DNA from: a virus
Taxonomy: Duplodnaviria > Caudoviricetes
DNA: 61,221 nucleotides
Direction: 5' to 3' (one strand)
IMG/VR virus record: IMGVR_UViG_3300031631_000002
Location: 1 to 61,221 of that record
Shown here: positions 1-61,221 of the stretch, in pieces
How positions within the stretch are numbered: position 1 is the first letter of the stretch
How the letters are laid out: each line of letters opens with the position of its first letter
Made by a program: the position numbers and the translations under genes
The notes under the pieces: model-generated
Told to the model about the DNA's origin: nothing
Seen by the model: only the letters and a program-made list of their open reading frames with translations
Databases searched by the model: none

Positions 1-1330
1 CTCTAACAGAATCCAGCACCTTCCATTCATCAGCCTGATCTCTATTCTTGATAACCACATGGTCAGCTTTGTTCGTTGTCTCAATAGTTCTAGCTGTAGC
101 GTTCCCCGTATAGAGGTTAATATCAAAGTATTCCTGAGAGTTCTTTATAGCTACATCTGGTAGGTTCTTAGACGTTAGTGCCTTGAATGTTCCGTCAGTT
201 GGTGTTATATCAAACTCACACACACAAGCTGCTTTTACCAGCGGAGTGTAAGTACCAACAGGCATACCACTAGCAACAACCTCAGAAACACCTCCATCAA
301 CTATCTTGTTTAATGTCCCTGCTGACACATCTAGTTCAAACTCAACAACCTCTCCAGCAGCGTCATCTGCCAGATACTCTGTACCCGAGTCTGTATCCAT
401 CACACCAAAGCTTCCACCTGTTGTCACGTTTACAATCCATGCAAACTTTAGATTATCTACAGAAATTGTTCCTACCCTATCTGTAGTCCCTGTTACACTT
501 AGGTTCCCACCAGAAAGTGTTCCAGAGCCTGCGTCAACACTATTCAAAGTACATACATTATTACTAGGTGTATCTGTACTCTGCATATCTGTGGTGATGG
601 TAAGGTAAGGGGTGAAGTGGTTATCATTCCCTGATACATCATACCCAAGTGTCGTTGAACTAGTAGCGTCCTTAAAGTCTAGGTGGAAGCTATTAACTCC
701 AGAGTAATCTAATCCACTGACATCTATAGGTCGCCATACCTTGTCATTATCGGGATGCCATTCGCCAAAGGATTCTGGAGTAAGTATCTGCCCTTCTATG
801 TGCGCATATTCAGCGTAGTATGCCCCTGACATCGTAAACAATCTACTTCGAAGACCGCAGATGTACTTAGTACCTGCACTCGTCATAGCATTATAGCCAT
901 GGGCCACGCTAGTGTCCTGTAATACTCCATCAACATATATGTAGGACTCACCAGAACCGTCAGGATCGTAGGAGATTACAATATTTATCCATGCTGAAGG
1001 GTCATTATATGTTCCGGGGGTATTGCCTTGATAAACTATGCTTCCGCCTATCCGTATATACGTCATTATGATACCATTGCTGGTGATCTCATGCTCATTC
1101 CACCACTCACTAGAGCTACCCACACGGGTGCCTATACTGTATGTTGAGATTATTCCGTCCAACCCTGTAACCAACCCCCTCTTTATCCAACAAGATATAG
1201 TGTATGCCTCTGTCCCCCCATCGAGGAAGGCTCTCTGTAAGCATCCAAGCATATTACAGTTAATACTATTCTCAACCTGATACCCCTCTGCTCCCCCAGC
1301 ACTTCTAGCTGGGTATATTAAATTAGACAA
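1..1330 (-). CDS. Tail fibre / LamG-like virion protein, truncated at the window edge
   Basis: Not in the ORF track because no stop falls in the window. TTG at 1330 overlaps the upstream stop and reads MSNLIYPARSAGGAEGYQVENSIN...YTISCWIKRG. The same frame at the edge reads NLYTGNATARTIETTNKADHVVIKNRD...WKVLDSVR, typical of phage LamG-type fibre proteins. Both ends were read; the middle was not checked codon by codon. Confidence 0.75.
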   Translation of the reverse strand, partial: MSNLIYPARSAGGAEGYQVENSINCNMLGCLQRAFLDGGTEAYTISCWIKRGLVTGLDGIISTYSIGTRVGSSSEWWNEHEITSNGIIMTYIRIGGSIVYQGNTPGTYNDPSAWINIVISYDPDGSGESYIYVDGVLQDTSVAHGYNAMTSAGTKYICGLRSRLFTMSGAYYAEYAHIEGQILTPESFGEWHPDNDKVWRPIDVSGLDYSGVNSFHLDFKDATSSTTLGYDVSGNDNHFTPYLTITTDMQSTDTPSNNVCTLNSVDAGSGTLSGGNLSVTGTTDRVGTISVDNLKFAWIVNVTTGGSFGVMDTDSGTEYLADDAAGEVVEFELDVSAGTLNKIVDGGVSEVVASGMPVGTYTPLVKAACVCEFDITPTDGTFKALTSKNLPDVAIKNSQEYFDINLYTGNATARTIETTNKADHVVIKNRDQADEWKVLDSVR

Positions 1331-2303
1331 TGTTCAGTGACCTCCCAATCTCGTACAGGTTCGTACCATCAGAGCGGAAGACAAACTCATCCCTAGCTGC
1401 TGCACCTGTACTCAAGGTTGGTGCTGTAGCGTCAGGCCACTTGAATACTGTATTCCATACCAAAGTCTGACCACCTGCTCCTTGTACTACTGTAAGCGCA
1501 TAGAAGCCTCCATCAACTAGGTTAGTTGGTGTGCCCATTATCCTATTAGCTGTGAGAGTAACTGAAGTCACTTGGTTGCTCTCTGTATCCCAAGCAACTG
1601 TAGTAGCATCTGTGAGTGTTGTTGCGTTGAAGTTCTGAGTCTTTGTCCATTCGTTTGCTGTCGTGGGCTTCAAAAGGGACGTGAACTCGTATCCATCAAG
1701 AGCAGGATTTGCAACAAGGGCTTGTCCTTCTGTTCCTGTAGACGGGTCGGGGATAACTAGAGACGCTGCTAATGATGCGAACCCCTCTGCCGCATTAGAG
1801 CTATCTAATGCGGCAGCCTCGTAAGTAGCAGCGTTTGTTTCTGATATTCCGGAAGCTGTTGCGTAGTTTGCTGAAGAAACAGCTGATGCTGCGGCGGCAG
1901 TAGCTGATGCATCGGCAGACGCCGCTGCGGTTGAAGCCACAACAGGGTCAACAAGGTAATTCCACCCACTATCTAGATCTGGATTGCCAGTCATTAGGTA
2001 AGGGACATCACCGTAAACAGCTATAACAAACGGCTCAGTTGGTTGAGGTGTAAAAGCGGTCCAAGCTGTACCTATACCTAGCATATTACCTGTTGTGCCT
2101 CCAGACAGCGCAATGTAAGCCATTGCGACATCAAGCTCAGGATTCAACCTTGACCAAGCTGTTCCGTCGTTTGCCCACAGCTCTGGCTGTGATCCGACAG
2201 TAACATCAAAGTTCATGGCAATCTCACCAACATTGTTGAAGCCAGTGTCTGGTGCTCCTTTACCGCCTGTTGTTCTATGTAACAGCTGTAATGTGAATGC
2301 CAT
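1323..2303 (-). CDS. Tail fibre-associated protein
   Basis: Ala/Ser-rich coiled-coil-like middle and a beta-rich C-terminus (TQNFNATTLTD...VTLTANRIMGTPTNL); lies in the fibre cluster. Confidence 0.65.
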   Translation of the reverse strand: MAFTLQLLHRTTGGKGAPDTGFNNVGEIAMNFDVTVGSQPELWANDGTAWSRLNPELDVAMAYIALSGGTTGNMLGIGTAWTAFTPQPTEPFVIAVYGDVPYLMTGNPDLDSGWNYLVDPVVASTAAASADASATAAAASAVSSANYATASGISETNAATYEAAALDSSNAAEGFASLAASLVIPDPSTGTEGQALVANPALDGYEFTSLLKPTTANEWTKTQNFNATTLTDATTVAWDTESNQVTSVTLTANRIMGTPTNLVDGGFYALTVVQGAGGQTLVWNTVFKWPDATAPTLSTGAAARDEFVFRSDGTNLYEIGRSLNIV

Positions 2304-2305
2304 GA

Positions 2306-2560
2306 TTAATACTCCCCTGCGTTAAATGAGCTAGCAAGAGCCCAGTTATTTGAAGCGTCAGCTACCAACATCTGGGTTTCAACTGCAGGTTCTGGGACAC
2401 ATGCATTTTCAGATCTTAATTGCACTGCTATGAATGTCAACATAGCGGCAAGGGTAACGTCCTTACTTGCGTCAGAGTCTGTGTCATCCGCTATCAACAG
2501 TTGATCATCTATTGTTATTACAGGTATTGCTGTAGTATCAGTTGGAAAGCTAACTGGCAT
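2306..2560 (-). CDS. Small virion-module protein, hypothetical
   Basis: AGGAG RBS; tightly packed in the operon. Confidence 0.6.
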   Translation of the reverse strand: MPVSFPTDTTAIPVITIDDQLLIADDTDSDASKDVTLAAMLTFIAVQLRSENACVPEPAVETQMLVADASNNWALASSFNAGEY

Positions 2561-2563
2561 AAC

Positions 2564-3571
2564 CTACTCCTTTATGCAGTAAAGCACGTTTATATTTGTT
2601 GGTCTCGATTCTCGAGAACCAGAGTTTCCAGATGAGAATGATGGAATATCAACTGAGTGCCCATGTGCTCCGGCTGAACCAGTAGATGAACCATAATACA
2701 TTCCTATATTTCTAGGTGAGTAAGAGCTTACAAATGTGTGAGAGCCTGTACCTCCTCCTGTGCTATGCGCATGAGAACCAGTTGAGCTAGTATTAGAATT
2801 AGGGGGATTAACAGAGTGGGCATGAGTTATGTTAGCACTTGTCTGAACTGTACCTACATGGTCTCCTACTGCTCCGTCTCCTCTATCTGTACGAGTAGTT
2901 GAATCAGGATCTACTCCCTTACCAGCATCCAGCCCTCTAAGGAATCTTCCTCTATAATCTGGTATATTGAATGTTGTTGTTGTGTCCCCTTCTCCGTACA
3001 GGACTCCTATTGTAGCAAACAATTTTGCGTGGGCTGCTCTGTCTATAGCTCTACCATCGCATACAAGCCAACCTGTAGGTACAGTTGTCTGAGCGAAAGG
3101 GGCAATCATACCAGAAGGAAGCAACGAATCAATTGCTTGAGATGTTCTCTCCGGAGTCATTAGCTTCTCAGTGTTGGTACCTTCTTCAGCTTCCAGTTGG
3201 GTGGCAACAAAGTCAGTTAGAAAAGCAGAACCACCATTGACGTTCCATTTAGTTTGGTAGGTATCCGCCCCAATTACTGCGGCCATGTCCTCCCAACTAA
3301 ACTCCTCGCTTGCCGAGTTGTAAGTAAGAACATACCCGTCAAACGCAGTGTTATTAGCTAGGATTTTAGCAGGGTATATCGTAGAATCCAGCACTAAGCC
3401 ACCAGGCATTGTGTTTGGAGAAAATGCTGACCAATCTTCGACAGCTAAAAGTCTTGTCTCTTCGTCTTTGTTGTTGTCTGTGTTGTGGGATAGGCTCTCT
3501 CTTGCTAAGAACTCAAAATTTGATGTTCCTGTGCAGGGGTAAGTCTTCCATGTGTATGCCGCGTGTGTCAC
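2564..3571 (-). CDS. Tail fibre protein with tail-collar domain
   Basis: Collar motif GMIAPFAQTTVPTGWLVCDG...LFATIG..YG.GD..TTFNIPDYRGRFLRG, His-x-His repeats, C-terminal ESRPTNINVLYCIK. Confidence 0.9.
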   Translation of the reverse strand: MTHAAYTWKTYPCTGTSNFEFLARESLSHNTDNNKDEETRLLAVEDWSAFSPNTMPGGLVLDSTIYPAKILANNTAFDGYVLTYNSASEEFSWEDMAAVIGADTYQTKWNVNGGSAFLTDFVATQLEAEEGTNTEKLMTPERTSQAIDSLLPSGMIAPFAQTTVPTGWLVCDGRAIDRAAHAKLFATIGVLYGEGDTTTTFNIPDYRGRFLRGLDAGKGVDPDSTTRTDRGDGAVGDHVGTVQTSANITHAHSVNPPNSNTSSTGSHAHSTGGGTGSHTFVSSYSPRNIGMYYGSSTGSAGAHGHSVDIPSFSSGNSGSRESRPTNINVLYCIKE

Positions 3572-4416
3572 TATAACACCTCAATTAATTGAAAGTTAAT
3601 TCTAGATCTAGTGTGTTCTGAGTGTGTCCCAGAGGGTAGTTCTACTGCTCTGGCGTATACGAACCACTTCTCAGAATCTAAATTTGTTATCTGCCAAAAT
3701 AAAGGGGCCTTTCCTTTAGCTTTGAATATTGTGTACATGAATTCATAGAAGTCTGGCTCCCTACTGAGTAGTACACTACCGGTAAACACTCTTACTATGT
3801 CACGTTTTTTGTAGTAGAAAGATCCATTTGACATCTGCTTTCCAATACTGTAGTCATTCTGGTCTTCACTCAATCCTATAAGAGCATCACTAGAGGTTGT
3901 AAATAAGGCCCCTGCCTGAATCAGGCCAACGTACACATCCTCTGTGTTTCCAGTACTAAGTCTTATTTTTATGGTGTGGTTTGGTGTTTGGTAAGGGTAA
4001 GTTATACTGGTATAGTTTAGTTTAAGTCCACTATCAAGGATAAATCTTTGGTAGGAAGCTATTCCTCCGAGATCTGTTATTTCTGAGTATATATTTTCTC
4101 CTGCTGCGTTGAACACGTTGAACTCAGCAGTACGTGCATTGGTACCTCCAAGCAAAACAGTAGATCCAGTTCCCTCTACAGCTAACGTCCACTCTCCTAC
4201 TGGCCATGATATCTTAGATACTCTCTTTGGGTGTTCGTCAAGTACATTCTCAGGCGGATACTCGCTATCTACTAAGGTTACATCATCTGAAAATACCTCT
4301 ATTTGATCTCCGTCAACTGTTTGCAATTCATCTAAATTAACGTCATTTAATATGTTAGGAACATTCGTAGCCTTTGCAGTAACAGCTGTCACGTTTGAAT
4401 CAAGTAAACATTTCAT
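3571..4416 (-). CDS. Tail tip / distal tail protein (putative)
   Basis: Downstream of the tape measure, beta-rich, coupled to neighbouring genes. Confidence 0.55.
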   Translation of the reverse strand: MKCLLDSNVTAVTAKATNVPNILNDVNLDELQTVDGDQIEVFSDDVTLVDSEYPPENVLDEHPKRVSKISWPVGEWTLAVEGTGSTVLLGGTNARTAEFNVFNAAGENIYSEITDLGGIASYQRFILDSGLKLNYTSITYPYQTPNHTIKIRLSTGNTEDVYVGLIQAGALFTTSSDALIGLSEDQNDYSIGKQMSNGSFYYKKRDIVRVFTGSVLLSREPDFYEFMYTIFKAKGKAPLFWQITNLDSEKWFVYARAVELPSGTHSEHTRSRINFQLIEVL

Positions 4417-5384
4417 ACAAACTCACCTTCACCTTCTACAACACACTCATAGTCATTAAAATTCCACGTTATAGATCTCACCTTAGCCTTTACATCCAAA
4501 GTTATCTCCTGCGATTCATCAACCAACAGTAACGCTATTCCAGGTTTGTAAACATCAACAAGAGGAAACTTTAGTCTTATGTTAGGGCTTTCAAATATTG
4601 TCTTCCTATCAGCCAGAGCAGTTTCAGAATTAGCCACTGTTACGTGGCACTGTGGAGACACTGAATCCTCATCACCGTAACCATAAAGTCCATCTACTGA
4701 AGCCTCTGTTGTGTCAGATCCAGTCTTAAAGATAGAAACTGGTTTATCGTAGGTGTAGCCTGACGGTGCTATATCAAACTCTGTTATCTCCACAACCGAC
4801 GTCTCTGTCAACATGTCAATAAGGTACAGTATACTGTCCTCAATGTAAAATAAATGAGAAAAAAATCTCGCCATGTCAGATAGATTGTCTATTAAAACCT
4901 TCTCGCCTGTGGCTGTGTATGACACAGCAGGAGATACAACTCTTGCGTTAGTTGCATCTAAGGTAAGGCCTAGAGTTGTGCATGCTGTTGTAAATATACT
5001 CTCCAATGTTCCAGAGTAAGCAATGTCTGTTACCTTGTCTTCGTACTCTGTGGCGTAGATAACGTATGTTACTCCGTCGCGCTCTATATTAGATAGGTGA
5101 GCTGTCCCTTCTAATATTGTCGTAGCACTGGCTTCATCACTATCTGTGAACAGCAGTTTTATAGGGCACGATATTGGATACTCAGTCTCTCCGCTAAATA
5201 GAGAAGGTAAGAATGTAAGTGAACCAAAAGATGGTTCGACGTAACCTCCTCCTCTATTTCTTATTGAGTATTTTATATCAGAAGCCACAGACACTTGGGC
5301 ATCCCAAAAATGTTCTAATGGCAGCATCTCATCACTTACTCTGTGAAGGGTGCTGTTGAAAGTTACCTCTACTAAAAGAGCCAT
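4413..5384 (-). CDS. Tail tip / hub protein (putative)
   Basis: Immediately after the tape measure with overlapping stop/start. Confidence 0.55.
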   Translation of the reverse strand: MALLVEVTFNSTLHRVSDEMLPLEHFWDAQVSVASDIKYSIRNRGGGYVEPSFGSLTFLPSLFSGETEYPISCPIKLLFTDSDEASATTILEGTAHLSNIERDGVTYVIYATEYEDKVTDIAYSGTLESIFTTACTTLGLTLDATNARVVSPAVSYTATGEKVLIDNLSDMARFFSHLFYIEDSILYLIDMLTETSVVEITEFDIAPSGYTYDKPVSIFKTGSDTTEASVDGLYGYGDEDSVSPQCHVTVANSETALADRKTIFESPNIRLKFPLVDVYKPGIALLLVDESQEITLDVKAKVRSITWNFNDYECVVEGEGEFV

Positions 5385-8300
5385 TAGAAGACCACCCTTT
5401 GAGTTCCTTGACCACGCTGCAGTTTGTCTGTTACGTGGATGTCTGCTTCTACCCTAATGAATCGCTTAAGGCCTCCCTCATCGCCGACTATGTTGACCAC
5501 TACAGGTCTGTCGGAGAGAGCGTCAATCTTATCATCCATTAATTTTAGTGTGTTTGGTCCATTGTGCAGCGGCATGATTGCCTCTGAGCCTGCTTCTCCA
5601 CCGACATGGAATACTGTCGGACGATCCATTACTCCTCCTCTTGCGTGGTATGACATTACCGCGCCATTAGCGTTGTAGCTTGTGTGGCCTTCCTGGTTAG
5701 GAAGCTGTATTCCTTGTCCCATGGCAGATACCGCACTCATGATGTCGTGAGATGCTCCTATCGCTCCTGATCCTAATGATCCAAGAACACCTTCCAATTC
5801 TTCAAATGTGCCGGCTGTCGATGAGGCAGCAGATCCAAATGCCACCATAGGTTGGTGTGCTCGTAGTAACTCGTAACCCATTTCACTGGATACAACGGTA
5901 GTCTCACCAAGAACTTCTCCCAATCCTTCAAATGTGCCATCAAGTTTCATTACCCTCATAGAAGTGTCCGCTGCTCCTGACGCCAGTGAAGCAAATGAAG
6001 CTTCTACTAGTCCTAGGCCGCCCTTGAAGCTTTCAACCGCCTGGCCACTTTGGTTCAAGTTGTTAGATAGACCATCTATACTTCCGCCTAATGATCCTAC
6101 CGCACCGTAAAGGCCACTGATGTGTTCACTAAAGTCTATCACGGCCATTGAAGTGTCCGCTGCTCCTGACGCCAGTGAAGCAAATGAAGCTTCTACTCCA
6201 CCTGTTGAATCGCTTAATGCTCCGACAACACCTTTCTGTGACTCTATTTCTTTAAGTCTTGCTATCTCCAGATCTGTTACAGTTTCCAGTGCAGTCTTTC
6301 CAAATATTTTAGTGCCGCTCGTCATCTCGTCAAGTGCTACCACTGAACCTTTCATTAGGTCTGTGAAGTTAAGAACGTATCCTGAGTCAAATATACCATC
6401 CCCATATACACTACGGTCAACATCTGTTGGCGCCTTCTGCCATTCTACTTTACGTTGTTCTTCAGTCATGTATTCAGCGGTCTCACCCATTGCTCCGGCC
6501 ATACCAACAGCAGCAAGTGTGGCGTCAGGTATTGACATACCAAGAGAGATTAGGCTTGCTTCAAGGGCTTCGAGTTCCTTTGTGTTGCCGAACGAAGCAG
6601 ACAGTGCGCTGTTCATTGTCATGCTCAGTTGTTCAGCAGAAAGTCCAACACCAGTGGTAGATGCTATAAAGTTACCAAATGACGCCATGGTTGGCTCTAT
6701 CGCCAAGGCCATATTTGCCATAGCATAATTAAACTCTTCGCCCATTGACGCTAGGTACTGGTTAGCTTTCTCGGTGTACTCATCACTGGTTCTTGAAGTC
6801 TTCCAAGGTGCGAAGGTATCTCCGTGACCCCTCTCAGTTACAGAGTTAAGCTCATTGGGTTGGACCCAAGAGGATAGCTTCTCCATAGCACCATACAGCG
6901 CCTGAATCCTTGTCTCACCACGATCCTTTAACTCAAAGTCTCCGTAAGCAGTAGTGTTGTAATCGTGTCTTTTTGAGCCTTCAAATGCAGAGGTAGCAAC
7001 CGCTGTGAGCATAGCTAGTGGGATGAGTACACCAGTACTTGAAAGTCCAGCCGCAACGCCCCCGGTGCCAGAAGACATACCCGCCGTAGCAGCACCACCA
7101 GCAACTCCCATACCTCCGGCTCCACCGGCTACAGTGGCAGAAGCTATGTTTGCCGCTGCTATCTCAGCGTACAGCGTTGCACCGGCAAGACCAGTTTGGA
7201 TAGCGCTACTTGTAGCCCCTATGTAGTCCTCGTTAGCTAACCCTTGATAAACTCCATACGCTCCACCAACAGCTCCAAGGCCTGCGCCGGCAACACCGAT
7301 AGCACTGCTGTAGTCCTTTAAGGCAGGGATTAGCTTCTGTACAATCTCGTTGCCTGCAAGTGAAGTTACACCACCAGCTGTCTGGAGTGCTCCACCTACT
7401 CCTCCCTGCTGTATTCCTGAGTATACACTGTAGGCTCCTGTTGCGGCTCCGACGTAAGGCTTAACAGACTCCCAAGTGGCTTTCAGAGGAGCCATTGTCT
7501 CTTTTACAGAATTCCAAGTGTCGCTCATCCCGTCAGTTAAACCTTCGTACCATGAATCATCAGCAAAGATTCCTGTTATCGTCTCTCCTGCTCCAGAGTC
7601 TCCCCAGACACTTCCGTCTAGTTGAACAGCGGACTCAATTCCTCTGGATACAACGTCTGTGAAGTCACTCCAAGCCTGACTTGTCTCATGAGCTGTCATC
7701 CCTGAGAACAAACCACCTGAATCATCGTTGAACACCCCTGTTATACTCTCACCTACTCCAGAATCCCCAAATATTTTCCCATCAGCCATGGTTGCATCAG
7801 CTAAGTTGTCATATACATCCAGCCACTTGTCCCAGCCATCGACCACATCTAAGATTCCTCCACTCTCACCAACGCCACCACCTTCCATTGTTACGTGTAC
7901 AGGGTCCCCTGCGTTTCCGGAGGGGCCTGAGCCTAGCCCCATCTTAGCTGCTGATCCTTCTCCGAAGAGGAAGTCAATGCTCTGCTCCATAACGAAATTA
8001 GTGGCCGCTTCTGCCGCCCAGTCGATAACTGAGTCAAGCATGGAATTTAAGGTAGCGTCCCATATGTCACCGATCTTGTCGAACTCTCCTTTGAAGATAG
8101 CAACGAAAGAATCTTTAATTCCAGACTTCAAAAACCCAAATGACTCGTAGCCTACTTCGCTGAATGTTTTGAGATCCCTTGTAGAGTCCTTAACCGCAGC
8201 CCCAAACCCTCTCCAAAAATCACCGCTAAGTTTATCCAACTTAGTTGAGTCTGCTATGGCTCTCTCTCTGTAGCCCTCTATAAGTTTAAGATCTGCTATT

Positions 8301-11300
8301 GCCTGAGGGTCTACTCTATCTCCGTACTTTGACGCCTTCTTGTCAAATATTAGGTTTATTCTCTCTAACTCAGCAGCATAAGCTGACACCCCTTTTGTCA
8401 CATTAAGATAGTCTTTCTCAAGGTCTGTAAGGAGTTTGCTCTGTTCTTTGCTTCTTGCTAAGTCCCTGCCTTGTTTATTTATGTCTCTTAACTTCTCTGT
8501 TAACAAAACCTCATCATTAAGTAACTTAATTTTATCGTACTGGGCTTTTATAGCGGCATCACCTGCGGTGCTGTCGTACTTTGCTGAGCCCCCCATAATT
8601 CGTTTTACTTCAAGCAAATAGCTTAACTCCTTCTTAGCTACTGACTGCTTGTCTTGCATTATTGCTTCTGATATAGCTAACGATTGTTTAGCATAGGCAC
8701 TTTCTGAGATGAGTTTATTCTTTAAAGTAGCATCTAACACCTTCTGCTCAATCTCGTATACAGCAGTTAGCTCTTTGCTTGAGTTGCGCTTTATATTTAC
8801 TTCCTCTAAAGAGGCCGCGATCAAGTACTGGCTGTGTTTCTCTCTGTCGGCCATTAACTTAGCGTAGCCCTTCATAGACTCACGCTCCATTAAAGCCCAA
8901 GAATCGGACGCTGATCCAGATGTTGAGTGTGTAGTTGATGCGCTCATCACAAGTGAGTCAAGGGCACTGGGAGCAGATGTTGGCATCTTTATGACCCTCT
9001 GGGCAAGTAATTCTACCTCTGCTTGTGCAGCTTTTGCTTTGGCTATCTCGTCCTCTGGAGGAATCAACCAATTAAGTACAGCCTTCCACACTGGTAGTGA
9101 TGCCGCTATTGTTCCCCCGCCTGGAATTGACGACAGTATAGCTGTGGCACCTAGCTGTTCGCCAAGGTCCATGTCTCTCAAAGAAGTAACAGCTCCAGGT
9201 CCTGCTGCTACAATACTTGCCATGGCAACTGCTATGTTTCCCATTGCAGTAGCTACCATTACAAGTCCTTGTCCGAATTCAGGGGACTCTACAACAGTCC
9301 TCAACTCGTGTAGGGTCTTTAGTAGCCCTTCGTCAGCTCCTTGATCAAAAGCGTTGATGAGCGCGTCTTCCCAAGCAACCTTTAACTCCTCTGCTGCTCT
9401 TGTTACTGTCTGAGATGTTTCTGACATCATGTCTTTAAGAAACATTGTTTCGTCTTTAGCTTTACTTATTGACTTAGTCAACCCCTCAAACTTTGAAGAG
9501 CCGTCACCTATTGCTTTAATGAAATCTTCAACAACAGTTACCCCTCCCTTCATAGCTCTAAGACCAAACAACTCCTTGTAGACCTCTACCTTCTGCTGGT
9601 CTGTCATGTCGTCCATGATGCCAGCTAACTCAGTCATAAGTTGACTGTAGTCTTTTAACCCCCCTCCTGATGTGAATGGAGAGAACTCTGCGTTCATGTT
9701 GTGCATCATCTTTGATAGCTTAGATGATGGGTCCAACAGCCTCACCATAGACGTTCTCAACGCAGTACCTGCCTTTGATCCTTTGACACCAACGTCCGCT
9801 AACAGGGCTAGTGAGGCGCTCACATCTACAAACGACATGTTTGCTATCTTACTTAACTCAGTGGTGTATGAATAAGCGTTTCCAAGTTCACCTATAGAAG
9901 TGGCAGAGGATAGCGCTGTCTTTGCTATTACGTTTGCTACCTGAGAAAGATTCAAACCGTCGGAGGCAAAGGCGTTCATTGCCGTAACTGTTAGTTTTGT
10001 AGCCTCGGCCATATCTATCTGGCCTATAACTGAGAGTCTAGATATATCTGCTATACCAATGAAAGCAGACTTCACATCTACACCAGCCTTCGTAAGCTCA
10101 CGCATCCCCCCAGCAAGCTCTGATACGTTGTGGGTAACCCCCTCAACATCGAATAACTCAGTCTTAAACTCACCTATATTAATACCGCCGCCTGTTAACC
10201 TATCAAGCGTAACAGCATAGGTTGAGTTGTACTCGAACGCAGCTCCAAGGTCATACATAGACGTTGTCAACGCCTTTACTCCTGCTACAGCAGCGTAAGT
10301 AGCGGCCATAGCTCCAACAGTAGCAAATGAACCATAAGCCAACCACAGCTTGCCAAATGAGGCAGCTGAGCCTCTTACCACCCCACTCAATAACTTCTGC
10401 TGTGTAGTTAGTTTTTTAGTTTCAGCAGTGAGCCTTTTTGTAGACCTAACCTGCTTATCAAGGGCAGCAGTTCTAAGATCCTTACCAGCCTTATCCGCAG
10501 CGGCCCTCATGGAGGCTAGGCCTTTCTCCAGGCTGTTTGTTTCGTTGAGGAGACGTATCTGTTTCTTTAAAGCCTCTGATCTTAGGTCTTTACCTGCTTT
10601 ATCCGCGGCTGCCCTTGTAGCTGCTATACCCTTCTCAAGTGTGTTTGTGGTGGTTAGTAGAACCACTTGCTTTCTTAATTCAGATGTTCTTAGGTCTTTA
10701 CCTGCTTTATCCGCGGCTGCCCTTGTAGCTGCTATACCCTTCTCAAGTGTGTTGGTTTCATGTAGTATTGCTAGTTGTTTCTTCAGTGCAGCGTAACTTT
10801 TACCTTCAGCAGATGTCTTTATGCCAATAACCCCTAACTGTTTTTCCAGTTCTAGAGTCTGTGCCTCTGCAATTCTTAGCTTTCTAGCTTCTGCTCTAAG
10901 TACTGCTCCGCCTTGACCAGAAACAACTGCCAGTTCTTTTACTACCGCTGCTTGTTTTTCTATCTCCCTGTTTAGTTGCTTCTCTACAAGAAGCAGTGCT
11001 TTGGCCTCACGCGTTGTTTTCATGAAAGAAGTATCTTTTAAGGCCTTACTTCCTTCACTATAGTATTTTTTTGTTTCTGTTGTCAGTTCTTTGAATGCTG
11101 CTTTGGCTTTTCCTGTGTTTTTTGCTAGATTTTTGAATGGGTCTTGGGTTGTTATCTTCGCCATTGCGGCGATAGCACCTTCTAACGACTTCTTAAGAGA
11201 TCTAATTTGCTTGTCTGTCAGATTGGCCTTGACGCCAATCTCTTCTATATGTTTGTATCCGTCTTTCAGACTTCTTATATCCGATGGATCTATTCCGAGA

Positions 11301-11317
11301 CTGATGAATTCTGACAT
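5384..11317 (-). CDS. Tail tape measure protein (TP901-like core)
   Basis: 1977 aa, Ala/Gly-rich helical; core motif LALLADVGVKGSKAGTALRTSMVRL; C-terminal HARGGVMDRPTVFHVGGEAGSEAIMPL; follows the tail chaperones. Confidence 0.95.
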   Translation of the reverse strand: MSEFISLGIDPSDIRSLKDGYKHIEEIGVKANLTDKQIRSLKKSLEGAIAAMAKITTQDPFKNLAKNTGKAKAAFKELTTETKKYYSEGSKALKDTSFMKTTREAKALLLVEKQLNREIEKQAAVVKELAVVSGQGGAVLRAEARKLRIAEAQTLELEKQLGVIGIKTSAEGKSYAALKKQLAILHETNTLEKGIAATRAAADKAGKDLRTSELRKQVVLLTTTNTLEKGIAATRAAADKAGKDLRSEALKKQIRLLNETNSLEKGLASMRAAADKAGKDLRTAALDKQVRSTKRLTAETKKLTTQQKLLSGVVRGSAASFGKLWLAYGSFATVGAMAATYAAVAGVKALTTSMYDLGAAFEYNSTYAVTLDRLTGGGINIGEFKTELFDVEGVTHNVSELAGGMRELTKAGVDVKSAFIGIADISRLSVIGQIDMAEATKLTVTAMNAFASDGLNLSQVANVIAKTALSSATSIGELGNAYSYTTELSKIANMSFVDVSASLALLADVGVKGSKAGTALRTSMVRLLDPSSKLSKMMHNMNAEFSPFTSGGGLKDYSQLMTELAGIMDDMTDQQKVEVYKELFGLRAMKGGVTVVEDFIKAIGDGSSKFEGLTKSISKAKDETMFLKDMMSETSQTVTRAAEELKVAWEDALINAFDQGADEGLLKTLHELRTVVESPEFGQGLVMVATAMGNIAVAMASIVAAGPGAVTSLRDMDLGEQLGATAILSSIPGGGTIAASLPVWKAVLNWLIPPEDEIAKAKAAQAEVELLAQRVIKMPTSAPSALDSLVMSASTTHSTSGSASDSWALMERESMKGYAKLMADREKHSQYLIAASLEEVNIKRNSSKELTAVYEIEQKVLDATLKNKLISESAYAKQSLAISEAIMQDKQSVAKKELSYLLEVKRIMGGSAKYDSTAGDAAIKAQYDKIKLLNDEVLLTEKLRDINKQGRDLARSKEQSKLLTDLEKDYLNVTKGVSAYAAELERINLIFDKKASKYGDRVDPQAIADLKLIEGYRERAIADSTKLDKLSGDFWRGFGAAVKDSTRDLKTFSEVGYESFGFLKSGIKDSFVAIFKGEFDKIGDIWDATLNSMLDSVIDWAAEAATNFVMEQSIDFLFGEGSAAKMGLGSGPSGNAGDPVHVTMEGGGVGESGGILDVVDGWDKWLDVYDNLADATMADGKIFGDSGVGESITGVFNDDSGGLFSGMTAHETSQAWSDFTDVVSRGIESAVQLDGSVWGDSGAGETITGIFADDSWYEGLTDGMSDTWNSVKETMAPLKATWESVKPYVGAATGAYSVYSGIQQGGVGGALQTAGGVTSLAGNEIVQKLIPALKDYSSAIGVAGAGLGAVGGAYGVYQGLANEDYIGATSSAIQTGLAGATLYAEIAAANIASATVAGGAGGMGVAGGAATAGMSSGTGGVAAGLSSTGVLIPLAMLTAVATSAFEGSKRHDYNTTAYGDFELKDRGETRIQALYGAMEKLSSWVQPNELNSVTERGHGDTFAPWKTSRTSDEYTEKANQYLASMGEEFNYAMANMALAIEPTMASFGNFIASTTGVGLSAEQLSMTMNSALSASFGNTKELEALEASLISLGMSIPDATLAAVGMAGAMGETAEYMTEEQRKVEWQKAPTDVDRSVYGDGIFDSGYVLNFTDLMKGSVVALDEMTSGTKIFGKTALETVTDLEIARLKEIESQKGVVGALSDSTGGVEASFASLASGAADTSMAVIDFSEHISGLYGAVGSLGGSIDGLSNNLNQSGQAVESFKGGLGLVEASFASLASGAADTSMRVMKLDGTFEGLGEVLGETTVVSSEMGYELLRAHQPMVAFGSAASSTAGTFEELEGVLGSLGSGAIGASHDIMSAVSAMGQGIQLPNQEGHTSYNANGAVMSYHARGGVMDRPTVFHVGGEAGSEAIMPLHNGPNTLKLMDDKIDALSDRPVVVNIVGDEGGLKRFIRVEADIHVTDKLQRGQGTQRVVF
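10473..10753 (-). repeat. 108-bp (36-aa) period repeat in the tape measure, three copies
   Basis: TNTLEKGIAATRAAADKAGKDLR twice plus TNSLEKGLASMRAAADKAGKDLR; near-identical DNA begins at 10581 and 10689. Confidence 0.9.
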
Positions 11318-11375
11318 TAGGAGGCCTTTGAATTTGTTATATTGGTATACCTGTGATCAGCGTACTACACAGAAC

Positions 11376-11405
11376 AAAAAAGGCAAGCCTTTTGTAGGCT
11401 TGCCT
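11376..11405 (-). terminator. Intrinsic terminator between tail chaperone and tape measure genes
   Basis: Minus strand AGGCAAGCCT-ACAAA-AGGCTTGCCT followed by a T run. Confidence 0.75.
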
Positions 11406-11775
11406 ATTTCTTAGATCTTGCTTTTGCCGCAGCAACAGCCTTAGCTTCAGCGTATTGAAAGGACAGTGACGAACTCTCTATGTGCTGTACTTTAGTTATC
11501 AATTCCAACCTGTCTTCATCGTAAGGAACTCCATAACAATCTAAGGTTTTATGTATTGCCATGACATTAAGTGAAACTGCTCCGCTCATTGACATTACAT
11601 ACTGCCCTGCCAGTTGAGAGTGTACTTCGAAAGCAGCAGTGTTGTACTCATGTACTCCCGGGAAGCAGGTTATGCACGGTGGATCCTCCATCGTGCGGGA
11701 GTGGGCGTCCCTGCAGTCTCTGCAGGAAAGCCTATTTACCTCGCTGTTAAACTCCCCGAGATCCCTTAGTTTTTT
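11404..11775 (-). CDS. Tail assembly chaperone, -1 frameshift extension (gpGT-like)
   Basis: The -1 frame from slippery A-AAA-AAC (11775-11769) is open (KLRDLGEFNSEVNRLSCRDCRDAHSRT) into track ORF 11404..11691 (MEDPPCITC...). Confidence 0.85.
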   Translation of the reverse strand, partial: KKLRDLGEFNSEVNRLSCRDCRDAHSRTMEDPPCITCFPGVHEYNTAAFEVHSQLAGQYVMSMSGAVSLNVMAIHKTLDCYGVPYDEDRLELITKVQHIESSSLSFQYAEAKAVAAAKARSKK

Positions 11776-12155
11776 GCTACTGCCTCGCCTTGAGACTCGA
11801 TCTTCTCGGCCATTCCTTCCTGCTTCTCTACTACCCAGTCAACGAACTCGTCACTCTCATCAATCATCTTGGCAAGATTGTTACGAGTAAACTTCATTGG
11901 CTCACTGTCTGAATTTGTAAAGCCAGACCACTTCTTCACGCAAGCAAATACGATGTCACGGTTTTTCTTTGTGAGGTTGAATGAGATCTCAGATCTCATA
12001 TCAGCAGTATCGTGCTGCTTTGCAGAGAGTTGCATTGAGGATTGAGTGATAGTGTTCAGTACGCCAGGCCGCAAGTACTTGATAACTACTTTAGCGTCTG
12101 ATTCTTCAACTTCAAAAGTCTCTTCAATGTCAGCGGTGAGTGTAGGTGTAAACAT
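11766..12155 (-). CDS. Tail assembly chaperone (gpG-like)
   Basis: Lies between tail tube and tape measure genes; ends GCA AAA AAC TAA. Confidence 0.85.
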   Translation of the reverse strand: MFTPTLTADIEETFEVEESDAKVVIKYLRPGVLNTITQSSMQLSAKQHDTADMRSEISFNLTKKNRDIVFACVKKWSGFTNSDSEPMKFTRNNLAKMIDESDEFVDWVVEKQEGMAEKIESQGEAVAKN

Positions 12156-12240
12156 AATGGTGCCTCCTGTGTCGGCGGTTGAATTAATAGTCCGTCACCA
12201 TACCAACCGCCACCGGAGGGTATGGATCAGGACTGAAAAG

Positions 12241-12291
12241 ATGATAGCATAGAAAATAACAATTGACAAGCACTAGTAGTGGATGTATAAA
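12241..12291. promoter_or_regulatory. Back-to-back sigma70 promoters with overlapping -35 boxes
   Basis: Plus: TTGACA(12263)-17-TATAAA(12286). Minus: TTGTCA(12269-12264)-17-TATCAT(12246-12241) with a TGn extension. Confidence 0.75.
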
Positions 12292-12313
12292 GAGGTTAAA
12301 GGAGGTGATTCAA

Positions 12314-12484
12314 ATGAGAAAGACTCTATACCTAGAAAGAGAGCATGATGATTGGGTTAGTGGTGAGATGAAAAAATCAGGTAGATCTTACCCGGCTGTT
12401 ATAAGAAGGTTAATAGAGAAGGAGATTGAAAAAGATGAGGTACTTAATAATATTTTACCTGCTAACAGTGACAGGCTGCGCTAA
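12314..12484 (+). CDS. Ribbon-helix-helix (CopG/Arc-like) regulator
   Basis: MRKTLYL strand, then helices ending GRSYPAVIRRLIEKE; RBS AAGGAGGTGA. Confidence 0.7.
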   Translation: MRKTLYLEREHDDWVSGEMKKSGRSYPAVIRRLIEKEIEKDEVLNNILPANSDRLR

Positions 12485-12659
12485 GCAATACTCAGACACA
12501 CAGTGTTTAGAGATGCAACCTAGAGTAGACACAGTTCAGAAGGTATTATGGTTTAACACACATTGCAAGGCTCACAAGATGGTTGGAAAGAGAAACGTAA
12601 AGTACATAAAAGTAAAGCGAGTAGGTGGAAGGTCCTCTACTTACAGGGTGAGTTGGTAA
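12435..12659 (+). CDS. Small predicted lipoprotein
   Basis: MRYLIIFYLLTVTG-C: basic N-terminus, hydrophobic core, lipobox-like VTGC. Confidence 0.6.
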   Translation: MRYLIIFYLLTVTGCAKQYSDTQCLEMQPRVDTVQKVLWFNTHCKAHKMVGKRNVKYIKVKRVGGRSSTYRVSW

Positions 12660-12672
12660 TGGGAGCTAAATT

Positions 12673-13275
12673 ATGCATATAACAGAGTTTGAAAAATCAG
12701 AAGCGTACTTAACCGAGGAGAAGTTAGGTGACATCCTCATCACACTCTACCCAAGTAATGAATTCATACACAATAGGGTGGTGCCAAACTCTGGGCTAAA
12801 GAACAGGCCTGACTACAGATGCGACGATTTAATGCTGATAGTGGAGTTTGATGGTCACTACCACTTCACCAGCCCTAAGACCATACTAGCAGACGTTAAG
12901 AAGGATGTTGTTTACGCATCTATGGGGTACAAGATAATTAGGGTGCCATACTTCATACAGATAAACCGCTGGTCCGCAGGCCTGTTCTTTGACAGCAACT
13001 ATTGTGACAAACTTAAGGTGGAGGACTTCCCTCATGGCTTTATCACTCTAAATTCAGTGTTACCAGCAAGTTACTGTTCCATGGGTGTTGTATTGTTCGA
13101 GAAGTGGTGGGGTACTTTATGTCTGGCTGAGATGGGAGAATTCGTTACAGAAAGAAACATATGGTTGCAGGTTGTACACTACGGCAGGGACCCGGCAGAG
13201 GTGTTTCCATTGTCATTCATTGAAAATAATAAAGAAGTGATGAAAGCGGTAATAGAGTACGGGTACCCGACCTAG
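12673..13275 (+). CDS. DUF559/Vsr-like PD-(D/E)xK endonuclease
   Basis: RPDY...LIVEFDGHYHF...D..KD......GYKIIRVPY motif. Confidence 0.8.
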   Translation: MHITEFEKSEAYLTEEKLGDILITLYPSNEFIHNRVVPNSGLKNRPDYRCDDLMLIVEFDGHYHFTSPKTILADVKKDVVYASMGYKIIRVPYFIQINRWSAGLFFDSNYCDKLKVEDFPHGFITLNSVLPASYCSMGVVLFEKWWGTLCLAEMGEFVTERNIWLQVVHYGRDPAEVFPLSFIENNKEVMKAVIEYGYPT

Positions 13276-13287
13276 TAATAAGTAGGT

Positions 13288-13314
13288 GTGCCCGTGACAA
13301 AGTGTCACGGGCAC
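13288..13314. terminator. GC-rich hairpin between convergent genes
   Basis: GTGCCCGTGACA-AAG-TGTCACGGGCAC, perfect 12-bp stem; no clear T tract. Confidence 0.65.
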
Positions 13315-13335
13315 TGGGAGAGGAGAGATGGTACT

Positions 13336-14085
13336 TTATACGCAGGTAGTGGCAGAAGTGTCAAATGCCATCGCCTCACCGCTGGAGATTTTGGTGGTTG
13401 CAATACCAGAGAAATCAGGTACAGATGCTTCGTCGCCGACTGCCTGTTCGAAAGTCAGCTGACCAGCAACTACTGCACTGATCTTTAGTACAAGTGGATC
13501 AAGACCACCAACATAATCAGCGTAACAGACCTGACCTACAGTAAAACCATTTTCAATAAACAGAGATGCTGAATCAGTACAAGTTGCACCAGTACCAGTA
13601 TCAGCAACAAAAGTAAGATCAGTTCCTCCGCGATGGTTTTCGAATATTGTAGACTGACCTGCGGGTGCGATGTCGAGTGTGAAACTGTAGGCTTCAGACT
13701 TAGTGGCAGTAGGGGCAGACATTGTCCCTATCTGCATGTAACCTCCAGGATTACTTATCAAATCTAAACAACAAAATGAGCAGTTGTCCAGATAGAACCT
13801 CATATCAGTGACTTTGGTTGCATTAAGCGCCCACTTACGGAAAGCTGCCTGAGTTGGATCCTTCAGGGTAAAATTACCCCCACAGCTTACGGTATCATAA
13901 GTAAGTCCGGAGGACACCTGAATATCAACAGGCACACCAAACTCCGAAATGATAGTCATTGAGCTCGTCCAACCAACTGGAAGAGTCATGCTATTCAGAC
14001 CACGTACAAGAACTTCATCAGACTTACCAGCATAGATCATCAGCTTGGATGCCTGGGCTACTACAAAATTTCCTTCCTGAGCCAT
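13336..14085 (-). CDS. Major tail (tube) protein
   Basis: Follows the tail terminator gene; start moved to MAQEGNF behind AGGAG; beta-rich. Confidence 0.75.
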   Translation of the reverse strand: MAQEGNFVVAQASKLMIYAGKSDEVLVRGLNSMTLPVGWTSSMTIISEFGVPVDIQVSSGLTYDTVSCGGNFTLKDPTQAAFRKWALNATKVTDMRFYLDNCSFCCLDLISNPGGYMQIGTMSAPTATKSEAYSFTLDIAPAGQSTIFENHRGGTDLTFVADTGTGATCTDSASLFIENGFTVGQVCYADYVGGLDPLVLKISAVVAGQLTFEQAVGDEASVPDFSGIATTKISSGEAMAFDTSATTCV

Positions 14086-14096
14086 AATAATATCTC

Positions 14097-14501
14097 CTAA
14101 AATTTGAATGGGAGGAGTATCGTGTTGACAGTCCACCCTTTAAAGTCTTTATCGGACAGCGGCCTTGGAGATCCATACAAGACACCGTTAACAGTATTAA
14201 TTGCTAAGGTGTCTACGAAGTCCTCGAACTCACTTGTCTCTTTCATTCCAGAATACTCTCTTGTCCATAAAGATATATCTAGGAACTTGTCTGTGATGAA
14301 TTCCCTCAAACCCATACCAGCTTGTTCTTTACCTATACCAGTTATATTCAAAAGAATAAACGAATTTTCTTTACTTTCCAGATCTGGTTCTTTTTCTCTT
14401 GGGTAGATAACGTCGTGAGCTAGAGTGTAGTTACTTTCAAAATAAGCTACAACCTCTTGTCTTGCTTCCTCAACAGTTAGTCCACCAATAAGACAACTCA
14501 T
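14097..14501 (-). CDS. Tail terminator protein (putative)
   Basis: 134 aa; synteny; ends W.VNTILLPFKF. Confidence 0.6.
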   Translation of the reverse strand: MSCLIGGLTVEEARQEVVAYFESNYTLAHDVIYPREKEPDLESKENSFILLNITGIGKEQAGMGLREFITDKFLDISLWTREYSGMKETSEFEDFVDTLAINTVNGVLYGSPRPLSDKDFKGWTVNTILLPFKF

Positions 14502-15031
14502 TATATCATACCTCCAGTACTGGTGCCGTACAGCCAGCCACTCCTATTCCAGTGGATCTTCTCTTTAGCTGTGGCTAGGGCTCTTCCCGGGGCGTTTACG
14601 TCCCTTAGTTTTACTCCTGCTTCTGCAGTTCTCCAGTGTGGGGCATTTATGTACTTAATTTCAACTCTGTCACTCATACTAAAAGCAGGATCTGTAGCAA
14701 AATTATTGAACCATCTGTTGTAAGTTGACGCTATTCCAATGGCGTATTCGTCACCTTTCTGCTTGATTCCGCCGTAAGACTTACCTAGTTCGTGCCAATT
14801 GTTGTGGGCCTCCTCTAGATCAGTAGCTACTCCGTCTCCTATACCGTTGACCTGAATTCTCAAGTTAGATACAAGATAACCAGAATATTGTGGGGTCTCG
14901 TAAGCTGCTACGGTGTAGGCGTTTATAACCTCTTCACGCAGTACTTCCTTAACGCGCTTATCAGATATTTTACTTTTCGCTATCCTCAAGTGCCGCATAA
15001 GGCCAGGCATATCAAAAGAGAAATTTGCCAT
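14501..15031 (-). CDS. Neck / tail-completion protein (HK97 gp10-like)
   Basis: TPQYSGYLVSN resembles the TPVDTGxL motif; synteny. Confidence 0.6.
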   Translation of the reverse strand: MANFSFDMPGLMRHLRIAKSKISDKRVKEVLREEVINAYTVAAYETPQYSGYLVSNLRIQVNGIGDGVATDLEEAHNNWHELGKSYGGIKQKGDEYAIGIASTYNRWFNNFATDPAFSMSDRVEIKYINAPHWRTAEAGVKLRDVNAPGRALATAKEKIHWNRSGWLYGTSTGGMI

Positions 15032-15034
15032 GGT

Positions 15035-15847
15035 TTAACTCCTCCGGCAGTGCAAAACATTTACTGCACCGTCTAAGTACTTATGTACTACGCTAAATAC
15101 TCCTACAGTATCACCTACCTCACACGGATGCAGTGTGTTTACTGTGTAGTCTCCATCCTCTATCTTAACGTAGTCCATCCTTGTGTTCTCGAAAGACTTA
15201 AGCCTCTCTTCAACAACACATAGAGAAGAAGTTGTTACATCAGCACTTGTCTCAGTTACAGGGTCGTACAATCCTTTAACTGTTATGTCAAGAGTCTGTA
15301 AGGCAGAAGGGATATTGACTAACTCTGTAACAGCAAACCCAAACTCATCAATGTGGGAGTCTGAACTTGCTCTGTAATAATTTGCGCCGTTTACCAGATA
15401 CGTCCCAGCAGTAACCGGCGCAGATGATGGTAGCATTGCAGTGTATCCACCTAGGTAATCAGATGAATCTGACAGGACCTCTCGTCTGGTATAATGTATT
15501 GTGCCCCACTCAGTAACACCTGCTGAAGAGTCAAGGATCTGCTCTACAGTCTTTACCGCGTAGTTTCCATCCGTTGGTATTATTGGTCGCTTTGTTCTGA
15601 CGACGTAGTCTCTGAAGAAGTCTACAGATTCTTTAGCTGTCAGGAACACCTCACCTGTCTCGACTTGAATTACAACGTCAGGTACTGCGACGTCAGCAGA
15701 TGTTTCTAATATCCTGCGTCTAGAAGTTTCCCCAGATCTAAGACTGTCGTTAAACGGCAACACCTGCCCTGCGAATTCATTCTCACTATTTATATCAGTG
15801 AAGATTGTTTTATTGAATGAGGCTGCTGCTTCTTTAAGCGAAATCAT
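15035..15847 (-). CDS. Head-closure / virion structural protein (putative)
   Basis: Synteny between adaptor and neck genes. Confidence 0.5.
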   Translation of the reverse strand: MISLKEAAASFNKTIFTDINSENEFAGQVLPFNDSLRSGETSRRRILETSADVAVPDVVIQVETGEVFLTAKESVDFFRDYVVRTKRPIIPTDGNYAVKTVEQILDSSAGVTEWGTIHYTRREVLSDSSDYLGGYTAMLPSSAPVTAGTYLVNGANYYRASSDSHIDEFGFAVTELVNIPSALQTLDITVKGLYDPVTETSADVTTSSLCVVEERLKSFENTRMDYVKIEDGDYTVNTLHPCEVGDTVGVFSVVHKYLDGAVNVLHCRRS

Positions 15848-16326
15848 TAGCCTGTTACCGGGTCGTAAGTTGGCTTCACTGCAGTTAAGTACGGGGTTGC
15901 CGCGGCAGCAGTTTGATCACCAATAGACTCAAGATCATCTTTTAACTGTTTGAGTTTCTCTGTTATCGCCTCTATTACAGAGGAATAGGTTGAAGCGTCA
16001 GAAAATCTAGTTAAAGTCACCTTGGAGTCGCTCAGGGTTTTAGGCGCTCTCATACTTAGTGACACGGCAACCTCTAAGGCCACTGAGTAAGTAGAGAACA
16101 GTCTTGTCAGGTTATACGCTGTAGAATCAGCAGACGGGTCCAAAGTCAAAAACACTGTCTTTATAGGATTAAGGGATGCCTCTGCTATATCTATGCCGTC
16201 AAGAGCCAGCTCAAGAGAGTTAGCGTATAACTCCAAGGAGAGCACAGTATCGGGTAATGTGTCAGTTGACATCCCAATAGTACTTCTGACCTCGGCGTAT
16301 GACGTGTAGTCTGCTATATCAATCAT
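15847..16326 (-). CDS. Head-tail adaptor (putative)
   Basis: N-terminal YTSYAEVRSTIG helix typical of adaptors; follows the capsid gene. Confidence 0.6.
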   Translation of the reverse strand: MIDIADYTSYAEVRSTIGMSTDTLPDTVLSLELYANSLELALDGIDIAEASLNPIKTVFLTLDPSADSTAYNLTRLFSTYSVALEVAVSLSMRAPKTLSDSKVTLTRFSDASTYSSVIEAITEKLKQLKDDLESIGDQTAAAATPYLTAVKPTYDPVTG

Positions 16327-16541
16327 TACTTCGCAGGCTTAATAAGGCCTGCTGAGATTTGCGATTTGAGCCAGCTGTCCATTTTACATGGCACAGGCTG
16401 CCCGGGGTTAAACCTTACGTTTTGAAAAGGGTGTACCATAACTGCTATTACGCACAAGAAAAGCTCTGGTTCAGCAACTTTTGGTTTTGGTTCAGCAACT
16501 TTTGGTTTGGTCTTTGCTTGTGTGGTTCTCTTAACAGGCAT
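16326..16541 (-). CDS. Small head-associated protein
   Basis: AGGAG RBS; KPKVAEP duplicated (21-bp repeat). Confidence 0.6.
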   Translation of the reverse strand: MPVKRTTQAKTKPKVAEPKPKVAEPELFLCVIAVMVHPFQNVRFNPGQPVPCKMDSWLKSQISAGLIKPAK

Positions 16542-16581
16542 TGTATATCTCCTCTGTAATGTGTATTTTAGTTTCTACTGA

Positions 16582-16613
16582 CTTAAGCCCTTACTCGAAA
16601 GAGTAAGGGCTTA
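16582..16613. terminator. Terminator hairpin after the capsid gene
   Basis: TTAAGCCCTTACTC-GAAA-GAGTAAGGGCTTAA, perfect 14-bp stem. Confidence 0.8.
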
Positions 16614-16635
16614 ATAACCGCTTTAAACTACTAAC

Positions 16636-17847
16636 TTAAGTAGTTGTCAAGGAAAGCGTATTGAAGGCTTCTGAATAATTTCTGTACAGGAGCATCCCAC
16701 GGTCGAAACGGTAGGAAGTGCTGCGCTTGGTTGGTTCCGCAAGAATCCCCGCGTAATCAACAGCAGAACTGGTTACCTTTGTGAGAGCACTACGAGATTG
16801 AAGTCCCATCATAGTATTAGCAGGCCATCCAGAGTTCTCATCCATAACCACGATTCCAACATCTTCAGCCATTGCTGGATAAAGGATCTTGTACGGTACG
16901 TCAAGGCGATCTGTGGAGTTGTTCATAACATTCGTTGGGCGTCCGTCACGAACCTCAACAGCCTGCACTGCAGCGTAATCAGTTACAATCTTATCAGGAG
17001 TCATGGTGCGAGACTTAGAATAAAAGTACTTATTCCATGCAATCTGACTAACCGTACCATTAGCAGTAATGGTAGCGTCGAGGGTGTCAATCTTTGTCTG
17101 AGCAAGGGCAGCAGTGCCGTCATCCATTGGAGTATTTACACCGTCAGCGGAGCCGTTCAAAATAACAAGCATCTGAGCAATCCACTCATTATAATCGGCT
17201 TGGCGATAAAATTCCGCCATCGTCATGGTGAGTTTATCAATACCCATGAACATAGCCTGGTCGCTTACTTCAAGCATGAAGGCTGATGCTGGGATGGTGC
17301 GCTGAATATCTTTTGAGGTGATAGAGAGGACAACATTAGGCTCAGCGTTCTGGGCTACTCGTCCAAACTCAGCGTCTCGTGGACCGCCTTTTCCGTTAAA
17401 GTTAATTACAGGTTGCTCGATACGGGTTCCTGCTACAGTCTCACGAAATCCTACCAAGGATTCAAAGGCAGAGAGTGCGCCAGTTGTTTCCATTCGCATA
17501 TCGGATTCAACAGCTTCCATAATTGCAGCTGGGAACAGGATACGAGAATCTGGGGTGCCCGGGGCAGAGGTAAAAGTACCGCCAGTCTGATTAGTATCAG
17601 CAGCGATAGGATCAAGAATCTCTTTAAGGGTAGAAGCTGGTTGGCCGGTCTCGGCATCAGCTTTAAACCGCATACCTGCTGATACACACATCTGACGAAA
17701 AGTAGATGGTTGATCAGAGGCAGTAGGGTATTTCTGGTTAACAAGCTGATTGAAGGTGAGCTTCTTCTCAGCTGCTTCTTTGTGCAGGGCGATTCCGTTC
17801 AAGTCAAGCTCGAACTTGTCACCTTTTTTGTCTTTTAAATTAAGCAT
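16636..17847 (-). CDS. Major capsid protein (HK97 fold, putative)
   Basis: 403 aa, after protease/scaffold/decoration genes and followed by a strong hairpin. Confidence 0.85.
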   Translation of the reverse strand: MLNLKDKKGDKFELDLNGIALHKEAAEKKLTFNQLVNQKYPTASDQPSTFRQMCVSAGMRFKADAETGQPASTLKEILDPIAADTNQTGGTFTSAPGTPDSRILFPAAIMEAVESDMRMETTGALSAFESLVGFRETVAGTRIEQPVINFNGKGGPRDAEFGRVAQNAEPNVVLSITSKDIQRTIPASAFMLEVSDQAMFMGIDKLTMTMAEFYRQADYNEWIAQMLVILNGSADGVNTPMDDGTAALAQTKIDTLDATITANGTVSQIAWNKYFYSKSRTMTPDKIVTDYAAVQAVEVRDGRPTNVMNNSTDRLDVPYKILYPAMAEDVGIVVMDENSGWPANTMMGLQSRSALTKVTSSAVDYAGILAEPTKRSTSYRFDRGMLLYRNYSEAFNTLSLTTT

Positions 17848-17862
17848 TATGTCAAGTCTCCT

Positions 17863-18363
17863 TTAATCTTTTGCGATGACAATGTCAACGCCGGTTGTAC
17901 CACCAGTTATGGCTCGCCATACTTGAGTACCAGCTGCAGCATCAGCAATCAAAGCGTTAACAGCCGTAGCTATTTGGGCACCAGTTGCGGCGTCAATAAG
18001 ATCTGCGATTACCGCTTTGGTTGATACTACTCCCCAAGAAGTAGGAGCAGTTCCAGCCGCTGCGTTTGCACCAGCTTCAACAACATCACCTATGGCTACT
18101 GCGCCAGAGGTTGTTACACGGCAGGTGCCTTTTTCAAGGATAGCTGCTACTACCCTGCCGTTTGAGGTTGATGTTTCGATAGAATCGATCCAACCATAAA
18201 TGGCGTCTCCATCTGCGCACAGATCTACTGCATTGGCAGTGGCTGAGAGCTTGACAGGTTTTCCTACGTCGGCATCAGCAGTTGCTGCTGTGAGTCCTAC
18301 CACTTCCCAAGGACGTCTATGCTGGGATGCTCCCCCTTGTGGGGCAATTACTACGTTAGGCAT
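17863..18363 (-). CDS. Capsid decoration / cement protein
   Basis: Ala/Gly/Val-rich (DVGKPVKL...GAVAIGDVVEA), directly before the capsid gene. Confidence 0.7.
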   Translation of the reverse strand: MPNVVIAPQGGASQHRRPWEVVGLTAATADADVGKPVKLSATANAVDLCADGDAIYGWIDSIETSTSNGRVVAAILEKGTCRVTTSGAVAIGDVVEAGANAAAGTAPTSWGVVSTKAVIADLIDAATGAQIATAVNALIADAAAGTQVWRAITGGTTGVDIVIAKD

Positions 18364-18387
18364 CTTGTGCCTCCTTATAAGTTAAGT

Positions 18388-19011
18388 TTACCAGAGCTTA
18401 TTGAAGGCATTAGCCTCAGCACGGGTTTGTGTTGACTTTTTCTCTGACTTGTCCTCTTCAGGAACCACACCACCAACTGGCATAGACTTCTGAAAAGTGT
18501 CTGAGATTGATTCATACTCTTTCATAATAGCCTCAGGTTTCCAATCTGACATATCTACAGCCGTGAGGGACAGCGCGATACGCATTACAGAAATCTGATC
18601 ATTAATTACAGCTACCAAAGGTTTTGCTTCTTCAGCCTTAGCTTCAAGGTCTGATGCCAGCTTAACTACTTTAGCCTCAAGAGATTCAATACTCTCAGCT
18701 GCTGACGCTAGGTCAACTTGAGACTTATCGAAATCTTCTTGGAGTTGAACAAGAGATTCGTCAGTTGCCTTCGTCTCTTCTTCCTCTTCAACTTTCTCAA
18801 CTGGTTTCTCAAGAGATTCCAGTTTAGCCAGAAGCTCTTCAGAAGGTTTCCCTTCAGCAGCTTCGAACTCTCCCATGAGAGCTGTTGCTTCATCGCTAGA
18901 CTCCAAAGCTTCAAGTCTTACAGTGATCGCACCTTTCTCTTCCGGGGCGCTTTCGTTTTTCTTGATTACAAGTGCAGCAAGTGCAGTCTTGTCCAATTTC
19001 TTACCAGGCAT
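18388..19011 (-). CDS. Capsid scaffolding protein (putative)
   Basis: Acidic coiled coil between protease and decoration genes. Confidence 0.7.
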   Translation of the reverse strand: MPGKKLDKTALAALVIKKNESAPEEKGAITVRLEALESSDEATALMGEFEAAEGKPSEELLAKLESLEKPVEKVEEEEETKATDESLVQLQEDFDKSQVDLASAAESIESLEAKVVKLASDLEAKAEEAKPLVAVINDQISVMRIALSLTAVDMSDWKPEAIMKEYESISDTFQKSMPVGGVVPEEDKSEKKSTQTRAEANAFNKLW

Positions 19012-19063
19012 GTTAGGTCCTCCTATTAGCCATTATTCCCAGCTATCGTCTTTGACAGCCTGG

Positions 19064-19897
19064 TTATCTATTATAAAACATATTATTACTGTCGGCTGCT
19101 TCAAAGTCAAGCACTTTCTGCGCTGCGACCATTGCCGCCGCCATTACTTGATTAAAATCTGCTATACCATCAACAAGTCCAATACTCACAGCTTGTTCAC
19201 CTATAAATGTGCGACCGGACTTGATCTCGCTGAGGCCAGTAAACCGCAAACCGCGCATCTCAGAAACGAAATCATAAAATTTATTTGCCATATACATTAC
19301 CTGAGCCTGGATGTAAGTCTCATTCTCTTTGGAAAGCGGCTCGTACTCGTTGCCAGCCATTTTCTTTGCTCCGGACTTTATCACCTTAACGTCATACCCA
19401 GCTTCTTTCAACATCCGTGCTCTTGAAGCTACTATCCTAACCACCCCGACGGATCCAACGGTTGTGAGGTCGTCTATATGGAAGGTGTCTGTTGAGATTG
19501 CTTGGAACAATGCAGCGCTAGCAGTTGTTGAAGAAGAGTGAGAGAAGGTTGGAATATCCAATGAACGTACAAAATCAGAGTGCCCTCTCATCCCACTCAC
19601 ATGACCACCTGGCGAATTCCAGTCGTAAACAAGTGATTTAACTCCGTATTCTTCGATAGCTTCCAAAGCAGCCTGCTTCAATTCATTGTAAGATACAAGT
19701 CCTGCCCAACGGTTGTATTCCGAGTCTCTGTTGGTGAGCATCCCACTTGCGGAAATTATACCTACGTTCTCATGCACTGTAAGGAGGCAAGACTCAGGAG
19801 CTTCTTTTCCTGAAGTCTCATAGGCGACTACGTCGTCGTGAGCTTGGAAGAAATCCCCGTCATACCCTTTCATGATTGCTAATATTTCTTTGCTCAT
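19064..19897 (-). CDS. Prohead protease, S49 (SppA/ClpP-like) family
   Basis: NSPGG, ASAA, VGSVGV, KSGAKK and GRTFIGEQAVSIGLVD motifs; start moved to MSKEIL. Confidence 0.9.
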   Translation of the reverse strand: MSKEILAIMKGYDGDFFQAHDDVVAYETSGKEAPESCLLTVHENVGIISASGMLTNRDSEYNRWAGLVSYNELKQAALEAIEEYGVKSLVYDWNSPGGHVSGMRGHSDFVRSLDIPTFSHSSSTTASAALFQAISTDTFHIDDLTTVGSVGVVRIVASRARMLKEAGYDVKVIKSGAKKMAGNEYEPLSKENETYIQAQVMYMANKFYDFVSEMRGLRFTGLSEIKSGRTFIGEQAVSIGLVDGIADFNQVMAAAMVAAQKVLDFEAADSNNMFYNR

Positions 19898-19898
19898 A

Positions 19899-21365
19899 TT
19901 ATTTTCCTGAGTTCTTTCCTGGTACTCCTGTAGGTGCATCACTTTGGGTATCTTTAGTATTTTGAGTGCTGTCTGATTTTCCTGATGCTGTGTCCACGCT
20001 AGTGTTTGAATAACTGTTGTTTTTTGTGTCTACTGGGCCAACGTCAAACATTGTCCCAGAAAGCGGTTTATACCCTACTGGAGGAAGAGTCCCTGTAAGT
20101 TCGATTGCTACTTCCTCGTCTGAACGTAAGCCAAGAGACAGCTCTTTTAAAAGTCTAGCCTGCCTCATTACAAAAAATGATTCTAATTCGATAGACGGCC
20201 TCAGATCGATGGCAGCAAATTCAAATTTAACATTCGCATCTTGCCCCATCAGTTTTATGGCTAAGGTGAATGCCCGGGAAAGCAGTATGTTCAACTCATT
20301 CTGAGCCGCAGTCATAGCTTTCAGGAACAGCAGTGACTCAGTACTCCCGTTTGCACTTGACTCCCCTCTGCCGATAATAGACGGAAGAATCTTAGCTCCG
20401 GAAGATAGCTGACCTGAAATTAATGACTGCAGGACTGCTATGCTTCTGTCTTCTGATCTGTTGGCATTGCTTATGTCTGAGGCTTTAATGGTGTCGAAAA
20501 GTACTAGTGAGCTTTCCGGGGATAAGGTCTCTAATTGCGCTTCAAGTGATGCCACAGTTTCTTTAGCTCTTTCAGCAAGTTTCTTAGTGTCGTTCTGATC
20601 TTCTAAGGATAGCGTCTTGACCCACGCTTCAGAATCAATAGTGATAGTGAGTCGTTGAAGGAGATTCTTTGTTGCAGCACGTCTCAACGTATCAGCAAAT
20701 TCAACATCCCACATGGAGGGCTGCAGTGCAGTTTGCAGGGGACTCTCTGCATACGGAGTATCGCCAGTCTGCTGAGTGGCCGAATAAAATATAGTTGGGT
20801 AGTTTAGATGAACTTCAGAATCTTGCTTTGTCTTATATACTGGATATGTCGTTGTTTTATTGTCAGCCCATTTAATCTGTGATGTGTCAACAGATTTAAT
20901 ATATGAAGGTAGTCTTGACTTATCTAACACTAACTCTGCCATCATCCCACCATACCTGAAGGAATCAAATAGAAGTGAGGCCGACAAGGAACGAATATCT
21001 GTTGATCTCGTAAACATCGTGTAGTCAGGAGATTCTCTATCCCAGTGAGCTGACAGCAATTGCGCAGCTTCTGTTCCTGGAACGGAGATCCTGCCTAAAG
21101 AGTCGTAAGCTACTACGGTATAATTTTTGGATATGGTTGTTGATATCTTTGTGGCTACTGCTTGGGATAGATCAGGAGAGACTCGACAAAGCCTAGCTAC
21201 TGCTTCACCCATATCTCTTGAGCTACGGGCGAAATTAGATCTGTCAAGTGATAATGTGTTCTGAGATGAATTTGTTACAAGAGCTGACTTAACACCACCA
21301 AGGTACGGTGGCGGAGCCTGCGCTCCTGGCTTTACTTTTATTTTAGCCTTCTCAGTTGTTGCCAT
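19899..21365 (-). CDS. Portal protein
   Basis: 488 aa, between terminase and protease. Confidence 0.8.
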   Translation of the reverse strand: MATTEKAKIKVKPGAQAPPPYLGGVKSALVTNSSQNTLSLDRSNFARSSRDMGEAVARLCRVSPDLSQAVATKISTTISKNYTVVAYDSLGRISVPGTEAAQLLSAHWDRESPDYTMFTRSTDIRSLSASLLFDSFRYGGMMAELVLDKSRLPSYIKSVDTSQIKWADNKTTTYPVYKTKQDSEVHLNYPTIFYSATQQTGDTPYAESPLQTALQPSMWDVEFADTLRRAATKNLLQRLTITIDSEAWVKTLSLEDQNDTKKLAERAKETVASLEAQLETLSPESSLVLFDTIKASDISNANRSEDRSIAVLQSLISGQLSSGAKILPSIIGRGESSANGSTESLLFLKAMTAAQNELNILLSRAFTLAIKLMGQDANVKFEFAAIDLRPSIELESFFVMRQARLLKELSLGLRSDEEVAIELTGTLPPVGYKPLSGTMFDVGPVDTKNNSYSNTSVDTASGKSDSTQNTKDTQSDAPTGVPGKNSGK

Positions 21366-21430
21366 GTTTTCGCCCGTTTAATTAATTATAGTGTTACTTC
21401 TACACCTGGGGTTTGTAAAAGTCAAGTGGA

Positions 21431-23137
21431 TTAAACTTTGCTATTTTTTATATTATATACAGCCATTGGTGGGCCAGCAGCGAAAGTATTTTTAGACAGC
21501 AGCCTCGATGCCATGCTGCAGTAAAGGCTTGAGTGGTGAATATGATCCTCCGCCTTCCCGTTAGGCTTCATCCATCTGTAACTTACGAACTCGTCTTCAC
21601 TGCCTCTGTAATCCCTCTGCCTGGACATAACAGACAGTTGGTCAAGCACCAGGTTGTCCATTGAAGATGCCTTGTACGCTATGAGCCCATTTACTACCTG
21701 GTCTGCGAAGTAATCAAAGGCTGGAGTCATGTTGATGTTTATTATTTTAATGTTTCCTACTGCTTCATCTTCTTTTGACTTCAATGAGAACAACTCTAAC
21801 TTTTTCGCTGACTGTGATGAGTTTGCATAAACAGCTGCCCAGGTGTTTGGGACTGTGTTTACAAAGTGAGCTGTTAACTCTGTGTAAGGTAGTAGATCTA
21901 TAACTCCTGACACACACCTGTACTCCCTTAGGAGCTTTGGCAAATCTATTCGAATAGATTTAAGTGGTAGAAACTCCACCCGGTGAATGTATAATCTTCC
22001 TTCTATTATGGATCCAATGGTAAGGCATGAGTGCTTGCCGACATCCAGGCCAAATACGTTAAGTTGTCCGGCTTCGTGGTTCTCGAACTTCACTTGGGTT
22101 ATATCTAATGCGTTCTCACGGGCTGATATTGGTTCAGCCAAGAACTGACACTTGAACTCATTCCTGTCGTCCATTTTTACCATATCTGTGATCAGATCAG
22201 ATGGTTTAACGTAGTGAGGTAAGTCAAAAGGGCCTATTTTCATGCCACGTTTTGGTAGATTTGGAGACTCTGCTACGTTAACCCACTCAGTGTGAGGGTG
22301 GCCGAATGGTGTAGGTTTGTGGCATCTTGGGCACTCTAAGTAGGATTTTGACACGTCAAGCTCTAGGTTAGTTATTTTACTGAGTGTCAGTGCCTGAAGT
22401 GGGTCGTTGTAACCCGGCAACTTAACATTCTCCCAGAAGTTTGGGAAAAATTCGTGATTGCACCGCTCACATTTCAGTATAGCCTGCCAGATGTGACCGC
22501 ACTTCTGAATTTCCAAATCTATATCTGAGTCTTTAAATCTTGGTGAGCTGAAGTATATGGTGGATTTGTGTTCCTGATGACGTTGACGAGCTGCCATGCT
22601 GGAGAGTGTCTTCATTGAGATGTATTGCAGTTCGTCAGCAACTATACATCGAAGAGGTCTTGAGATTGTTGTTGATTTTGACGTTCCGGACCCTGACAAA
22701 CCAAATATACAGGAGCCGTTTATGAGCCGCTTAAGTGATGCTGAGTCCACCTTCCTATCTTTCATGGCCTTAAGTGTAGGAGACCCGTCGATTATACTAG
22801 CTAGGCGTATTTTGAAGGTTTCAGAGGTCTGAGTTAGAGACGGCATCACAAGAGCAGCTGAAAAACCAGGTATCGTGGCGGCGTAAGCCATTAATACGCG
22901 GTATATAATCTCACTGGCTCCAGCTTGTGCTACTTTATGGCATACAAACTGCACGTCTGGATCTACCAACTCTTCCATCATCTTTAATTGATACTCATGG
23001 TGAAGAGTTGTGAAGGGTCTACCAAGTAAGAAGGTTTCCTCGGTTACAAATTTCTTTATCACGTCTTTCTGTGGTCTGATTGCAGTAGTTATTCTAGATA
23101 AAGATTGTTTTAATATTGGATTATCCGAGCAGTTCAT
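21431..23137 (-). CDS. terL: Terminase large subunit (lambda gpA-like)
   Basis: Walker A-like KVAQAGASE, Walker B IVADE, CxxC...CxxC zinc motif, nuclease motif FGLDVG. Confidence 0.9.
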   Translation of the reverse strand: MNCSDNPILKQSLSRITTAIRPQKDVIKKFVTEETFLLGRPFTTLHHEYQLKMMEELVDPDVQFVCHKVAQAGASEIIYRVLMAYAATIPGFSAALVMPSLTQTSETFKIRLASIIDGSPTLKAMKDRKVDSASLKRLINGSCIFGLSGSGTSKSTTISRPLRCIVADELQYISMKTLSSMAARQRHQEHKSTIYFSSPRFKDSDIDLEIQKCGHIWQAILKCERCNHEFFPNFWENVKLPGYNDPLQALTLSKITNLELDVSKSYLECPRCHKPTPFGHPHTEWVNVAESPNLPKRGMKIGPFDLPHYVKPSDLITDMVKMDDRNEFKCQFLAEPISARENALDITQVKFENHEAGQLNVFGLDVGKHSCLTIGSIIEGRLYIHRVEFLPLKSIRIDLPKLLREYRCVSGVIDLLPYTELTAHFVNTVPNTWAAVYANSSQSAKKLELFSLKSKEDEAVGNIKIININMTPAFDYFADQVVNGLIAYKASSMDNLVLDQLSVMSRQRDYRGSEDEFVSYRWMKPNGKAEDHIHHSSLYCSMASRLLSKNTFAAGPPMAVYNIKNSKV

Positions 23138-23402
23138 TCAACTTTTCCGTGAATATGTGGTATTTATCTGAGGGAAATATCTCTTTTGCCGCCTCTATTA
23201 GGGCTTGTTCTGTCTTTAGGATCAATTCCATATTTATTACTTCTGCTTGTGTTTTGGTAAGCTCTTTTATTATTGCAGTCAGCGCTGTCATTGCTGAAGC
23301 ACGGGAGCTGAAGGACTCATCTTGATCTTTAGATGCTTGCTCAGCAAGTCCCTCTATCCTAGTGAAATGAGCTGTTATCTCTTTGTTTAGGTCTATTTGC
23401 AT
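23121..23402 (-). CDS. Terminase small subunit (putative)
   Basis: Helical 93 aa overlapping the terL start. Confidence 0.55.
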   Translation of the reverse strand: MQIDLNKEITAHFTRIEGLAEQASKDQDESFSSRASAMTALTAIIKELTKTQAEVINMELILKTEQALIEAAKEIFPSDKYHIFTEKLNELLG

Positions 23403-23626
23403 CGATGGATGTAACTCCTGGAGGATTTAACGGTCATTGCATTTATCTCGGCTAAGACTGCTAGGACTTCTGAGGTAACTTGATTCCCACCCCTGTGAAG
23501 TGCCATGTGCAGGTTGTTAGTTAGCTGAGATAGGTCGCCTAGCATTTCGTTAGTGTTTCTGTATTTCCCATCTCTGTGGGTTAAGTTCTTGAATTCCTCG
23601 TCTGAGAGGTTATTTGGTATTTGCAT
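23393..23626 (-). CDS. Hypothetical protein
   Basis: Overlaps both neighbours in the same operon. Confidence 0.5.
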   Translation of the reverse strand: MQIPNNLSDEEFKNLTHRDGKYRNTNEMLGDLSQLTNNLHMALHRGGNQVTSEVLAVLAEINAMTVKSSRSYIHRCK

Positions 23627-23768
23627 TTGGGTATTCCTTGTCGATAGCTCTGCGAATAAGTTCTGACACAGTTAGACCTGTTGATGCTGAGATTGATCTT
23701 AATCTTTCTCGTTGAGGCGGTGTTATCGTCACCCCTACCTTAATTACTTTTAGTTTTGTACGTTTCAT
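23610..23768 (-). CDS. Ribbon-helix-helix regulator, 52 aa (not in ORF track)
   Basis: MKRTKLKVIKVGVTITPPQRERLRSISASTGLTVSELIRRAIDKEYPNANTK, CopG-like G.TVSELIRRAI; TTGACA-16-TGTAAT just upstream with almost no leader. Confidence 0.8.
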   Translation of the reverse strand: MKRTKLKVIKVGVTITPPQRERLRSISASTGLTVSELIRRAIDKEYPNANTK

Positions 23769-24223
23769 ATTGGTAGTATTACAGTACGGAATACCTCTTT
23801 GTCAATATCTTTTTGGAAAATATTTCTGGAATACCTCTTTACAGTTTGGTATCTGAGTCGAACAGTGCTCTAATGAGGGCCTGGTTCCATAAGTACCACA
23901 AAGCGGTACCCGTCAACCGTAAACTTTGTTTACGCCAGTGTAAACTTTGTTACCGTCAACGTTGTTCACACTTTAAGCGTTTCACTTTTTCGTCTCAAAA
24001 CATTTATAACGTAATGGCACGGTAATTGTTGCAAGCTATTATCATGTAATACCTAACACATTGATAGAGTGTAAAAATTTTTACGCGCTGGCGATGCAGA
24101 TTGAAGCAATCAAATCTTCATTATGATGAATAAAAGTAGTGCAATATTTGGCAAGGCATGTTAATATTGCATTGTTCCATTTAGATTAGATAAGATTTAT
24201 TCAACTTCACAAAGGCGGACCCA

Positions 24224-24319
24224 ATGCAAGAATTCTTTTCTCAGTCAATTTATGTAGCACTACTTGGAATTAATATATGTGTGTATTCTATAGTGTTAGC
24301 TATCATAAGCACTATATAA
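24224..24319 (+). CDS. 31-aa single-TM peptide (putative)
   Basis: MQEFFSQSIYVALLGINICVYSIVLAIISTI; weak RBS AAAGGCGG. Confidence 0.4.
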   Translation: MQEFFSQSIYVALLGINICVYSIVLAIISTI

Positions 24320-24340
24320 CAGCTAAACAGGAGACGCACA

Positions 24341-24478
24341 ATGTACGCATATAAAAATCTTTATTCTGCTATTGCAGAAGCTTACCAACAAGGCGCCATA
24401 TCCACGCGCCTTTCGGGGTGGATAAATCTAGACGTCTGCACGTGCGGTGCGCCCACTCACGTGGGTTGTTGTTGGTAG
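24341..24478 (+). CDS. 45-aa Cys-rich microprotein
   Basis: AGGAG RBS; MYAYKNLYSAIAEAYQQGAISTRLSGWINLDVCTCGAPTHVGCCW. Confidence 0.55.
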   Translation: MYAYKNLYSAIAEAYQQGAISTRLSGWINLDVCTCGAPTHVGCCW

Positions 24479-24926
24479 TCAAGCTTTAAAGCCGACTAAC
24501 TTTTGATAGTCGGTTGATCTTCTCTACATGCTAGATTATAAGCAAACGGAATTACAGCTCTGTGACAAGGGTATCACCCTTGTGATTCTTATAACTCCCA
24601 TATCTAGCCTTCACGCTTGTCGTGGTCACATAAAATAGTTGAACGGCTAGTTAGTAAGTAGTCAAGCAAGATACTTACTGGTTAGATCATCAAGATACCA
24701 CATTGTTTTAACCTTCAGTAATTTCAAATTTGCAGGCATTAACACAAAGAAAAAGCGCACTTATCCCTTCTCTTTCCCTTGTGCCTGTACCTCTTTCACA
24801 TAACATTTATTTTCTCATTATCTTGGTAGAATAAAGCCCGACTATTTTCGTGATAATTATTCTGTTTATTTTCTTTTTCTTGTTCTTTTTCCTAGTTAAT
24901 AAAAAATTTTTCTTGGAGAAATAAAA

Positions 24927-25577
24927 ATGTCAAACAATCAATTTAGTAAAGCAGTAGAAAGTTTTAAAACTTATTCCCTCACAACCGCTAATTTTTTCTC
25001 TTCATGCCGCCGACAGGGTATGACTAGAAAAGATTATGAAACGTGGTCGGTGCAAGAGTTGTGTGCTATGTCAGACGTTATAAAGGAGTACGCGTTTAAA
25101 AAAGACGGTTCGGTCAAAACCGTCTCTGCCGTCTGGAAAAACTTTACTCCCGCTAAAAATAAGGCGGACCGCGGTACATTAGACTGGTCTATAGCTTTCG
25201 CGAATAGCAGTATGGTAGGTTATTCAAACTATCTGAAAGCAAACGGCCTTGATCCAAAAACTTGTAAAGCGGCACCTGTATTATTGTATCCAGTACTTGA
25301 GGCCGTTGTTAACGAGGCCGCTGTGAACGAGGCCGCTGTGAACGAGGCCGCTGTGAACGAGGCCGCTGTGAACGAGGCCACCGTGAACGAGGCCGCTGTG
25401 AACGAGGCCGCTGTGAACGAGCTAACAAGCTTAAAAGAACAGGTAATGGGTAAAGAAGAGCATTTCTTGACCGTACAAAAAGCGGTACTTGCTATCATAT
25501 CGGGAGTCAACGAGAAGAAGACAAAAGCTCAATTGCTCGAAGCAATCAATGAGATTGAAAAAATCGTTAATTGTTAA
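24927..25577 (+). CDS. Orphan protein with (EAAVN)8 linker and C-terminal helical domain
   Basis: GGAGAAATAAAAATG RBS, 216 aa, no family recognised. Confidence 0.85.
   Translation: MSNNQFSKAVESFKTYSLTTANFFSSCRRQGMTRKDYETWSVQELCAMSDVIKEYAFKKDGSVKTVSAVWKNFTPAKNKADRGTLDWSIAFANSSMVGYSNYLKANGLDPKTCKAAPVLLYPVLEAVVNEAAVNEAAVNEAAVNEAAVNEATVNEAAVNEAAVNELTSLKEQVMGKEEHFLTVQKAVLAIISGVNEKKTKAQLLEAINEIEKIVNC
25299..25421 (+). repeat. 15-bp coding tandem repeat, 8 copies
   Basis: Unit GAGGCCGCTGTGAAC, with two variant copies. Confidence 0.95.
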
Positions 25578-25594
25578 TACTAACTATAGTAAAA

Positions 25595-25841
25595 ATTCAA
25601 GTTACTAATTTTAGTAACTTGAATAGCCGGACAAAGAACAAGAAAAAGAAAATAAACGATTTTACTAAAATTTAGTAAAAATAACCGTTAAGCGATTAGT
25701 TCAGAATCGTTAACGGAATTTTTGCGTTTACTGGATTTTAGTAAGTTTTCAGAATTTACTAAAATTTAGTAAAATTTGCTAGTATCCACGCCTTGATTGG
25801 AAAGGATAACCAGCAATTACATTTTACTAAATTTTAGTAAA
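25595..25841. repeat. Cluster of five TTACT(A/G)(A/G)-N-TTAGTAA palindromes
   Basis: 25595-25624, 25660-25680, 25728-25744, 25755-25773, 25823-25841; a sixth copy at 31988-32004. Confidence 0.9.
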
Positions 25842-26152
25842 CGATATTACGTAATTCACTTGTGAGTGAATGTATCGGAAAATGAAATAAACAGAATATG
25901 CTAAAATGATTGGGTAATATTTTGGGTTAACAAAACTGAAATACTTGGAATGTTGAGCCGTAAGAATGTTTTCTATGAAAATGTTTGAGGCATGTCACTC
26001 GATCTAGCGAAAAGAACCAGCCTAGCAAGCTGGTTCTGATTTGCCAGCACAATTGCGTGGTGGCAAATTGGAACCAACTAACTTTTACTCTCTCCAGAGA
26101 GTAAACATTTAAAGAAGTGATGTCAAGAATCCTAAACTATAAAAGGAGAATG

Positions 26153-26521
26153 ATGATGACAAAATTCTTAGCAGTATGCAAAACAATAAGAAAGAACGAG
26201 AAATTCAAACGTGCCGCATTAGTAAGTAGCATGGACGGCCTACAGGACGCCCTGTGTGTCCCTTACAAAGAAGGCGTGAATTTGTATGCCTTAGTATGCC
26301 TTCATCCGTTTGAAGGCGTGAGCGGACAGCAATGGGCAGCAAGACACCTATTTGGCGGCGGATCGTCGGCAATGAAGAAATTGACAAAATTTGAAGTGGA
26401 AATAACGCCAATAATTGTGAAAGAGGAATCACGCTCGATAAGAGCAGAATTTGAGCGTTCATGCGATCCTAGGATGATCGGCTTGGGAAGTAAAGAAACA
26501 AGACTATGTAATATCTTATAA
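26153..26521 (+). CDS. Hypothetical early protein
   Basis: AAAGGAG RBS before ATGATGATG. Confidence 0.7.
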   Translation: MMTKFLAVCKTIRKNEKFKRAALVSSMDGLQDALCVPYKEGVNLYALVCLHPFEGVSGQQWAARHLFGGGSSAMKKLTKFEVEITPIIVKEESRSIRAEFERSCDPRMIGLGSKETRLCNIL

Positions 26522-26533
26522 AGGAGAAAACGT

Positions 26534-26656
26534 ATGGAAATAACATTTGAGTATTATTGTGTGCTGAGATCACACTCATGGAGCCGTCACAAAGCATATG
26601 CAAAGAGAAACAAGAGAACACATTACCCGTTCTTCTCCTATTACTTATCGACCTAA
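26534..26656 (+). CDS. 40-aa basic microprotein
   Basis: AAGGAG RBS; MEITFEYYCVLRSHSWSRHKAYAKRNKRTHYPFFSYYLST. Confidence 0.55.
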   Translation: MEITFEYYCVLRSHSWSRHKAYAKRNKRTHYPFFSYYLST

Positions 26657-26831
26657 CTTTTTACTCTCTCTGGAGAGTAAACTTTAATAAAGACAATGTA
26701 AAGTAGAAAATACATTAATTTCAGAAACAAGCCCTAACAAATTAACCTAGCAAATCACTATCCAACAATTACAGTTAGTTAGAAATAATTCTAACTAGTA
26801 TCACCACCTAACACACTCAAGGAGAAATAAA

Positions 26832-26930
26832 ATGTCACTAGAAGATGTAATCCGGGAAGTTCAAAAAGAAATTGATGAAGAATTCAACTGGGATCTTGAA
26901 CCTGAAACCGAACTTGACTTCGAATCTTAA
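26832..26930 (+). CDS. 32-aa very acidic microprotein
   Basis: AAGGAGAAATAAAATG RBS; MSLEDVIREVQKEIDEEFNWDLEPETELDFES; followed by hairpin AACAGCCGATTA...TAATCGGCTGTT. Confidence 0.65.
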   Translation: MSLEDVIREVQKEIDEEFNWDLEPETELDFES

Positions 26931-27142
26931 ACAAAACAGCCGATTAAACCCACCTAATCGGCTGTTCACGAGGAAAACTATGAAATGTCTTGCCCTAGTA
27001 TACTGGATCGTTTTATTTGCTGTAGCAGGCCAATTTGACTACAACGAGGAAATAGAATGCGAAACGCAATCAGAATTGCAATCGAATCTCCAACCTACTG
27101 GCTTTTCAAGCCAACAATCCGCTTGGAAATAGTAAAGCACAT

Positions 27143-27505
27143 CTACTCAGGAATAAAAAATCTTCCGTTAGATTCCCGTTTATATTCAATAAAAGGAAGT
27201 TTACTAACCTTATCATAGAAATGATTTCTAGTCTCAGCCTCAAGATCATTTTCCAAGCAATATCCTTGATATTTAAAATATGCTTCAGATCTAAGAACTT
27301 TGTTCTGAAACGTCTGCATGATGTAAACTATAACTGAAACTGGTTTATGCTTTATTTCTGATTTCAGTATCTCTGAGTAGCACCTGATACTTATGTTTGC
27401 AGCTTTAGAAGTAACACTCATTTTACCAGCATCATCAACAGCCAATTTATGATAGTGATCGCCCATGTCTTTCAGCTTGTCTAAAACTTCATCTCGATAT
27501 TCCAT
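27143..27505 (-). CDS. Stand-alone paralogue of the primase C-terminal winged-helix domain
   Basis: KVLRSEAYFKYQGYCLENDLEAETRNHFYDKV...KRESNGRFF aligns by eye with primase KVLRTGMWDKYKEFCIDGSMEQVSRNEFYNKV...RKEDGRYF. Confidence 0.7.
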   Translation of the reverse strand: MEYRDEVLDKLKDMGDHYHKLAVDDAGKMSVTSKAANISIRCYSEILKSEIKHKPVSVIVYIMQTFQNKVLRSEAYFKYQGYCLENDLEAETRNHFYDKVSKLPFIEYKRESNGRFFIPE

Positions 27506-27569
27506 GTAATTTCCTTTAGTTACAAATTAAAATTCACTCCCAGCCGAGTTAGGCTACCCTAATGCCAAG

Positions 27570-27862
27570 TGGCTGACACTTTCCGGCACTTTCCTGACAG
27601 TGGGATAACCAATGTCAGTATGTCTAAGATCCAGATTCCTGACACTTTTTACAAACAATCCTCCTATAGAAAAATTTTTTCAAGGGGTATGCGACAAACA
27701 GTCCGATAACGGCAAAAACAACCGTTTCACTACAATGTGGTATCTTTTTAAAAAATATTTTTCATATAATAGTATTTAGTAATAAAGTGTCAGGATTCTG
27801 GATCTTAACCATACTACCATTAACTATCCAACTGTCAGGAAAGTGTCGGAAAGTGTCAGCCA
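27570..27862. repeat. 79-bp imperfect inverted repeat, candidate replication origin
   Basis: Arms 27570-27648 and 27784-27862 match at 69/79 by manual count; internal (T/C)GACACTTT-like units; 135-bp AT-rich spacer; just downstream of the primase-helicase gene. Confidence 0.8.
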
Positions 27863-27909
27863 AGGGCTTTGTCAGCAAAGTGTCAGGACTCTCTAACACA
27901 TGGAGCAAC

Positions 27910-30573
27910 TTAAATCTCCAAACAGATCCCATTAAAGTACCTCCCATCTTCCTTACGTTCTGCGAACACATTATTGACCTCTTCAACCTTATTATAAAAC
28001 TCGTTTCTTGATACTTGCTCCATGCTACCATCAATACAAAACTCTTTATATTTATCCCACATCCCTGTCCTTAGAACTTTCATACCGTGACCAATTCTAC
28101 ACTTATCAAGTATGAACGTTTCAACTGAGTCTACAGACTGAGCCCAAGACCGAAACAATTCTCCACTATGTGCATCAACCGACTTGTTTTCAATCCACAT
28201 CTTAACACCGTTTATCAGCCAAGCAAGAACTCCAGGTAATTCATGAGCAATTATCCCTACCTCCATCCCATCTATAACTTCATTGTGGTTATGTTGAAAT
28301 TCAACTATAAACCCAGACAAACGTCTTTCAATCTCACTAGAGAATGAATCCAACCTAGGCCAAGCATTCATACTAACAACAAAACTACAGGGACACTCAA
28401 ACTCAACCGTATCCCTGAATAAATTCCTTCCGGACATCAAGTCCCGACCTGTAGCCATTTTGAATCCGGCCGTGTTCACTGGCTTATCATTTCTACCTGT
28501 GTTTTTCTTAACCTCCGGAATGAAATTAATAACTGAGTCCTTCAAACCAATAACCCGCTCCAAAACATTAAGCATACCAAAACTCAAAGCAGTAACGCGA
28601 CCTCTGGGTAGGATGCTCAACATGATTCTTTGTAGAGTTCCTTTACCAACTCCACCTGGACCCTTCATTACAATAGCCTGTTGGAGATCAGTAAGGCTTC
28701 CACACATAGCCAACCCAAGTCCTTTTTGCAGACATTCAACATTAACCACATTATGTAATAACTGATCAAACATTGGAGTTTTCATTTCAAAATCAGGTTC
28801 GAAGGTCAATTTGAATCTGGCCCCTAAATCCTTATCATATGGAATACTATCAACAGAAGGTTTGTCACCTACAACCTCTGTCCTCCAGAAGCTATTAGAA
28901 CATGGGAAGCCGTGAGAGCCTCTCCACGCGTCAACTTTATTTCCAGCGGTAGCTAGGGTGTGTTTTACTACTTGAGCATACTGAGAGCCGGTACGGCACA
29001 GCTTGACCCCTTCATACTTAGTGCCGACAGCCTTTAATAAGATTCCATTATCCTTTTTATTCCAGATAGTCTTATCAAAAGCATACATTTCACCGCCAAA
29101 AACTCTGTAGTCTTTAAACCCTTTAAGTATATCAACAGATAAACGATGGTGGGTTGACTCTGGATTAATTGTGTTAGCATCATCTTCCTCTTTTATATCT
29201 TCAGCTCTGGAAACAACAGCATCCTTTAAATCCAAACGTATGTCTGTTTTAGTGAGGTCTAATTTATCAGCTATCCTACCAGCCAGCTTACTTTCAGAGG
29301 CCTTGCTGAGTTCAGTCTTAAGTAAAAACTCCTCATACCAATCCTCAATCTCATCTCTGGGAGAGTCCTTAATCCACTGTAACAGGTCAGTAGGGTCGAA
29401 CTTAAGCTCATAAACTTCGCCGCCGTGAGCAAATGAATTAAGTATGGTACGGTCGTCATTAACAAATATCTTACACTTACCTGCACCGTATTCTGGCTCT
29501 AAAGGAGGGCGGAAACCTCCTACCTCGTTCCAGTCATCACCGTTGAGCAGGACGTCAAGAACACTAACTTCACTCATGTCATCCTTAATAAGAAAGTCAG
29601 TGCTGAGTAAAACTCCAGCCCTTCTACTTTTGACAGTTCTCTTTGCAATAGATCGTTTAACTCCCTTAGCGGTCAGTCCGTCAATACTAAGAGCATCGTA
29701 GTCTTTCTTTACCTTCTGTACTTCAGGAGAGCTCTTGAGGTCATTCAAATAGTCCTTAACCTCGTAGTCATACGCCTCTTTAATGCCGAGCTCGTCAAAC
29801 CTAGACACAGCCAACTCAGCATCCAGAACTCCTCCAGGGACGTACTCACAGCCGCGAGGAATTGTAGAGTAATCACCCTCAACAGTGCAGTCAGATTCAA
29901 AAACCAAACGCTCTGGTGTTTTGACAGCTTCATCAACAACTGTTCTAGCGAGTACATTACCAGATCTTGTGACCATATGACTCTTGAATCTTAACCAAGC
30001 AAGCTTAAATAAGTATTCGATAACAAGCTTGTCAGCGTTTCTTACTGGGAAGAATATGTGGAGGCCGTTACTAGACTTCTTACCTTCAGGATTTAGGACT
30101 CCTGCTGAAGATGATTCTCTAATCCATCTGCATAAGGTATTCCTTGACTCGCCGTCCTTTCCTATTATGCATCCTGAAAGAACTTCTTCTGTGTAGTCTA
30201 TAAATTGCCCAACCTCTTCCTCGCTCCATTCCCCATGGGCAGAGCCACCATCAACATCAAGGTACATAAGACTTACTGAGTCTGAGTTGCAGTATTTAAA
30301 ATACTCCTTAGTGCGGGATATGATTCCGTTTTCTATATCTTCTCTTCCTTTGAGTCTTATCTTAAATTCATCAAGGCCACTAACTCCAAGGACTAGTGCC
30401 TTTGATGGTTGAGCTCCTAGAGAGGTTATATAATCAGACACATCAGTGATCGGGATGTTTACTGTTCTTCCAGTAGCCCCATAAACAGCCGCCTGAGCTT
30501 TCTTACCCGACTCGCTAACACATTTATTTATAGGTCCATTATCATTAGTAATTTCACTTATAATTATATTCAT
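27910..30573 (-). CDS. Primase-helicase (primase-like N-terminus plus D5/P4-family SF3 helicase)
   Basis: YLDVDG and GLHIFF primase motifs; Walker A GPGGVGKGT; FKMATGRD; C-terminal winged-helix-like domain. Start taken at MNIII, overlapping the HTH gene stop. Confidence 0.88.
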   Translation of the reverse strand: MNIIISEITNDNGPINKCVSESGKKAQAAVYGATGRTVNIPITDVSDYITSLGAQPSKALVLGVSGLDEFKIRLKGREDIENGIISRTKEYFKYCNSDSVSLMYLDVDGGSAHGEWSEEEVGQFIDYTEEVLSGCIIGKDGESRNTLCRWIRESSSAGVLNPEGKKSSNGLHIFFPVRNADKLVIEYLFKLAWLRFKSHMVTRSGNVLARTVVDEAVKTPERLVFESDCTVEGDYSTIPRGCEYVPGGVLDAELAVSRFDELGIKEAYDYEVKDYLNDLKSSPEVQKVKKDYDALSIDGLTAKGVKRSIAKRTVKSRRAGVLLSTDFLIKDDMSEVSVLDVLLNGDDWNEVGGFRPPLEPEYGAGKCKIFVNDDRTILNSFAHGGEVYELKFDPTDLLQWIKDSPRDEIEDWYEEFLLKTELSKASESKLAGRIADKLDLTKTDIRLDLKDAVVSRAEDIKEEDDANTINPESTHHRLSVDILKGFKDYRVFGGEMYAFDKTIWNKKDNGILLKAVGTKYEGVKLCRTGSQYAQVVKHTLATAGNKVDAWRGSHGFPCSNSFWRTEVVGDKPSVDSIPYDKDLGARFKLTFEPDFEMKTPMFDQLLHNVVNVECLQKGLGLAMCGSLTDLQQAIVMKGPGGVGKGTLQRIMLSILPRGRVTALSFGMLNVLERVIGLKDSVINFIPEVKKNTGRNDKPVNTAGFKMATGRDLMSGRNLFRDTVEFECPCSFVVSMNAWPRLDSFSSEIERRLSGFIVEFQHNHNEVIDGMEVGIIAHELPGVLAWLINGVKMWIENKSVDAHSGELFRSWAQSVDSVETFILDKCRIGHGMKVLRTGMWDKYKEFCIDGSMEQVSRNEFYNKVEEVNNVFAERKEDGRYFNGICLEI

Positions 30574-30770
30574 CAACAATCTCCCCAAAGCAATTCTGGG
30601 TAGTCAACAATGCCAAAAGTCTTCGAGACAATTATGTGAGCGTTCCTTAAAGTGACGCACTTTATATTTTCCTTGCAGATGTTGTAAGTTGTAGCTCTTG
30701 AGATTCCTAAATACTCTGACAATTGGTCGTAATTTAACTTCTTGTTTTTGCGGTAAGTTTCAAGCTTCAT
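30573..30770 (-). CDS. Cro/XRE-like helix-turn-helix regulator
   Basis: LETYRKNKKLNYDQLSEYLGISRATTYNI. Confidence 0.85.
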   Translation of the reverse strand: MKLETYRKNKKLNYDQLSEYLGISRATTYNICKENIKCVTLRNAHIIVSKTFGIVDYPELLWGDC

Positions 30771-30802
30771 GGTCACCTCTGTTTTATATATAGAATATTT
30801 TG

Positions 30803-30843
30803 TTGACTTCTGTGAACCTACAAGGTAGTTTAGCTGAAGTCAA
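30803..30843. promoter_or_regulatory. Overlapping divergent sigma70 promoters
   Basis: Plus TTGACT(30803)-17-TAGTTT; minus TTGACT(30843-30838)-17-TAGGTT; located at the strand switch. Confidence 0.7.
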
Positions 30844-31653
30844 GTGTAAATGTTGAATATGCAGCAAACCATTCGTCAACGAATGGAAAACTAAAAGGAG
30901 AGCAAAATGAGAATGGAAATGAAGTGCGTGAAATGTGGCGGAGATGACCTCTCAGTAGAGGACACTTCAGTAGAGTACGTTGAGCATAAAGAGGCCTTAG
31001 GAAGTGTGGTAGCTGTGTATCAAGACTCCTCATTCAAAGCAGCTCACATAGAGCCAAAGGATACCTTCTTTGCTGGTGAAGAAGGCACCCACATACTAGT
31101 AAACTTAACTTGTTACTCTTGTGGCGCTGAGATGACTCTGTATGTGTCAGCACCAACTGGTTATGGGGTGGAGGTTGGGCTAGATTAATCGTCTATTGCT
31201 CAACTTATTTCGTGAGGTTGGCTGAGATGGTGGCGGAAGAGTGCGAGGCATCCGTTGAGAGCCTCGACTTACTTTCTCAGATGCTGCAGGACATCCAACA
31301 CAAATTAGAGGGTACTGATTTTCAAGCTGAATCTGAATTAGCTTCAGAGAACATTAAGAAGTTGAACGCTTTAACAAAACTATTCGTAGGCGAATAGAAA
31401 GGAGAACAAAATGGACGTAAATATATCAGAGACGAGATTAGTAAAGAGAGGAAATAAGAATCTGTTCAATAAGCACTTGTTTATGTCTGGTGATAGGGAA
31501 GAAATCTACAGCGGGGACATAATTGAGTTTAATATCGCAGATGAAGTATATCCCTACTCTGGTACCGTCTCAACATTGCAAGGACTAAGAGTAGAGTGTT
31601 TTAACACGATTTTAAACCAATGGGTGTATCATAACTTGGTAGCATAATTAACG

Positions 31654-32281
31654 TTCACCCAGGTTGCTGGGAAACAAGGCAAAATAAATGAAAAGGAGAA
31701 ACAAAATGAAAACTTACATCACGGTAGAGTGTCCAGAGCAGGATAATATACACAGGTTCATATTGAATGCTGTGTCTTTACAGTCAGGGCGGTTGAGAGT
31801 AGACAGAGCGTTTATGAAGTTTGGTATCGAACCAATGGTTATTACATCTGACTTGCGTCCTGATTGGCACTTTAATAAATACGGAGTCCTCCATACTGTA
31901 ACTATAAATAACAAGTATGAACTACGTGGCAACATGCACACAAAGGCATTCTACTAGATTTAGAATATTAACGTTCACCCAGATCTTTTACTAAATTTTA
32001 GTAATCTTCAAAGGAGAATCAAAATGGCATTTCAAACACATTCAGAACCATGTGGTTTCAACCCACACTATAGGCAGGGGTTCGGTGAAGAAGTATCACG
32101 AAAGTATGCCTTACTGTGTAAAAATAACAGAGGGCTTACGAGAGCTCTCAGGAAGAGAGCTTATAGAGTTATAGCAGACTTAATCGAAGACGATTTCCCA
32201 ACAACCGTACAGCTTGGTACGTTTCACCCAGGTTGCTGGGAAACAAGGCAAAATAAATGAAAAGGAGAATCAAAATGAAAA
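31654..32281 (+). repeat. 59-bp direct repeat (31654-31712 and 32223-32281)
   Basis: TTCACCCAGGTTGCTGGGAAACAAGGCAAAATAAATGAAAAGGAGAA(A/T)CAAAATGAAAA, one mismatch. Confidence 0.95.
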
Positions 32282-32574
32282 TTAAATTAGCTTTAATTAT
32301 CCTACTTATGGCCTCGACAGTACAAGCAGGCACCCCAGAAGAGGCATGTAAATCCTACCATGAGTTAGCAACTTCATTAATGGACGCCAGACAGTCAGGA
32401 GTATCACTAGTAAAAGCTATGAGCATAACAGATCGCAAATTCCTGCAGGACTTAACTATCAAGGCATACAAGCAGCCAAGATACAGCATGGAAGAAAATA
32501 AAAAGCGAACTACAGAGGATTTTGCTAACAGAATATATCTGGAATGCTACGAAGCGCTCTCAAAGGAGAAATAA
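32275..32574 (+). CDS. Exported small helical protein with signal peptide
   Basis: MKIKLALIILLMASTVQA signal; C...MDARQSGV...EC pattern. Confidence 0.65.
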   Translation: MKIKLALIILLMASTVQAGTPEEACKSYHELATSLMDARQSGVSLVKAMSITDRKFLQDLTIKAYKQPRYSMEENKKRTTEDFANRIYLECYEALSKEK

Positions 32575-34387
32575 AAATGCTGATGTTCATAATACTGGCA
32601 GCAATATCAATCTCAGATATTCAAGAAGCTGTAACAACGCAGGATGTTCAAGTTGAAATAACACAGGAGTAACAAATGTATAAAGAAGGAATGACAGTAA
32701 AGGAAGCAGCAGACATGAAGGGACTTAACTCTTACGACACGGCTCTACCTCAGGCATGGGTGGATACAGTGTGTAAAGTACTTCCTGATAACTTGAGCAA
32801 TCTAATGGGTAACGTAGTCTGGTGTTATCGATGGGAGGCCGTCGATTTCGACGACATTTGGGGACGACCTGTAGCAATATCTCCCCATGGTGAGTTGATT
32901 ATAGGCTGGTTAGCCGCGGCACTCAAATAGGAGAAATGAAGATGAAATTGTACACAATCACAGCACATAAATTCGATTTTATAGTATTCGCTGAGACTCA
33001 CCACGAGTTTAAAGAGTTGATGCAAAAAGCATGGAGAATACACCTTGAGGAACACAATATGCAACCCTTCGAATTAGCTCTTGATTGCATGAAAGGGGCA
33101 GGGGTAGAGGTTGGTAAAGGGGTACTCCGTAACGGATCCTACATGAACTTAGAGCCTGACAATAGAGAGTACTTCATATGCAAAGTGAGTGGCGTCACTA
33201 GCACAGAGGACTTCAGTTACTTCAGTGTAAATAATGGTTTTTCAGATGGTGACGTAGAGAATGTGAGAGAACTACATGTTCCAGAGTCCCTGAGTATAGC
33301 CGAAGGCTTAACAATCGTGAGGATAAGATAATGAATGAAATAAGACGTTACAGAGAAACTGAGTCGAGAATCAAAAGGTTGAAAGAGATAATCAAAGACG
33401 GCAACTATAAAGTAGAGGGCCTGTCTGTTGGCATATCAGTGGGAGCTGTTGGGGAAGATTACTGTAACGAACTCGATTGCCAGATAACTGACGAAAACCA
33501 CTCAGAGCAGATACTTAGTCATTTAGTAGATGGCCTTGAAAAGTCTCTTGAGTTTAAATTGCAGATGATGATTAACACTCACAGAACCCTCGGAGAATTC
33601 TTAAACGGAGAAATAAAATGACAAGATGGGATGATGAAGGATTACTCGAAGTAGTTGAGATGGTGGCAGAAAATGAGGCAATGATATCCTCAGAAGAAGA
33701 ATTATCTGAGAATTTCGACAACATGTTAGAAGATATAAACTGTTGTCCGGAGAGGCTTACTGAAACCGACGTCAACTGCATGTTCAACGACTGGAAGGAC
33801 GGAGAAGCAAAAGACGGAAACATCCACCAAATCCAAGACAATCAATACTGCTACGTAGGAAAATACGGAGAGTGATATGAAAATATACGGAATAATGTCA
33901 GCCGAGTTCTCACAGACAAAAAGAGGTAAGAAAGTCTCTAACGGCAGCTTCAAACTTGGTCAACAGGTTAGGATAGAAGATGTAGTGAGGGACAACTGCA
34001 GTTGTGTTGAAGTAACACCAACTGAAGCCGGAAGCTACGTCAGTTTCATCGACTACGGAACAGCAGAAGGATTCAAAAACAGTTACTGTGAGGGGTGATA
34101 TGAAACTGAATACTAAAGTAACCGCGAGTTATGCCGGAAAGCCATGTGGGGAATACACAGTATCACTGCACGCATCAGAAAGTGGTAACCTACTTAGGAT
34201 TACCCCAACAGAAGGAACGGCCGGACATTGGCAATGGTACCTGGCTACACTAATGGGGTTAGGAGACTACAGCAGCGGACCACCCTCTGACGTGCTGGCT
34301 CTAGACTTTGGGATGCGTTGGGAAGTATCCGGGATGATAAATGTTTACAAAGAGATTTTAGACCTCATAAAGGTAGAGGAGTAAATA

Positions 34388-35341
34388 ATGTGTAATTTCT
34401 GGAGTTGTATCGTACTAAAAGACAAGACAGTTATAAGTGAGATTGGCATTGACAACCACCACGAGTTGGTTGAGATGTTTAATCTGGAGGACAGCAGTGA
34501 CATAAGATCACAATTAAAGTTTGCCAAGGTAGAAATAGTACCACCTGAGAACGATCCATTCAAACCCATTAGTGAGTGGAAGTTTGAAGTTGATGAAAGG
34601 GTAAAGCCTGAGTGGTTTTCACCTGCGCATGAAGACGTTTGTTGGATTAGGCTGAAAGAAGTATTGAAAGAGGTTTTGATAACCGAAGACGTTGCTGAGT
34701 TAACAGGAAGAAAAGGATTGTTTCTGAAAGATTGTGTAGTAGGCAAACTAACAAATTCAGTTGTTCAGAAGATGTTCAACTCTTCAGTTGTTCAGAATAT
34801 GTCCGACTCTTCAGTTGTTCAGAATATGTCCGACTCTTCAGTTGTTAAGAGGATGTCCGGCTCTTCAGTTGTTCAGGAGATGTTCGACTCTTCAGTTGTT
34901 CAGAATATGTTCGACTCTTCAGTTGTTCAGAGGATGTACGGCTCTTCAGTTGTTCAGAGGATGTACGGCTCTTCAGTTGTTCAGAGGATGTACGGCTCTT
35001 CAGTTGTTCAGAATATGTTCGACTCTTCAGTTGTTCAGAATATGTTCGACTCTTCAGTTGTTAAGAGGATGTCCGGCTCTTCAGTTGTTCAGGAGATGTT
35101 CGACTCTTCAGTTGTTCAGAATATGTTCGACTCTTCAGTTGTTCAGAAGATGTTCAACTCTTCAGTTGTTCAGGAGATGTTCGACTCTTCAGTTGTTCAG
35201 GAGATGTTCGACTCTTCAGTTGTTCAGGATATGTCCGGCTCTTCAGTTGTTGTTAGACACATAGGACATACAACTATAAAAGACAACGCAGTGACACTAA
35301 CGTGGGACACAGGCACAGCTAACCTAACAAGGAGTAAATAA
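34388..35341 (+). CDS. Protein with 18 nonapeptide repeats (probable beta-solenoid)
   Basis: N-terminal MCNFWS...HHEL...VEIVPP...PEWF domain followed by SSVV(Q/K)xM(F/S/Y)(D/G/N) repeats. Confidence 0.85.
   Translation: MCNFWSCIVLKDKTVISEIGIDNHHELVEMFNLEDSSDIRSQLKFAKVEIVPPENDPFKPISEWKFEVDERVKPEWFSPAHEDVCWIRLKEVLKEVLITEDVAELTGRKGLFLKDCVVGKLTNSVVQKMFNSSVVQNMSDSSVVQNMSDSSVVKRMSGSSVVQEMFDSSVVQNMFDSSVVQRMYGSSVVQRMYGSSVVQRMYGSSVVQNMFDSSVVQNMFDSSVVKRMSGSSVVQEMFDSSVVQNMFDSSVVQKMFNSSVVQEMFDSSVVQEMFDSSVVQDMSGSSVVVRHIGHTTIKDNAVTLTWDTGTANLTRSK
34754..35251 (+). repeat. 27-bp coding tandem repeat, 18 copies plus a partial copy
   Basis: Core TCTTCAGTTGTT followed by a variable 15 nt. Confidence 0.95.
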
Positions 35342-36050
35342 TGTCAATTTTCAAAACAGTAGATGAAACCCACAGATCCTGCAACATAGACGCTGTCATG
35401 TGGGAGCCTGCTGATGGTATGATAGAGGTAAAAGGATGGTTTGTTGACCGGGCTATTGATAGATTCAACAGTAGTTTACCCAAGGAGAACAAAAATGATT
35501 AAGCCAGTAGATATACAAGCAAGTGAGCCAGAGTACATAAAGATGTCAGATATGAAACCCCTTGATATTGGAGTAACGCGGGAAACCAGTAGAACTGTAA
35601 TGAGAACGGCAAGCCGCAGTAAATTCGAAGTAATGGACTTGTCAATTCCTAGTCCCGGCAGTTGTTGGGGGCGAGACTGTGGTATGTTAGTAAAACTACT
35701 CAAATCAGGAACCAAAATAACACTTGAGGTACAATAGAGTCTTAGGGTTAAAGAACTTGAAAATGATGAAATAGGAGAGGCATATGTCCACAACACCAAT
35801 AGTTTCAAAAGTACTGAATATGTTGAATAACGGTTATTCCTTGGATGAGATCGAAACTAACTTGGAAGAATCAGCTGCTGCCAGGCAGATAGATTTGACT
35901 AATGAAGTTAACAAAGCAATACATGAGATTTCAGAAGTAGAAAATGACCTCATACACACACTACATGACATAGAGGAGATTGTATCGAAGAATTCAAGAG
36001 TAAAATCAGCACTTCTTGACATAAAATCAAGACTTTAGGATGATAAAACT

Positions 36051-36105
36051 TTGGTGCGAATGGTGGCGCTTGCGCTGGGAAGGGTTCGACTCTCTCCCGC
36101 ACCAA
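36051..36105 (+). ncRNA. Mini tRNA-like element (acceptor-like stem, short hairpin, T-arm)
   Basis: TTGGTGCG pairs with CGCACCAA; inner GGCGC-TT-GCGCT; AGGG-TTCGACT-CTCT T-loop; intergenic; no D or anticodon arm. Confidence 0.5.
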
Positions 36106-36270
36106 CTAACCACCAAACAAGGAGAACAAAATGACAAATTGGAGAAAGTGCATAGATATTCTTAGAAGATCTAACTTAAATGATTTTCGCCTGATCGTCT
36201 TCGAGCTAGCCAAAACAGACCCGACAGTATTGGTGAAAGTAGTTAAGATAATTCAAGAGAGGAGAGAGGA

Positions 36271-36846
36271 ATGAAAACTATACTAAATAAAAACCAAAAG
36301 ATAACCAGAAGAAGAACCCTAGGAAAAGAAACCGTGGTCGTTGAAATAAGCCACAACGATTCCTGCGGTAACGGCCACAACACCTTCCACATAACAGCAG
36401 ACCTTATGGTTGGTCGCAGGCTAGAATCATGTGGCTGCATACACACAGAGGTCGTGAAGTTCTTTCCTGAGCTTGAGCCACACATTAAATGGCACGGTTG
36501 CTCAACAGATGGGCCCCTATACTACCTAGAAAACACAATGTATCACGCAAAGTACATACCAAAAGACAACGGGAAGAGATATTTCTACCTGGAGAACAGC
36601 TTAATTAAGATAGTTGAACGTGCTGAAATGGCACAGATGATTGATAAGTACGGAGACAATGCTGTATTCAAACCCTATGATGATCCGATGGCGAAGAAGC
36701 CTAACTTAGAGAATGCCAGAAGTAGCGCAATTTGGCCAGAAGCGACCCTGGAAGATCTGGTAAGTAAAGAGAGGTTATTGGCTAGGTTGCCTGCACTTAT
36801 GGTTGAGTTTCAAGAGGCTGTTGAGAGTTTAGGATTAATTTATTGA
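36271..36846 (+). CDS. Hypothetical phage protein
   Basis: D.CGNGHNTFHITA...GCIH....FPEL..HIKWH...GP.YY.ENT.YH looks like a recurrent phage family; recalled, not searched. Confidence 0.65.
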   Translation: MKTILNKNQKITRRRTLGKETVVVEISHNDSCGNGHNTFHITADLMVGRRLESCGCIHTEVVKFFPELEPHIKWHGCSTDGPLYYLENTMYHAKYIPKDNGKRYFYLENSLIKIVERAEMAQMIDKYGDNAVFKPYDDPMAKKPNLENARSSAIWPEATLEDLVSKERLLARLPALMVEFQEAVESLGLIY

Positions 36847-36859
36847 GGAGATATTTAAA

Positions 36860-37198
36860 ATGGACTTTCAAGTGTATTACAGATCTGGAGTAGTGAGAAA
36901 TCTGCTGGGTATGAGGGTGGATAACTTTAACGCTTGGGTGAAGAAAGGTTACTTAGTCCCCACAGAGAGGAGGCTGAACGGAAACTTGTGGTGGGACTTC
37001 GAAGCTATAGTGAAGGCCTACACAGTAAAAAGCGTAGCAACACACATAGGACTGCCGCCAGCAGAGGCAGCCAAGACATTAAGGGCCCTGCACCCTAGAA
37101 CAAGTACATTCAAAAATGTATACGCTGAAAGTATGGTATTAAGTATAGACGTAAAGCAGATGAGAGAGAGAGTAACAAAACTTATTGAGGAGTTATGA
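36860..37198 (+). CDS. MerR-like HTH DNA-binding protein
   Basis: VRNLLGMRVDNFNAWVKKGYLVP pattern. Confidence 0.6.
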   Translation: MDFQVYYRSGVVRNLLGMRVDNFNAWVKKGYLVPTERRLNGNLWWDFEAIVKAYTVKSVATHIGLPPAEAAKTLRALHPRTSTFKNVYAESMVLSIDVKQMRERVTKLIEEL

Positions 37199-40100
37199 AA
37201 ATGTTAGAACCTTACTGCAGTATATGTCATAAGCCAATGGATTTCGAAGAGGCTCCAATAGTAGCAGGAACGAACGGCCCTATGATAATAGTAGAGCCTT
37301 GCTGCTGCCCAGAAGAGGAAGAGGAAGTCCTAGACTTCCTAAAGACAGTAGATACTGATTCCGAAGAAGATCTCGAGGACGGCCTCAACTATCTGAGCAG
37401 AGTTAAGAGAGACCTTAATAAATTTATGGATTTAGTAGGGGAGACAGATAACAAAGAGCTGCACGACAGAGCTGATGAGTTGCTAGTGTTTGAAATGGAG
37501 TTTGATGAAATTGAGAGGATCCTGCGTAAAACTAATAAAGTAATGGCTGAGTTAGAGGGTTTAAGAGAAGAGCTCATAACTGAACATAAATTCTAAGGAG
37601 ATATTTAAAATGACAAAAAATTACGGAATAGAAGGTACTGTACTACACGATGACGACCCATTGGATCCTACAGTAGAGTATGATTCTCTTGGAACCATGA
37701 TATGCAACCACAGCAGGTACAACCTTGGGCACGTCCAAGGAAACCCTGCTGACCACCTACAAAAAGGAGATATTGTACTACCTCTGTATCTAATGGATCA
37801 CAGCGGTCTCTCAATATCAACGAAACCATTCTCCTGTGCGTGGGACTCCGGGAGACTCGGTGTAATTTATGTCACCCAAGAAGACCTGAAGAAAGAAGGA
37901 ATGTCGAAAGAACAGGCGTTACTATGCATGGAAGGAGAGGTAGAGACGTACAACGACTATCTTACAGGTAATTGCTTTGGCTACGTGATAGAAGATGCTG
38001 ACGGGGAGATACTGGATACGTGTTGGGATTTCTTAGGGGGTGAGGAGCACTGTGAGTCTGAGATGAACATTTCCTTAAACTACTATATAAAGAAGAGAAA
38101 GGTAGAGATCGAAGCCCGGGATTTGAAATACACCGTAGACGACTGGATCCATGAAGTATTGAGCCACTCCACAATTCTTGGACTTGAGGAATGGAGACAG
38201 CACATAGAGGAGAGCAATGAAGGTTAAAATAGATCCGAGAGACTTTAACATAAATGTTATTGAGGTGTTAAGCAAACTCTCTGAGAATTGGCTGGCAATA
38301 AAGAAAGAGTTGAGCCGCACCAAGGCATTTTGGGAGGGGAACGATAGGTGGCACGCTATGTACGGGCTTGACTTTCATTACGACGACGGGAAAGTGTTTG
38401 CCTACAGAGTTTATGCAAACTCAATAGGTCTTGAGGGCACAGATACTCAGACAGAAGTTGAAATAGTAAAGGAGAATTGAGATGGAAGGAGATTGGGACC
38501 ACGTTGGAAGATACTGCTATGACCTGCTGTGTGATAAGTGTGGATATACTTGGTATAAAGACTCAGACCGGATTTACCAAGTTGGTAAAGCGTTTATATG
38601 CCCAAACTGTGACAGCAGAGAAACCAGAGTTACTGTTGCAACTGACTTATTGGAGGGAGAGAGATGAAACGTGACTTTATAAGAGAGGTATACGAACTCT
38701 TGAGAGATCGGGACATTCACCCATCCGGAGCATTCGATAACGCAGGCCGCTGGTATGCAAAGAATTCCAATCTGATATCAGTTAGGACTCCATCAAGGAG
38801 ATTCCCATATTCGGAGTTGACAGCCTGCCGCACATTAAAATACGTTAAAGCTGTTGTGGCAGAATTCAAATGTAAATCTTATAAAACTCTACTGAGGTCT
38901 GTGTGATGAAAATTCAAGAAGGAAAAGTAGTATTGATCCAACTGGACACTAGGACCTCATTGGATGGGTTGCTTCACGCAGGAGACTGTTACACTAGGGC
39001 TGACTCATATGATGACCTTATTATCGACGTTGACATCATGGACGGTAGTGATGAGCTTCAGAAGGCGTTTAAGGAGGCAACAGGGCTGGAGTTCTCAACC
39101 GTATCTGAATACCAATACATAGTATGCTGGAGTTAGTATGAGATACACAAAATACGAATCGTGGGAAGCTAAGAGGATAACAGTAAAGGAAGCCCTGGAA
39201 AATTGGGAAGCCTACGAGGATAAACTATTTATATTTAACGCTGATGACGATCCTTGGCCGTTTAACTATGCCTACTTGGAGTCGCTGAACAAAAATAAGA
39301 AGCTATACGTACTGTCTTTCTTGGACGAGAACAGTAAACTGGAGGAGTGACATGGTTAATATACTTTTGAAAAATATATGGCTGCCATCACCTATCTACT
39401 ACAGCCTCCCTTGGGTATGCCTGATTCTAGCCATGCCTTACTTGGCTCTAGGTAGGGGGTGGTTGATAATCGCAGGATTTTTAGTTGTGTATGGGATGGC
39501 AATAATCCATCAAAGACTTAAATGGAGATGATGATGGCAACTTTAGTAATTGAGAACGTGGACTTCGAAGAGTTGGAGAGGCATAGACTGATATTAATAC
39601 AGGTACATCATGACCTACCTGACGGTCCTGAGAGGGAAGCCGTACTTGGAATACAGAATATGCTGGATGACTGGAGTGACAAAATTTACTTTGAGGAGAA
39701 TGAAAATGGGAAATAAAATAACATCTCCGAATGAGCTAAGGGCTGTGTTACTGTCAACAATGGAGGGAATTATAGAAGGTAAAGTGTCAGTGTCACAAGG
39801 TAACGCTATTGCATCTATATCACAGGAAGTCCACAAGAGCATCAGGCAGGAGTGGGATATGAGATGTTTTGCTGCTGAGAATTTATCAATAGCTGACGGT
39901 AAAATAGTTAACGTACTGTTGGAGGGGGATGCATGCACGTCTTAGATAGATTGAGATGTAAGGTACTGTATGGGATGCCCCACGATGAGGCATTAGAGAT
40001 GAGGAGGCAAGGATTTTATAGCTGGCCGGTTGGTAGTGTATCTTCTTCTATAAGGTCAGTAGCAAGTAGATTTTTACGGAGGTACGGAGACAGGCTGAAA

Positions 40101-40804
40101 GGGGATGGCGTAGCGAAGCTGAGAGTAACAACACCAAGACAAGTGTCAGGCGGCGTGGAAGAAGCAATAAGATACTTGGTAGCAAGAAGGTACAAAGACA
40201 GAGGACACTACCTACACATCAACACTCTATATGCATTAGGTAAATACCTAGACGAAGGGTGGAAAGGCACATTCTGCGTGGCAGTGGATAACTGTCTTTT
40301 CATAACTTCCAGCAGAGAGAAATTCAATTCGCTGTGTGCAAATTCAGAAGTCTTAATCAGCATGCACTTCGATAAATTAAAGGAGGATTCAAAATGAACG
40401 GTAATTCAAAGGAAGATCTGTGGGCATGGGCTACAAAGGCTGTTAGCGAGTCAGACAGAGTATCCACTAAGGGACAGCAGCTGCTGCTTGGTGTGGCTTC
40501 TAAGGTCATAAGCAGCGGAGGACTCAGAGGAAATATATCAGATGAATGGCGTAAGTTTGAGTGGGTAACTATACAGTTGGTTCCAGATCTATACATTTAA
40601 TTTAGGGGATTCAAAATGTCAATAGATATTAGTTCAGACGCTACAATTTATGAAGGTTTATCAGATCACGTAGGCCACAACATGACAGTGCACTGGTACG
40701 GAGATCCTGCGTCTCCAGTGTGTTACTCTCTAGAGTGTGAGACTTGCGGAGAGGTAATAATTTCAGCGGATAAACAAGAGGAGAATGAAAATGACAATAC
40801 ATAG
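37195..40804 (+). other. Second array of small hypothetical genes
   Basis: ORFs at 37195, 37610, 38217, 38482 (CxxC..CxxC), 38664, 38903, 39138, 39522, 39706, 39933, 40394 and 40616 with overlapping stops/starts. Confidence 0.7.
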
Positions 40805-41372
40805 AATTAATATAAGTGAGGGGAATTCAAAGCTTGGTAAGATACCAAACTTAAACCTACCGCCGGTAACAACTTGTGGGAAAGGGCTGCCGTGTTATGA
40901 TGATTGCTACGCTCAAAAAGCCTTCAGACAGTACCCCAACGTAAGGAGTGCATGGGGAGGCAACCTTGAGTACTATAACTACAGCCCGGAGTGCTTCTTT
41001 GAGGACCTTGATGGTTACCTGACCTACAAGAAACCAGAACTCTTCAGAATACATTCAGCAGGAGACATGCCAGATGGATACTACTTCGACCTGTTGAATG
41101 AGACCGCTATAGGAAACCCACAAACAACCTTCCTCATGTTCACCAAGAGATATGACTTCGACTTCTCAGGGATTCCTGATAACTTAAAGGTATATCTGAG
41201 TACTTGGCCGGGGCTAGCACTACCTGAGAATAAACATGGTCTGCCACTTGCTTGGTTAGAGAGTGACGAAAGAAAGCCCGAAGAGTACTTCAGATGCCCT
41301 GGAAATTGTGGTGACTGCCGGCAATCTTGTTGGAGAATGACAAATACAGATGTATGCTTCCCACTTCACTAA
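40785..41372 (+). CDS. Gp88-like Cys-rich protein
   Basis: GNSKLG...LPPVTTC..C...CYA.K...FRIHSAGD...CPG.C..C...CW. Confidence 0.7.
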   Translation: MKMTIHRINISEGNSKLGKIPNLNLPPVTTCGKGLPCYDDCYAQKAFRQYPNVRSAWGGNLEYYNYSPECFFEDLDGYLTYKKPELFRIHSAGDMPDGYYFDLLNETAIGNPQTTFLMFTKRYDFDFSGIPDNLKVYLSTWPGLALPENKHGLPLAWLESDERKPEEYFRCPGNCGDCRQSCWRMTNTDVCFPLH

Positions 41373-42658
41373 GGAGATAGTAAATGAAATCAGGAATATA
41401 CCCATTGACGATAAGGCTTTACGATGATGAAGACAACCTCACAAAGATAACCTCTGTGAAGTTCTACAGAGGGTTCACTCAGACTCTGGAAGAGCCTGGG
41501 GAGGAGGCGTATGTTAAAGCACACACAGCAGAAGATAAGGACGGTGTTGAGATAGAGACAGAGGAAGAACTAGATGATCTTGACATCAACAATGCAGACG
41601 AAATAGACAGGGCTTGGAATGATAAGTATGGGGATATGACATGAAGAATAGTAAGAAACAATTCTCTGTGTTCGAAAGGTTCAGAGGGAAGCTGTTGGAT
41701 ACGAGGAAGGTCTCTAAAACTGAGGCCATTAAGATCGTAAAAGAAAACCTAGGAGAATCTAATGGATGTAAAAGAGATCGCAAACGATATTAACGAAGTG
41801 AAAGGAAGAGTTAAATCTGGGAGGATTATAGCGCATACAATTATAAATTATAAAGAGTTGGAGAGTATGACCGGTTACGAAGTAGCAGAAGCTTTCGATC
41901 TTTCACCAAACACAGCCCCGGAGATAGCAAAGGGCAAAGCAACAGCACGGCAGCTGAAGGAGCTAGGATGGACTCTAACGAAGACAGCGTAAAAATTGTT
42001 GGGTTCTGTCAGCGCGTAGCTGACGACCTTGAAGATAAGAACTCAGGGGTAGATATAGAGAGAGAGAGAGCGTGCAGAAAAGTACCTTACGACACTGTTC
42101 AAGACGCCTACAGGATTATCAGGCAGGTGAACGGAAGAAAGAAAAGAAAAGAGAGTAAGGTATACAAATGTGCTTGCGGGAAATATCACTTAACATCACA
42201 GAGGAGTTAGTTTATGACACTATTTTCACCAGAACCAAAATCATTTTACAGAAGCCACGGATTTGGAGTCGGCAACACTGAGTGCAGTTTCGAGATGTGG
42301 CAGCTACTCTCTTTAAGCAACAGGTCTATGTTTGCTTTCGAGAATGGGCTGCTGTCCGACAGACTGCCGGCAAAGTTCGACCAGTCACTTTACGCCGCCG
42401 CCGAACAGACAATAAACCAGCCTCTTGGGGATAAGCGAGTCAGTAACTTCATGAAGCTGGAGAGTCCGTGGGATTTTTACGAGGCATTGAAGGTGGAGGA
42501 CCACTCACACTTGAAGCTTGATATATGGCATCAAGAAGGTTTGCAGGGTTTGGCGCATGCAAGGTGTCTCGCATGGTCTGCCACAAACAGGAAGCTAACA
42601 AAGGACGAGAAAGGTTTTGTTCTTTTGCACTCAGAGGATTATCAACCGTAAATAGTTC

Positions 42659-42704
42659 TTGACTATTACTTCTACGTTGGTGTATAACCCTTACGTAGAA
42701 GTAA
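42659..42704 (+). promoter_or_regulatory. sigma70 promoter overlapped by a 12-bp inverted repeat
   Basis: TTGACT-18-TATAAC; TTACTTCTACGT (42666-42677) and ACGTAGAAGTAA (42693-42704). Confidence 0.7.
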
Positions 42705-42714
42705 CACTAATTTA

Positions 42715-43416
42715 ATGGGGGAGCGTGTGATGGAAATAATAGACCAACTTGTAAGGAAAGATGAGTACATACCAAGTCTGATGGCAGATCTGGAAGAAAT
42801 AAGCTCTTACGATGACATCGTGGAGAAGACTGACGACATGGAGGGATGCTTCCTCAGGGTGAAAGCAGCCCGTCAGTGGTGGCATGGTGCTGCCTACGGT
42901 AAGCTTGAAACGAATGAAGAGAAGAAGATGTACCGGGAGAGGTATGGTCTGAAGGCTGGATCTATCAACGACTGGGCATCAGCAACTACAAAGATCACGG
43001 AAAACCGTGATCTTTCAACTCTAGCTCAAGATCCAGCATTAAACTTTTCCCATGCGCAAGCGATTGCTCCTTTAGTAAAGGATCATCCGGAGGATGCTGA
43101 AAGGTTACTGCAGGATGCTATTGATAACGAACTGACAGCTACGGCGATTAAGAGAGAAGCCGAAAAGATAGTACCACCCAAACCCAAGCCACCTAAACTC
43201 AAACCTCCAAAGGCTGGAATGAGTATGGTAGAGGCGTTTAAAATGGTAGGTATCATAGCGGGAACTTCTTGCCCGGTGATAACTAAAGGAAGCCTGTCAG
43301 TGCTGTACAAACATTACGCTAGACTGTATCACCCAGATATGGGGGGAAACACAGAGAAGATGGCTAAGCTTGCTGAAGCCAAATCAGTAATCGAAAAAGG
43401 AGGTTACACCAAATGA
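42715..43416 (+). CDS. Helical DNA-binding-like protein with C-terminal J-domain
   Basis: C-terminus EAFKMVG...YKHYARLYHPDMGGNTEKMAKLAEA contains the HPD motif; Pro/Lys linker; start may be 42730. Confidence 0.75.
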   Translation: MGERVMEIIDQLVRKDEYIPSLMADLEEISSYDDIVEKTDDMEGCFLRVKAARQWWHGAAYGKLETNEEKKMYRERYGLKAGSINDWASATTKITENRDLSTLAQDPALNFSHAQAIAPLVKDHPEDAERLLQDAIDNELTATAIKREAEKIVPPKPKPPKLKPPKAGMSMVEAFKMVGIIAGTSCPVITKGSLSVLYKHYARLYHPDMGGNTEKMAKLAEAKSVIEKGGYTK

Positions 43417-43823
43417 ATCAGATAGCAAAGCTGCCAAAGAAAGAAATCATGGTATCGAATGTCTCATACGAGCCGTTCGACATGGACAAACACCCAGATT
43501 ACCGGACGCTGGCTGAGATATGGTTAAGTTTGACCGGGGCACCTTACAACTCTCAAACTTTTTTCATCCTACCTCAGGGAGGCACTTGGTCAGAGTACGG
43601 AGCGTTCTCTGAAGTCACAGCGATTAAAGTGGCAGTAACAAGGAAAAAGTTGAAGGAGAAACTTCTCCGTCACTTGGAAGAAATACAGGCCCACCCTAAG
43701 ATAGGTACACAGTACAAAGGGAAATTTTTCTATTATCCAGTCAAGGAGACCAAGGTGTTTCTAATAAAGCATATTGATGAAGAGATAGCAGGGCAGTTGG
43801 AGGATACAGATGAAGAAGCTTAA
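43413..43823 (+). CDS. Hypothetical protein
   Basis: AGGAGG RBS; ATGA overlap. Confidence 0.65.
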   Translation: MNQIAKLPKKEIMVSNVSYEPFDMDKHPDYRTLAEIWLSLTGAPYNSQTFFILPQGGTWSEYGAFSEVTAIKVAVTRKKLKEKLLRHLEEIQAHPKIGTQYKGKFFYYPVKETKVFLIKHIDEEIAGQLEDTDEEA

Positions 43824-43950
43824 ATGCCTAAGATGCCACTACGAGTGGTGGCCGAAGAATCCAGAAGTGAGGCCAAAGGTATGCCCTGTATGCAAACACA
43901 GGAAGTGGGACGAACCAAGACCCAAACCCCAACCAGAGGAACACAAATGA
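43810..43950 (+). CDS. 46-aa zinc-ribbon microprotein (not in ORF track)
   Basis: MKKLKCLRCHYEWWPKNPEVRPKVCPVCKHRKWDEPRPKPQPEEHK; GGAGG RBS. Confidence 0.8.
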   Translation: MKKLKCLRCHYEWWPKNPEVRPKVCPVCKHRKWDEPRPKPQPEEHK

Positions 43951-44156
43951 AAAAGCAATTCGAGGATATAATAAAAGCTGGGATAGCTGACGGGGAGTTG
44001 GAGGGGGCGATTAAGACCTTCACGTCTGTAGCCAAACTGCAGAAAATCAAGTTCGACACCCTCATAAAGGAAGGCTTCACGGAGGATCAGGCTTTGAAGT
44101 TGTGCGCCCACTCTATAGTGCCAAACTTTAGAGGGGGTGGAAATGGAGCCGGTTAA
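43947..44156 (+). CDS. Hypothetical protein
   Basis: MKKQFEDII...LIKEGFTEDQALKL; ATGA overlap. Confidence 0.65.
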   Translation: MKKQFEDIIKAGIADGELEGAIKTFTSVAKLQKIKFDTLIKEGFTEDQALKLCAHSIVPNFRGGGNGAG

Positions 44157-45561
44157 TGAAGTATTGGAGCACATAACACTCCCATTCAAACTCCACCAGT
44201 ACCAAGTAGATGATGTAAATAGGTTCGCCAAATTAAGGACTTGTGGTGTCTATTGGGATATGGGACTCGGAAAAACCAACTGCGCTACTATGTTAGGTGT
44301 CTACAAACTTTTACATGGGTTCAATTCCTGTATAGTAATCTGCCCGGCTAGTCTGATAACTCAGTGGTGTCAATGGTTAGAGTCCATTGACCTAGAAGTA
44401 ACGGACTACCGAGGTAGCCCGAAGAAGAGGGAGAAGATTAGCTTGGATTCAGATTTTATAGTGATGTCTCCACAAATCTTTCAAAATGACTACGAGAAGT
44501 TTAAAGGACTTAAAGACATCTACTACATCGTAGACGAGGCCACCAACTTATGCTCCCACAATAACATTATCTTCAAACTGCTGCGAGGAGGGATAGTAAA
44601 GAAAACACAAAAGATAAAACTTTCTCACGGCACCATAATACCAATCACAAAGGATTACCGTTATGAGAAGATAATGCATGACTGCTGTCTACTGACCGGC
44701 ACCCCGTTGTCTGGGGATCCTATAGCAGCATACGGTTTGATATCGATAACATCTCCCGAAGCTTACCCGAACTACGGAAACTTCTACAGGAAGCATGTTC
44801 TCGCAGAAGATAACTTCGGAAGCCCGGTCGCTTTCAAAGATCTTGACGTACTGCATGACAACCTTGTAGAGAACGCCGTGATAAGGGAAGTATCAGATCA
44901 CCTAGACATGCCTGAGAAGGTGGTGAAGGTGGTGAAGTACGATCTGTCGCCTGCTCATATGAAACTCTACAGGAAGTTGATACAGGAGCAACTGCTGGTG
45001 CTTGAAGACGGCTCTGTGATAGACGCTACTGAAGCTACGAAGCTCTTCCACATGAGTCAGCAGTTTATCTTCTGCCCTCTGGAGTTTAAAGGAAAAGTGG
45101 AGGGGCTGGAAGTGCTTGACTCTCTGGTGACAGCCACCAAGACAAGGATCCTATTCAATAATTACATAGCAACCAATGAACTGATGATGGAGAGGTACGA
45201 CGCCGGAGGTTGCTTTGGATCCGTCAGCAGGAAGGACAAAGACAGGTACGTTGAGGAGTTCAAGGCAGGAGATTTAGACACCATTACCATTCACCCTAAA
45301 TCAGGAGGCTACGGATTAAATCTATTCAACTGCAACCAAGTTATATTTCCTGAGATGCCGCTGGCACCGAGAGATTACAAGCAGTGCTTGGCGCGCAGCT
45401 GGAGGCAGGGCCAAACCAAGACAGTGGTTATAACAATCTTGGTAGCAAGGAAAACAATTCAAGAGTCTTTACTGAGGAACACTATGAAGCGGGACGACGT
45501 GGTATCCAAAGTCTTGCACACCAAGGAGACAATTAGAAAGATGTTGGAGGGAGAGTTATGA
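44137..45561 (+). CDS. SF2 (SNF2-like) helicase
   Basis: DMGLGKT, IVDEA, LLTGTP, GGYGLNL, QCLARSWRQGQ. Confidence 0.92.
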   Translation: MEMEPVNEVLEHITLPFKLHQYQVDDVNRFAKLRTCGVYWDMGLGKTNCATMLGVYKLLHGFNSCIVICPASLITQWCQWLESIDLEVTDYRGSPKKREKISLDSDFIVMSPQIFQNDYEKFKGLKDIYYIVDEATNLCSHNNIIFKLLRGGIVKKTQKIKLSHGTIIPITKDYRYEKIMHDCCLLTGTPLSGDPIAAYGLISITSPEAYPNYGNFYRKHVLAEDNFGSPVAFKDLDVLHDNLVENAVIREVSDHLDMPEKVVKVVKYDLSPAHMKLYRKLIQEQLLVLEDGSVIDATEATKLFHMSQQFIFCPLEFKGKVEGLEVLDSLVTATKTRILFNNYIATNELMMERYDAGGCFGSVSRKDKDRYVEEFKAGDLDTITIHPKSGGYGLNLFNCNQVIFPEMPLAPRDYKQCLARSWRQGQTKTVVITILVARKTIQESLLRNTMKRDDVVSKVLHTKETIRKMLEGEL

Positions 45562-45571
45562 AAAATAACTA

Positions 45572-45600
45572 TTGACAGTTAAGAACTCAGGAAGTATATT
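45572..45600 (+). promoter_or_regulatory. sigma70 promoter
   Basis: TTGACA-17-TATATT. Confidence 0.75.
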
Positions 45601-45693
45601 CATCATGATAACAATTAGCGGCAAGGAGGACCGACATTAATCTACAATCGACAATCAAAAACTAACAATCAAAATTCAGCAGGAGAATCCATC

Positions 45694-46482
45694 ATGGGTT
45701 TAAGAAGCAAAGAGAACAAAACTACCGTACCAGCCGACCAAAAAGAAACCGCCGCAGAGGAAAAAGTTGAGGTAGAGGCTGAAGTTAAAGAGGAAGCAAA
45801 GCCTGAGAAGGCAGTTGCGCTTAAGAAGCAAGCAGCCGTCCCGGCAAGTGTGGAAGGAGCTGCACCAACTCTGATGTCACTGCGTAACGCAATGAATGGT
45901 GAGGAGTTCGGCACTAACCTTACCCGCCTTGTACCAGCATCCGGCTCAGTAAAGGTAGCAGGAACGCCAAAAGTACTTGGAAAGTTCGTCGATGTTCAGT
46001 TGGTATCAAGTTCTGATCGTTGGTTCATCACCCCTGTAGCAGACCCTAAAGACAAGGACGCTAAGAAGTTCTGCCGCCCGAGTTATGACGGTAAGACAAT
46101 TCCAAGTAGAGACGGAGAAGCTCAGACCATTGAAGAGTACACTAACTCTGTTGAGGAGTACGATGAGTTTGACGTTAAGAAATATCTTGATCTCTACGTA
46201 CTTGTTATCCGTGCCGGTGATCCTGACATGCAGGAAATCGTTGAGGCATTCGACCTTATCCAAGTGTCTGTGTCTCCAACAGCAGCCCCTATGTACAGAA
46301 CGTTTGAGAAGCTTGGTAAGCTGCGTGTAATGCGTGGACTATCTAAAGCTGAAACTCAGAACTGTTTTCGTATTACGGCTACCGCTAAGTCAAACGATTC
46401 AAGCGATTGGACAGTGTTTGAGTTCAACCCAATCCCACTCAATGATCTTGAGGGTTACGTACCTGTAGATCTGTCTGAGTAG
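45694..46482 (+). CDS. Putative ssDNA-binding / replication accessory protein
   Basis: In the replication cluster with its own promoter and terminator; acidic C-terminal end. Function inferred from context only. Confidence 0.45.
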   Translation: MGLRSKENKTTVPADQKETAAEEKVEVEAEVKEEAKPEKAVALKKQAAVPASVEGAAPTLMSLRNAMNGEEFGTNLTRLVPASGSVKVAGTPKVLGKFVDVQLVSSSDRWFITPVADPKDKDAKKFCRPSYDGKTIPSRDGEAQTIEEYTNSVEEYDEFDVKKYLDLYVLVIRAGDPDMQEIVEAFDLIQVSVSPTAAPMYRTFEKLGKLRVMRGLSKAETQNCFRITATAKSNDSSDWTVFEFNPIPLNDLEGYVPVDLSE

Positions 46483-46489
46483 CACCGCC

Positions 46490-46518
46490 ATGCCTCCCTC
46501 TTCCTGAGGGAGGCATTT
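46490..46518 (+). terminator. Terminator hairpin
   Basis: ATGCCTCCCTC-TTCCT-GAGGGAGGCAT followed by TT. Confidence 0.7.
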
Positions 46519-46541
46519 ACAACCGCCAATAGGAGTAACCT

Positions 46542-47186
46542 GTGAAACTCATTATCATAGATTTTGAAACAACTGGATTAAAAGACCCAATAGGTGTGGT
46601 CGAAGTGGCATGGGTAGAAGTTGACCATTCACTTAGCATAATCTCTGAGTTTGACTCGCTTGTTAAGCCTGGGATACCAATCGCAGAAGGCGCAGAAGGC
46701 GTTCACGGAATATCAGACGACATGGTAGCTGAAGAGCCATCCATTGAGGACATCAAGTTCCCAACTGGAGAGGTTTGTCTTATAGGACACAACGTCATTA
46801 ACTATGACAAGGCACTAGCCGACCCTCACATGAATATTGTAGCGTGTTGTGACACTTTGGTACTGGCAAGAAGGTTATTGCCTAACTGTGAAAACCACCA
46901 ACTGTCGACTCTGCAGGCATACTGCGAGTTACCCAAGACGTTGGCACACAGGGCACCTGGAGACGTAAGAACTGTACTTAACCTGCTTGAATACCTGATT
47001 GAGGGCTCTGGTATGAGTCTGATTCAGCTGATCAACTACAGCAACACCCCACAGCTACTTGAGTACGTCAGCTTCGGGAAGCATAAAGGTAAGAAGTTTT
47101 CAGAGTTACCAAAGTCCTATCTTCACTGGATGAGGAACGCTGGAGACTGGGACATCGATATAACTCACACAATAAATTCTTTATAG
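46542..47186 (+). CDS. DEDDh 3'-5' exonuclease (ExoX/DnaQ-like)
   Basis: IDFETTG, GHN..YD, HRA.GD; C-terminal FGKHKG..FSELP.SYL.W. Confidence 0.9.
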   Translation: MKLIIIDFETTGLKDPIGVVEVAWVEVDHSLSIISEFDSLVKPGIPIAEGAEGVHGISDDMVAEEPSIEDIKFPTGEVCLIGHNVINYDKALADPHMNIVACCDTLVLARRLLPNCENHQLSTLQAYCELPKTLAHRAPGDVRTVLNLLEYLIEGSGMSLIQLINYSNTPQLLEYVSFGKHKGKKFSELPKSYLHWMRNAGDWDIDITHTINSL

Positions 47187-47196
47187 GAGAAGTAGA

Positions 47197-47358
47197 ATGG
47201 AAAAGCTTATTAACGAAATGAGAGAAGTAATGGATCTTATCAACAACGACATCGACACTACCACAAAAGCCGCTGAAGCCCGGGTAAGAAAGAACACTCT
47301 ACTGATGGACAAACTGAATAAACGTTACCGGAAAGAGTCTATCGCTCAACATAAGTAA
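47197..47358 (+). CDS. Hc1-like (histone H1-like family) small protein, 53 aa (not in ORF track)
   Basis: MEKLINEMREVMDLINNDIDTTTKAAEARVRKNTLLMDKLNKRYRKESIAQHK; KAA..RVR......K..K.YRKESI matches the Hc1 core; AGGAG RBS. Confidence 0.75.
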   Translation: MEKLINEMREVMDLINNDIDTTTKAAEARVRKNTLLMDKLNKRYRKESIAQHK

Positions 47359-47477
47359 GAGCCTTGCTGTGAAGCAAAGAACAATACATCGGCGTTAGCC
47401 AAACTATAAAACAACAGCCCCTGTGTGAGGCGTCTCCGTAGACAGAAACCAATATAGGTATCGAAGGAGAAAATCTT

Positions 47478-47508
47478 GTGTGGCTCCTTCGGGAGCCATA
47501 CTTGTTTT
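47478..47508 (+). terminator. Terminator / attenuator hairpin directly before the polymerase gene
   Basis: GTGTGGCTCC-TTCG-GGAGCCATAC followed by TTGTTTT. Confidence 0.7.
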
Positions 47509-47520
47509 GAGGAGAAGTAG

Positions 47521-50500
47521 ATGAAGAGAATAAATAAATTGCTGGTCGACGCCAGTTCAGTACTGATGGCATGCTTGCATGCAGCAAAAGGACAAGAGAA
47601 CAGCTTTCTCGATCCAGAGCCTGAAGAGGGGAAAGATCCTGAAGTTATTCCAAGTGCCTTAGATGGGTACGAGATTTTCTTAGGTAGTCTAGAGAAAACC
47701 ATGGATGAGTTTGGGTTTGTGCCAAGCCAAGTTATTCTTGTGAAGGATGGGAAAGGTTCAAGAGGGTTAAGGCAGGCGGTCTTCCCACCTTATAAGAAGC
47801 ACAGATCAAGCAGTATGTCCTTCTTAAACGAGTTCAACAGCCTGCAGGCCAGAGCTGAAGAGATGTTGTGGAGTTACGGAGCCCTCAGTGTGGTCAAGGA
47901 CGGCTACGAAGCTGACGATTTGCTAGCAGCTATATGGAAGAAAGGGGATTGGATCTGGAGCCGTGACGGGGATCTTATAGCAGCCGGTGATTGGTTTTAC
48001 GGAGGTGAGAGGAACCCAGACAAGTTCCTAGGCATAACAAAAGAACGCATAGTTGTTTACAAATCTCTTGTAGGTGACACTTCTGACGGTTTCAAGGGCT
48101 GCCCCTCGTTTGGACCAAAGGCGTTCGAGAACATGATCATTAAATATGGTGATGATGTGTGTGACGACATCCTTGAAATGCTGAAGAACGAAACGCTTCA
48201 CGAGCTTGGTGAGTACGCAGAAGAATTCAAACCGTTCGCTAAGGTGGTTGAACTTAAAGAGAAGGTATACCAGAGTTACTACTGCGCCCAGTTCCACCAC
48301 CCAGGCTGGGCCCTCAACTGGCAGAGTAGATTCCCGTCAACAAACGGAGACCTCCCTAAGTGGAACACTTCCGACACCTTAGTAACAACACAAAACTATG
48401 CGGCTGTCTTGTCAGATGTTGAGCATTCAACCTTTTCTTATAGCGTTATTGACTACGAGACAGACACTTGTCAAGAATCAAAAGACTGGTGTGAAACGTC
48501 GGGCGTCAGTGTTGACGTGATAGGATCTGAGATCACTGGTATGGGTCTCAGAATTAATTATTCAAACTATTACTTCTGTGTCAACCATGCGGACACTGAC
48601 AACATCACGGAAGCCCAACTATTGGCCGTGCTCACGGCAATAGAGGGAAAACCTATCTACGCTCACAACTCTACAGGGTTCGAGAACGTGATCACTCACA
48701 ACACTTTCGGAGATTTTCTCGACGGCGTGATAGACACGCAGCTCATGGCCAGCTATGTGAATGAAAATGACATGCTAGGGCTTAAGCATCTGTCTAAAAG
48801 AGATCTTAAATACAGCCAAGCAAGCTATGAAGATACCACTACCAAGACAGAAATTCTGCTTGATGAGAATGGAGAGGGGGAGTACGTCTACACCCAGCTA
48901 GGGATGAGTGAGCTCACCGGCAACGAGGTGGTGAAATATGGAATAGATGACGTGGTAGTCACAGATATACTGCAGAGACGTTTCACTTGCATCATGGAGT
49001 ACGAAGGAACCTTGGACGCATTTCATAACGTAGAGGACGACGCGAGTTACTTCACATCCCTTTGCTTTATCAATGGTGTGGACTTTGACAAAGAAGCTTA
49101 CACCAAGCTCAAGGCAGACAACGACAAGCACACTGACGAGGCTTGGAAGGTGCTGAACACAGCGCTACTTGAAGTTGGGTGGGAAGGTGGAAAGTTTATC
49201 CCTGTGAGACGAAAGAACGCCGGAGTATTCAACAAGATACACGAGGCTCTATACGGGAAGCCCTCGGAGTACTCATCGGTCCAGGGGGCTAAGAAGGGCA
49301 TGCCTAACGATGCCATTGTGCAAGCATTCGATGGCACCCTTGACGATGTCAATGCCCTGTACGAGAAGTATTGGAAGCCGAAGGCAGAGTTTAATGTGAG
49401 ATCTCCCAAGCAGATGTGCAGGCTCCTTTATGAAATTCTAGGGATGAAGATCAGAATCAGAAACAAACCTACCAATAACATGAGGGCCCAAGGGAAGGAA
49501 GGAAACCCCGCCAGCTCTGAAACGGCCATACAGAACAGCCTCACTTACCAAGACACTGACAAGCCTGAAGTTCTTAAGCTACTCTTGGAGTACAAAGGGT
49601 ACCTTACCAAGGAAAGCTTATTCTTTTCTAAATGGCCGAACTATGTCCACTGGAAGACAGGAAAGATCCACTGCTCGATGAAGCAGAGCTCCACCAGTAC
49701 CCGCAGATTCTCCCATTCAAAACCAAACATGGCCCAGCTACCTAAGAGGAAAGGAAAAGAAGTAAGGGACATGATGGTGTCTCCTGAGGAAGATTGGTAC
49801 ATATGGGCCTTGGACATCGACTCACAAGAGCTGATACTTCAAGCTTGGGCTTCCAAAGACCCTGACTTCTTGGCCTGTTATCAAGGGGACGTAAAGAAGG
49901 ATGTTCACTCATCGACAGGTTTTCAAGTGGCAAAAAAGCAAGGAGTTGATTTTGAATCTTATGAGAATTTCATGACACAAAAGGATGGGGAAGCTAAACC
50001 GTACAGGGTGCTAGGGAAGGCAACCAACTTTGCGACTGCCTATCTATGTGGTGCCCCTAAACTTTCTCAGATGCTGTGTGTTGTGGAGAAAGAAGCCCAA
50101 GCATTTATGGATGCCAAGGCAGTGGCTTTCCCGGGGCTGATGCCGGCTGTTGAAGAGTACATCAAAATCTGTAAGGCTAGGGGATACGCAGAGACCTTTG
50201 AAGGGGCGAGGAGACACCTTGGTGGTCACCAACACTTTGGAAGCTCTAAGAAGTATGAAATATCTGCTGCTGGAAGGTTAGCTTGGAGCTTTAGGATCCA
50301 AAGTTCAGCAGCATCACAGATTAAATTAAGTACGGGTAGAATGTACCGTGAAGGGTTGTTTGATGATTCGTTGTGCATGCCTGTAACCATTATCCATGAC
50401 GAGGCAGTAGGGATCATCCATAAATCTGTGCTGGAGGAGCGCATGCCGAAGTTGATAGCTTGCATTTGCCAGAAATACGAGGACATGGAAATCAAGACAT

Positions 50501-50556
50501 CCACTACCCCTGAAATCGGGAGGAATTTTGGATCGTTGACAGAGTGGAAGGGATGA
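47521..50556 (+). CDS. polA: DNA polymerase family A with 5'-3' and 3'-5' exonuclease domains
   Basis: YEADD and LVGDTSDG (5' nuclease); DYET, AHN, YGIDD (proofreading); DIDSQEL, KATNFATAY, IHDE (motifs A, B, C). Confidence 0.95.
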   Translation: MKRINKLLVDASSVLMACLHAAKGQENSFLDPEPEEGKDPEVIPSALDGYEIFLGSLEKTMDEFGFVPSQVILVKDGKGSRGLRQAVFPPYKKHRSSSMSFLNEFNSLQARAEEMLWSYGALSVVKDGYEADDLLAAIWKKGDWIWSRDGDLIAAGDWFYGGERNPDKFLGITKERIVVYKSLVGDTSDGFKGCPSFGPKAFENMIIKYGDDVCDDILEMLKNETLHELGEYAEEFKPFAKVVELKEKVYQSYYCAQFHHPGWALNWQSRFPSTNGDLPKWNTSDTLVTTQNYAAVLSDVEHSTFSYSVIDYETDTCQESKDWCETSGVSVDVIGSEITGMGLRINYSNYYFCVNHADTDNITEAQLLAVLTAIEGKPIYAHNSTGFENVITHNTFGDFLDGVIDTQLMASYVNENDMLGLKHLSKRDLKYSQASYEDTTTKTEILLDENGEGEYVYTQLGMSELTGNEVVKYGIDDVVVTDILQRRFTCIMEYEGTLDAFHNVEDDASYFTSLCFINGVDFDKEAYTKLKADNDKHTDEAWKVLNTALLEVGWEGGKFIPVRRKNAGVFNKIHEALYGKPSEYSSVQGAKKGMPNDAIVQAFDGTLDDVNALYEKYWKPKAEFNVRSPKQMCRLLYEILGMKIRIRNKPTNNMRAQGKEGNPASSETAIQNSLTYQDTDKPEVLKLLLEYKGYLTKESLFFSKWPNYVHWKTGKIHCSMKQSSTSTRRFSHSKPNMAQLPKRKGKEVRDMMVSPEEDWYIWALDIDSQELILQAWASKDPDFLACYQGDVKKDVHSSTGFQVAKKQGVDFESYENFMTQKDGEAKPYRVLGKATNFATAYLCGAPKLSQMLCVVEKEAQAFMDAKAVAFPGLMPAVEEYIKICKARGYAETFEGARRHLGGHQHFGSSKKYEISAAGRLAWSFRIQSSAASQIKLSTGRMYREGLFDDSLCMPVTIIHDEAVGIIHKSVLEERMPKLIACICQKYEDMEIKTSTTPEIGRNFGSLTEWKG

Positions 50557-50564
50557 GCTATACT
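50536..50564 (+). promoter_or_regulatory. sigma70 promoter overlapping the end of polA
   Basis: TTGACA-17-TATACT. Confidence 0.8.
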
Positions 50565-50565
50565 T

Positions 50566-50680
50566 TCCACAGGACGTGAGAATCCTGTGGAGTAATACAA
50601 TTTAGGCAGTTGATGACAAGCGTGTCCCTATTACTCGGGAATTCTCACCACGTTATGTCATCAGCTGCCTTTCTTGTTTC
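50566..50680 (+). ncRNA. Structured leader of the Rha-like gene with loop-loop complementarity
   Basis: Two stems plus GTGAGAAT / ATTCTCAC complementarity; see findings. Confidence 0.7.
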
Positions 50681-50692
50681 TAGGAGAATAAA

Positions 50693-51325
50693 ATGGATTT
50701 AGTGTTGAAAAAGAGCATGACGATGACCAGCACTCAGTTTGCGGAGATGACTGGTAAGGCAAAGGGACACATTCACAGAACAGTGCGTGACAATTTCGAC
50801 GCTGAATTAAGGGAATCCATTATTGGATCCTCTATAGGAAGTAACGGAATGATCTCGGATTACCATCTACCAGAGACAGAGAGCATCATGCTTGCTGCCA
50901 TGTTGGACAAGTCTTATTTAAGGAAAATAGCAGAATTCTGGAAGAATAGAAACGAGCTACTACCTAAAGACTTGCCGTCAGCCTTGAGGTCTTTGGCCGA
51001 CAGGGAAGAAGCCCTTCAGATAGCCTTAGACACTAAAGCGGAAATAGGGAGTAGGCGAGAAGCAACTTCAATGAACACGGCTTCCACCGCCACTAAGAAG
51101 GCAAATAAACTAGAGATAGAGCTGGATCAATCTAAGACCTACTGCACTATGAAGAGGATGGAGATGCTGTGCCACGGGCAGAAATTTGATTGGAGGTTAC
51201 TAAAAACAACACTAATTGAGATGAACATCCCAGCACTGGACGTCTTTGATGTCAATTATGGGACCGTTAAAGCTTACCATAAAGACGTTTGGATGGAAGC
51301 TTATGGATTAATGGTGGAGATATAA
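50693..51325 (+). CDS. Rha-family / antirepressor-like regulator
   Basis: TMTS.QFAEMTGK..GHI.R.VR N-terminus; LPKDLPSALRSLAD linker; KA.IGSRREATSM.TAS and DVNYGTVKAYH C-terminus. Confidence 0.8.
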   Translation: MDLVLKKSMTMTSTQFAEMTGKAKGHIHRTVRDNFDAELRESIIGSSIGSNGMISDYHLPETESIMLAAMLDKSYLRKIAEFWKNRNELLPKDLPSALRSLADREEALQIALDTKAEIGSRREATSMNTASTATKKANKLEIELDQSKTYCTMKRMEMLCHGQKFDWRLLKTTLIEMNIPALDVFDVNYGTVKAYHKDVWMEAYGLMVEI

Positions 51326-51833
51326 GCCGTGGAGGACTTAATGATTAACAACGACAATGATTTAACGATGCTTGGTAGGCAGTTAGTATTACTACCTGTT
51401 GCTATGGCTAATCTTGGACACACAAACATAAGTGGACACAAGAGGTATGTAAGAGGGCAGCCAATGCTTGAAGCTTACCTGGCTTGATAGCAAGCCAGAC
51501 AGATTCTACCCTTGATAACTTAATCACGGCATGCTGGGGACGAGGAGAATTTGAGGGCATGCAGAGACAGTTGTTTGATAAAGCCTGCGAAGCAATGACG
51601 ATACATGGAGCTAAGAAACGAATGAACGAACCAAAAGTGAAAGGACTAAGCAGTATAAATATACCAACAGAAGACTTTTTAGGGTTTGGTGAACTTATTC
51701 ACATTGATAGAAAGTTCAAAGACGATGAGGATTATCTCGGGACACTGACATTATCATTTGAAGAATTATTCGGAGATTTAGATAAAGAGGCCTTGATACA
51801 ACTCAGGGATGAGATAGACAGGAGGATAGAGAA

Positions 51834-52235
51834 ATGATTAACAACGGTGCATATCTTGAAGATATGTTTCAGAAACAATTCGACAGAGAAGATACTCCTT
51901 CGGTGTGGTGCCATAGATTCCCAGACTCAAAGTCAGCAAGGAACCTAATTGAAAAGCAGCCATCTGACTTCATCCTAGTCGTGGTAGGAGAAGTTACACT
52001 GGTAGAGTGTAAGAGCGTTAAGCACCTGTACCGCCTCCCTAAATTTGCACAGCACAGCAGGATGGTAAAAGCTGCTATGGCTGGAGTAGGAGGAAAGATA
52101 CTTGTACATCACTGGCATTCAGATACCTTCAGGGTGATTCTAGTAAAGGACCTGAGGTTAGGGGCAGCCTCTCATGACTTGAGAAAGCTGTGTGAGGAGT
52201 TGACATGGACGGAGGCAACGGAGAGAATATTATGA
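51834..52235 (+). CDS. Holliday junction resolvase (RecU-like PD-(D/E)xK)
   Basis: G..LE..F, PSDF, LVECKS, QH motifs. Confidence 0.75.
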   Translation: MINNGAYLEDMFQKQFDREDTPSVWCHRFPDSKSARNLIEKQPSDFILVVVGEVTLVECKSVKHLYRLPKFAQHSRMVKAAMAGVGGKILVHHWHSDTFRVILVKDLRLGAASHDLRKLCEELTWTEATERIL

Positions 52236-52401
52236 CACCGAAAGAGAAATTATCTAGAGAAATAGTGAACCTTGTTACTGAGTTCTACGAAAAGACAGGT
52301 GTCGCTATAGAGGACATTAACATAGGATGGTACGAAACATCTGAACCAAAAAATATTTCAAAACAGTACACAGTTACTGGGATTGCTATAGGGATGAAGC
52401 C

Positions 52402-52857
52402 ATGAAAAGAACATACAGAGAAGCAATAACAGAATGGATTGAAAGTAAGAAGCACTACAACGTAAGGTACTTGGATTTCTCAGAGGATAAGAGGAGACTT
52501 GCAACAAGCTTCATCATGTATGGTTCTCAAGACGATGAGAGCTTTGACGTAAAAATGTTTTCACTTGGCTATAGGCTAGTAGACAAGAAAATCTCTGTTT
52601 CACTGGATGGCGATATAGTGCAGGCCCACCTGTGGGATTACCCAGAGAAAAATAAAGAACCACTGTTCGAAACAATACTGAACCTGTGCGGAGTGGAAGA
52701 CACTGAACACGTCAACCATGTAGTGATAGCCTTACCTCCAGTAGAGATCGCAGTCGATGTAACTTACAACGTAACAACCTCGGATGGTCTGATTATACTT
52801 GGGGATGATTGTATAGCGCAGGTAACAAAGAAATTCGAATTGGTGGAGGTTGACTGA
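52402..52857 (+). CDS. Hypothetical protein
   Basis: ATGA and TGATG coupling with neighbours. Confidence 0.6.
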   Translation: MKRTYREAITEWIESKKHYNVRYLDFSEDKRRLATSFIMYGSQDDESFDVKMFSLGYRLVDKKISVSLDGDIVQAHLWDYPEKNKEPLFETILNLCGVEDTEHVNHVVIALPPVEIAVDVTYNVTTSDGLIILGDDCIAQVTKKFELVEVD

Positions 52858-53810
52858 TGAAAACTTTAATACTGAACGACATCCACTTGAACTGCCGTAG
52901 GGCTGGAGGCACTACAAAACAATCGAGGAAAGACTTAGAGGTGTGGATGCTGGGCCGATTTAAGGGATTGCTAGAGATACCTCATGAGAAGCTAATAATA
53001 TTAGGTGATCTGTACGACAGGAGACATGTAGATGAGCACATCATGAAAGATGTGATAGAGTTATTAGATAAAGAGAACTGTGCGATAGCTGTAGGGAATC
53101 ATGACGTTGGTAAAGGGGAGGACGGAAACACTATATCTTCTTGTGAATTTACCTCACTAATGTCAGACTCTACGCTTATTAAGGCTCCTATATTCTCAGG
53201 AGGCCTGTATATTATCCCGCATGTTTCAGATCAGAAGCTATTCGACCATGCCGTCCAACTGTGCCCTGATAATACAATAATGTTAACTCACGCCAACATA
53301 GATTCACCATTTGCTCACGGTGACCACAGTTTGAATCTGTCATTACAGCAGATGAAAGATCTGACAGACAGAGGAGTTGATGTGATTGCCGGACACGAAC
53401 ATACTAGGAGAGATGTTATGAACGTCTCAATACTGGGTAACCAATTTCCATCGTCTATTGCAGATTGTCTTGGAGGGGATAAGTTCGCTCATGTACTTGA
53501 GGATGGGGTACTAACCTCGATACCTACATGGACTACTGATTCATACTACGAAGGTTCTGAGATACCCAAAGGACACTACGACTTCATAAACATAACAGGT
53601 GAGTGTGAGTTGGTAGAGTATCCCGCGGTAGTTAAAGCGGTAGCGGAACTAAGAAAAAATTCCGATGCCTTTATTGTGAAGAACTCCACAAAGGTTAAAG
53701 AATTCGAAGTAGCAAAAATGACAGAAGAGATCACAAGGTTCAACATAGTAGATATGTTGTTGGAAGAAATAAACCCTGATTACAGAGACGAGGTGCGGTC
53801 TTGCATATAG
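52857..53810 (+). CDS. sbcD: SbcD/Mre11-like metallophosphoesterase nuclease
   Basis: NDIH, GDLYD, GNHD, GHEH. Confidence 0.88.
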   Translation: MKTLILNDIHLNCRRAGGTTKQSRKDLEVWMLGRFKGLLEIPHEKLIILGDLYDRRHVDEHIMKDVIELLDKENCAIAVGNHDVGKGEDGNTISSCEFTSLMSDSTLIKAPIFSGGLYIIPHVSDQKLFDHAVQLCPDNTIMLTHANIDSPFAHGDHSLNLSLQQMKDLTDRGVDVIAGHEHTRRDVMNVSILGNQFPSSIADCLGGDKFAHVLEDGVLTSIPTWTTDSYYEGSEIPKGHYDFINITGECELVEYPAVVKAVAELRKNSDAFIVKNSTKVKEFEVAKMTEEITRFNIVDMLLEEINPDYRDEVRSCI

Positions 53811-55891
53811 AACAAGTAACTACAAAGAACTTTGGAGTTCTTGAAAACGGAACTTACAATTTCGTTGACGGAATGAACGTAATACGTGGCCGCAACGAGA
53901 GCGGAAAAACCTCATTAATAGAGGCGGCACTATACGGGATGTTCGGTTCAGGGGCTATACGCGGTACGTTGGAAGACGCTGTCAAGGAGCCCCTCAAAGA
54001 CTCCGAACTATCCGTTGAGGTCAGGTACGGCGGCTACACAGCCAAGAGAAGAAAGTCCTCTGCTTCTGTTGTCGGACCGGACACAAAGATAAACGGCCAG
54101 TCCGCTGTGTCACAATTCTTCTATGACCTTCTTGGAGTTAGAAAGGGAAACGAAAACAGCACTCTAGTGTCTGAGCAAGGAGAGACTGCGGGGATCTTGA
54201 AGGGGAAGCCCGGGGAAGTGTCAGCACTCATTGAAGGTCTAGCAGACTTCAACCAGATAGACGACTTAGTAGAGAATGCCAAGGCTAGGTTCCCTGCCGG
54301 TAACGCTACCTTATTGCAGGAGCTTCTTGAAGAGACAACGGAGAAGCTGAAGATAAAGGAAGGTATAAAATTAACCCCTGCTGCAACCTACATTGCAAAA
54401 GTAACACAGGCAGAGGCTAACCTGAAGGTATCTGAAGCAGCCATCAGGGAACTGAACGACTCAATCAACAGCAAGAAGAGCGAAATAATAAAGATAGAAG
54501 CAGGAGCCACCCTCAAGAGCAAGCTGGCTCATGACATTGACACCCTTAAGAAATCAAGGAAGGAGGCAGAGGTCGAGTTAGAGACGGCAACTGCAGCATC
54601 ACTTGAAGACCTGCAGGCAGTATCGGCTGAGAAGGAGCTTGTAGGTGGATGGCCGGAGGCGGTGCAGAGGTGGGACCTATACAAGGACGTGACGTCATTT
54701 GGTTACTGGAAGGGCGAAGAGTGGGAGGGAGACGTTGAATCACTCGAAGCCGAACTCTCCAAGAACAACGGAAAGAAAGAAGACATAACAACCATACTCA
54801 ACGATGCAAATGCAGAGATAAGAAGCCTCACAAGGAAACTCAACAACGAGGACAAGTGCCCCACTTGTGGTCAGGACACCAAACATATTCACGAAGAGAT
54901 GAACGCAAAGATCAGCAGCGACCTTTCTTACGAGGAAGTCACGGCTAAGAAGGCCGGGGCTGACTTGAAAGAAGTAGAAGAGACTCTACTCGTCTTGAAG
55001 GCTATCAAGTGCGAGCAGGAGAAACGACAGCAGTACGAAAGGTACACAGACAACGCAGAGATTCTACCATTCAACCTTGATTGGACAGCTGCTGAACCAA
55101 TTGAACCTTCAACCGAGAGATTTAACGAAGCAAGAGACCTTATACTGGTCTCAGAGACTCAAGACCGAAGAGTGAAGAAGGCTAAGGATGATGTCGTTAA
55201 ACTCACAGTAGCTGATGCTCTGGCAGAAGAGAAACTCGAAACATTGCAGCAGGAGTACAACTCTACCTTCGTACAAGATGCCTCAGATCTTAAAGGTATA
55301 GTCAATGCCCTTGAGAGGGCGCACAAAGATAGTTCAGAAGAACATGATGTACTGAGCAGTGTAGTGAAAGAAGCTCAGAGAGAGGCAGATAGAGCCGCTA
55401 CAGAGGCAGCCGCGTTAAAGAGTGATCTTGTTGAGTTGAAGAGTGAGGTAGAATCAATAAACAACAGACTGCAGAAGGACTCAAGAAACAGCGAGATTCT
55501 TAAGCAAGTACGTAAGGCGAGACCAAAAGTTCTGAATAGGGTATGGGACAACGTGTTGATGACTGTGTCTGCTACCTTCTCAGACTTGAGAGGTGTTGAG
55601 TCAGTGGTTGCTAAGTCTGACAAAGGCTTCACAGTAAATGGATTACCGGTACATAGACTATCTGGGTCCGGCAAGAGCATCCTGGGGATATCGCTGCGAG
55701 TGGCCTTGAGAAACATTTTCTCTCCTGAAGCAGGCTTTATAATCTTTGACGAACCAGCGGATTCTGCGGATAAGATAAGGACTGCCGCGGTTGTAGCGGC
55801 GCTAGCTAGCGTACGTCAACAGGTTATCATTGTAACTCACGAGGAAGTATCAGGGATGTCTGCTGATAATATCATTGACTTAGACGATTAG
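53801..55891 (+). CDS. sbcC: SbcC/Rad50-like ATPase
   Basis: GRNESGKTS, coiled coil with CPTCG zinc hook, LSGSG, IIFDEP, VTH. Confidence 0.92.
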   Translation: MHIEQVTTKNFGVLENGTYNFVDGMNVIRGRNESGKTSLIEAALYGMFGSGAIRGTLEDAVKEPLKDSELSVEVRYGGYTAKRRKSSASVVGPDTKINGQSAVSQFFYDLLGVRKGNENSTLVSEQGETAGILKGKPGEVSALIEGLADFNQIDDLVENAKARFPAGNATLLQELLEETTEKLKIKEGIKLTPAATYIAKVTQAEANLKVSEAAIRELNDSINSKKSEIIKIEAGATLKSKLAHDIDTLKKSRKEAEVELETATAASLEDLQAVSAEKELVGGWPEAVQRWDLYKDVTSFGYWKGEEWEGDVESLEAELSKNNGKKEDITTILNDANAEIRSLTRKLNNEDKCPTCGQDTKHIHEEMNAKISSDLSYEEVTAKKAGADLKEVEETLLVLKAIKCEQEKRQQYERYTDNAEILPFNLDWTAAEPIEPSTERFNEARDLILVSETQDRRVKKAKDDVVKLTVADALAEEKLETLQQEYNSTFVQDASDLKGIVNALERAHKDSSEEHDVLSSVVKEAQREADRAATEAAALKSDLVELKSEVESINNRLQKDSRNSEILKQVRKARPKVLNRVWDNVLMTVSATFSDLRGVESVVAKSDKGFTVNGLPVHRLSGSGKSILGISLRVALRNIFSPEAGFIIFDEPADSADKIRTAAVVAALASVRQQVIIVTHEEVSGMSADNIIDLDD

Positions 55892-55938
55892 GCATAGTAA
55901 GTTATCTCATCATCATAATAATAACAAAGGAGGAAAAG

Positions 55939-56058
55939 ATGAAAGAATACAAATGTAAGAAGTGTGGGCACGAGTGGGTGCCAAGAATTTCAAAGCCGAA
56001 GGCGTGCCCCAGGTGTAATTCAAGAACATGGGACAAAGACAGCAAACCTAAGAAGTAA
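55939..56058 (+). CDS. 39-aa zinc-ribbon microprotein (not in ORF track)
   Basis: MKEYKCKKCGHEWVPRISKPKACPRCNSRTWDKDSKPKK; AAGGAGG RBS; promoter TTGACT(55875)-17-TAAGTT. Confidence 0.85.
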   Translation: MKEYKCKKCGHEWVPRISKPKACPRCNSRTWDKDSKPKK

Positions 56059-56091
56059 TTCACCTACCAACCGCCAAAGGAGCACAACCAA

Positions 56092-57342
56092 ATGAATTAC
56101 GTAACAGTTCTGAACTACTTCGACAAAATAGCAGAAGCCAAAGGAAAACTTAAACAACCTCTTATCCTAGAGGCCTTAAAAGACAAAGACTTCATCAGAG
56201 TAATACAATATGTTCTAGACACCAGCAGAACATTCAACGTCAAGAAGTTGGTTCGTATGGTTGAGTCTCCATTAGACCAAGACCTATTTGAGTTTCTTGA
56301 CTACCTCAATAGTAAACGAGGTGCCACGGCAAAGGACAAAAATTATCTGGCTGCCATTGCCTCGGAGTCTGAGGCTAAGTTCACTATAGTGAACAAGATC
56401 TTACGTGGAAAGACCGACGCCGGGTTTACAAACCAAACCATGAACAAGCTGGTCCCTGGATTGATTCCATACTTCTCGTACATGAGATGTAAGGGACCAG
56501 CCCACCTCCACAAGGTTAAATTTCCGTGCTACAGCCAACTAAAGGCAGATGGAATGTACCATGAAGAGAGAGAAGGATCCTACCGCACCCGCAATGGAAA
56601 GATTCTTGATTTCTCGTTGGTACCTCAGGAACACAAAGTATCTCCTGAGATGGTATGTGAGCTGATGGGTGAGATAACGATGCTCTACGCCTCTGGAGAG
56701 GTAATGAACAGGAGAGCAGCCAACGCCATCATCAATAAAGCTCAGGACTCTGACTTGTCACAGGAAGAGGCAGACAGAATACGTTTCCAGTACTGGGATG
56801 TAAACGCCGGCTTCGCCCACCAAATACCTTATAAAGAGAGATTCAAGGGAGTTGTTTACTTGGCAGGTGTTAACGTCATAGAATCAAAAATAGTGAACAA
56901 CATGGAAGAAGCATGGGCCCACTACGATGACGTTAGAGCAAGGGGACTTGAGGGAACCATCCTGAAGAATTTTGACGGGCTCTGGAAAGACGGTGACTCT
57001 ATGGACCAAGTTAAACTTAAATCTGTGCTGTCTGGAGAGTTAGAAGTAATAGGAACAACAGAGGGGGAGGACAAGAACGTTGGGAAAGTAGGAGCACTCA
57101 TATGTAGATCATCCTGCGGCGGCTTGGTAACAAACATTGGGATGGGATTGTCAGGCGAGGACAGAGAGAGAACTGACTGGGTTGGGTGTATCATAGAGGC
57201 AATGTTTAACGAGGTGTCAAAGTCAAAGAACAAAAAAACCTACGCCCTCTCCCACGCAAGACTAGTTGAAGAGCGCAAGGACAAAACAGTAGCAGATGAT
57301 CTTGAGTACTTTCTTAATGCGAAGGAGGTTAAGAGGAAATGA
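56092..57342 (+). CDS. lig: ATP-dependent DNA ligase
   Basis: QLKADG, GEI, EGTILK, VKLK, OB-fold IGMGLS. Confidence 0.92.
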   Translation: MNYVTVLNYFDKIAEAKGKLKQPLILEALKDKDFIRVIQYVLDTSRTFNVKKLVRMVESPLDQDLFEFLDYLNSKRGATAKDKNYLAAIASESEAKFTIVNKILRGKTDAGFTNQTMNKLVPGLIPYFSYMRCKGPAHLHKVKFPCYSQLKADGMYHEEREGSYRTRNGKILDFSLVPQEHKVSPEMVCELMGEITMLYASGEVMNRRAANAIINKAQDSDLSQEEADRIRFQYWDVNAGFAHQIPYKERFKGVVYLAGVNVIESKIVNNMEEAWAHYDDVRARGLEGTILKNFDGLWKDGDSMDQVKLKSVLSGELEVIGTTEGEDKNVGKVGALICRSSCGGLVTNIGMGLSGEDRERTDWVGCIIEAMFNEVSKSKNKKTYALSHARLVEERKDKTVADDLEYFLNAKEVKRK

Positions 57343-57528
57343 GTGGAGATATAGAGGATTGTAAACGACACAAGGTTGTACTTGACGACGGAAGTAACTT
57401 CTACTTTATGATGGGTGAAGACTTCATCCAGTGCTGTATGCCGTTCGAGAACCATCCAGATAATAAGGAGACTAGAAAATTACTTAACAATTTCTGTGAT
57501 GCAATAACCAAAGCGATGGGTGGAAGTA

Positions 57529-58062
57529 ATGAGTAGACTGATAGGGCTTGCAGGGCCGGCTAGGGTTGGTAAGAGTACTACAGCAGACACGTTGTGTAGA
57601 GAAGATGGTTATGTAGAGCTTGCTTTCGCTGATCCGTTGAAAGAGTCTCTCATAGCACTAACCGGGTTAGATCGTAAATACTTCTATGACCAAAAGTTCA
57701 AGCATGCCTATGTAGAGCTGATACAAATGTCCCCGAGAGAATTGATGCAGATATTTGGCACTGAGTTTGTAAGAGAAAAGGTAAGGAGAGACTTTTGGGT
57801 TGCTAGGCTGAGAGAGAGGATCCTAGACGCAGAATACATTAACAAGATAGTTGTAAGCGATATCAGGTTCAACGACGAGGCCGCTTTGATAAGGGAGCTT
57901 GGTGGAAATGTTATTATCTTGAGTAGAGACTCAATCGACTACGATCTTGACCACGCTTCTGAGGCTGGAATAACAAAAACAGCCGGAGACATACTTATAA
58001 CTCTACCAGAGGGGTTGGACGAAGCAGAAGAAGCCGTCATTACCATACTTGGTGGATTATAA
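57529..58062 (+). CDS. Deoxynucleoside monophosphate kinase
   Basis: IGLAGPARVGKST, FADPLK, PRELMQIFGTE, SDIRFNDE, HASE. Confidence 0.9.
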   Translation: MSRLIGLAGPARVGKSTTADTLCREDGYVELAFADPLKESLIALTGLDRKYFYDQKFKHAYVELIQMSPRELMQIFGTEFVREKVRRDFWVARLRERILDAEYINKIVVSDIRFNDEAALIRELGGNVIILSRDSIDYDLDHASEAGITKTAGDILITLPEGLDEAEEAVITILGGL

Positions 58063-58063
58063 T

Positions 58064-58699
58064 ATGGGAGGAACAAGAGGAGGAAGAAAGGAGGGATGCA
58101 AAGGAAAATCTCTACACATGGTAGACGGGATGTCCTTGTCAGAAGTAGCAGAGAAGCTTGGTTACTCCTATTCAATGTGTTATGAAATGCACAAAAAGGG
58201 ATTCGATACTGTCTACACCATGAAAAAGTATCGTGAGGCAATTGCAACCGGAGAAGTATACAAGCGTGGGGCAGTATCACACCTTACTTCCAGAGGTAGT
58301 CTAACAGTTGATGAATGTGTTGACCTCAACGAGCATGGGATAAGTAGAGGGGCGTTGGAATACCGTGGGCATATCTGGGGATGGAATCATCGCTGCCTGT
58401 GGATGCCACAAATGCAACCAAGAGCCTTCCGGGCAGCAGCGATTGCACTTGATGGGCCACCGAGGGGAAGAGCAAAACCAAGGCAACGGATCGTTATCAA
58501 ACCAGTGTTGATTGATAGATTCCTAGTGTGCCATAGAGATAAGGGAATGGAAATTTGCAAGCACTACGATGAGCGTATGCACACAGATCATGGGTTACCG
58601 AAACAGTGTGAGAAATACGGAACGTCGTGCTGTAACTATGCTGGCATTAGAAACGATGTAACCAGTAAACCTATGAGCACTGTAGCCTGGTATGAGTGA
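58064..58699 (+). CDS. Hypothetical HTH-containing protein
   Basis: GMSLSEVAEKLGYSYS; Cys-rich C-terminus. Confidence 0.55.
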   Translation: MGGTRGGRKEGCKGKSLHMVDGMSLSEVAEKLGYSYSMCYEMHKKGFDTVYTMKKYREAIATGEVYKRGAVSHLTSRGSLTVDECVDLNEHGISRGALEYRGHIWGWNHRCLWMPQMQPRAFRAAAIALDGPPRGRAKPRQRIVIKPVLIDRFLVCHRDKGMEICKHYDERMHTDHGLPKQCEKYGTSCCNYAGIRNDVTSKPMSTVAWYE

Positions 58700-58784
58700 G
58701 AGATAACATGAAACATAAAAACTTAATGAAAGCTATACGTGACAACGGTTTTCAAAACTTATTGCCGAGGTTCGATAAAATAAA

Positions 58785-58982
58785 ATGCCAGATGTGACAC
58801 TATGCTCAAACGAAACCTGCCCACTAAGAAACGATTGCTACCGATGGACGGCACGGTCTAGCGAGTACTCTCAATCATGGCAACGATTCAAGTGGATAGA
58901 TACAACAGCCAGTGGCGACGCTCCATTCTGTTTTTACTTTGTCACTCAAAAACAGCGTGATATGCTGGACAAACAAGTTTGA
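58785..58982 (+). CDS. Small Cys-rich phage protein
   Basis: MPDVTLC...CPLRNDCYR. Confidence 0.6.
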   Translation: MPDVTLCSNETCPLRNDCYRWTARSSEYSQSWQRFKWIDTTASGDAPFCFYFVTQKQRDMLDKQV

Positions 58983-58991
58983 GGTTAATTG

Positions 58992-59216
58992 ATGAAACTA
59001 AAACCATGCCCATTTTGCGGCGAAGCTGAAGATATCTCAATACGTTTTGATACTTACAATGGGTCATGTATGGAAATTGAAGGACACCTTTATTGCTATA
59101 TTGAGTGCCTACCATGTGACGTGAGGACTGGCCGTTGCTTTGAAGCTGATGCAAAACATAACGGAGCTGATAGCGCAAAACATACGGCAATGAATGCGTG
59201 GAACAGGAGGATATAA
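58992..59216 (+). CDS. Lar-like (restriction alleviation family) zinc protein
   Basis: LKPCPFCG...IECLPC...AMNAWNRR. Confidence 0.75.
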   Translation: MKLKPCPFCGEAEDISIRFDTYNGSCMEIEGHLYCYIECLPCDVRTGRCFEADAKHNGADSAKHTAMNAWNRRI

Positions 59217-59757
59217 TGAAGGAGATGGTAAAATCAGACTCCACATATTATTGACGACATGCTACTTTATGGTAGGCATATTCTTATACAACTATAATCC
59301 AAACGCTATATTTACAGTATTACTCGTAAGCTTTCTTAGTGTATGTGCATATGTGTGGGGAATGGTTGGAATGTATAAAGACATGGAAAATTTAGACAGA
59401 TTAGAGGAGCACCTTATAAAATGAAAAGAACATACTGCGATTTTTGCCGCGATGAAATTACGAGTGAGAATAAGATAAGCGGCGGAACAATACGTACAAC
59501 AGGGCATGTAAAAACACTCAATGGATATAGGTTGGTAGTTGTTTTGAATGTTACAGAAGTGGAACCTGTTGATGTGTGTAAATACTGTGCATTGGACGCA
59601 ATTAGCACTGCTGACGACAGACCACTGGTGTGTGAAGAATAATGACTAAAATAACGATTGAATATGGAGCCTGGTGGGAAGCTGTTATCGAAGTAGAAAT
59701 CAGCGGAAGTAAGAAGATAATTGATAAATTAGATTCAGTATTATTTGAAGGGTGCAC

Positions 59758-60339
59758 ATGAAAGTAATTAAATTAGATGAAGCAGGATTAGACTCAGCAC
59801 TCTATGGGTTTGGGTTATCGTTTCGTAAGCCGGGCCTTACCAGAGATGAGTGGTGGACTGACGAACAGCGTAACAGGATCTACAAAGCAGCACTTGCTAA
59901 CGCTGGGCGTGACAAAGGACACAATAAATTCCTTGAGCACATACAAGTTTGGATATCAGTCACAGCAACCCTTGAGTTTTTCAAGCAATTTGATACTTAC
60001 CGTATAGGGGTATCAAAACAATCAGAGTCGACTATGCACACGCTCGATAAGGATGATTTATTACCTGAGTATTTCGACCTGAAGAACGAAGACTTTGACA
60101 GCACCTCTGACGCTATGATTTACATTGAATACTTGGATATGCTTTCAAGGCAAACGTCAAGCAGGGTCAAGTCTAAGGCGTTACCGCAGGCATTCTTACA
60201 AGAGCGCGAAGTAAACCTGAACTATAAAGTAATCAGGCACATCAACTCACAGCGATTTGCCCACAAGTTACCTGATTGGATTGAGTTCCTGAAGCAGACT
60301 ATTGAATCTCTGGATAACTCAGAATTGTTGGGATTATAA
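59758..60339 (+). CDS. ThyX-like flavin-dependent thymidylate synthase homologue
   Basis: GHNKFLE, QFDTYRIG....SESTMH, LPQAFLQ.R, QR..HKLPDW; lacks canonical RHR. Confidence 0.65.
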   Translation: MKVIKLDEAGLDSALYGFGLSFRKPGLTRDEWWTDEQRNRIYKAALANAGRDKGHNKFLEHIQVWISVTATLEFFKQFDTYRIGVSKQSESTMHTLDKDDLLPEYFDLKNEDFDSTSDAMIYIEYLDMLSRQTSSRVKSKALPQAFLQEREVNLNYKVIRHINSQRFAHKLPDWIEFLKQTIESLDNSELLGL

Positions 60340-60437
60340 CAAGCTTTACCAACCAACCTACAATGCTATCATGGCTGAAAGGGTTGCTTAGTTCCAACGA
60401 ACGGGTTGGTTGGTATTTTAATTGAGAGGAATAAGAA

Positions 60438-60689
60438 GTGAACATAAAACTAAGATTAGAATCAAACAAAGACGGTACGTCTCTGCTGATTAATGAAAAT
60501 AACAGAGTGCTGGCAGTATTAAACAGCGAAGATTTAGGAATAGAACCAATATTTGACGGAGAGTCTAGGTACGTACACCTAACCACCCACAGGGTAGATC
60601 TAGCTAAGATAGAAATTAAGCTGGTAAACGCTTATAAATCTATGGAGCGGATCATAGAGCATGTGGGTATGGAGATGAAAGGAGAATAA
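60438..60689 (+). CDS. Hypothetical protein
   Basis: GAGG RBS; GTG start. Confidence 0.55.
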   Translation: MNIKLRLESNKDGTSLLINENNRVLAVLNSEDLGIEPIFDGESRYVHLTTHRVDLAKIEIKLVNAYKSMERIIEHVGMEMKGE

Positions 60690-61030
60690 GATGGAAGACA
60701 AAATAACCGACAAAGCCGAGCCAGAGAAAGACGATAATTGTGGCAATAGTGCAGCGTCTTGTTATGCTGTTTTGTGTTGTGGCTGTACACGCAAATATAA
60801 ATCTTGTCCTGTCATCGGGACGATAGCTGAATACGCTAATGAATGTATACACAGGAGTGCACAGTGAGGCGACCATGTTTTAATGCTATCTGTAGATACA
60901 AGCGTATTTGCATAAAAAACGAGATGGCATTTAGTGAAATCAATGCTCGGATGGTACTCATGTTTAAAAAAGAGGAGGTCACTGGATGTCTAGTTTTCTG
61001 TCTTGGCATCCAGCAGCATAACAGAACTTT

Positions 61031-61221
61031 CTAGCGCCTATTTTCCCACCGGAAACTGAAATGATTAGCATCTGAAGATATCCTATCAGCACCCCCGATA
61101 GACTTCCAGTAATTGTGGAGCCTATCCCACGCATAGCAGGTTGAATCAGTTATGTATTCACCACCTACAAAAAGGTTAAGATCAACAGCAAGACGTATAA
61201 GGTGGACGCTGTTGTCAGAAC
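61031..61221 (-). CDS. Endolysin, peptidase M15 family, C-terminal fragment (not in ORF track)
   Basis: Minus strand reads SDNSVHLIRLAVDLNLFVGGEYITDSTCYAWDRLHNYWKSIGGADRISSDANHFSFRWENRR*, with SxH..LAVD and D.NH zinc-peptidase motifs. Confidence 0.85.
   Translation of the reverse strand, partial: SDNSVHLIRLAVDLNLFVGGEYITDSTCYAWDRLHNYWKSIGGADRISSDANHFSFRWENRR

Follow-up and report, generated by a model that had tools for sequence, protein, structure and literature searches.

An orphan gene between two complementary tracts

Why should a single orphan gene of an uncultured marine phage, early and fast-varying, be flanked by a pyrimidine tract and a purine tract that are exact reverse complements of each other? 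The locus lies at 24.9-25.9 kb of a 61.2-kb record, analysed here as one window (the whole stretch of 61,221 nucleotides). The original prediction had interpreted the flanking complementarity as a leader-trailer stem that releases or circularises the mRNA, a conformational switch between two alternative 3' partners, or a signal in single-stranded DNA similar to the injection-stop region of phage T5. A repeat search recovered two arms of 29 nt, 97% complementary and with 736 nt between them, which are referred to here as stem A:

24864-24892, plus strand: pyrimidine tract forming the 5' arm, within the predicted 5' UTR (exact part 24864-24888)
25629-25657, plus strand: purine tract forming the 3' arm, with 7 of 8 AAN triplets from position 25634 (read by eye)

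The perfect 25-nt complement described at both sides of the ORF starting at 24927 proved exact (24864-24888 against 25633-25657) and, if one mismatch is admitted, reaches 29 nt, giving 28 of 29 pairs, 25 of them uninterrupted Watson-Crick pairs without a G-U in the window. No exact inverted repeat with arms within 3 kb is longer anywhere in the window, where shuffles of local composition (n = 30) reached maxima of 12-16 nt, and a match to the 25-mer appeared in 0 of 100 dinucleotide shuffles. Even when up to three mismatches were allowed, the 25-mer had two sites only in the 61-kb window. By our own arithmetic, 25 matches in a row between two complementary low-complexity tracts (~0.51 match per position) would have a probability of ~6e-8. 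The same pyrimidine 20-mer was found once each in 11 unrelated IMG/VR contigs, and at the fetched locus none of the 11 carried an inverted partner with up to six substitutions. Shuffled low-complexity sequence, which had been foreseen as a possible source of such matches, thus fails to yield stem A, and the repeat is confirmed as real and non-random. Neither arm is dyad-symmetric in itself, as read from the sequence.

The predicted transcription unit

On the plus strand, the elements of the locus follow each other in the order promoter-like site, 5' arm, Shine-Dalgarno sequence, ORF, hairpin 1, 3' arm, and terminator-like hairpin with its U-run. Both arms of stem A are therefore placed outside the ORF, between the predicted promoter and the predicted terminator:

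24795-24832, plus strand: promoter-like stretch (scan: TTCACA-18-TATCTT at 24795-24824)
24886-24921, plus strand: weak local hairpin in which 24886-24892 pairs with the Shine-Dalgarno GGAGAAA at 24915-24921 (-6.9 kcal/mol, z -0.46)
24927-25577, plus strand: orphan ORF of 216 aa, in which an (NEAAV)n linker separates an N-terminal part from a helical C-terminal part
25299-25420, plus strand: 15-nt tandem repeat coding NEAAV, with a copy number that varies among relatives
25595-25624, plus strand: hairpin 1, a stem of 13-14 bp located 18 nt past the stop codon, with a TTACTAA..TTAGTAA core at its top
25661-25679, unstranded: 19-nt perfect palindrome TTTACTAAAATTTAGTAAA, first copy, abutted by the 3' arm of stem A
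25685-25726, plus strand: terminator-like hairpin of 7 + 5 bp with one bulged G and a 7-nt loop, followed by AATTTTTG

Two terminator-like hairpins (24490-24583) close the upstream unit, and an extended -10 motif recognised by eye (TGGTAGAAT at 24824-24832) sets the predicted transcription start at ~24833-24841. A consensus-level scan found 9 promoter-like sites in the region, against 10.3 expected from shuffles, which means no enrichment; the block of low divergence among the relatives starts at ~24793. At the other end of the unit, the terminator-like hairpin is present in the centroid fold but absent from a simple terminator scan, and its natural variants fall on the bulge, on the loop and on one U-A pair that becomes U-G. 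Full compensatory changes were observed in hairpin 1, where 2 of 13 pairs are altered on both sides in two of four sequences. The same hairpin had been listed by the scan as a terminator of the minus strand, a candidate that we rejected: its T-run is degraded in the relative L008 (25592 A>G) and no minus-strand gene enters it. A comparison with Rfam at gathering thresholds yielded no match, and only two chance-level matches to plant miRNAs appeared at E values up to 1; a tRNA search found none. The initial impression that no known RNA family is represented here held for Rfam, but pairing between 5' and 3' UTRs as such has precedents in the icaR and hbs mRNAs.

A proposed helix joining both ends of an early mRNA

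The reading that we favour, if tentatively, is that the 25/29-nt repeat would be an RNA element pairing the 5' UTR with the 3' UTR of a monocistronic early mRNA, either as a substrate of RNase III or as a stabilising panhandle. We regard this as the best reading because the 5' arm falls between the promoter-like site and the Shine-Dalgarno sequence, and the 3' arm between hairpin 1 and the terminator-like hairpin. Stem A is present in both the minimum free energy and the centroid structures of the 893-nt predicted transcript (z -7.3 against 20 shuffles), and across four versions of the transcript its pairs have a mean probability of 0.84-0.96, under a thermodynamic model that leaves out translation and co-transcriptional folding over 736 nt. 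In local folds both arms are unpaired, save for the final 7 nt of the pyrimidine arm, with stable hairpins alongside. The duplex has a predicted energy of -37.1 kcal/mol and exceeds about two helical turns of double-stranded RNA; the natural substrate of RNase III is a helix of about two turns or more. As for translation initiation, the anti-Shine-Dalgarno hairpin at 24886-24921 is not significant alone and excludes the inner end of stem A, which stops at 24892, 23 nt upstream of the GGAG at 24915-24918, and so leaves the Shine-Dalgarno sequence uncovered.

According to the proposed mechanism, the host RNA polymerase would start at ~24833-24841 and stop at the hairpin and U-run of 25685-25726. 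As long as the purine arm is still to be transcribed, the pyrimidine tract of the leader would be single-stranded, and its last 7 nt could weakly mask the Shine-Dalgarno sequence. Once the purine arm is transcribed, the arms would zip through 25 perfect pairs and three more, at about -37 kcal/mol, looping out the entire coding region of the hypervariable orphan gene. Host RNase III might then cut the helix, which would trim leader and trailer with the ends of the transcript still paired, and the helix, cut or uncut, would set the stability and translation of the ORF mRNA.

Relatives carrying the locus comprise one IMG/VR contig and two short contigs from a metagenome scan. Megablast and blastn searches against GenBank phages gave no match. 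Part of the stretch is carried by 15 sequencing runs, none of those listed being RNA, a blank that is in itself uninformative. The contigs of four DNA runs, too short to span the locus, revealed no new arm variants and no strand-changing joints. The original prediction depended on homologues keeping the flanking complementarity, and these relatives do keep it: in L014, an independent assembly like L008, both arms are identical to the reference, in L008 stem A is retained as 29 nt at 93% complementary, and L015 covers the 3' arm only. In three assemblies 27-29 of 29 positions remain complementary. The 5' arm is identical in L008 and L014, and the 3' arm varies at 25637 (A>G in L008 and L015) and 25657 (C>T in L015). 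Conservation of the flanks does not single out the arms, because 0-3% is the genome-wide baseline of these close relatives; in this regard, an argument for UTR constraint from 1-2% divergence versus ~30% at third codon positions was dropped, the ORF itself being the outlier.

Among these close relatives, all 207 cells of a four-helix model are standard pairs, and stem A shows no covariation, with 27 of 28 pairs invariant and one showing a one-sided U-A/U-G change. Every substitution within a stem results in a G-U pair on the plus strand and would result in A-C on the minus strand. Stem A has two such changes (25637 A>G and 25657 C>T), the terminator hairpin has one, and another, 25740 A>G, lies in a degenerate palindrome described below. 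With a rough null of ~0.3 per event for a G-U-compatible substitution, the probability is ~0.01 for the four changes and only ~0.07 for the two in stem A. Placement, folds, variants that preserve pairing and the compensatory changes in a neighbouring hairpin thus speak, if indirectly, for the leader-trailer stem. The lack of any recombinase or transposase among the families listed for 46 ORFs is also in its favour. For circularisation of the mRNA we find no evidence.

A second 3' partner

A second pairing for the 5' region had been described further downstream, together with weaker G-U pairing continuing outward:

24858-24877, plus strand: 5' arm of stem B, sharing 14 nt with stem A
25879-25898, plus strand: 3' arm of stem B, 3' of the terminator-like hairpin
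25904-25916, plus strand: partner of the outward G-U extension, pairing with 24836-24848 (seen in the sequence)

The geometry is as reported, with stem A looping out the ORF alone and stem B enclosing the hairpin array too, and the second partner is indeed there, 14 nt exact (24858-24871 with 25885-25898) and 20 nt at 90%. Its 14-nt match, however, falls within the shuffle range of 12-16, no better than chance in the window. The duplex energy with the 5' region is -31.7 / -31.2 kcal/mol for stem B, versus -39.5 / -37.1 for stem A, and among 4068 sliding 60-nt windows that of stem B is matched or bettered by five in unrelated purine-rich regions. In the same way, the outward G-U extension exists in the sequence but is at chance level, with a pair probability of 0.0 in all three full folds containing it. 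Since stem B is at chance level and thermodynamically minor, a conformational switch between two 3' partners is unsupported.

An elaboration of the end-pairing model, very unlikely in our judgement, would give this second partner a role. The panhandle would act as a gate, with the mRNA translatable and nuclease-resistant only once its 3' end is made; RNase III, by cutting the 25-bp stem, would free a trimmed, end-paired mRNA and a structured 3' small RNA or chaperone sponge, and the read-through partner at 25879-25898 would re-route the leader, as in lambda sib. The 3' fragment in this scheme carries two hairpins and a U-tail besides the (AAN)n tract, and the enclosed protein is cast as a rapidly diversifying host-takeover or anti-defence protein.

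The enclosed gene and the mobility of its segment

Judged by its sequence, 24927-25577 is a genuine coding gene, with differences to L008 that fall mostly at third codon positions (12, 10 and 54 of 169 sites each). A search of 5.8 billion proteins returned six near-identical proteins, and in a profile search of 1.84 billion representatives 56 of 56 non-self matches were confined to query positions 92-202, the part that contains the NEAAV repeat. Going by these searches, homologues of the 216-aa protein are limited to about six near-identical phages. That the protein belongs to no known family, as first suspected, is borne out by Pfam, PHROGs and NCBIfam, with nothing above cut-offs, and by PDB sequences, with nothing below E = 0.07. 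The best score in the ESM Atlas was 0.87, under the bar of 0.9, and an AlphaFold2 model had a mean pLDDT of 46.6.

In alignments the ORF is a hypervariable island within an otherwise 97-100% identical background. Its divergence is mosaic and amounts to 18-36% differences per 200 nt, and because such an island sits in a background of 0-3%, we infer that recombination acts at the ORF. The repeat could then be a functionless trace of the origin or exchange of the cassette, a short inverted duplication left by recombination at the hypervariable gene, in agreement with the mosaic divergence and with a divergent patch whose right end is only a few bases away from the 3' arm. On the left, however, the patch starts away from the 5' arm, within the ORF at ~25030; cassette exchange is not promoted by inverted, as against direct, repeats; and complementarity persists in three assemblies. 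We therefore consider this trace unlikely.

Inverted repeats of 25-29 nt around a 736-bp segment that contains the ORF without its promoter would also fit the geometry of an invertible segment, or of a small transposable cassette, switching the gene on and off. This we hold to be most improbable. The inverted orientation was seen in 0 of the 2 relatives with both flanks (L008 and L014), the right junction of L015 is in the reference orientation as well, and the lack of strand-changing joints in the four DNA runs points the same way, if weakly, as it comes from contigs only. No recombinase, integrase or transposase occurs among the 25 listed of 26 Pfam families for 46 ORFs of the window, from a record estimated to be 75% complete, nor any recombinase or transposase in the 8-9 neighbouring ORFs. 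Moreover, no target-site duplication or direct repeat abuts the arms (by eye), the arms have no internal dyad symmetry, and two copies only of the arm sequence in the window argue against a transposable cassette.

Sites in DNA or a small RNA as possible alternatives

A 25-mer of perfect Watson-Crick pairs without G-U fits a DNA-level repeat at least as well as an RNA stem. The arms, two AT-rich tracts, could be inverted DNA copies of an element for protein binding, bending or unwinding, with no RNA role, a reading to which we give a minor but appreciable chance. The perfect copies in the window agree with it, and so does the location of the locus where late and early gene blocks diverge. Four 19-nt palindromes, the first of them directly next to the 3' arm (TTTACTAAAATTTAGTAAA is found again at 25755-25773 and 25823-25841, with a degenerate copy at 25727-25745), are perfect to the centre, as is more typical of a protein site than of an RNA hairpin, and a distant copy lies 6 kb off, at 31987-32005, before another early gene. 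As the DNA reading has it, this would be a regulatory region where TTACTAA-N-TTAGTAA palindromes are the operators or iterons of a dimeric protein that binds DNA, perhaps the ORF product; four palindromes adjoining a purine tract also bring to mind an iteron-type origin. Against a DNA element, the ORF received no DNA-binding family or fold from family searches or from its AlphaFold2 model, and neither arm has dyad symmetry. A much better origin candidate exists at 27570-27862, where a 79-nt inverted repeat of CTGACACTTT units surrounds an AT-rich spacer beside a primase-helicase gene. Furthermore, the variants all keep G-U compatibility on one strand, a property not required of a DNA site.

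The purine tract might instead function in trans, as part of a 3'-UTR-derived small RNA (25625-25726) that pairs with the pyrimidine leader of its own mRNA or of others, or titrates an RNA chaperone, a possibility that we find quite unlikely. Such an RNA would have an A-rich single-stranded seed together with two hairpins and a U-tail. The local fold, which leaves 25629-25657 unpaired before two hairpins and a U-run, is compatible with it, as are the AAN triplets, which may resemble the ARN motifs bound by Hfq. The 3-nt periodicity, however, has an estimated chance of ~0.05, the small RNA has no known promoter or processing site of its own, and the sole full-length target in the window is the 5' arm in cis.

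Comparison with known systems

To our knowledge, pairing of both untranslated ends of a bacterial mRNA has been documented in few cases (icaR and hbs), with short duplexes, and a non-exhaustive literature search uncovered no phage in which a perfect 25-bp helix surrounds an entire cistron. If the end-pairing helix forms, the locus would offer a clean and easily mutated model for the timing or stabilisation of an early phage transcript by means of host RNase III or end-pairing. Paired tracts of purines and pyrimidines on both sides of an ORF would then be a marker that can be searched for in phage genomes, and they would point here to an orphan, hypervariable and repeat-bearing early protein, of a kind often involved in host takeover.

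Among systems acting on DNA, the invertible segments of Hin, Gin and Cin are flanked by inverted repeats, whereas in the present locus only one orientation is seen, no recombinase was found (listed families) and the arms are not dyad-symmetric. The injection-stop region of T5 is a non-coding block, rich in palindromes and repeats, in the terminal repeat that enters the cell first. As far as the record goes, the locus described here is neither in a terminal repeat nor near an end: it lies in the middle of a record without end repeats, where late and early genes diverge, and we find no evidence for the suggested signal in single-stranded or injected DNA.

At the RNA level, the leader-trailer stems of 16S and 23S rRNAs are helices of at least two turns that flank a functional RNA and are cut by RNase III for its release; they enclose non-coding RNA, whereas the phage helix would enclose a cistron. 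The RNase III sites of phage T7 early mRNAs are local hairpins between genes, in contrast to a stem around a whole cistron. In the retroregulation of lambda int, the sib element is again a local hairpin, and becomes an RNase III site only in transcripts that pass the terminator. Its counterpart would be the second partner beyond the hairpin array, but stem B is at chance level here and out-competed by stem A.

The nearest likenesses are found in two bacterial mRNAs. In the icaR mRNA of Staphylococcus aureus, the 3' UTR pairs with its own 5' UTR, forms a substrate of RNase III and controls the enclosed gene, with a short UCCCCUG motif that pairs with the Shine-Dalgarno region and blocks initiation (PMC3868564). 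The phage locus would share with that description the pairing of a 3' UTR with its own 5' UTR around a single gene, here predicted. By comparison, the predicted phage helix is of 25-29 bp, ends 23 nt upstream of the Shine-Dalgarno sequence, and would if anything release the weak anti-Shine-Dalgarno pairing. In the monocistronic hbs mRNA of Bacillus subtilis, a long-range 14-bp pairing between 5' and 3' UTRs modulates endonuclease access and stability, acting on cleavage by RNase Y and RNase J1 (PMC5737220). Next to the hbs pairing, the predicted phage helix is twice as long and perfect, and because of this a double-strand-specific nuclease would fit it better.

Genomic setting

The window (61,221 bp) is linear and lacks end repeats, with a completeness estimate of about 75%. 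A protein identical to the orphan ORF product (P0001 in the protein search) is recorded on two contigs, and because the longer one (61,690 bp) is close to the window in size, the record may be nearer completeness than that estimate implies. The locus lies within the mostly non-coding 23.8-26.1 kb gap that separates the late and early blocks:

1-23768, minus strand: late genes, including a 1977-aa tail protein
21431-23137, minus strand (late block): GpA-type large terminase
26117 onward, plus strand: early and replication genes
27910-30588, minus strand: primase-helicase

Pfam matches in the plus-strand block comprise a family A DNA polymerase, ligase, flap exonuclease, SNF2-type helicase and dNMP kinase. 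The terminase shares just 22-25% identity with its closest GenBank phages (Vibrio and Pseudoalteromonas phages), and a DNA-level similarity search of GenBank phages gave no match to the window. The terminase operon is headed by a ribbon-helix-helix-like 52-aa protein (23610-23980 region; weak CopG/ORF56-type matches below cut-offs), and the direct repeats just upstream of it (GGAATACCTCTTT twice, GTAAACTTTGTT twice plus one degenerate copy) could serve as operators or, on the cos/pac side, as terminase-recognition sites. On the early side, the hairpin TTTACTCTC-loop-GAGAGTAAA (9-bp stem; loops TCCA / TCTG) is repeated at 26083-26105 and 26659-26681, upstream of two consecutive early genes; it may act in processing, as a terminator or in association with a promoter.

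A long inverted repeat around an orphan gene

The original observation of a perfect 25-nt complement flanking the ORF was borne out: the exact 25 nt were found within the longer stem A, alongside a weaker alternative:

24864-24892 / 25629-25657: arms of stem A, 29 nt, 97% complementary, 736 nt apart (inverted-repeat search)
24858-24871 / 25885-25898: stem B, 14-nt exact match, extending to 20 nt at 90%
24836-24848 / 25904-25916: G-U extension of stem B

Stem A is the longest exact inverted repeat of the window for pairs within 3 kb, followed by 21- and 20-nt palindrome pairs in the same locus and then by 16 nt. Chance was checked on shuffled sequence: 30 shuffles keeping local composition reached maxima of 12-16 nt against the 25 nt observed, and the 25-mer, allowing up to 3 mismatches, was matched in none of 100 dinucleotide shuffles. 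For two complementary tracts composed in this way the chance of a match is about 0.51 at each position, which by our arithmetic gives ~6e-8 for 25 consecutive matches, so that low complexity is an insufficient explanation of stem A. Moreover, 11 unrelated IMG/VR contigs each contain a single copy of the pyrimidine 20-mer of the 5′ arm, and at none of these 11 loci does it have an inverted partner, with up to 6 substitutions allowed.

For the second 3′ partner that had been proposed, the 14-nt match is present, but its length is inside the shuffle range. In a scan of 4068 windows, duplex energies with the leader were −31.7 / −31.2 kcal/mol for stem B versus −39.5 / −37.1 for stem A, and five windows in unrelated purine-rich regions equalled or exceeded stem B. 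As for the outward G-U pairing, the B duplex including it is 10 kcal/mol better on the plus than on the minus strand, but in full folds containing each element the pair probability was 0.0 for the extension, 0.00-0.37 for stem B and 0.84-0.96 for stem A. Given these shuffle, energy and pair-probability results, stem A is real, stem B and its extension are unproven, and the suggested switch between two 3′ partners is not supported.

The enclosed gene and its relatives

The orphan ORF (24927-25577, 216 aa) has GGAG 8 nt ahead of its ATG. Differences from three relatives at codon positions 1/2/3 (12/10/54, 10/11/50 and 12/7/47; 169 sites per position) concentrate at third positions, a pattern indicating that this is a genuine coding gene. 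Searches of Pfam, PHROGs, NCBIfam and PDB sequences returned nothing usable for its product, all leads of an Atlas search were sub-threshold, and in a profile search of 1.84 billion representatives the 56 non-self matches (56/56) were confined to the repeat-spanning positions 92-202. A search of 5.8 billion proteins gave six, at 81-100% identity and with the query included, and the AlphaFold2 model is poor (pLDDT 46.6). A 15-nt tandem repeat within the ORF encodes (NEAAV)n, whose copy number differs among relatives, giving proteins of 174-220 aa. A 27-nt tandem repeat in ~20 copies (34648-35349) lies within ORF 34388-35341, which encodes a second repeat-bearing early protein (317 aa).

The relatives are exclusively close ones, namely one IMG/VR contig (L008, L010, L016, L017) and two short metagenome contigs (L014, L015). 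They keep the flanking complementarity: the 5′ arm is identical to the window in L008 and L014, and L015 begins within it. L014 matches the window in the 3′ arm too; L008 and L015 share 25637 A>G there, to which L015 adds 25657 C>T. Leader and trailer diverge by 1-2% versus ~30% at third codon positions. A strong constraint on them was considered and dropped, as 0-3% differences per 200 nt is the genome baseline for the parts shared with the relative contig and the ORF is the outlier. The orphan gene is thus hypervariable and its flanks sit at baseline divergence, so their conservation is hardly informative on the arms themselves. Divergent islands comprise the ORF (18-36%), 24400-24800 (13-15%), 23200-23600 and 26400-26800, the last three being divergent or replaced patches; past the terminase, the relative contig's structural module either aligns at only ~66% identity or does not align. 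The stretch from the terminase side to the orphan gene contains small hydrophobic ORFs at 24224-24319 (31 aa in the window); at the matching place (740-990) L014, read by eye, appears to have another and more extensive group of small ORFs of membrane-like character.

The orphan gene alleles are mosaics of one another. That stem A is a functionless scar of cassette exchange we consider quite unlikely: the right end of the hypervariable patch is the 3′ arm, but its left end starts at ~25030, inside the ORF. An invertible or transposable cassette is highly improbable, with a single orientation of the gene relative to its flanks in all relatives, no joints in contigs of four DNA runs, no target duplication, an arm sequence occurring just twice in the window, and no recombinase, integrase or transposase among 25 of the 26 Pfam families found (46 ORFs).

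Transcription signals and folding

The predicted signals follow one another in an order that fits a single monocistronic unit on the plus strand:

24490-24515, 24565-24583: two upstream terminator-like hairpins (terminator scan)
24795-24824: promoter-like site (promoter scan)
24824-24832: extended −10 TGGTAGAAT (read by eye)
24864-24892: 5′ arm of stem A, with the Shine-Dalgarno (SD) 23 nt later and then the ORF
25595-25624: hairpin 1, downstream of the ORF
25629-25657: 3′ arm of stem A, starting 4 nt past hairpin 1, with a palindrome hairpin next
25685-25726: 12-bp hairpin and U-run
25661-25841: palindrome TTTACTAAAATTTAGTAAA, three exact copies and one degenerate

Local folds leave the purine arm and most of the pyrimidine arm unpaired between stable flanking hairpins (z = −5.5 for the 3′ region); pairing is possible between the ribosome-binding-site GGAGAAA and the final 7 nt of the 5′ arm (−6.9 kcal/mol, not significant). 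A trans-acting RNA derived from this 3′ UTR is improbable. In folds of the predicted 893-nt transcript, stem A is present in the MFE and centroid alike. When a model of stem A and three local hairpins was applied to a four-sequence alignment, all 207 cells (207/207) held standard pairs. In stem A 27 of 28 pairs are invariant and one is U-A/U-G; hairpin 1 has both sides changed in 2 of 13 pairs, in 2 of the 4 sequences; one pair of the terminator hairpin is U-A/U-G, and the remaining variants there fall on bulge and loop. If the degenerate palindrome's 25740 A>G is counted, and also 25657 C>T, whose partner L015 lacks, all four stem substitution events can pair as G-U on the plus strand, where the minus strand would have A-C. 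With 0.3 per event as a rough null, the probability is ~0.01 overall but only ~0.07 for the two events of stem A, which is suggestive of plus-strand RNA pairing, not decisive.

The palindrome array and a possible DNA-level role

We consider a role at the DNA level, linked to the palindrome array, unlikely, if somewhat plausible: the palindromes are perfect to their centre, resembling sites for a dimeric protein, and the purine arm adjoins the first of them, but a far better origin candidate exists at 27570-27862. The TTTACTAAAATTTAGTAAA core also makes the top of hairpin 1. A sixth TTACTAA-N3-TTAGTAA copy (31987-32005), 20 nt ahead of the ribosome-binding site of an early gene, replaces the CCCAGG..CTGGG hairpin holding the same place in neighbouring intergenic repeats (31654-31712, 32223-32281). 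The 27570-27862 region, which looks like a replication origin, contains a 79-nt inverted repeat (27570-27648 / 27784-27862, 87% complementary) made of repeated CTGACACTTT(CC) units (region 27563-27892) that flanks a 135-nt AT-rich spacer directly downstream of the primase-helicase gene; conservation of the region in the relative contig is 99-100%. Nothing except that repeats are present supports the T5-like injection signal once suggested.

Proposed mechanism and comparison with known systems

The most economical reading of stem A is a leader-trailer RNA helix of an early mRNA, which we predict tentatively. RNase III requires about two helical turns of duplex, a requirement that the length of stem A matches; its 25 perfect pairs exceed what is needed for hiding a site, and the helix does not cover the SD. 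For these reasons we favour processing and stability control over direct translational repression. RNase III cleavage would leave an mRNA with its ends still paired; alternatively, an uncut panhandle would shield both ends. Formation of stem A might also displace the weak anti-SD pairing, with the possible secondary effect of releasing it once the 3′ end is made. The leader-trailer helix has functional analogies in rRNA leader-trailer stems, T7 RNase III sites and lambda sib.

No Rfam family matched the locus, and a non-exhaustive literature search found no example of a phage cistron enclosed by such a helix. Stem A is a genuine, lineage-specific structure, best filed provisionally under mRNA end-to-end pairing, and the closest precedents are the 5′/3′-UTR pairings of the icaR and hbs mRNAs. 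In icaR, a 3′-UTR motif pairs with the SD region, the resulting duplex preventing initiation and serving as a substrate for RNase III (PMC3868564), and in hbs a 14-bp interaction between the UTRs modulates RNase Y cleavage (PMC5737220). Stem A differs from both in enclosing a phage gene and in its much longer and perfect helix, and from icaR in that the icaR pairing takes in the SD region, whereas stem A leaves it outside.

Follow-up and report, generated by a model that had tools for sequence, protein, structure and literature searches.

The repressor operators of temperate phages, with OR and OL of phage lambda as the type, are clustered dyad-symmetric sites. The sponge RNAs CsrB and RsmZ consist of repeated hairpins displaying a conserved loop motif, and Aca2-type regulators recognise a single inverted repeat in two forms, in promoter DNA and as a stem-loop of the mRNA close to the RBS. 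In T4-type phages, repeated units of a sigma70 promoter and a stem-loop terminator (PeSLs) flank ORFan cassettes and recombine, as described in two papers (PMC2839356, PMC4122927); the PeSLs in the first of these have consensus sigma70 promoters and stems with G/C runs (PMC2839356).

The locus compared here with these systems belongs to an uncultured, novel marine siphophage, of which a stretch of 61,221 bases (43.6% GC; referred to as the window) was analysed. The phage is without a cultured relative. Top matches among deposited phages were 22-25% identical for the terminase and 22-24% identical for the primase, and megablast of positions 24900-26600 against deposited phages came back empty. 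Closer primase relatives were P0002 (75% identity) and P0003 (71%), and P0047 is a further relative at 59%. Judged by gene annotation and by the matches to deposited phages, the phage is not T4-type; gene and family annotation of the window gave neither an integrase nor a ParA/ParB-type gene, a tRNA search found none, and Rfam gave no match at E<=1 over 23000-33000. The array lies in an ORF-free gap of about 540 nt (25578-26116; 27% GC). Its distance to the primase-helicase gene is 2 kb, and the terminase operon starts 1.8 kb away. The gap is flanked by two plus-strand genes with strong RBS-like sequences, ORF 24927-25577 and ORF 26153-26521, and is proposed to be part of the phage's variable accessory-gene block. 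Neither flanking ORF had a match in Pfam, PHROGs or NCBIfam; the ESM Atlas gave unnamed viral clusters alone, at 0.87 or less, and the AlphaFold models of the two ORFs were too poor to use (pLDDT 47.0 and 37.9).

The hairpin array that an earlier note on this DNA had described from the letters proved to be real, and its conserved unit is longer than first noted. The full unit is a 19-bp A/T-only dyad, TTTACTAAAWTTTAGTAAA. Within the window, TTACTAA-N(1-8)-TTAGTAA was matched five times (25602, 25662, 25756, 25824 and 31988) against a shuffle expectation of 0.01, and none of 100 shuffles reached five. When up to three mismatches were allowed, TTTACTAAAWTTTAGTAAA was found at five sites against an expectation of 0.03: exactly at 25661, 25755 and 25823, with three mismatches at 25727 and with one at 31987. 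With the 16-nt form in copy 1 included, there are six sites, comprising five array copies within 25595-25880 and one distal copy. TTACTAA and TTAGTAA are unchanged in five of the six, and three sites are identical across 19 nt. Five sites share a 17-19 bp dyad with a 3-nt centre, whereas the centre of copy 1 is 2 nt. Free half-sites were not enriched, as 11 of the 23 TTAGTAA words in the window lie inside the six sites and the other 12 compare with 11.2 expected.

Copy 1 (25595-25624) is a 13-bp stem enclosing the 16-nt form TTACTAATTTTAGTAA at 25602-25617. Copies 2 (25661-25679), 4 (25755-25773) and 5 (25823-25841) are exact 19-bp dyads; the arms of copy 2 can be extended to 10 bp, and together with the adjoining TAAAAT/ATTTTA, copies 4 and 5 form a perfect 21-nt inverted repeat with 45 nt between the arms. 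Copy 3 (25727-25745) is the degenerate dyad TTTACTGGATTTTAGTAAG, with three mismatches, and is the variant copy to which the earlier note had drawn attention. Copies 2 and 4 have A at the centre; copies 3 and 5 and the distal copy have T. A degenerate mini-palindrome, TACTAACTATAGTA (25578-25591), stands directly behind the stop codon of ORF 24927-25577. The centre-to-centre spacing of the five array copies (60.5, 66, 28 and 68 bp) is irregular and not helically phased. Since the spacing is irregular, the array is not CRISPR-like, as had been held from the start; the start-to-start distances of 66, 28 and 68, the fact that the "spacers" are themselves hairpins, and the lack of an Rfam CRISPR-DR match all agree with this. 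Judged by eye, the array has no more look-alikes of DnaA boxes or other host-factor sites than chance would give.

As RNA, the core dyad hairpins are marginal (-3.0 to -4.9 kcal/mol, the latter value for copy 2), and copy 3 folds at -3.0 kcal/mol on the plus strand versus -1.3 kcal/mol on the minus strand. The long stem of copy 1 is far stronger (-14.9 kcal/mol on the plus and -14.4 kcal/mol on the minus strand), and on the minus strand the terminator scan returned it as terminator-like, with 13 pairs followed by TTTTTAC. The segments interspersed with the dyads had also been claimed to fold, and all three do so locally. Unique hairpin 1 (25685-25723) is preceded by an A-run and followed by AATTTTTG, and its 12-bp stem contains a single bulge; its folding energy over 25685-25716 is -11.8 kcal/mol on the plus and -10.9 kcal/mol on the minus strand. 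It looks like a bidirectional intrinsic terminator, and its absence from the terminator-scan list is, by our guess, probably due to the bulge. Unique hairpin 2 (25778-25814), between copies 4 and 5, folds at -11.3 and -13.1 kcal/mol on the plus and minus strands, respectively. Unique hairpin 3 (25843-25876; CGATA...TTCACT / AGTGAA...TATCG) folds at -7.9 kcal/mol, no better than shuffles (z -1.3; 21 of 200 fold as well). Over the whole region the folding z values are -10.4 and -8.7 for the two strands, which is about equal. Two further repeats bracket the flanking genes. A 29-nt inverted repeat with 97% complementary arms (left arm 24864-24892; purine-rich right arm 25629-25657) encloses ORF 24927-25577 and copy 1, and a 22-nt hairpin, TTTACTCTCTCCAGAGAGTAAA (26084-26105; -9.9 kcal/mol), which has TTTACT/AGTAAA ends in common with the dyads, recurs at 26660-26681 so that the pair flanks ORF 26153-26521.

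Promoter-like sites in the region were not enriched (22 versus 21.2 expected). By our inspection of the sequence and the listed sites, a credible -35/-10 pair is present at one of the five array copies. This is the plus-strand sigma70-like candidate TTCAGA-16-TAAAAT (25748-25775; 9 of 12 matches), in which copy 4 makes up both the spacer and the -10. The same register was encountered outside this phage, around the letters of the distal copy. The distal copy (31987-32005), TTTACTAAATTTTAGTAAT, has one mismatch to TTTACTAAAWTTTAGTAAA and precedes by 4 nt the RBS-like AAAGGAGAA (position 32010) of ORF 32024-32260, which confirms and extends the sixth copy reported before an RBS at 31988. In a scan of 2.9 million contigs, TTTACTAAATTTTAGTAAT was found letter-identical in two unrelated IMG/VR records, L122 (G001), a provirus, and L109 (G002), which has direct terminal repeats. 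In both, a terminator is followed by TTGACG-16-TAATAC, the 16-nt spacer of which is taken up by TTTACTAAATTTTAGTAAT, the register matching that of copy 4 with its candidate promoter. A second, imperfect site lies 34 bp upstream, and a third covers the spacer and -10 of TTGAAA-17-TAGTAT before a gene for a protein of 95-98 aa, so that this one small gene has sites on either side, three in all over about 500 bp. The relatives of this gene carry the source name Desulfovibrio.

The provirus set is thus like the present one in the 19 letters of the distal copy and in the promoter-spacer register of copy 4. It differs in belonging to an unrelated phage with unrelated proteins and a 51% GC background, in flanking a candidate regulator gene, in having three sites rather than six, and in its lack of interleaved unique hairpins. 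The match, which came from a scan of that size, could be due to convergence or chance. No homologue of the provirus gene was found in the window by tblastn at E<=0.01 or by hmmsearch of 747 six-frame window ORFs (best E 3), and hhalign against the ribbon-helix-helix (RHH) protein of the window gave an E value of 0.05 with a probability of 1%. The provirus protein itself showed no recognisable DNA-binding features, and the best E value of its profile against the PDB was 0.18, so that an initial impression of an HTH-like protein gained no backing. Wider scans gave at least 115 loci for a 17-mer in viral contigs, mostly single sites in AT-rich contigs, and at least 120 loci for an 18-mer in species genomes, with one site each in many phyla. 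Among the 18-mer matches listed, the sole likeness to the window was a 35-nt blastn match and none resembled L122; given this and the single-site loci, no host regulon emerged. Nine of 11 loci from a pair scan seem to be members of an unrelated family with 10-bp tandem arrays of the TATTTAGTAA type, four of the nine having been inspected, and were set aside. A literature search with the two 17-mers as text gave no match, and in that search the provirus three-site set was not found in print.

Conservation was assessed against one relative, L006, which alone made up the set obtained from IMG/VR protein scans with both flanking ORFs and from a primase-alignment scan. All six sites are present in L006. 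Identity per 100-nt bin is 96-99% at 25700-26099 and 76-89% at 25000-25299 and 25500-25599, and the array is therefore better conserved than the upstream ORF. Copy 2 and unique hairpins 2 and 3 are unchanged, and the central base of copy 5, T in the window, is A in L006 and in run X3. In copy 1 the stem shows a double change, AG>GA / CT>TC, that is compensatory, and the centre flips from TT to AA; copy 3 has an extra A>G at 25740. Hairpin 1 has two changes, in the bulge (25692) and in the loop (25702), and the sole change in the mini-palindrome TACTAACTATAGTA (25585 T>A) is within its loop. In the 29-nt inverted repeat, 25637 A>G retains a G.U pair on the plus strand.

These changes bear on the reading that rightward transcription of the gap yields a structured leader or a non-coding RNA in which the repeated AU hairpins act, either as docking sites for a hairpin-binding protein (a scaffold or sponge) or in RNA processing or stability; the distal copy would be a translational operator for the same protein. 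We regard this as a rather unlikely explanation. Of the 17 runs in which the stretch was found, none was listed as RNA, which counts neither for nor against transcription. The data for the RNA reading are the following. The gap lies between two plus-strand genes with strong RBS-like sequences. Over 25590-25885, the 14 substitutions between the window and L006 break none of the 80 locally predicted plus-strand pairs: nine fall at unpaired positions, four compensate one another and one gives G.U. In 20,000 permutations a random draw broke 4.9 pairs on average (P about 0.001), with the structure tested having been derived from the window itself. By this test, the substitutions in the one relative do not break pairing at random. 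Read on the minus strand, four pairs are broken in L006 and three in the window. The distal copy also stands in place of the GC hairpin of two paralogous intergenic spacers (31654 and 32223), where the hairpins lie at the same distance from the RBS-like sequence.

The two A-to-G changes in copy 3, which preserve pairing as G-U on the plus strand, had been taken as favouring function as RNA. L006 adds one A>G in copy 3 and one in the 29-nt inverted repeat, and all five wobble-making changes put the G on the plus strand (a chance of about 1 in 32 if each is treated, one-sidedly, as a coin toss). This strengthens the argument a little, but it stays weak. Against it, one provirus has an A-to-G difference at that inner half-site position, there within the spacer of a predicted promoter and before the predicted transcript begins. 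The better plus-strand folding of copy 3 also counts for the RNA reading. Other observations also speak against an RNA role. The core hairpins are weak, the terminator-like hairpin 1 would stand midway in the supposed RNA, Rfam gave no match, the four changes in copy 1 may be a single template-switch event, and protein-binding DNA sites would likewise be avoided by substitutions. Compared with CsrB and RsmZ, the putative RNA is similar in repeating one short hairpin at irregular spacing over a non-coding stretch, but here it is the stem that is conserved and the loop letter that varies. The repeated hairpins thus display no conserved loop motif, and an invariant stem sequence across copies would be needless for an element that acts by structure only.

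A variant of the RNA reading combines both levels. The region would give a multi-hairpin RNA of about 300 nt in which the five AU hairpins titrate a regulator that binds both DNA, at the copy 4 promoter, and RNA, at the stem before the RBS of ORF 32024. We consider this improbable. It resembles the Aca2-type arrangement in that one palindrome family is found both at a promoter-like position (copy 4) and upstream of an RBS (the distal copy), and differs from it in that no Aca-like gene was identified beside either site. Dual DNA and RNA binding by a regulator here is pure speculation.

The surroundings of the array were examined in related metagenome contigs. These diverge from the window at 24889-24893 and at 25560, with ORF 24927-25577 swapped for other sequence, and contig breaks or joints at 26083, 26529 and 26687 lie beside TTTACTCTCTC hairpins. 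In L006 the sequence near 26460-26500, close to these hairpins, is longer by about 490 bases and includes a duplicated gene end, and a 43-nt look-alike of copies 3-4 was found in an otherwise different contig of 2148 nt (runs X4 and X5). Such data could be explained if the dyads and hairpins were PeSL-like boundary repeats that act as homology patches for gene shuffling, the ORF-free array being stacked scars of lost cassettes without a dedicated binder. U-runs on one or both strands accompany hairpin 1 and copy 1, which are putative terminators. We give the PeSL-like reading only a small chance. Breaks at repeats are also typical of assemblers, joints with less than 95% likeness are suspect, and the look-alike of copies 3-4 is just 81% alike. 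Within the main 19-bp dyads there are neither ends of window-L006 indels nor points of contig divergence, and conservation above the flanks is unnecessary for scars. The array shares with PeSLs short repeats with a promoter-like part and stem-loops in a variable ORFan region near which relatives diverge. It is unlike them in its A/T-only perfect dyad, in having promoter hexamers at one of five array copies, and in being stacked without intervening ORFs. Gene shuffling at these repeats would also be compatible with the sites being operators. Four distant loci from the metagenome scan (32-36% identity) did not extend to the array side and contained no palindromes with arms of at least 8 bp and a loop of at most 5 nt.

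Very unlikely, in our estimate, is a function of the array as a replication origin, partition or packaging site, where an initiator, a centromere-binding protein or the small terminase would bind the dyads. The low GC content of the gap relative to the window, the repeated 19-bp dyads with many hairpins, and the proximity to the primase-helicase gene and the start of the terminase operon would suit such a site. A better iteron candidate is nevertheless located at 27570-27900, directly 3' of the primase-helicase gene, where seven AAAGTGTCAGG copies (up to two mismatches), including all three exact copies of the window, form two opposed sets around a very AT-rich core. Moreover, no ParA/ParB-type gene was seen in the window, the terminase genes are not next to the array, and one copy lies 6 kb off, before an early gene.

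Of the three options that the earlier note had offered, namely a sponge or scaffold, a small-RNA array and an operator cluster, the evidence leans to the last, and no observation favours processing into small RNAs. Our preferred reading, held tentatively and with a confidence just short of even, is that the dyads are a cluster of double-stranded DNA operator sites in a control region dense in promoters and terminators. A dimeric, sequence-specific DNA-binding protein would occupy the 19-bp dyads, which as putative operators would be packed into the 540-nt non-coding control region and interleaved with hairpins of the intrinsic-terminator type. Copy 4 would supply the spacer and -10 of the rightward TTCAGA-16-TAAAAT promoter, which would read via a structured leader toward ORF 26153-26521 and be shut off when the site is occupied. 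Copies 2, 3 and 5, and perhaps copy 1, may be auxiliary or cooperative sites or roadblocks, while through the distal copy the same regulator would control ORF 32024-32260. At the RNA level, the unique hairpins, the long stem of copy 1 and the 29-nt inverted repeat may serve termination or processing of the flanking transcripts.

This operator reading is supported by the conservation of sequence rather than of mere pairing, by the weakness of the core RNA hairpins and the nearly equal folding of both strands, and by the conservation of the array above that of the upstream ORF. The flipping of the central base fits an orientation-free DNA dyad, there being no conserved RNA loop. Further support is the promoter geometry of copy 4, which is also that around TTTACTAAATTTTAGTAAT in the unrelated proviruses, and the existence of a better candidate for an origin elsewhere. 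Several observations oppose it. Family searches on the window proteins identified no cognate binder of the dyad: the two recognisable DNA-binding proteins, an RHH protein (23610-23768) and an HTH_26 protein (30573-30776), lie 1.8 kb and 4.8 kb from the array, and neither is linked to the motif. The provirus gene is without a homologue in the window. Four of the five array copies are without a credible promoter, promoter-like sites are not enriched, and helical phasing is absent. In copy 1 the half-site spacing differs, and the compensatory change in its flanking stem argues for a hairpin and against a double-stranded DNA site. The placement of all five wobble G residues on the plus strand and the replacement of an RNA-type GC hairpin near an RBS by the distal copy also count against operators. 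As in lambda OR and OL, the putative sites are close near-palindromes of 17-19 bp with graded perfection, at least one of which overlaps a sigma70-type spacer and -10. Unlike OR and OL, the five sites extend over 240 bp at distances of 28-68 bp, together with terminator-like hairpins in an ORF-free stretch, with no adjacent repressor gene and no integrase in the window.

The finding offers a handle on regulation in this phage, as a six-site regulon built on one perfect 19-bp dyad means that a single oligonucleotide could be used to capture the regulator. As operators, the sites would form an unusually dense cluster within a gene-free spacer, and the recurrence of the same letters in unrelated proviruses invites the question whether recognition is shared or has converged. 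Were the RNA reading true instead, the array would be a rare case of a multi-hairpin decoy RNA encoded by a phage, and with dual binding the phage would possess a decoy array for timing the regulator's action. The iteron-type origin candidate and the repeat-bounded swapping of cassettes should in addition be useful for annotating this phage group.

The array lies in a 540-nt gap (25578-26116) between two + strand ORFs, 24927-25577 and 26153-26521. The gap holds no ORF of at least 40 aa and none with an RBS-like sequence ahead, and the GC content of 25578-25900 is 27%, compared with 43.6% in the window overall. Both adjoining ORFs are ORFans; the search with the product of ORF 26153-26521 had three hits, including the window's own protein, and the structure models of both products were unusable. 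TTACTAA-N-TTAGTAA repeats had been claimed here, and a loose pattern indeed gave five matches in the window against 0.01 expected, while what truly repeats is the 19-bp dyad TTTACTAAAWTTTAGTAAA. It occurs exactly at 25661, 25755 and 25823 (copies 2, 4 and 5), as a variant with three mismatches at 25727 (copy 3), and as a distal copy with one mismatch at 31987. Copy 1 (25602-25617) has a 2-nt center and is enclosed in a 13-bp stem, and a degenerate mini-palindrome (25578-25591) lies directly 3' of the stop codon of ORF 24927-25577. No enrichment of half-sites was observed beyond the six sites. A CRISPR array, already discounted in the earlier note, was ruled out by the irregular spacing and the absence of an Rfam family match.

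The three unique hairpins interleaved with the copies (25685-25723, 25778-25814 and 25843-25876) all fold as claimed, but the third does so no better than shuffles. Hairpin 1 looks like a candidate bidirectional intrinsic terminator because it is flanked by an A-run 5' and a T-run 3' and folds on both strands; copy 1 was listed by the terminator scan as terminator-like when read on the − strand. With their TAAAAT/ATTTTA extensions, copies 4 and 5 form a perfect 21-nt inverted repeat enclosing hairpin 2.

Our leading, though still tentative, interpretation is that the array may be an operator cluster in a control region dense in promoters and terminators. For DNA, the arms are conserved as a letter sequence, beyond mere pairing, and the whole region folds about equally on both strands. 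The central letter flips freely among copies and among genomes; an RNA would therefore have no conserved loop, while the flip is neutral for a dyad read as double-stranded DNA. This lack of a conserved loop letter, together with the weak RNA folding of the core hairpins (−3.0 to −4.9 kcal/mol), also counts against the alternative that the copies are RNA hairpins of a structured leader or decoy RNA, which is deemed rather unlikely. That alternative draws on the + strand, where all mismatch-looking changes are G (three in the variant copy, one more in L006, the window's one relative, and one in a 29-nt inverted repeat). The variant copy is worth −3.0 kcal/mol on + versus −1.3 on −, the compensatory change of copy 1 falls outside the shared motif, and the distal copy sits at the position that a GC hairpin has in two paralogous intergenic spacers, always equally far from the RBS-like sequence that follows. 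The earlier argument from G·U pairs on the + strand gained further G-on-+ changes from L006 but stays weak, and the overall reading leans to DNA operators.

Those spacers carry a 59-nt repeat in two copies 98% identical (31654-31712 and 32223-32281), with a partial copy at 31967-31982, and the repeat holds a CCCAG-GTTG-CTGGG hairpin ahead of an RBS-like sequence. In a third paralogous spacer the distal palindrome copy takes the place of this hairpin part. No Rfam match was found for the 59-nt repeat, whose layout (6-nt head, 5-bp GC stem, 8-nt tail) presumably recalls a type I-F CRISPR repeat. Two further perfect palindromes were observed: CCATTCGTCAACGAATGG (30869-30886), immediately 5' of the RBS-like sequence that precedes the first rightward early gene and adjoined by a divergent HTH_26 gene, and TTTACCAAGTTGGTAAA (38573-38589), whose TTTAC/GTAAA ends are common to the main motif.

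The comparative reading rests on one relative, L006, which is 91-99% identical to the window over 21450-33933 and keeps all six dyad sites. Fourteen substitutions separate the two at 25590-25885: nine are at positions unpaired in local folds, four compensate each other (AG>GA / CT>TC) in the outer part of the copy-1 stem, and one, A>G within the variant copy 3, leaves a G·U pair. Pairing held up in this relative, with 0 of 80 predicted + strand pairs broken against 4.9 for a random draw (P ~0.001), the tested structure having come from the window itself. One template switch within a quasi-palindrome could account for all the changes in copy 1, and protein-binding sites would repel substitutions as much as stems do. 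Among metagenome runs, X2 (two overlapping contigs) showed no difference from the window over 25417-26445 and X4 none over 25582-937, while in X3 the array's single difference was the central base of copy 5. These contigs contribute little, and the comparative data overall are thin yet informative. Identity to L006 per 100-nt bin is 96-99% in the array and 76-89% in the upstream ORF outside its repeat tract. That tract (25299-25433) is an in-frame 15-nt tandem repeat of about eight (A/V)(A/V/T)VNE units, of which L006 has only three; 57 bases are skipped in one X2 contig. From these differences in unit number, the protein of ORF 24927-25577 was deduced to contain a variable-length linker.

The neighborhood of the array is a putative cassette-swapping zone. 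ORF 24927-25577 and the copy-1 hairpin are bracketed by the 29-nt inverted repeat (24864-24892 / 25629-25657, 97% complementary, with pyrimidine and purine arms), which would form a long duplex on a + strand transcript. This ORF is swapped for other sequence in related contigs, with divergence at 24889-24893 and 25560, and related contigs diverge exactly at the inner edge of the inverted repeat. On either side of ORF 26153-26521 stands a copy of a 22-nt hairpin, TTTACTCTCTC..GAGAGTAAA (26084-26105 and 26660-26681), with TTTACT/AGTAAA ends common to the main motif, and metagenome contigs break or join by these hairpins at 26083, 26529 and 26687. Near 26460-26500, L006 is longer by ~490 bases, and the last 17 codons of this ORF are duplicated there. 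Such repeat-bounded swapping resembles the PeSL promoter-terminator cassettes of T4-type phages (PMC2839356, PMC4122927). That the dyads are themselves boundary repeats without a dedicated binder is nevertheless improbable, as no indel has its ends inside the main dyads and assemblers are expected to break at repeats anyway.

The window is an entire IMG/VR virus record (61,221 bases, estimated completeness 75%). Structural genes occupy the − strand from position 23768 back to 1; the terminase large subunit (21431-23137) and the portal (19899-21365) are among them. Beyond a − strand primase-helicase gene (27910-30588), a long rightward block starts at 30907 and encodes SNF2 helicase, family-A DNA polymerase, SbcCD-like proteins, ligase and dNMP kinase. 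Terminase and primase protein matches revealed no close kin among deposited phages (22-25% identity for terminase, mostly to Vibrio and Pseudoalteromonas phages of ~78-85 kb; 22-24% for primase), and the runs holding window DNA are marine and salt-lake metagenomes. An origin, partition or packaging site at the array is very unlikely, and the array is probably not a replication origin, as a better layout lies at 27570-27900, directly 3' of the primase-helicase gene. The word AAAGTGTCAGG occurs there in seven copies (at most two mismatches), including all three exact copies of the window, in two opposed sets (two leftward, five rightward) flanking a very AT-rich core; it makes up a 79-nt inverted repeat (27570-27648 / 27784-27862, 87% complementary). 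This classical iteron layout is an origin-like candidate. Another unrelated, very AT-rich phage family (L023 10500-10600, L040 2710-2850, L050 5090-5200, L064 40-150) has arrays of 8-14 tandem 10-bp units (TATTTAGTAA / TATTTACTAA, both orientations) adjoining conserved downstream sequence, which look like putative helically phased iterons.

The dyad was also sought elsewhere. A motif scan of species genomes gave at least 120 loci in many phyla, with one site each among the matches listed, and tied no host regulon to the motif. An IMG/VR scan, by half-site then full site, led to the provirus L122 (G001) and to L109 (G002), a record with direct terminal repeats; no protein in common with the window was detected for either. 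In both, the exact 19 letters of the distal copy fill the 16-nt spacer of a sigma70-like TTGACG-16-TAATAC promoter just 3' of a strong terminator, with a second, imperfect site 34 bp upstream. The spacer and −10 of TTGAAA-17-TAGTAT are covered by a third site, ahead of a 95-98-aa gene between the sites, so that two promoter-like regions stand on either side of this gene (L122 2534-3029; L109 ~2470-2967). Local GC is 51%, so base composition is an unlikely reason for finding three A/T-only dyads in 500 bp. In the same register, copy 4 of the window shows TTCAGA, one base, the dyad, and TAAAAT from the dyad's end. The 95-98-aa protein has a relative in what a source names uncultured Desulfovibrio; it matched no family, including any recognizable DNA-binding family, and a faint similarity to the RHH protein of the window was not significant (E 0.05, probability 1%). 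Together with its three dyads, this gene looks like a candidate for an undescribed regulator-operator pair. The register shared with copy 4 is taken as evidence that the dyad letters can act as a promoter-embedded operator, a likeness that does not amount to kinship.
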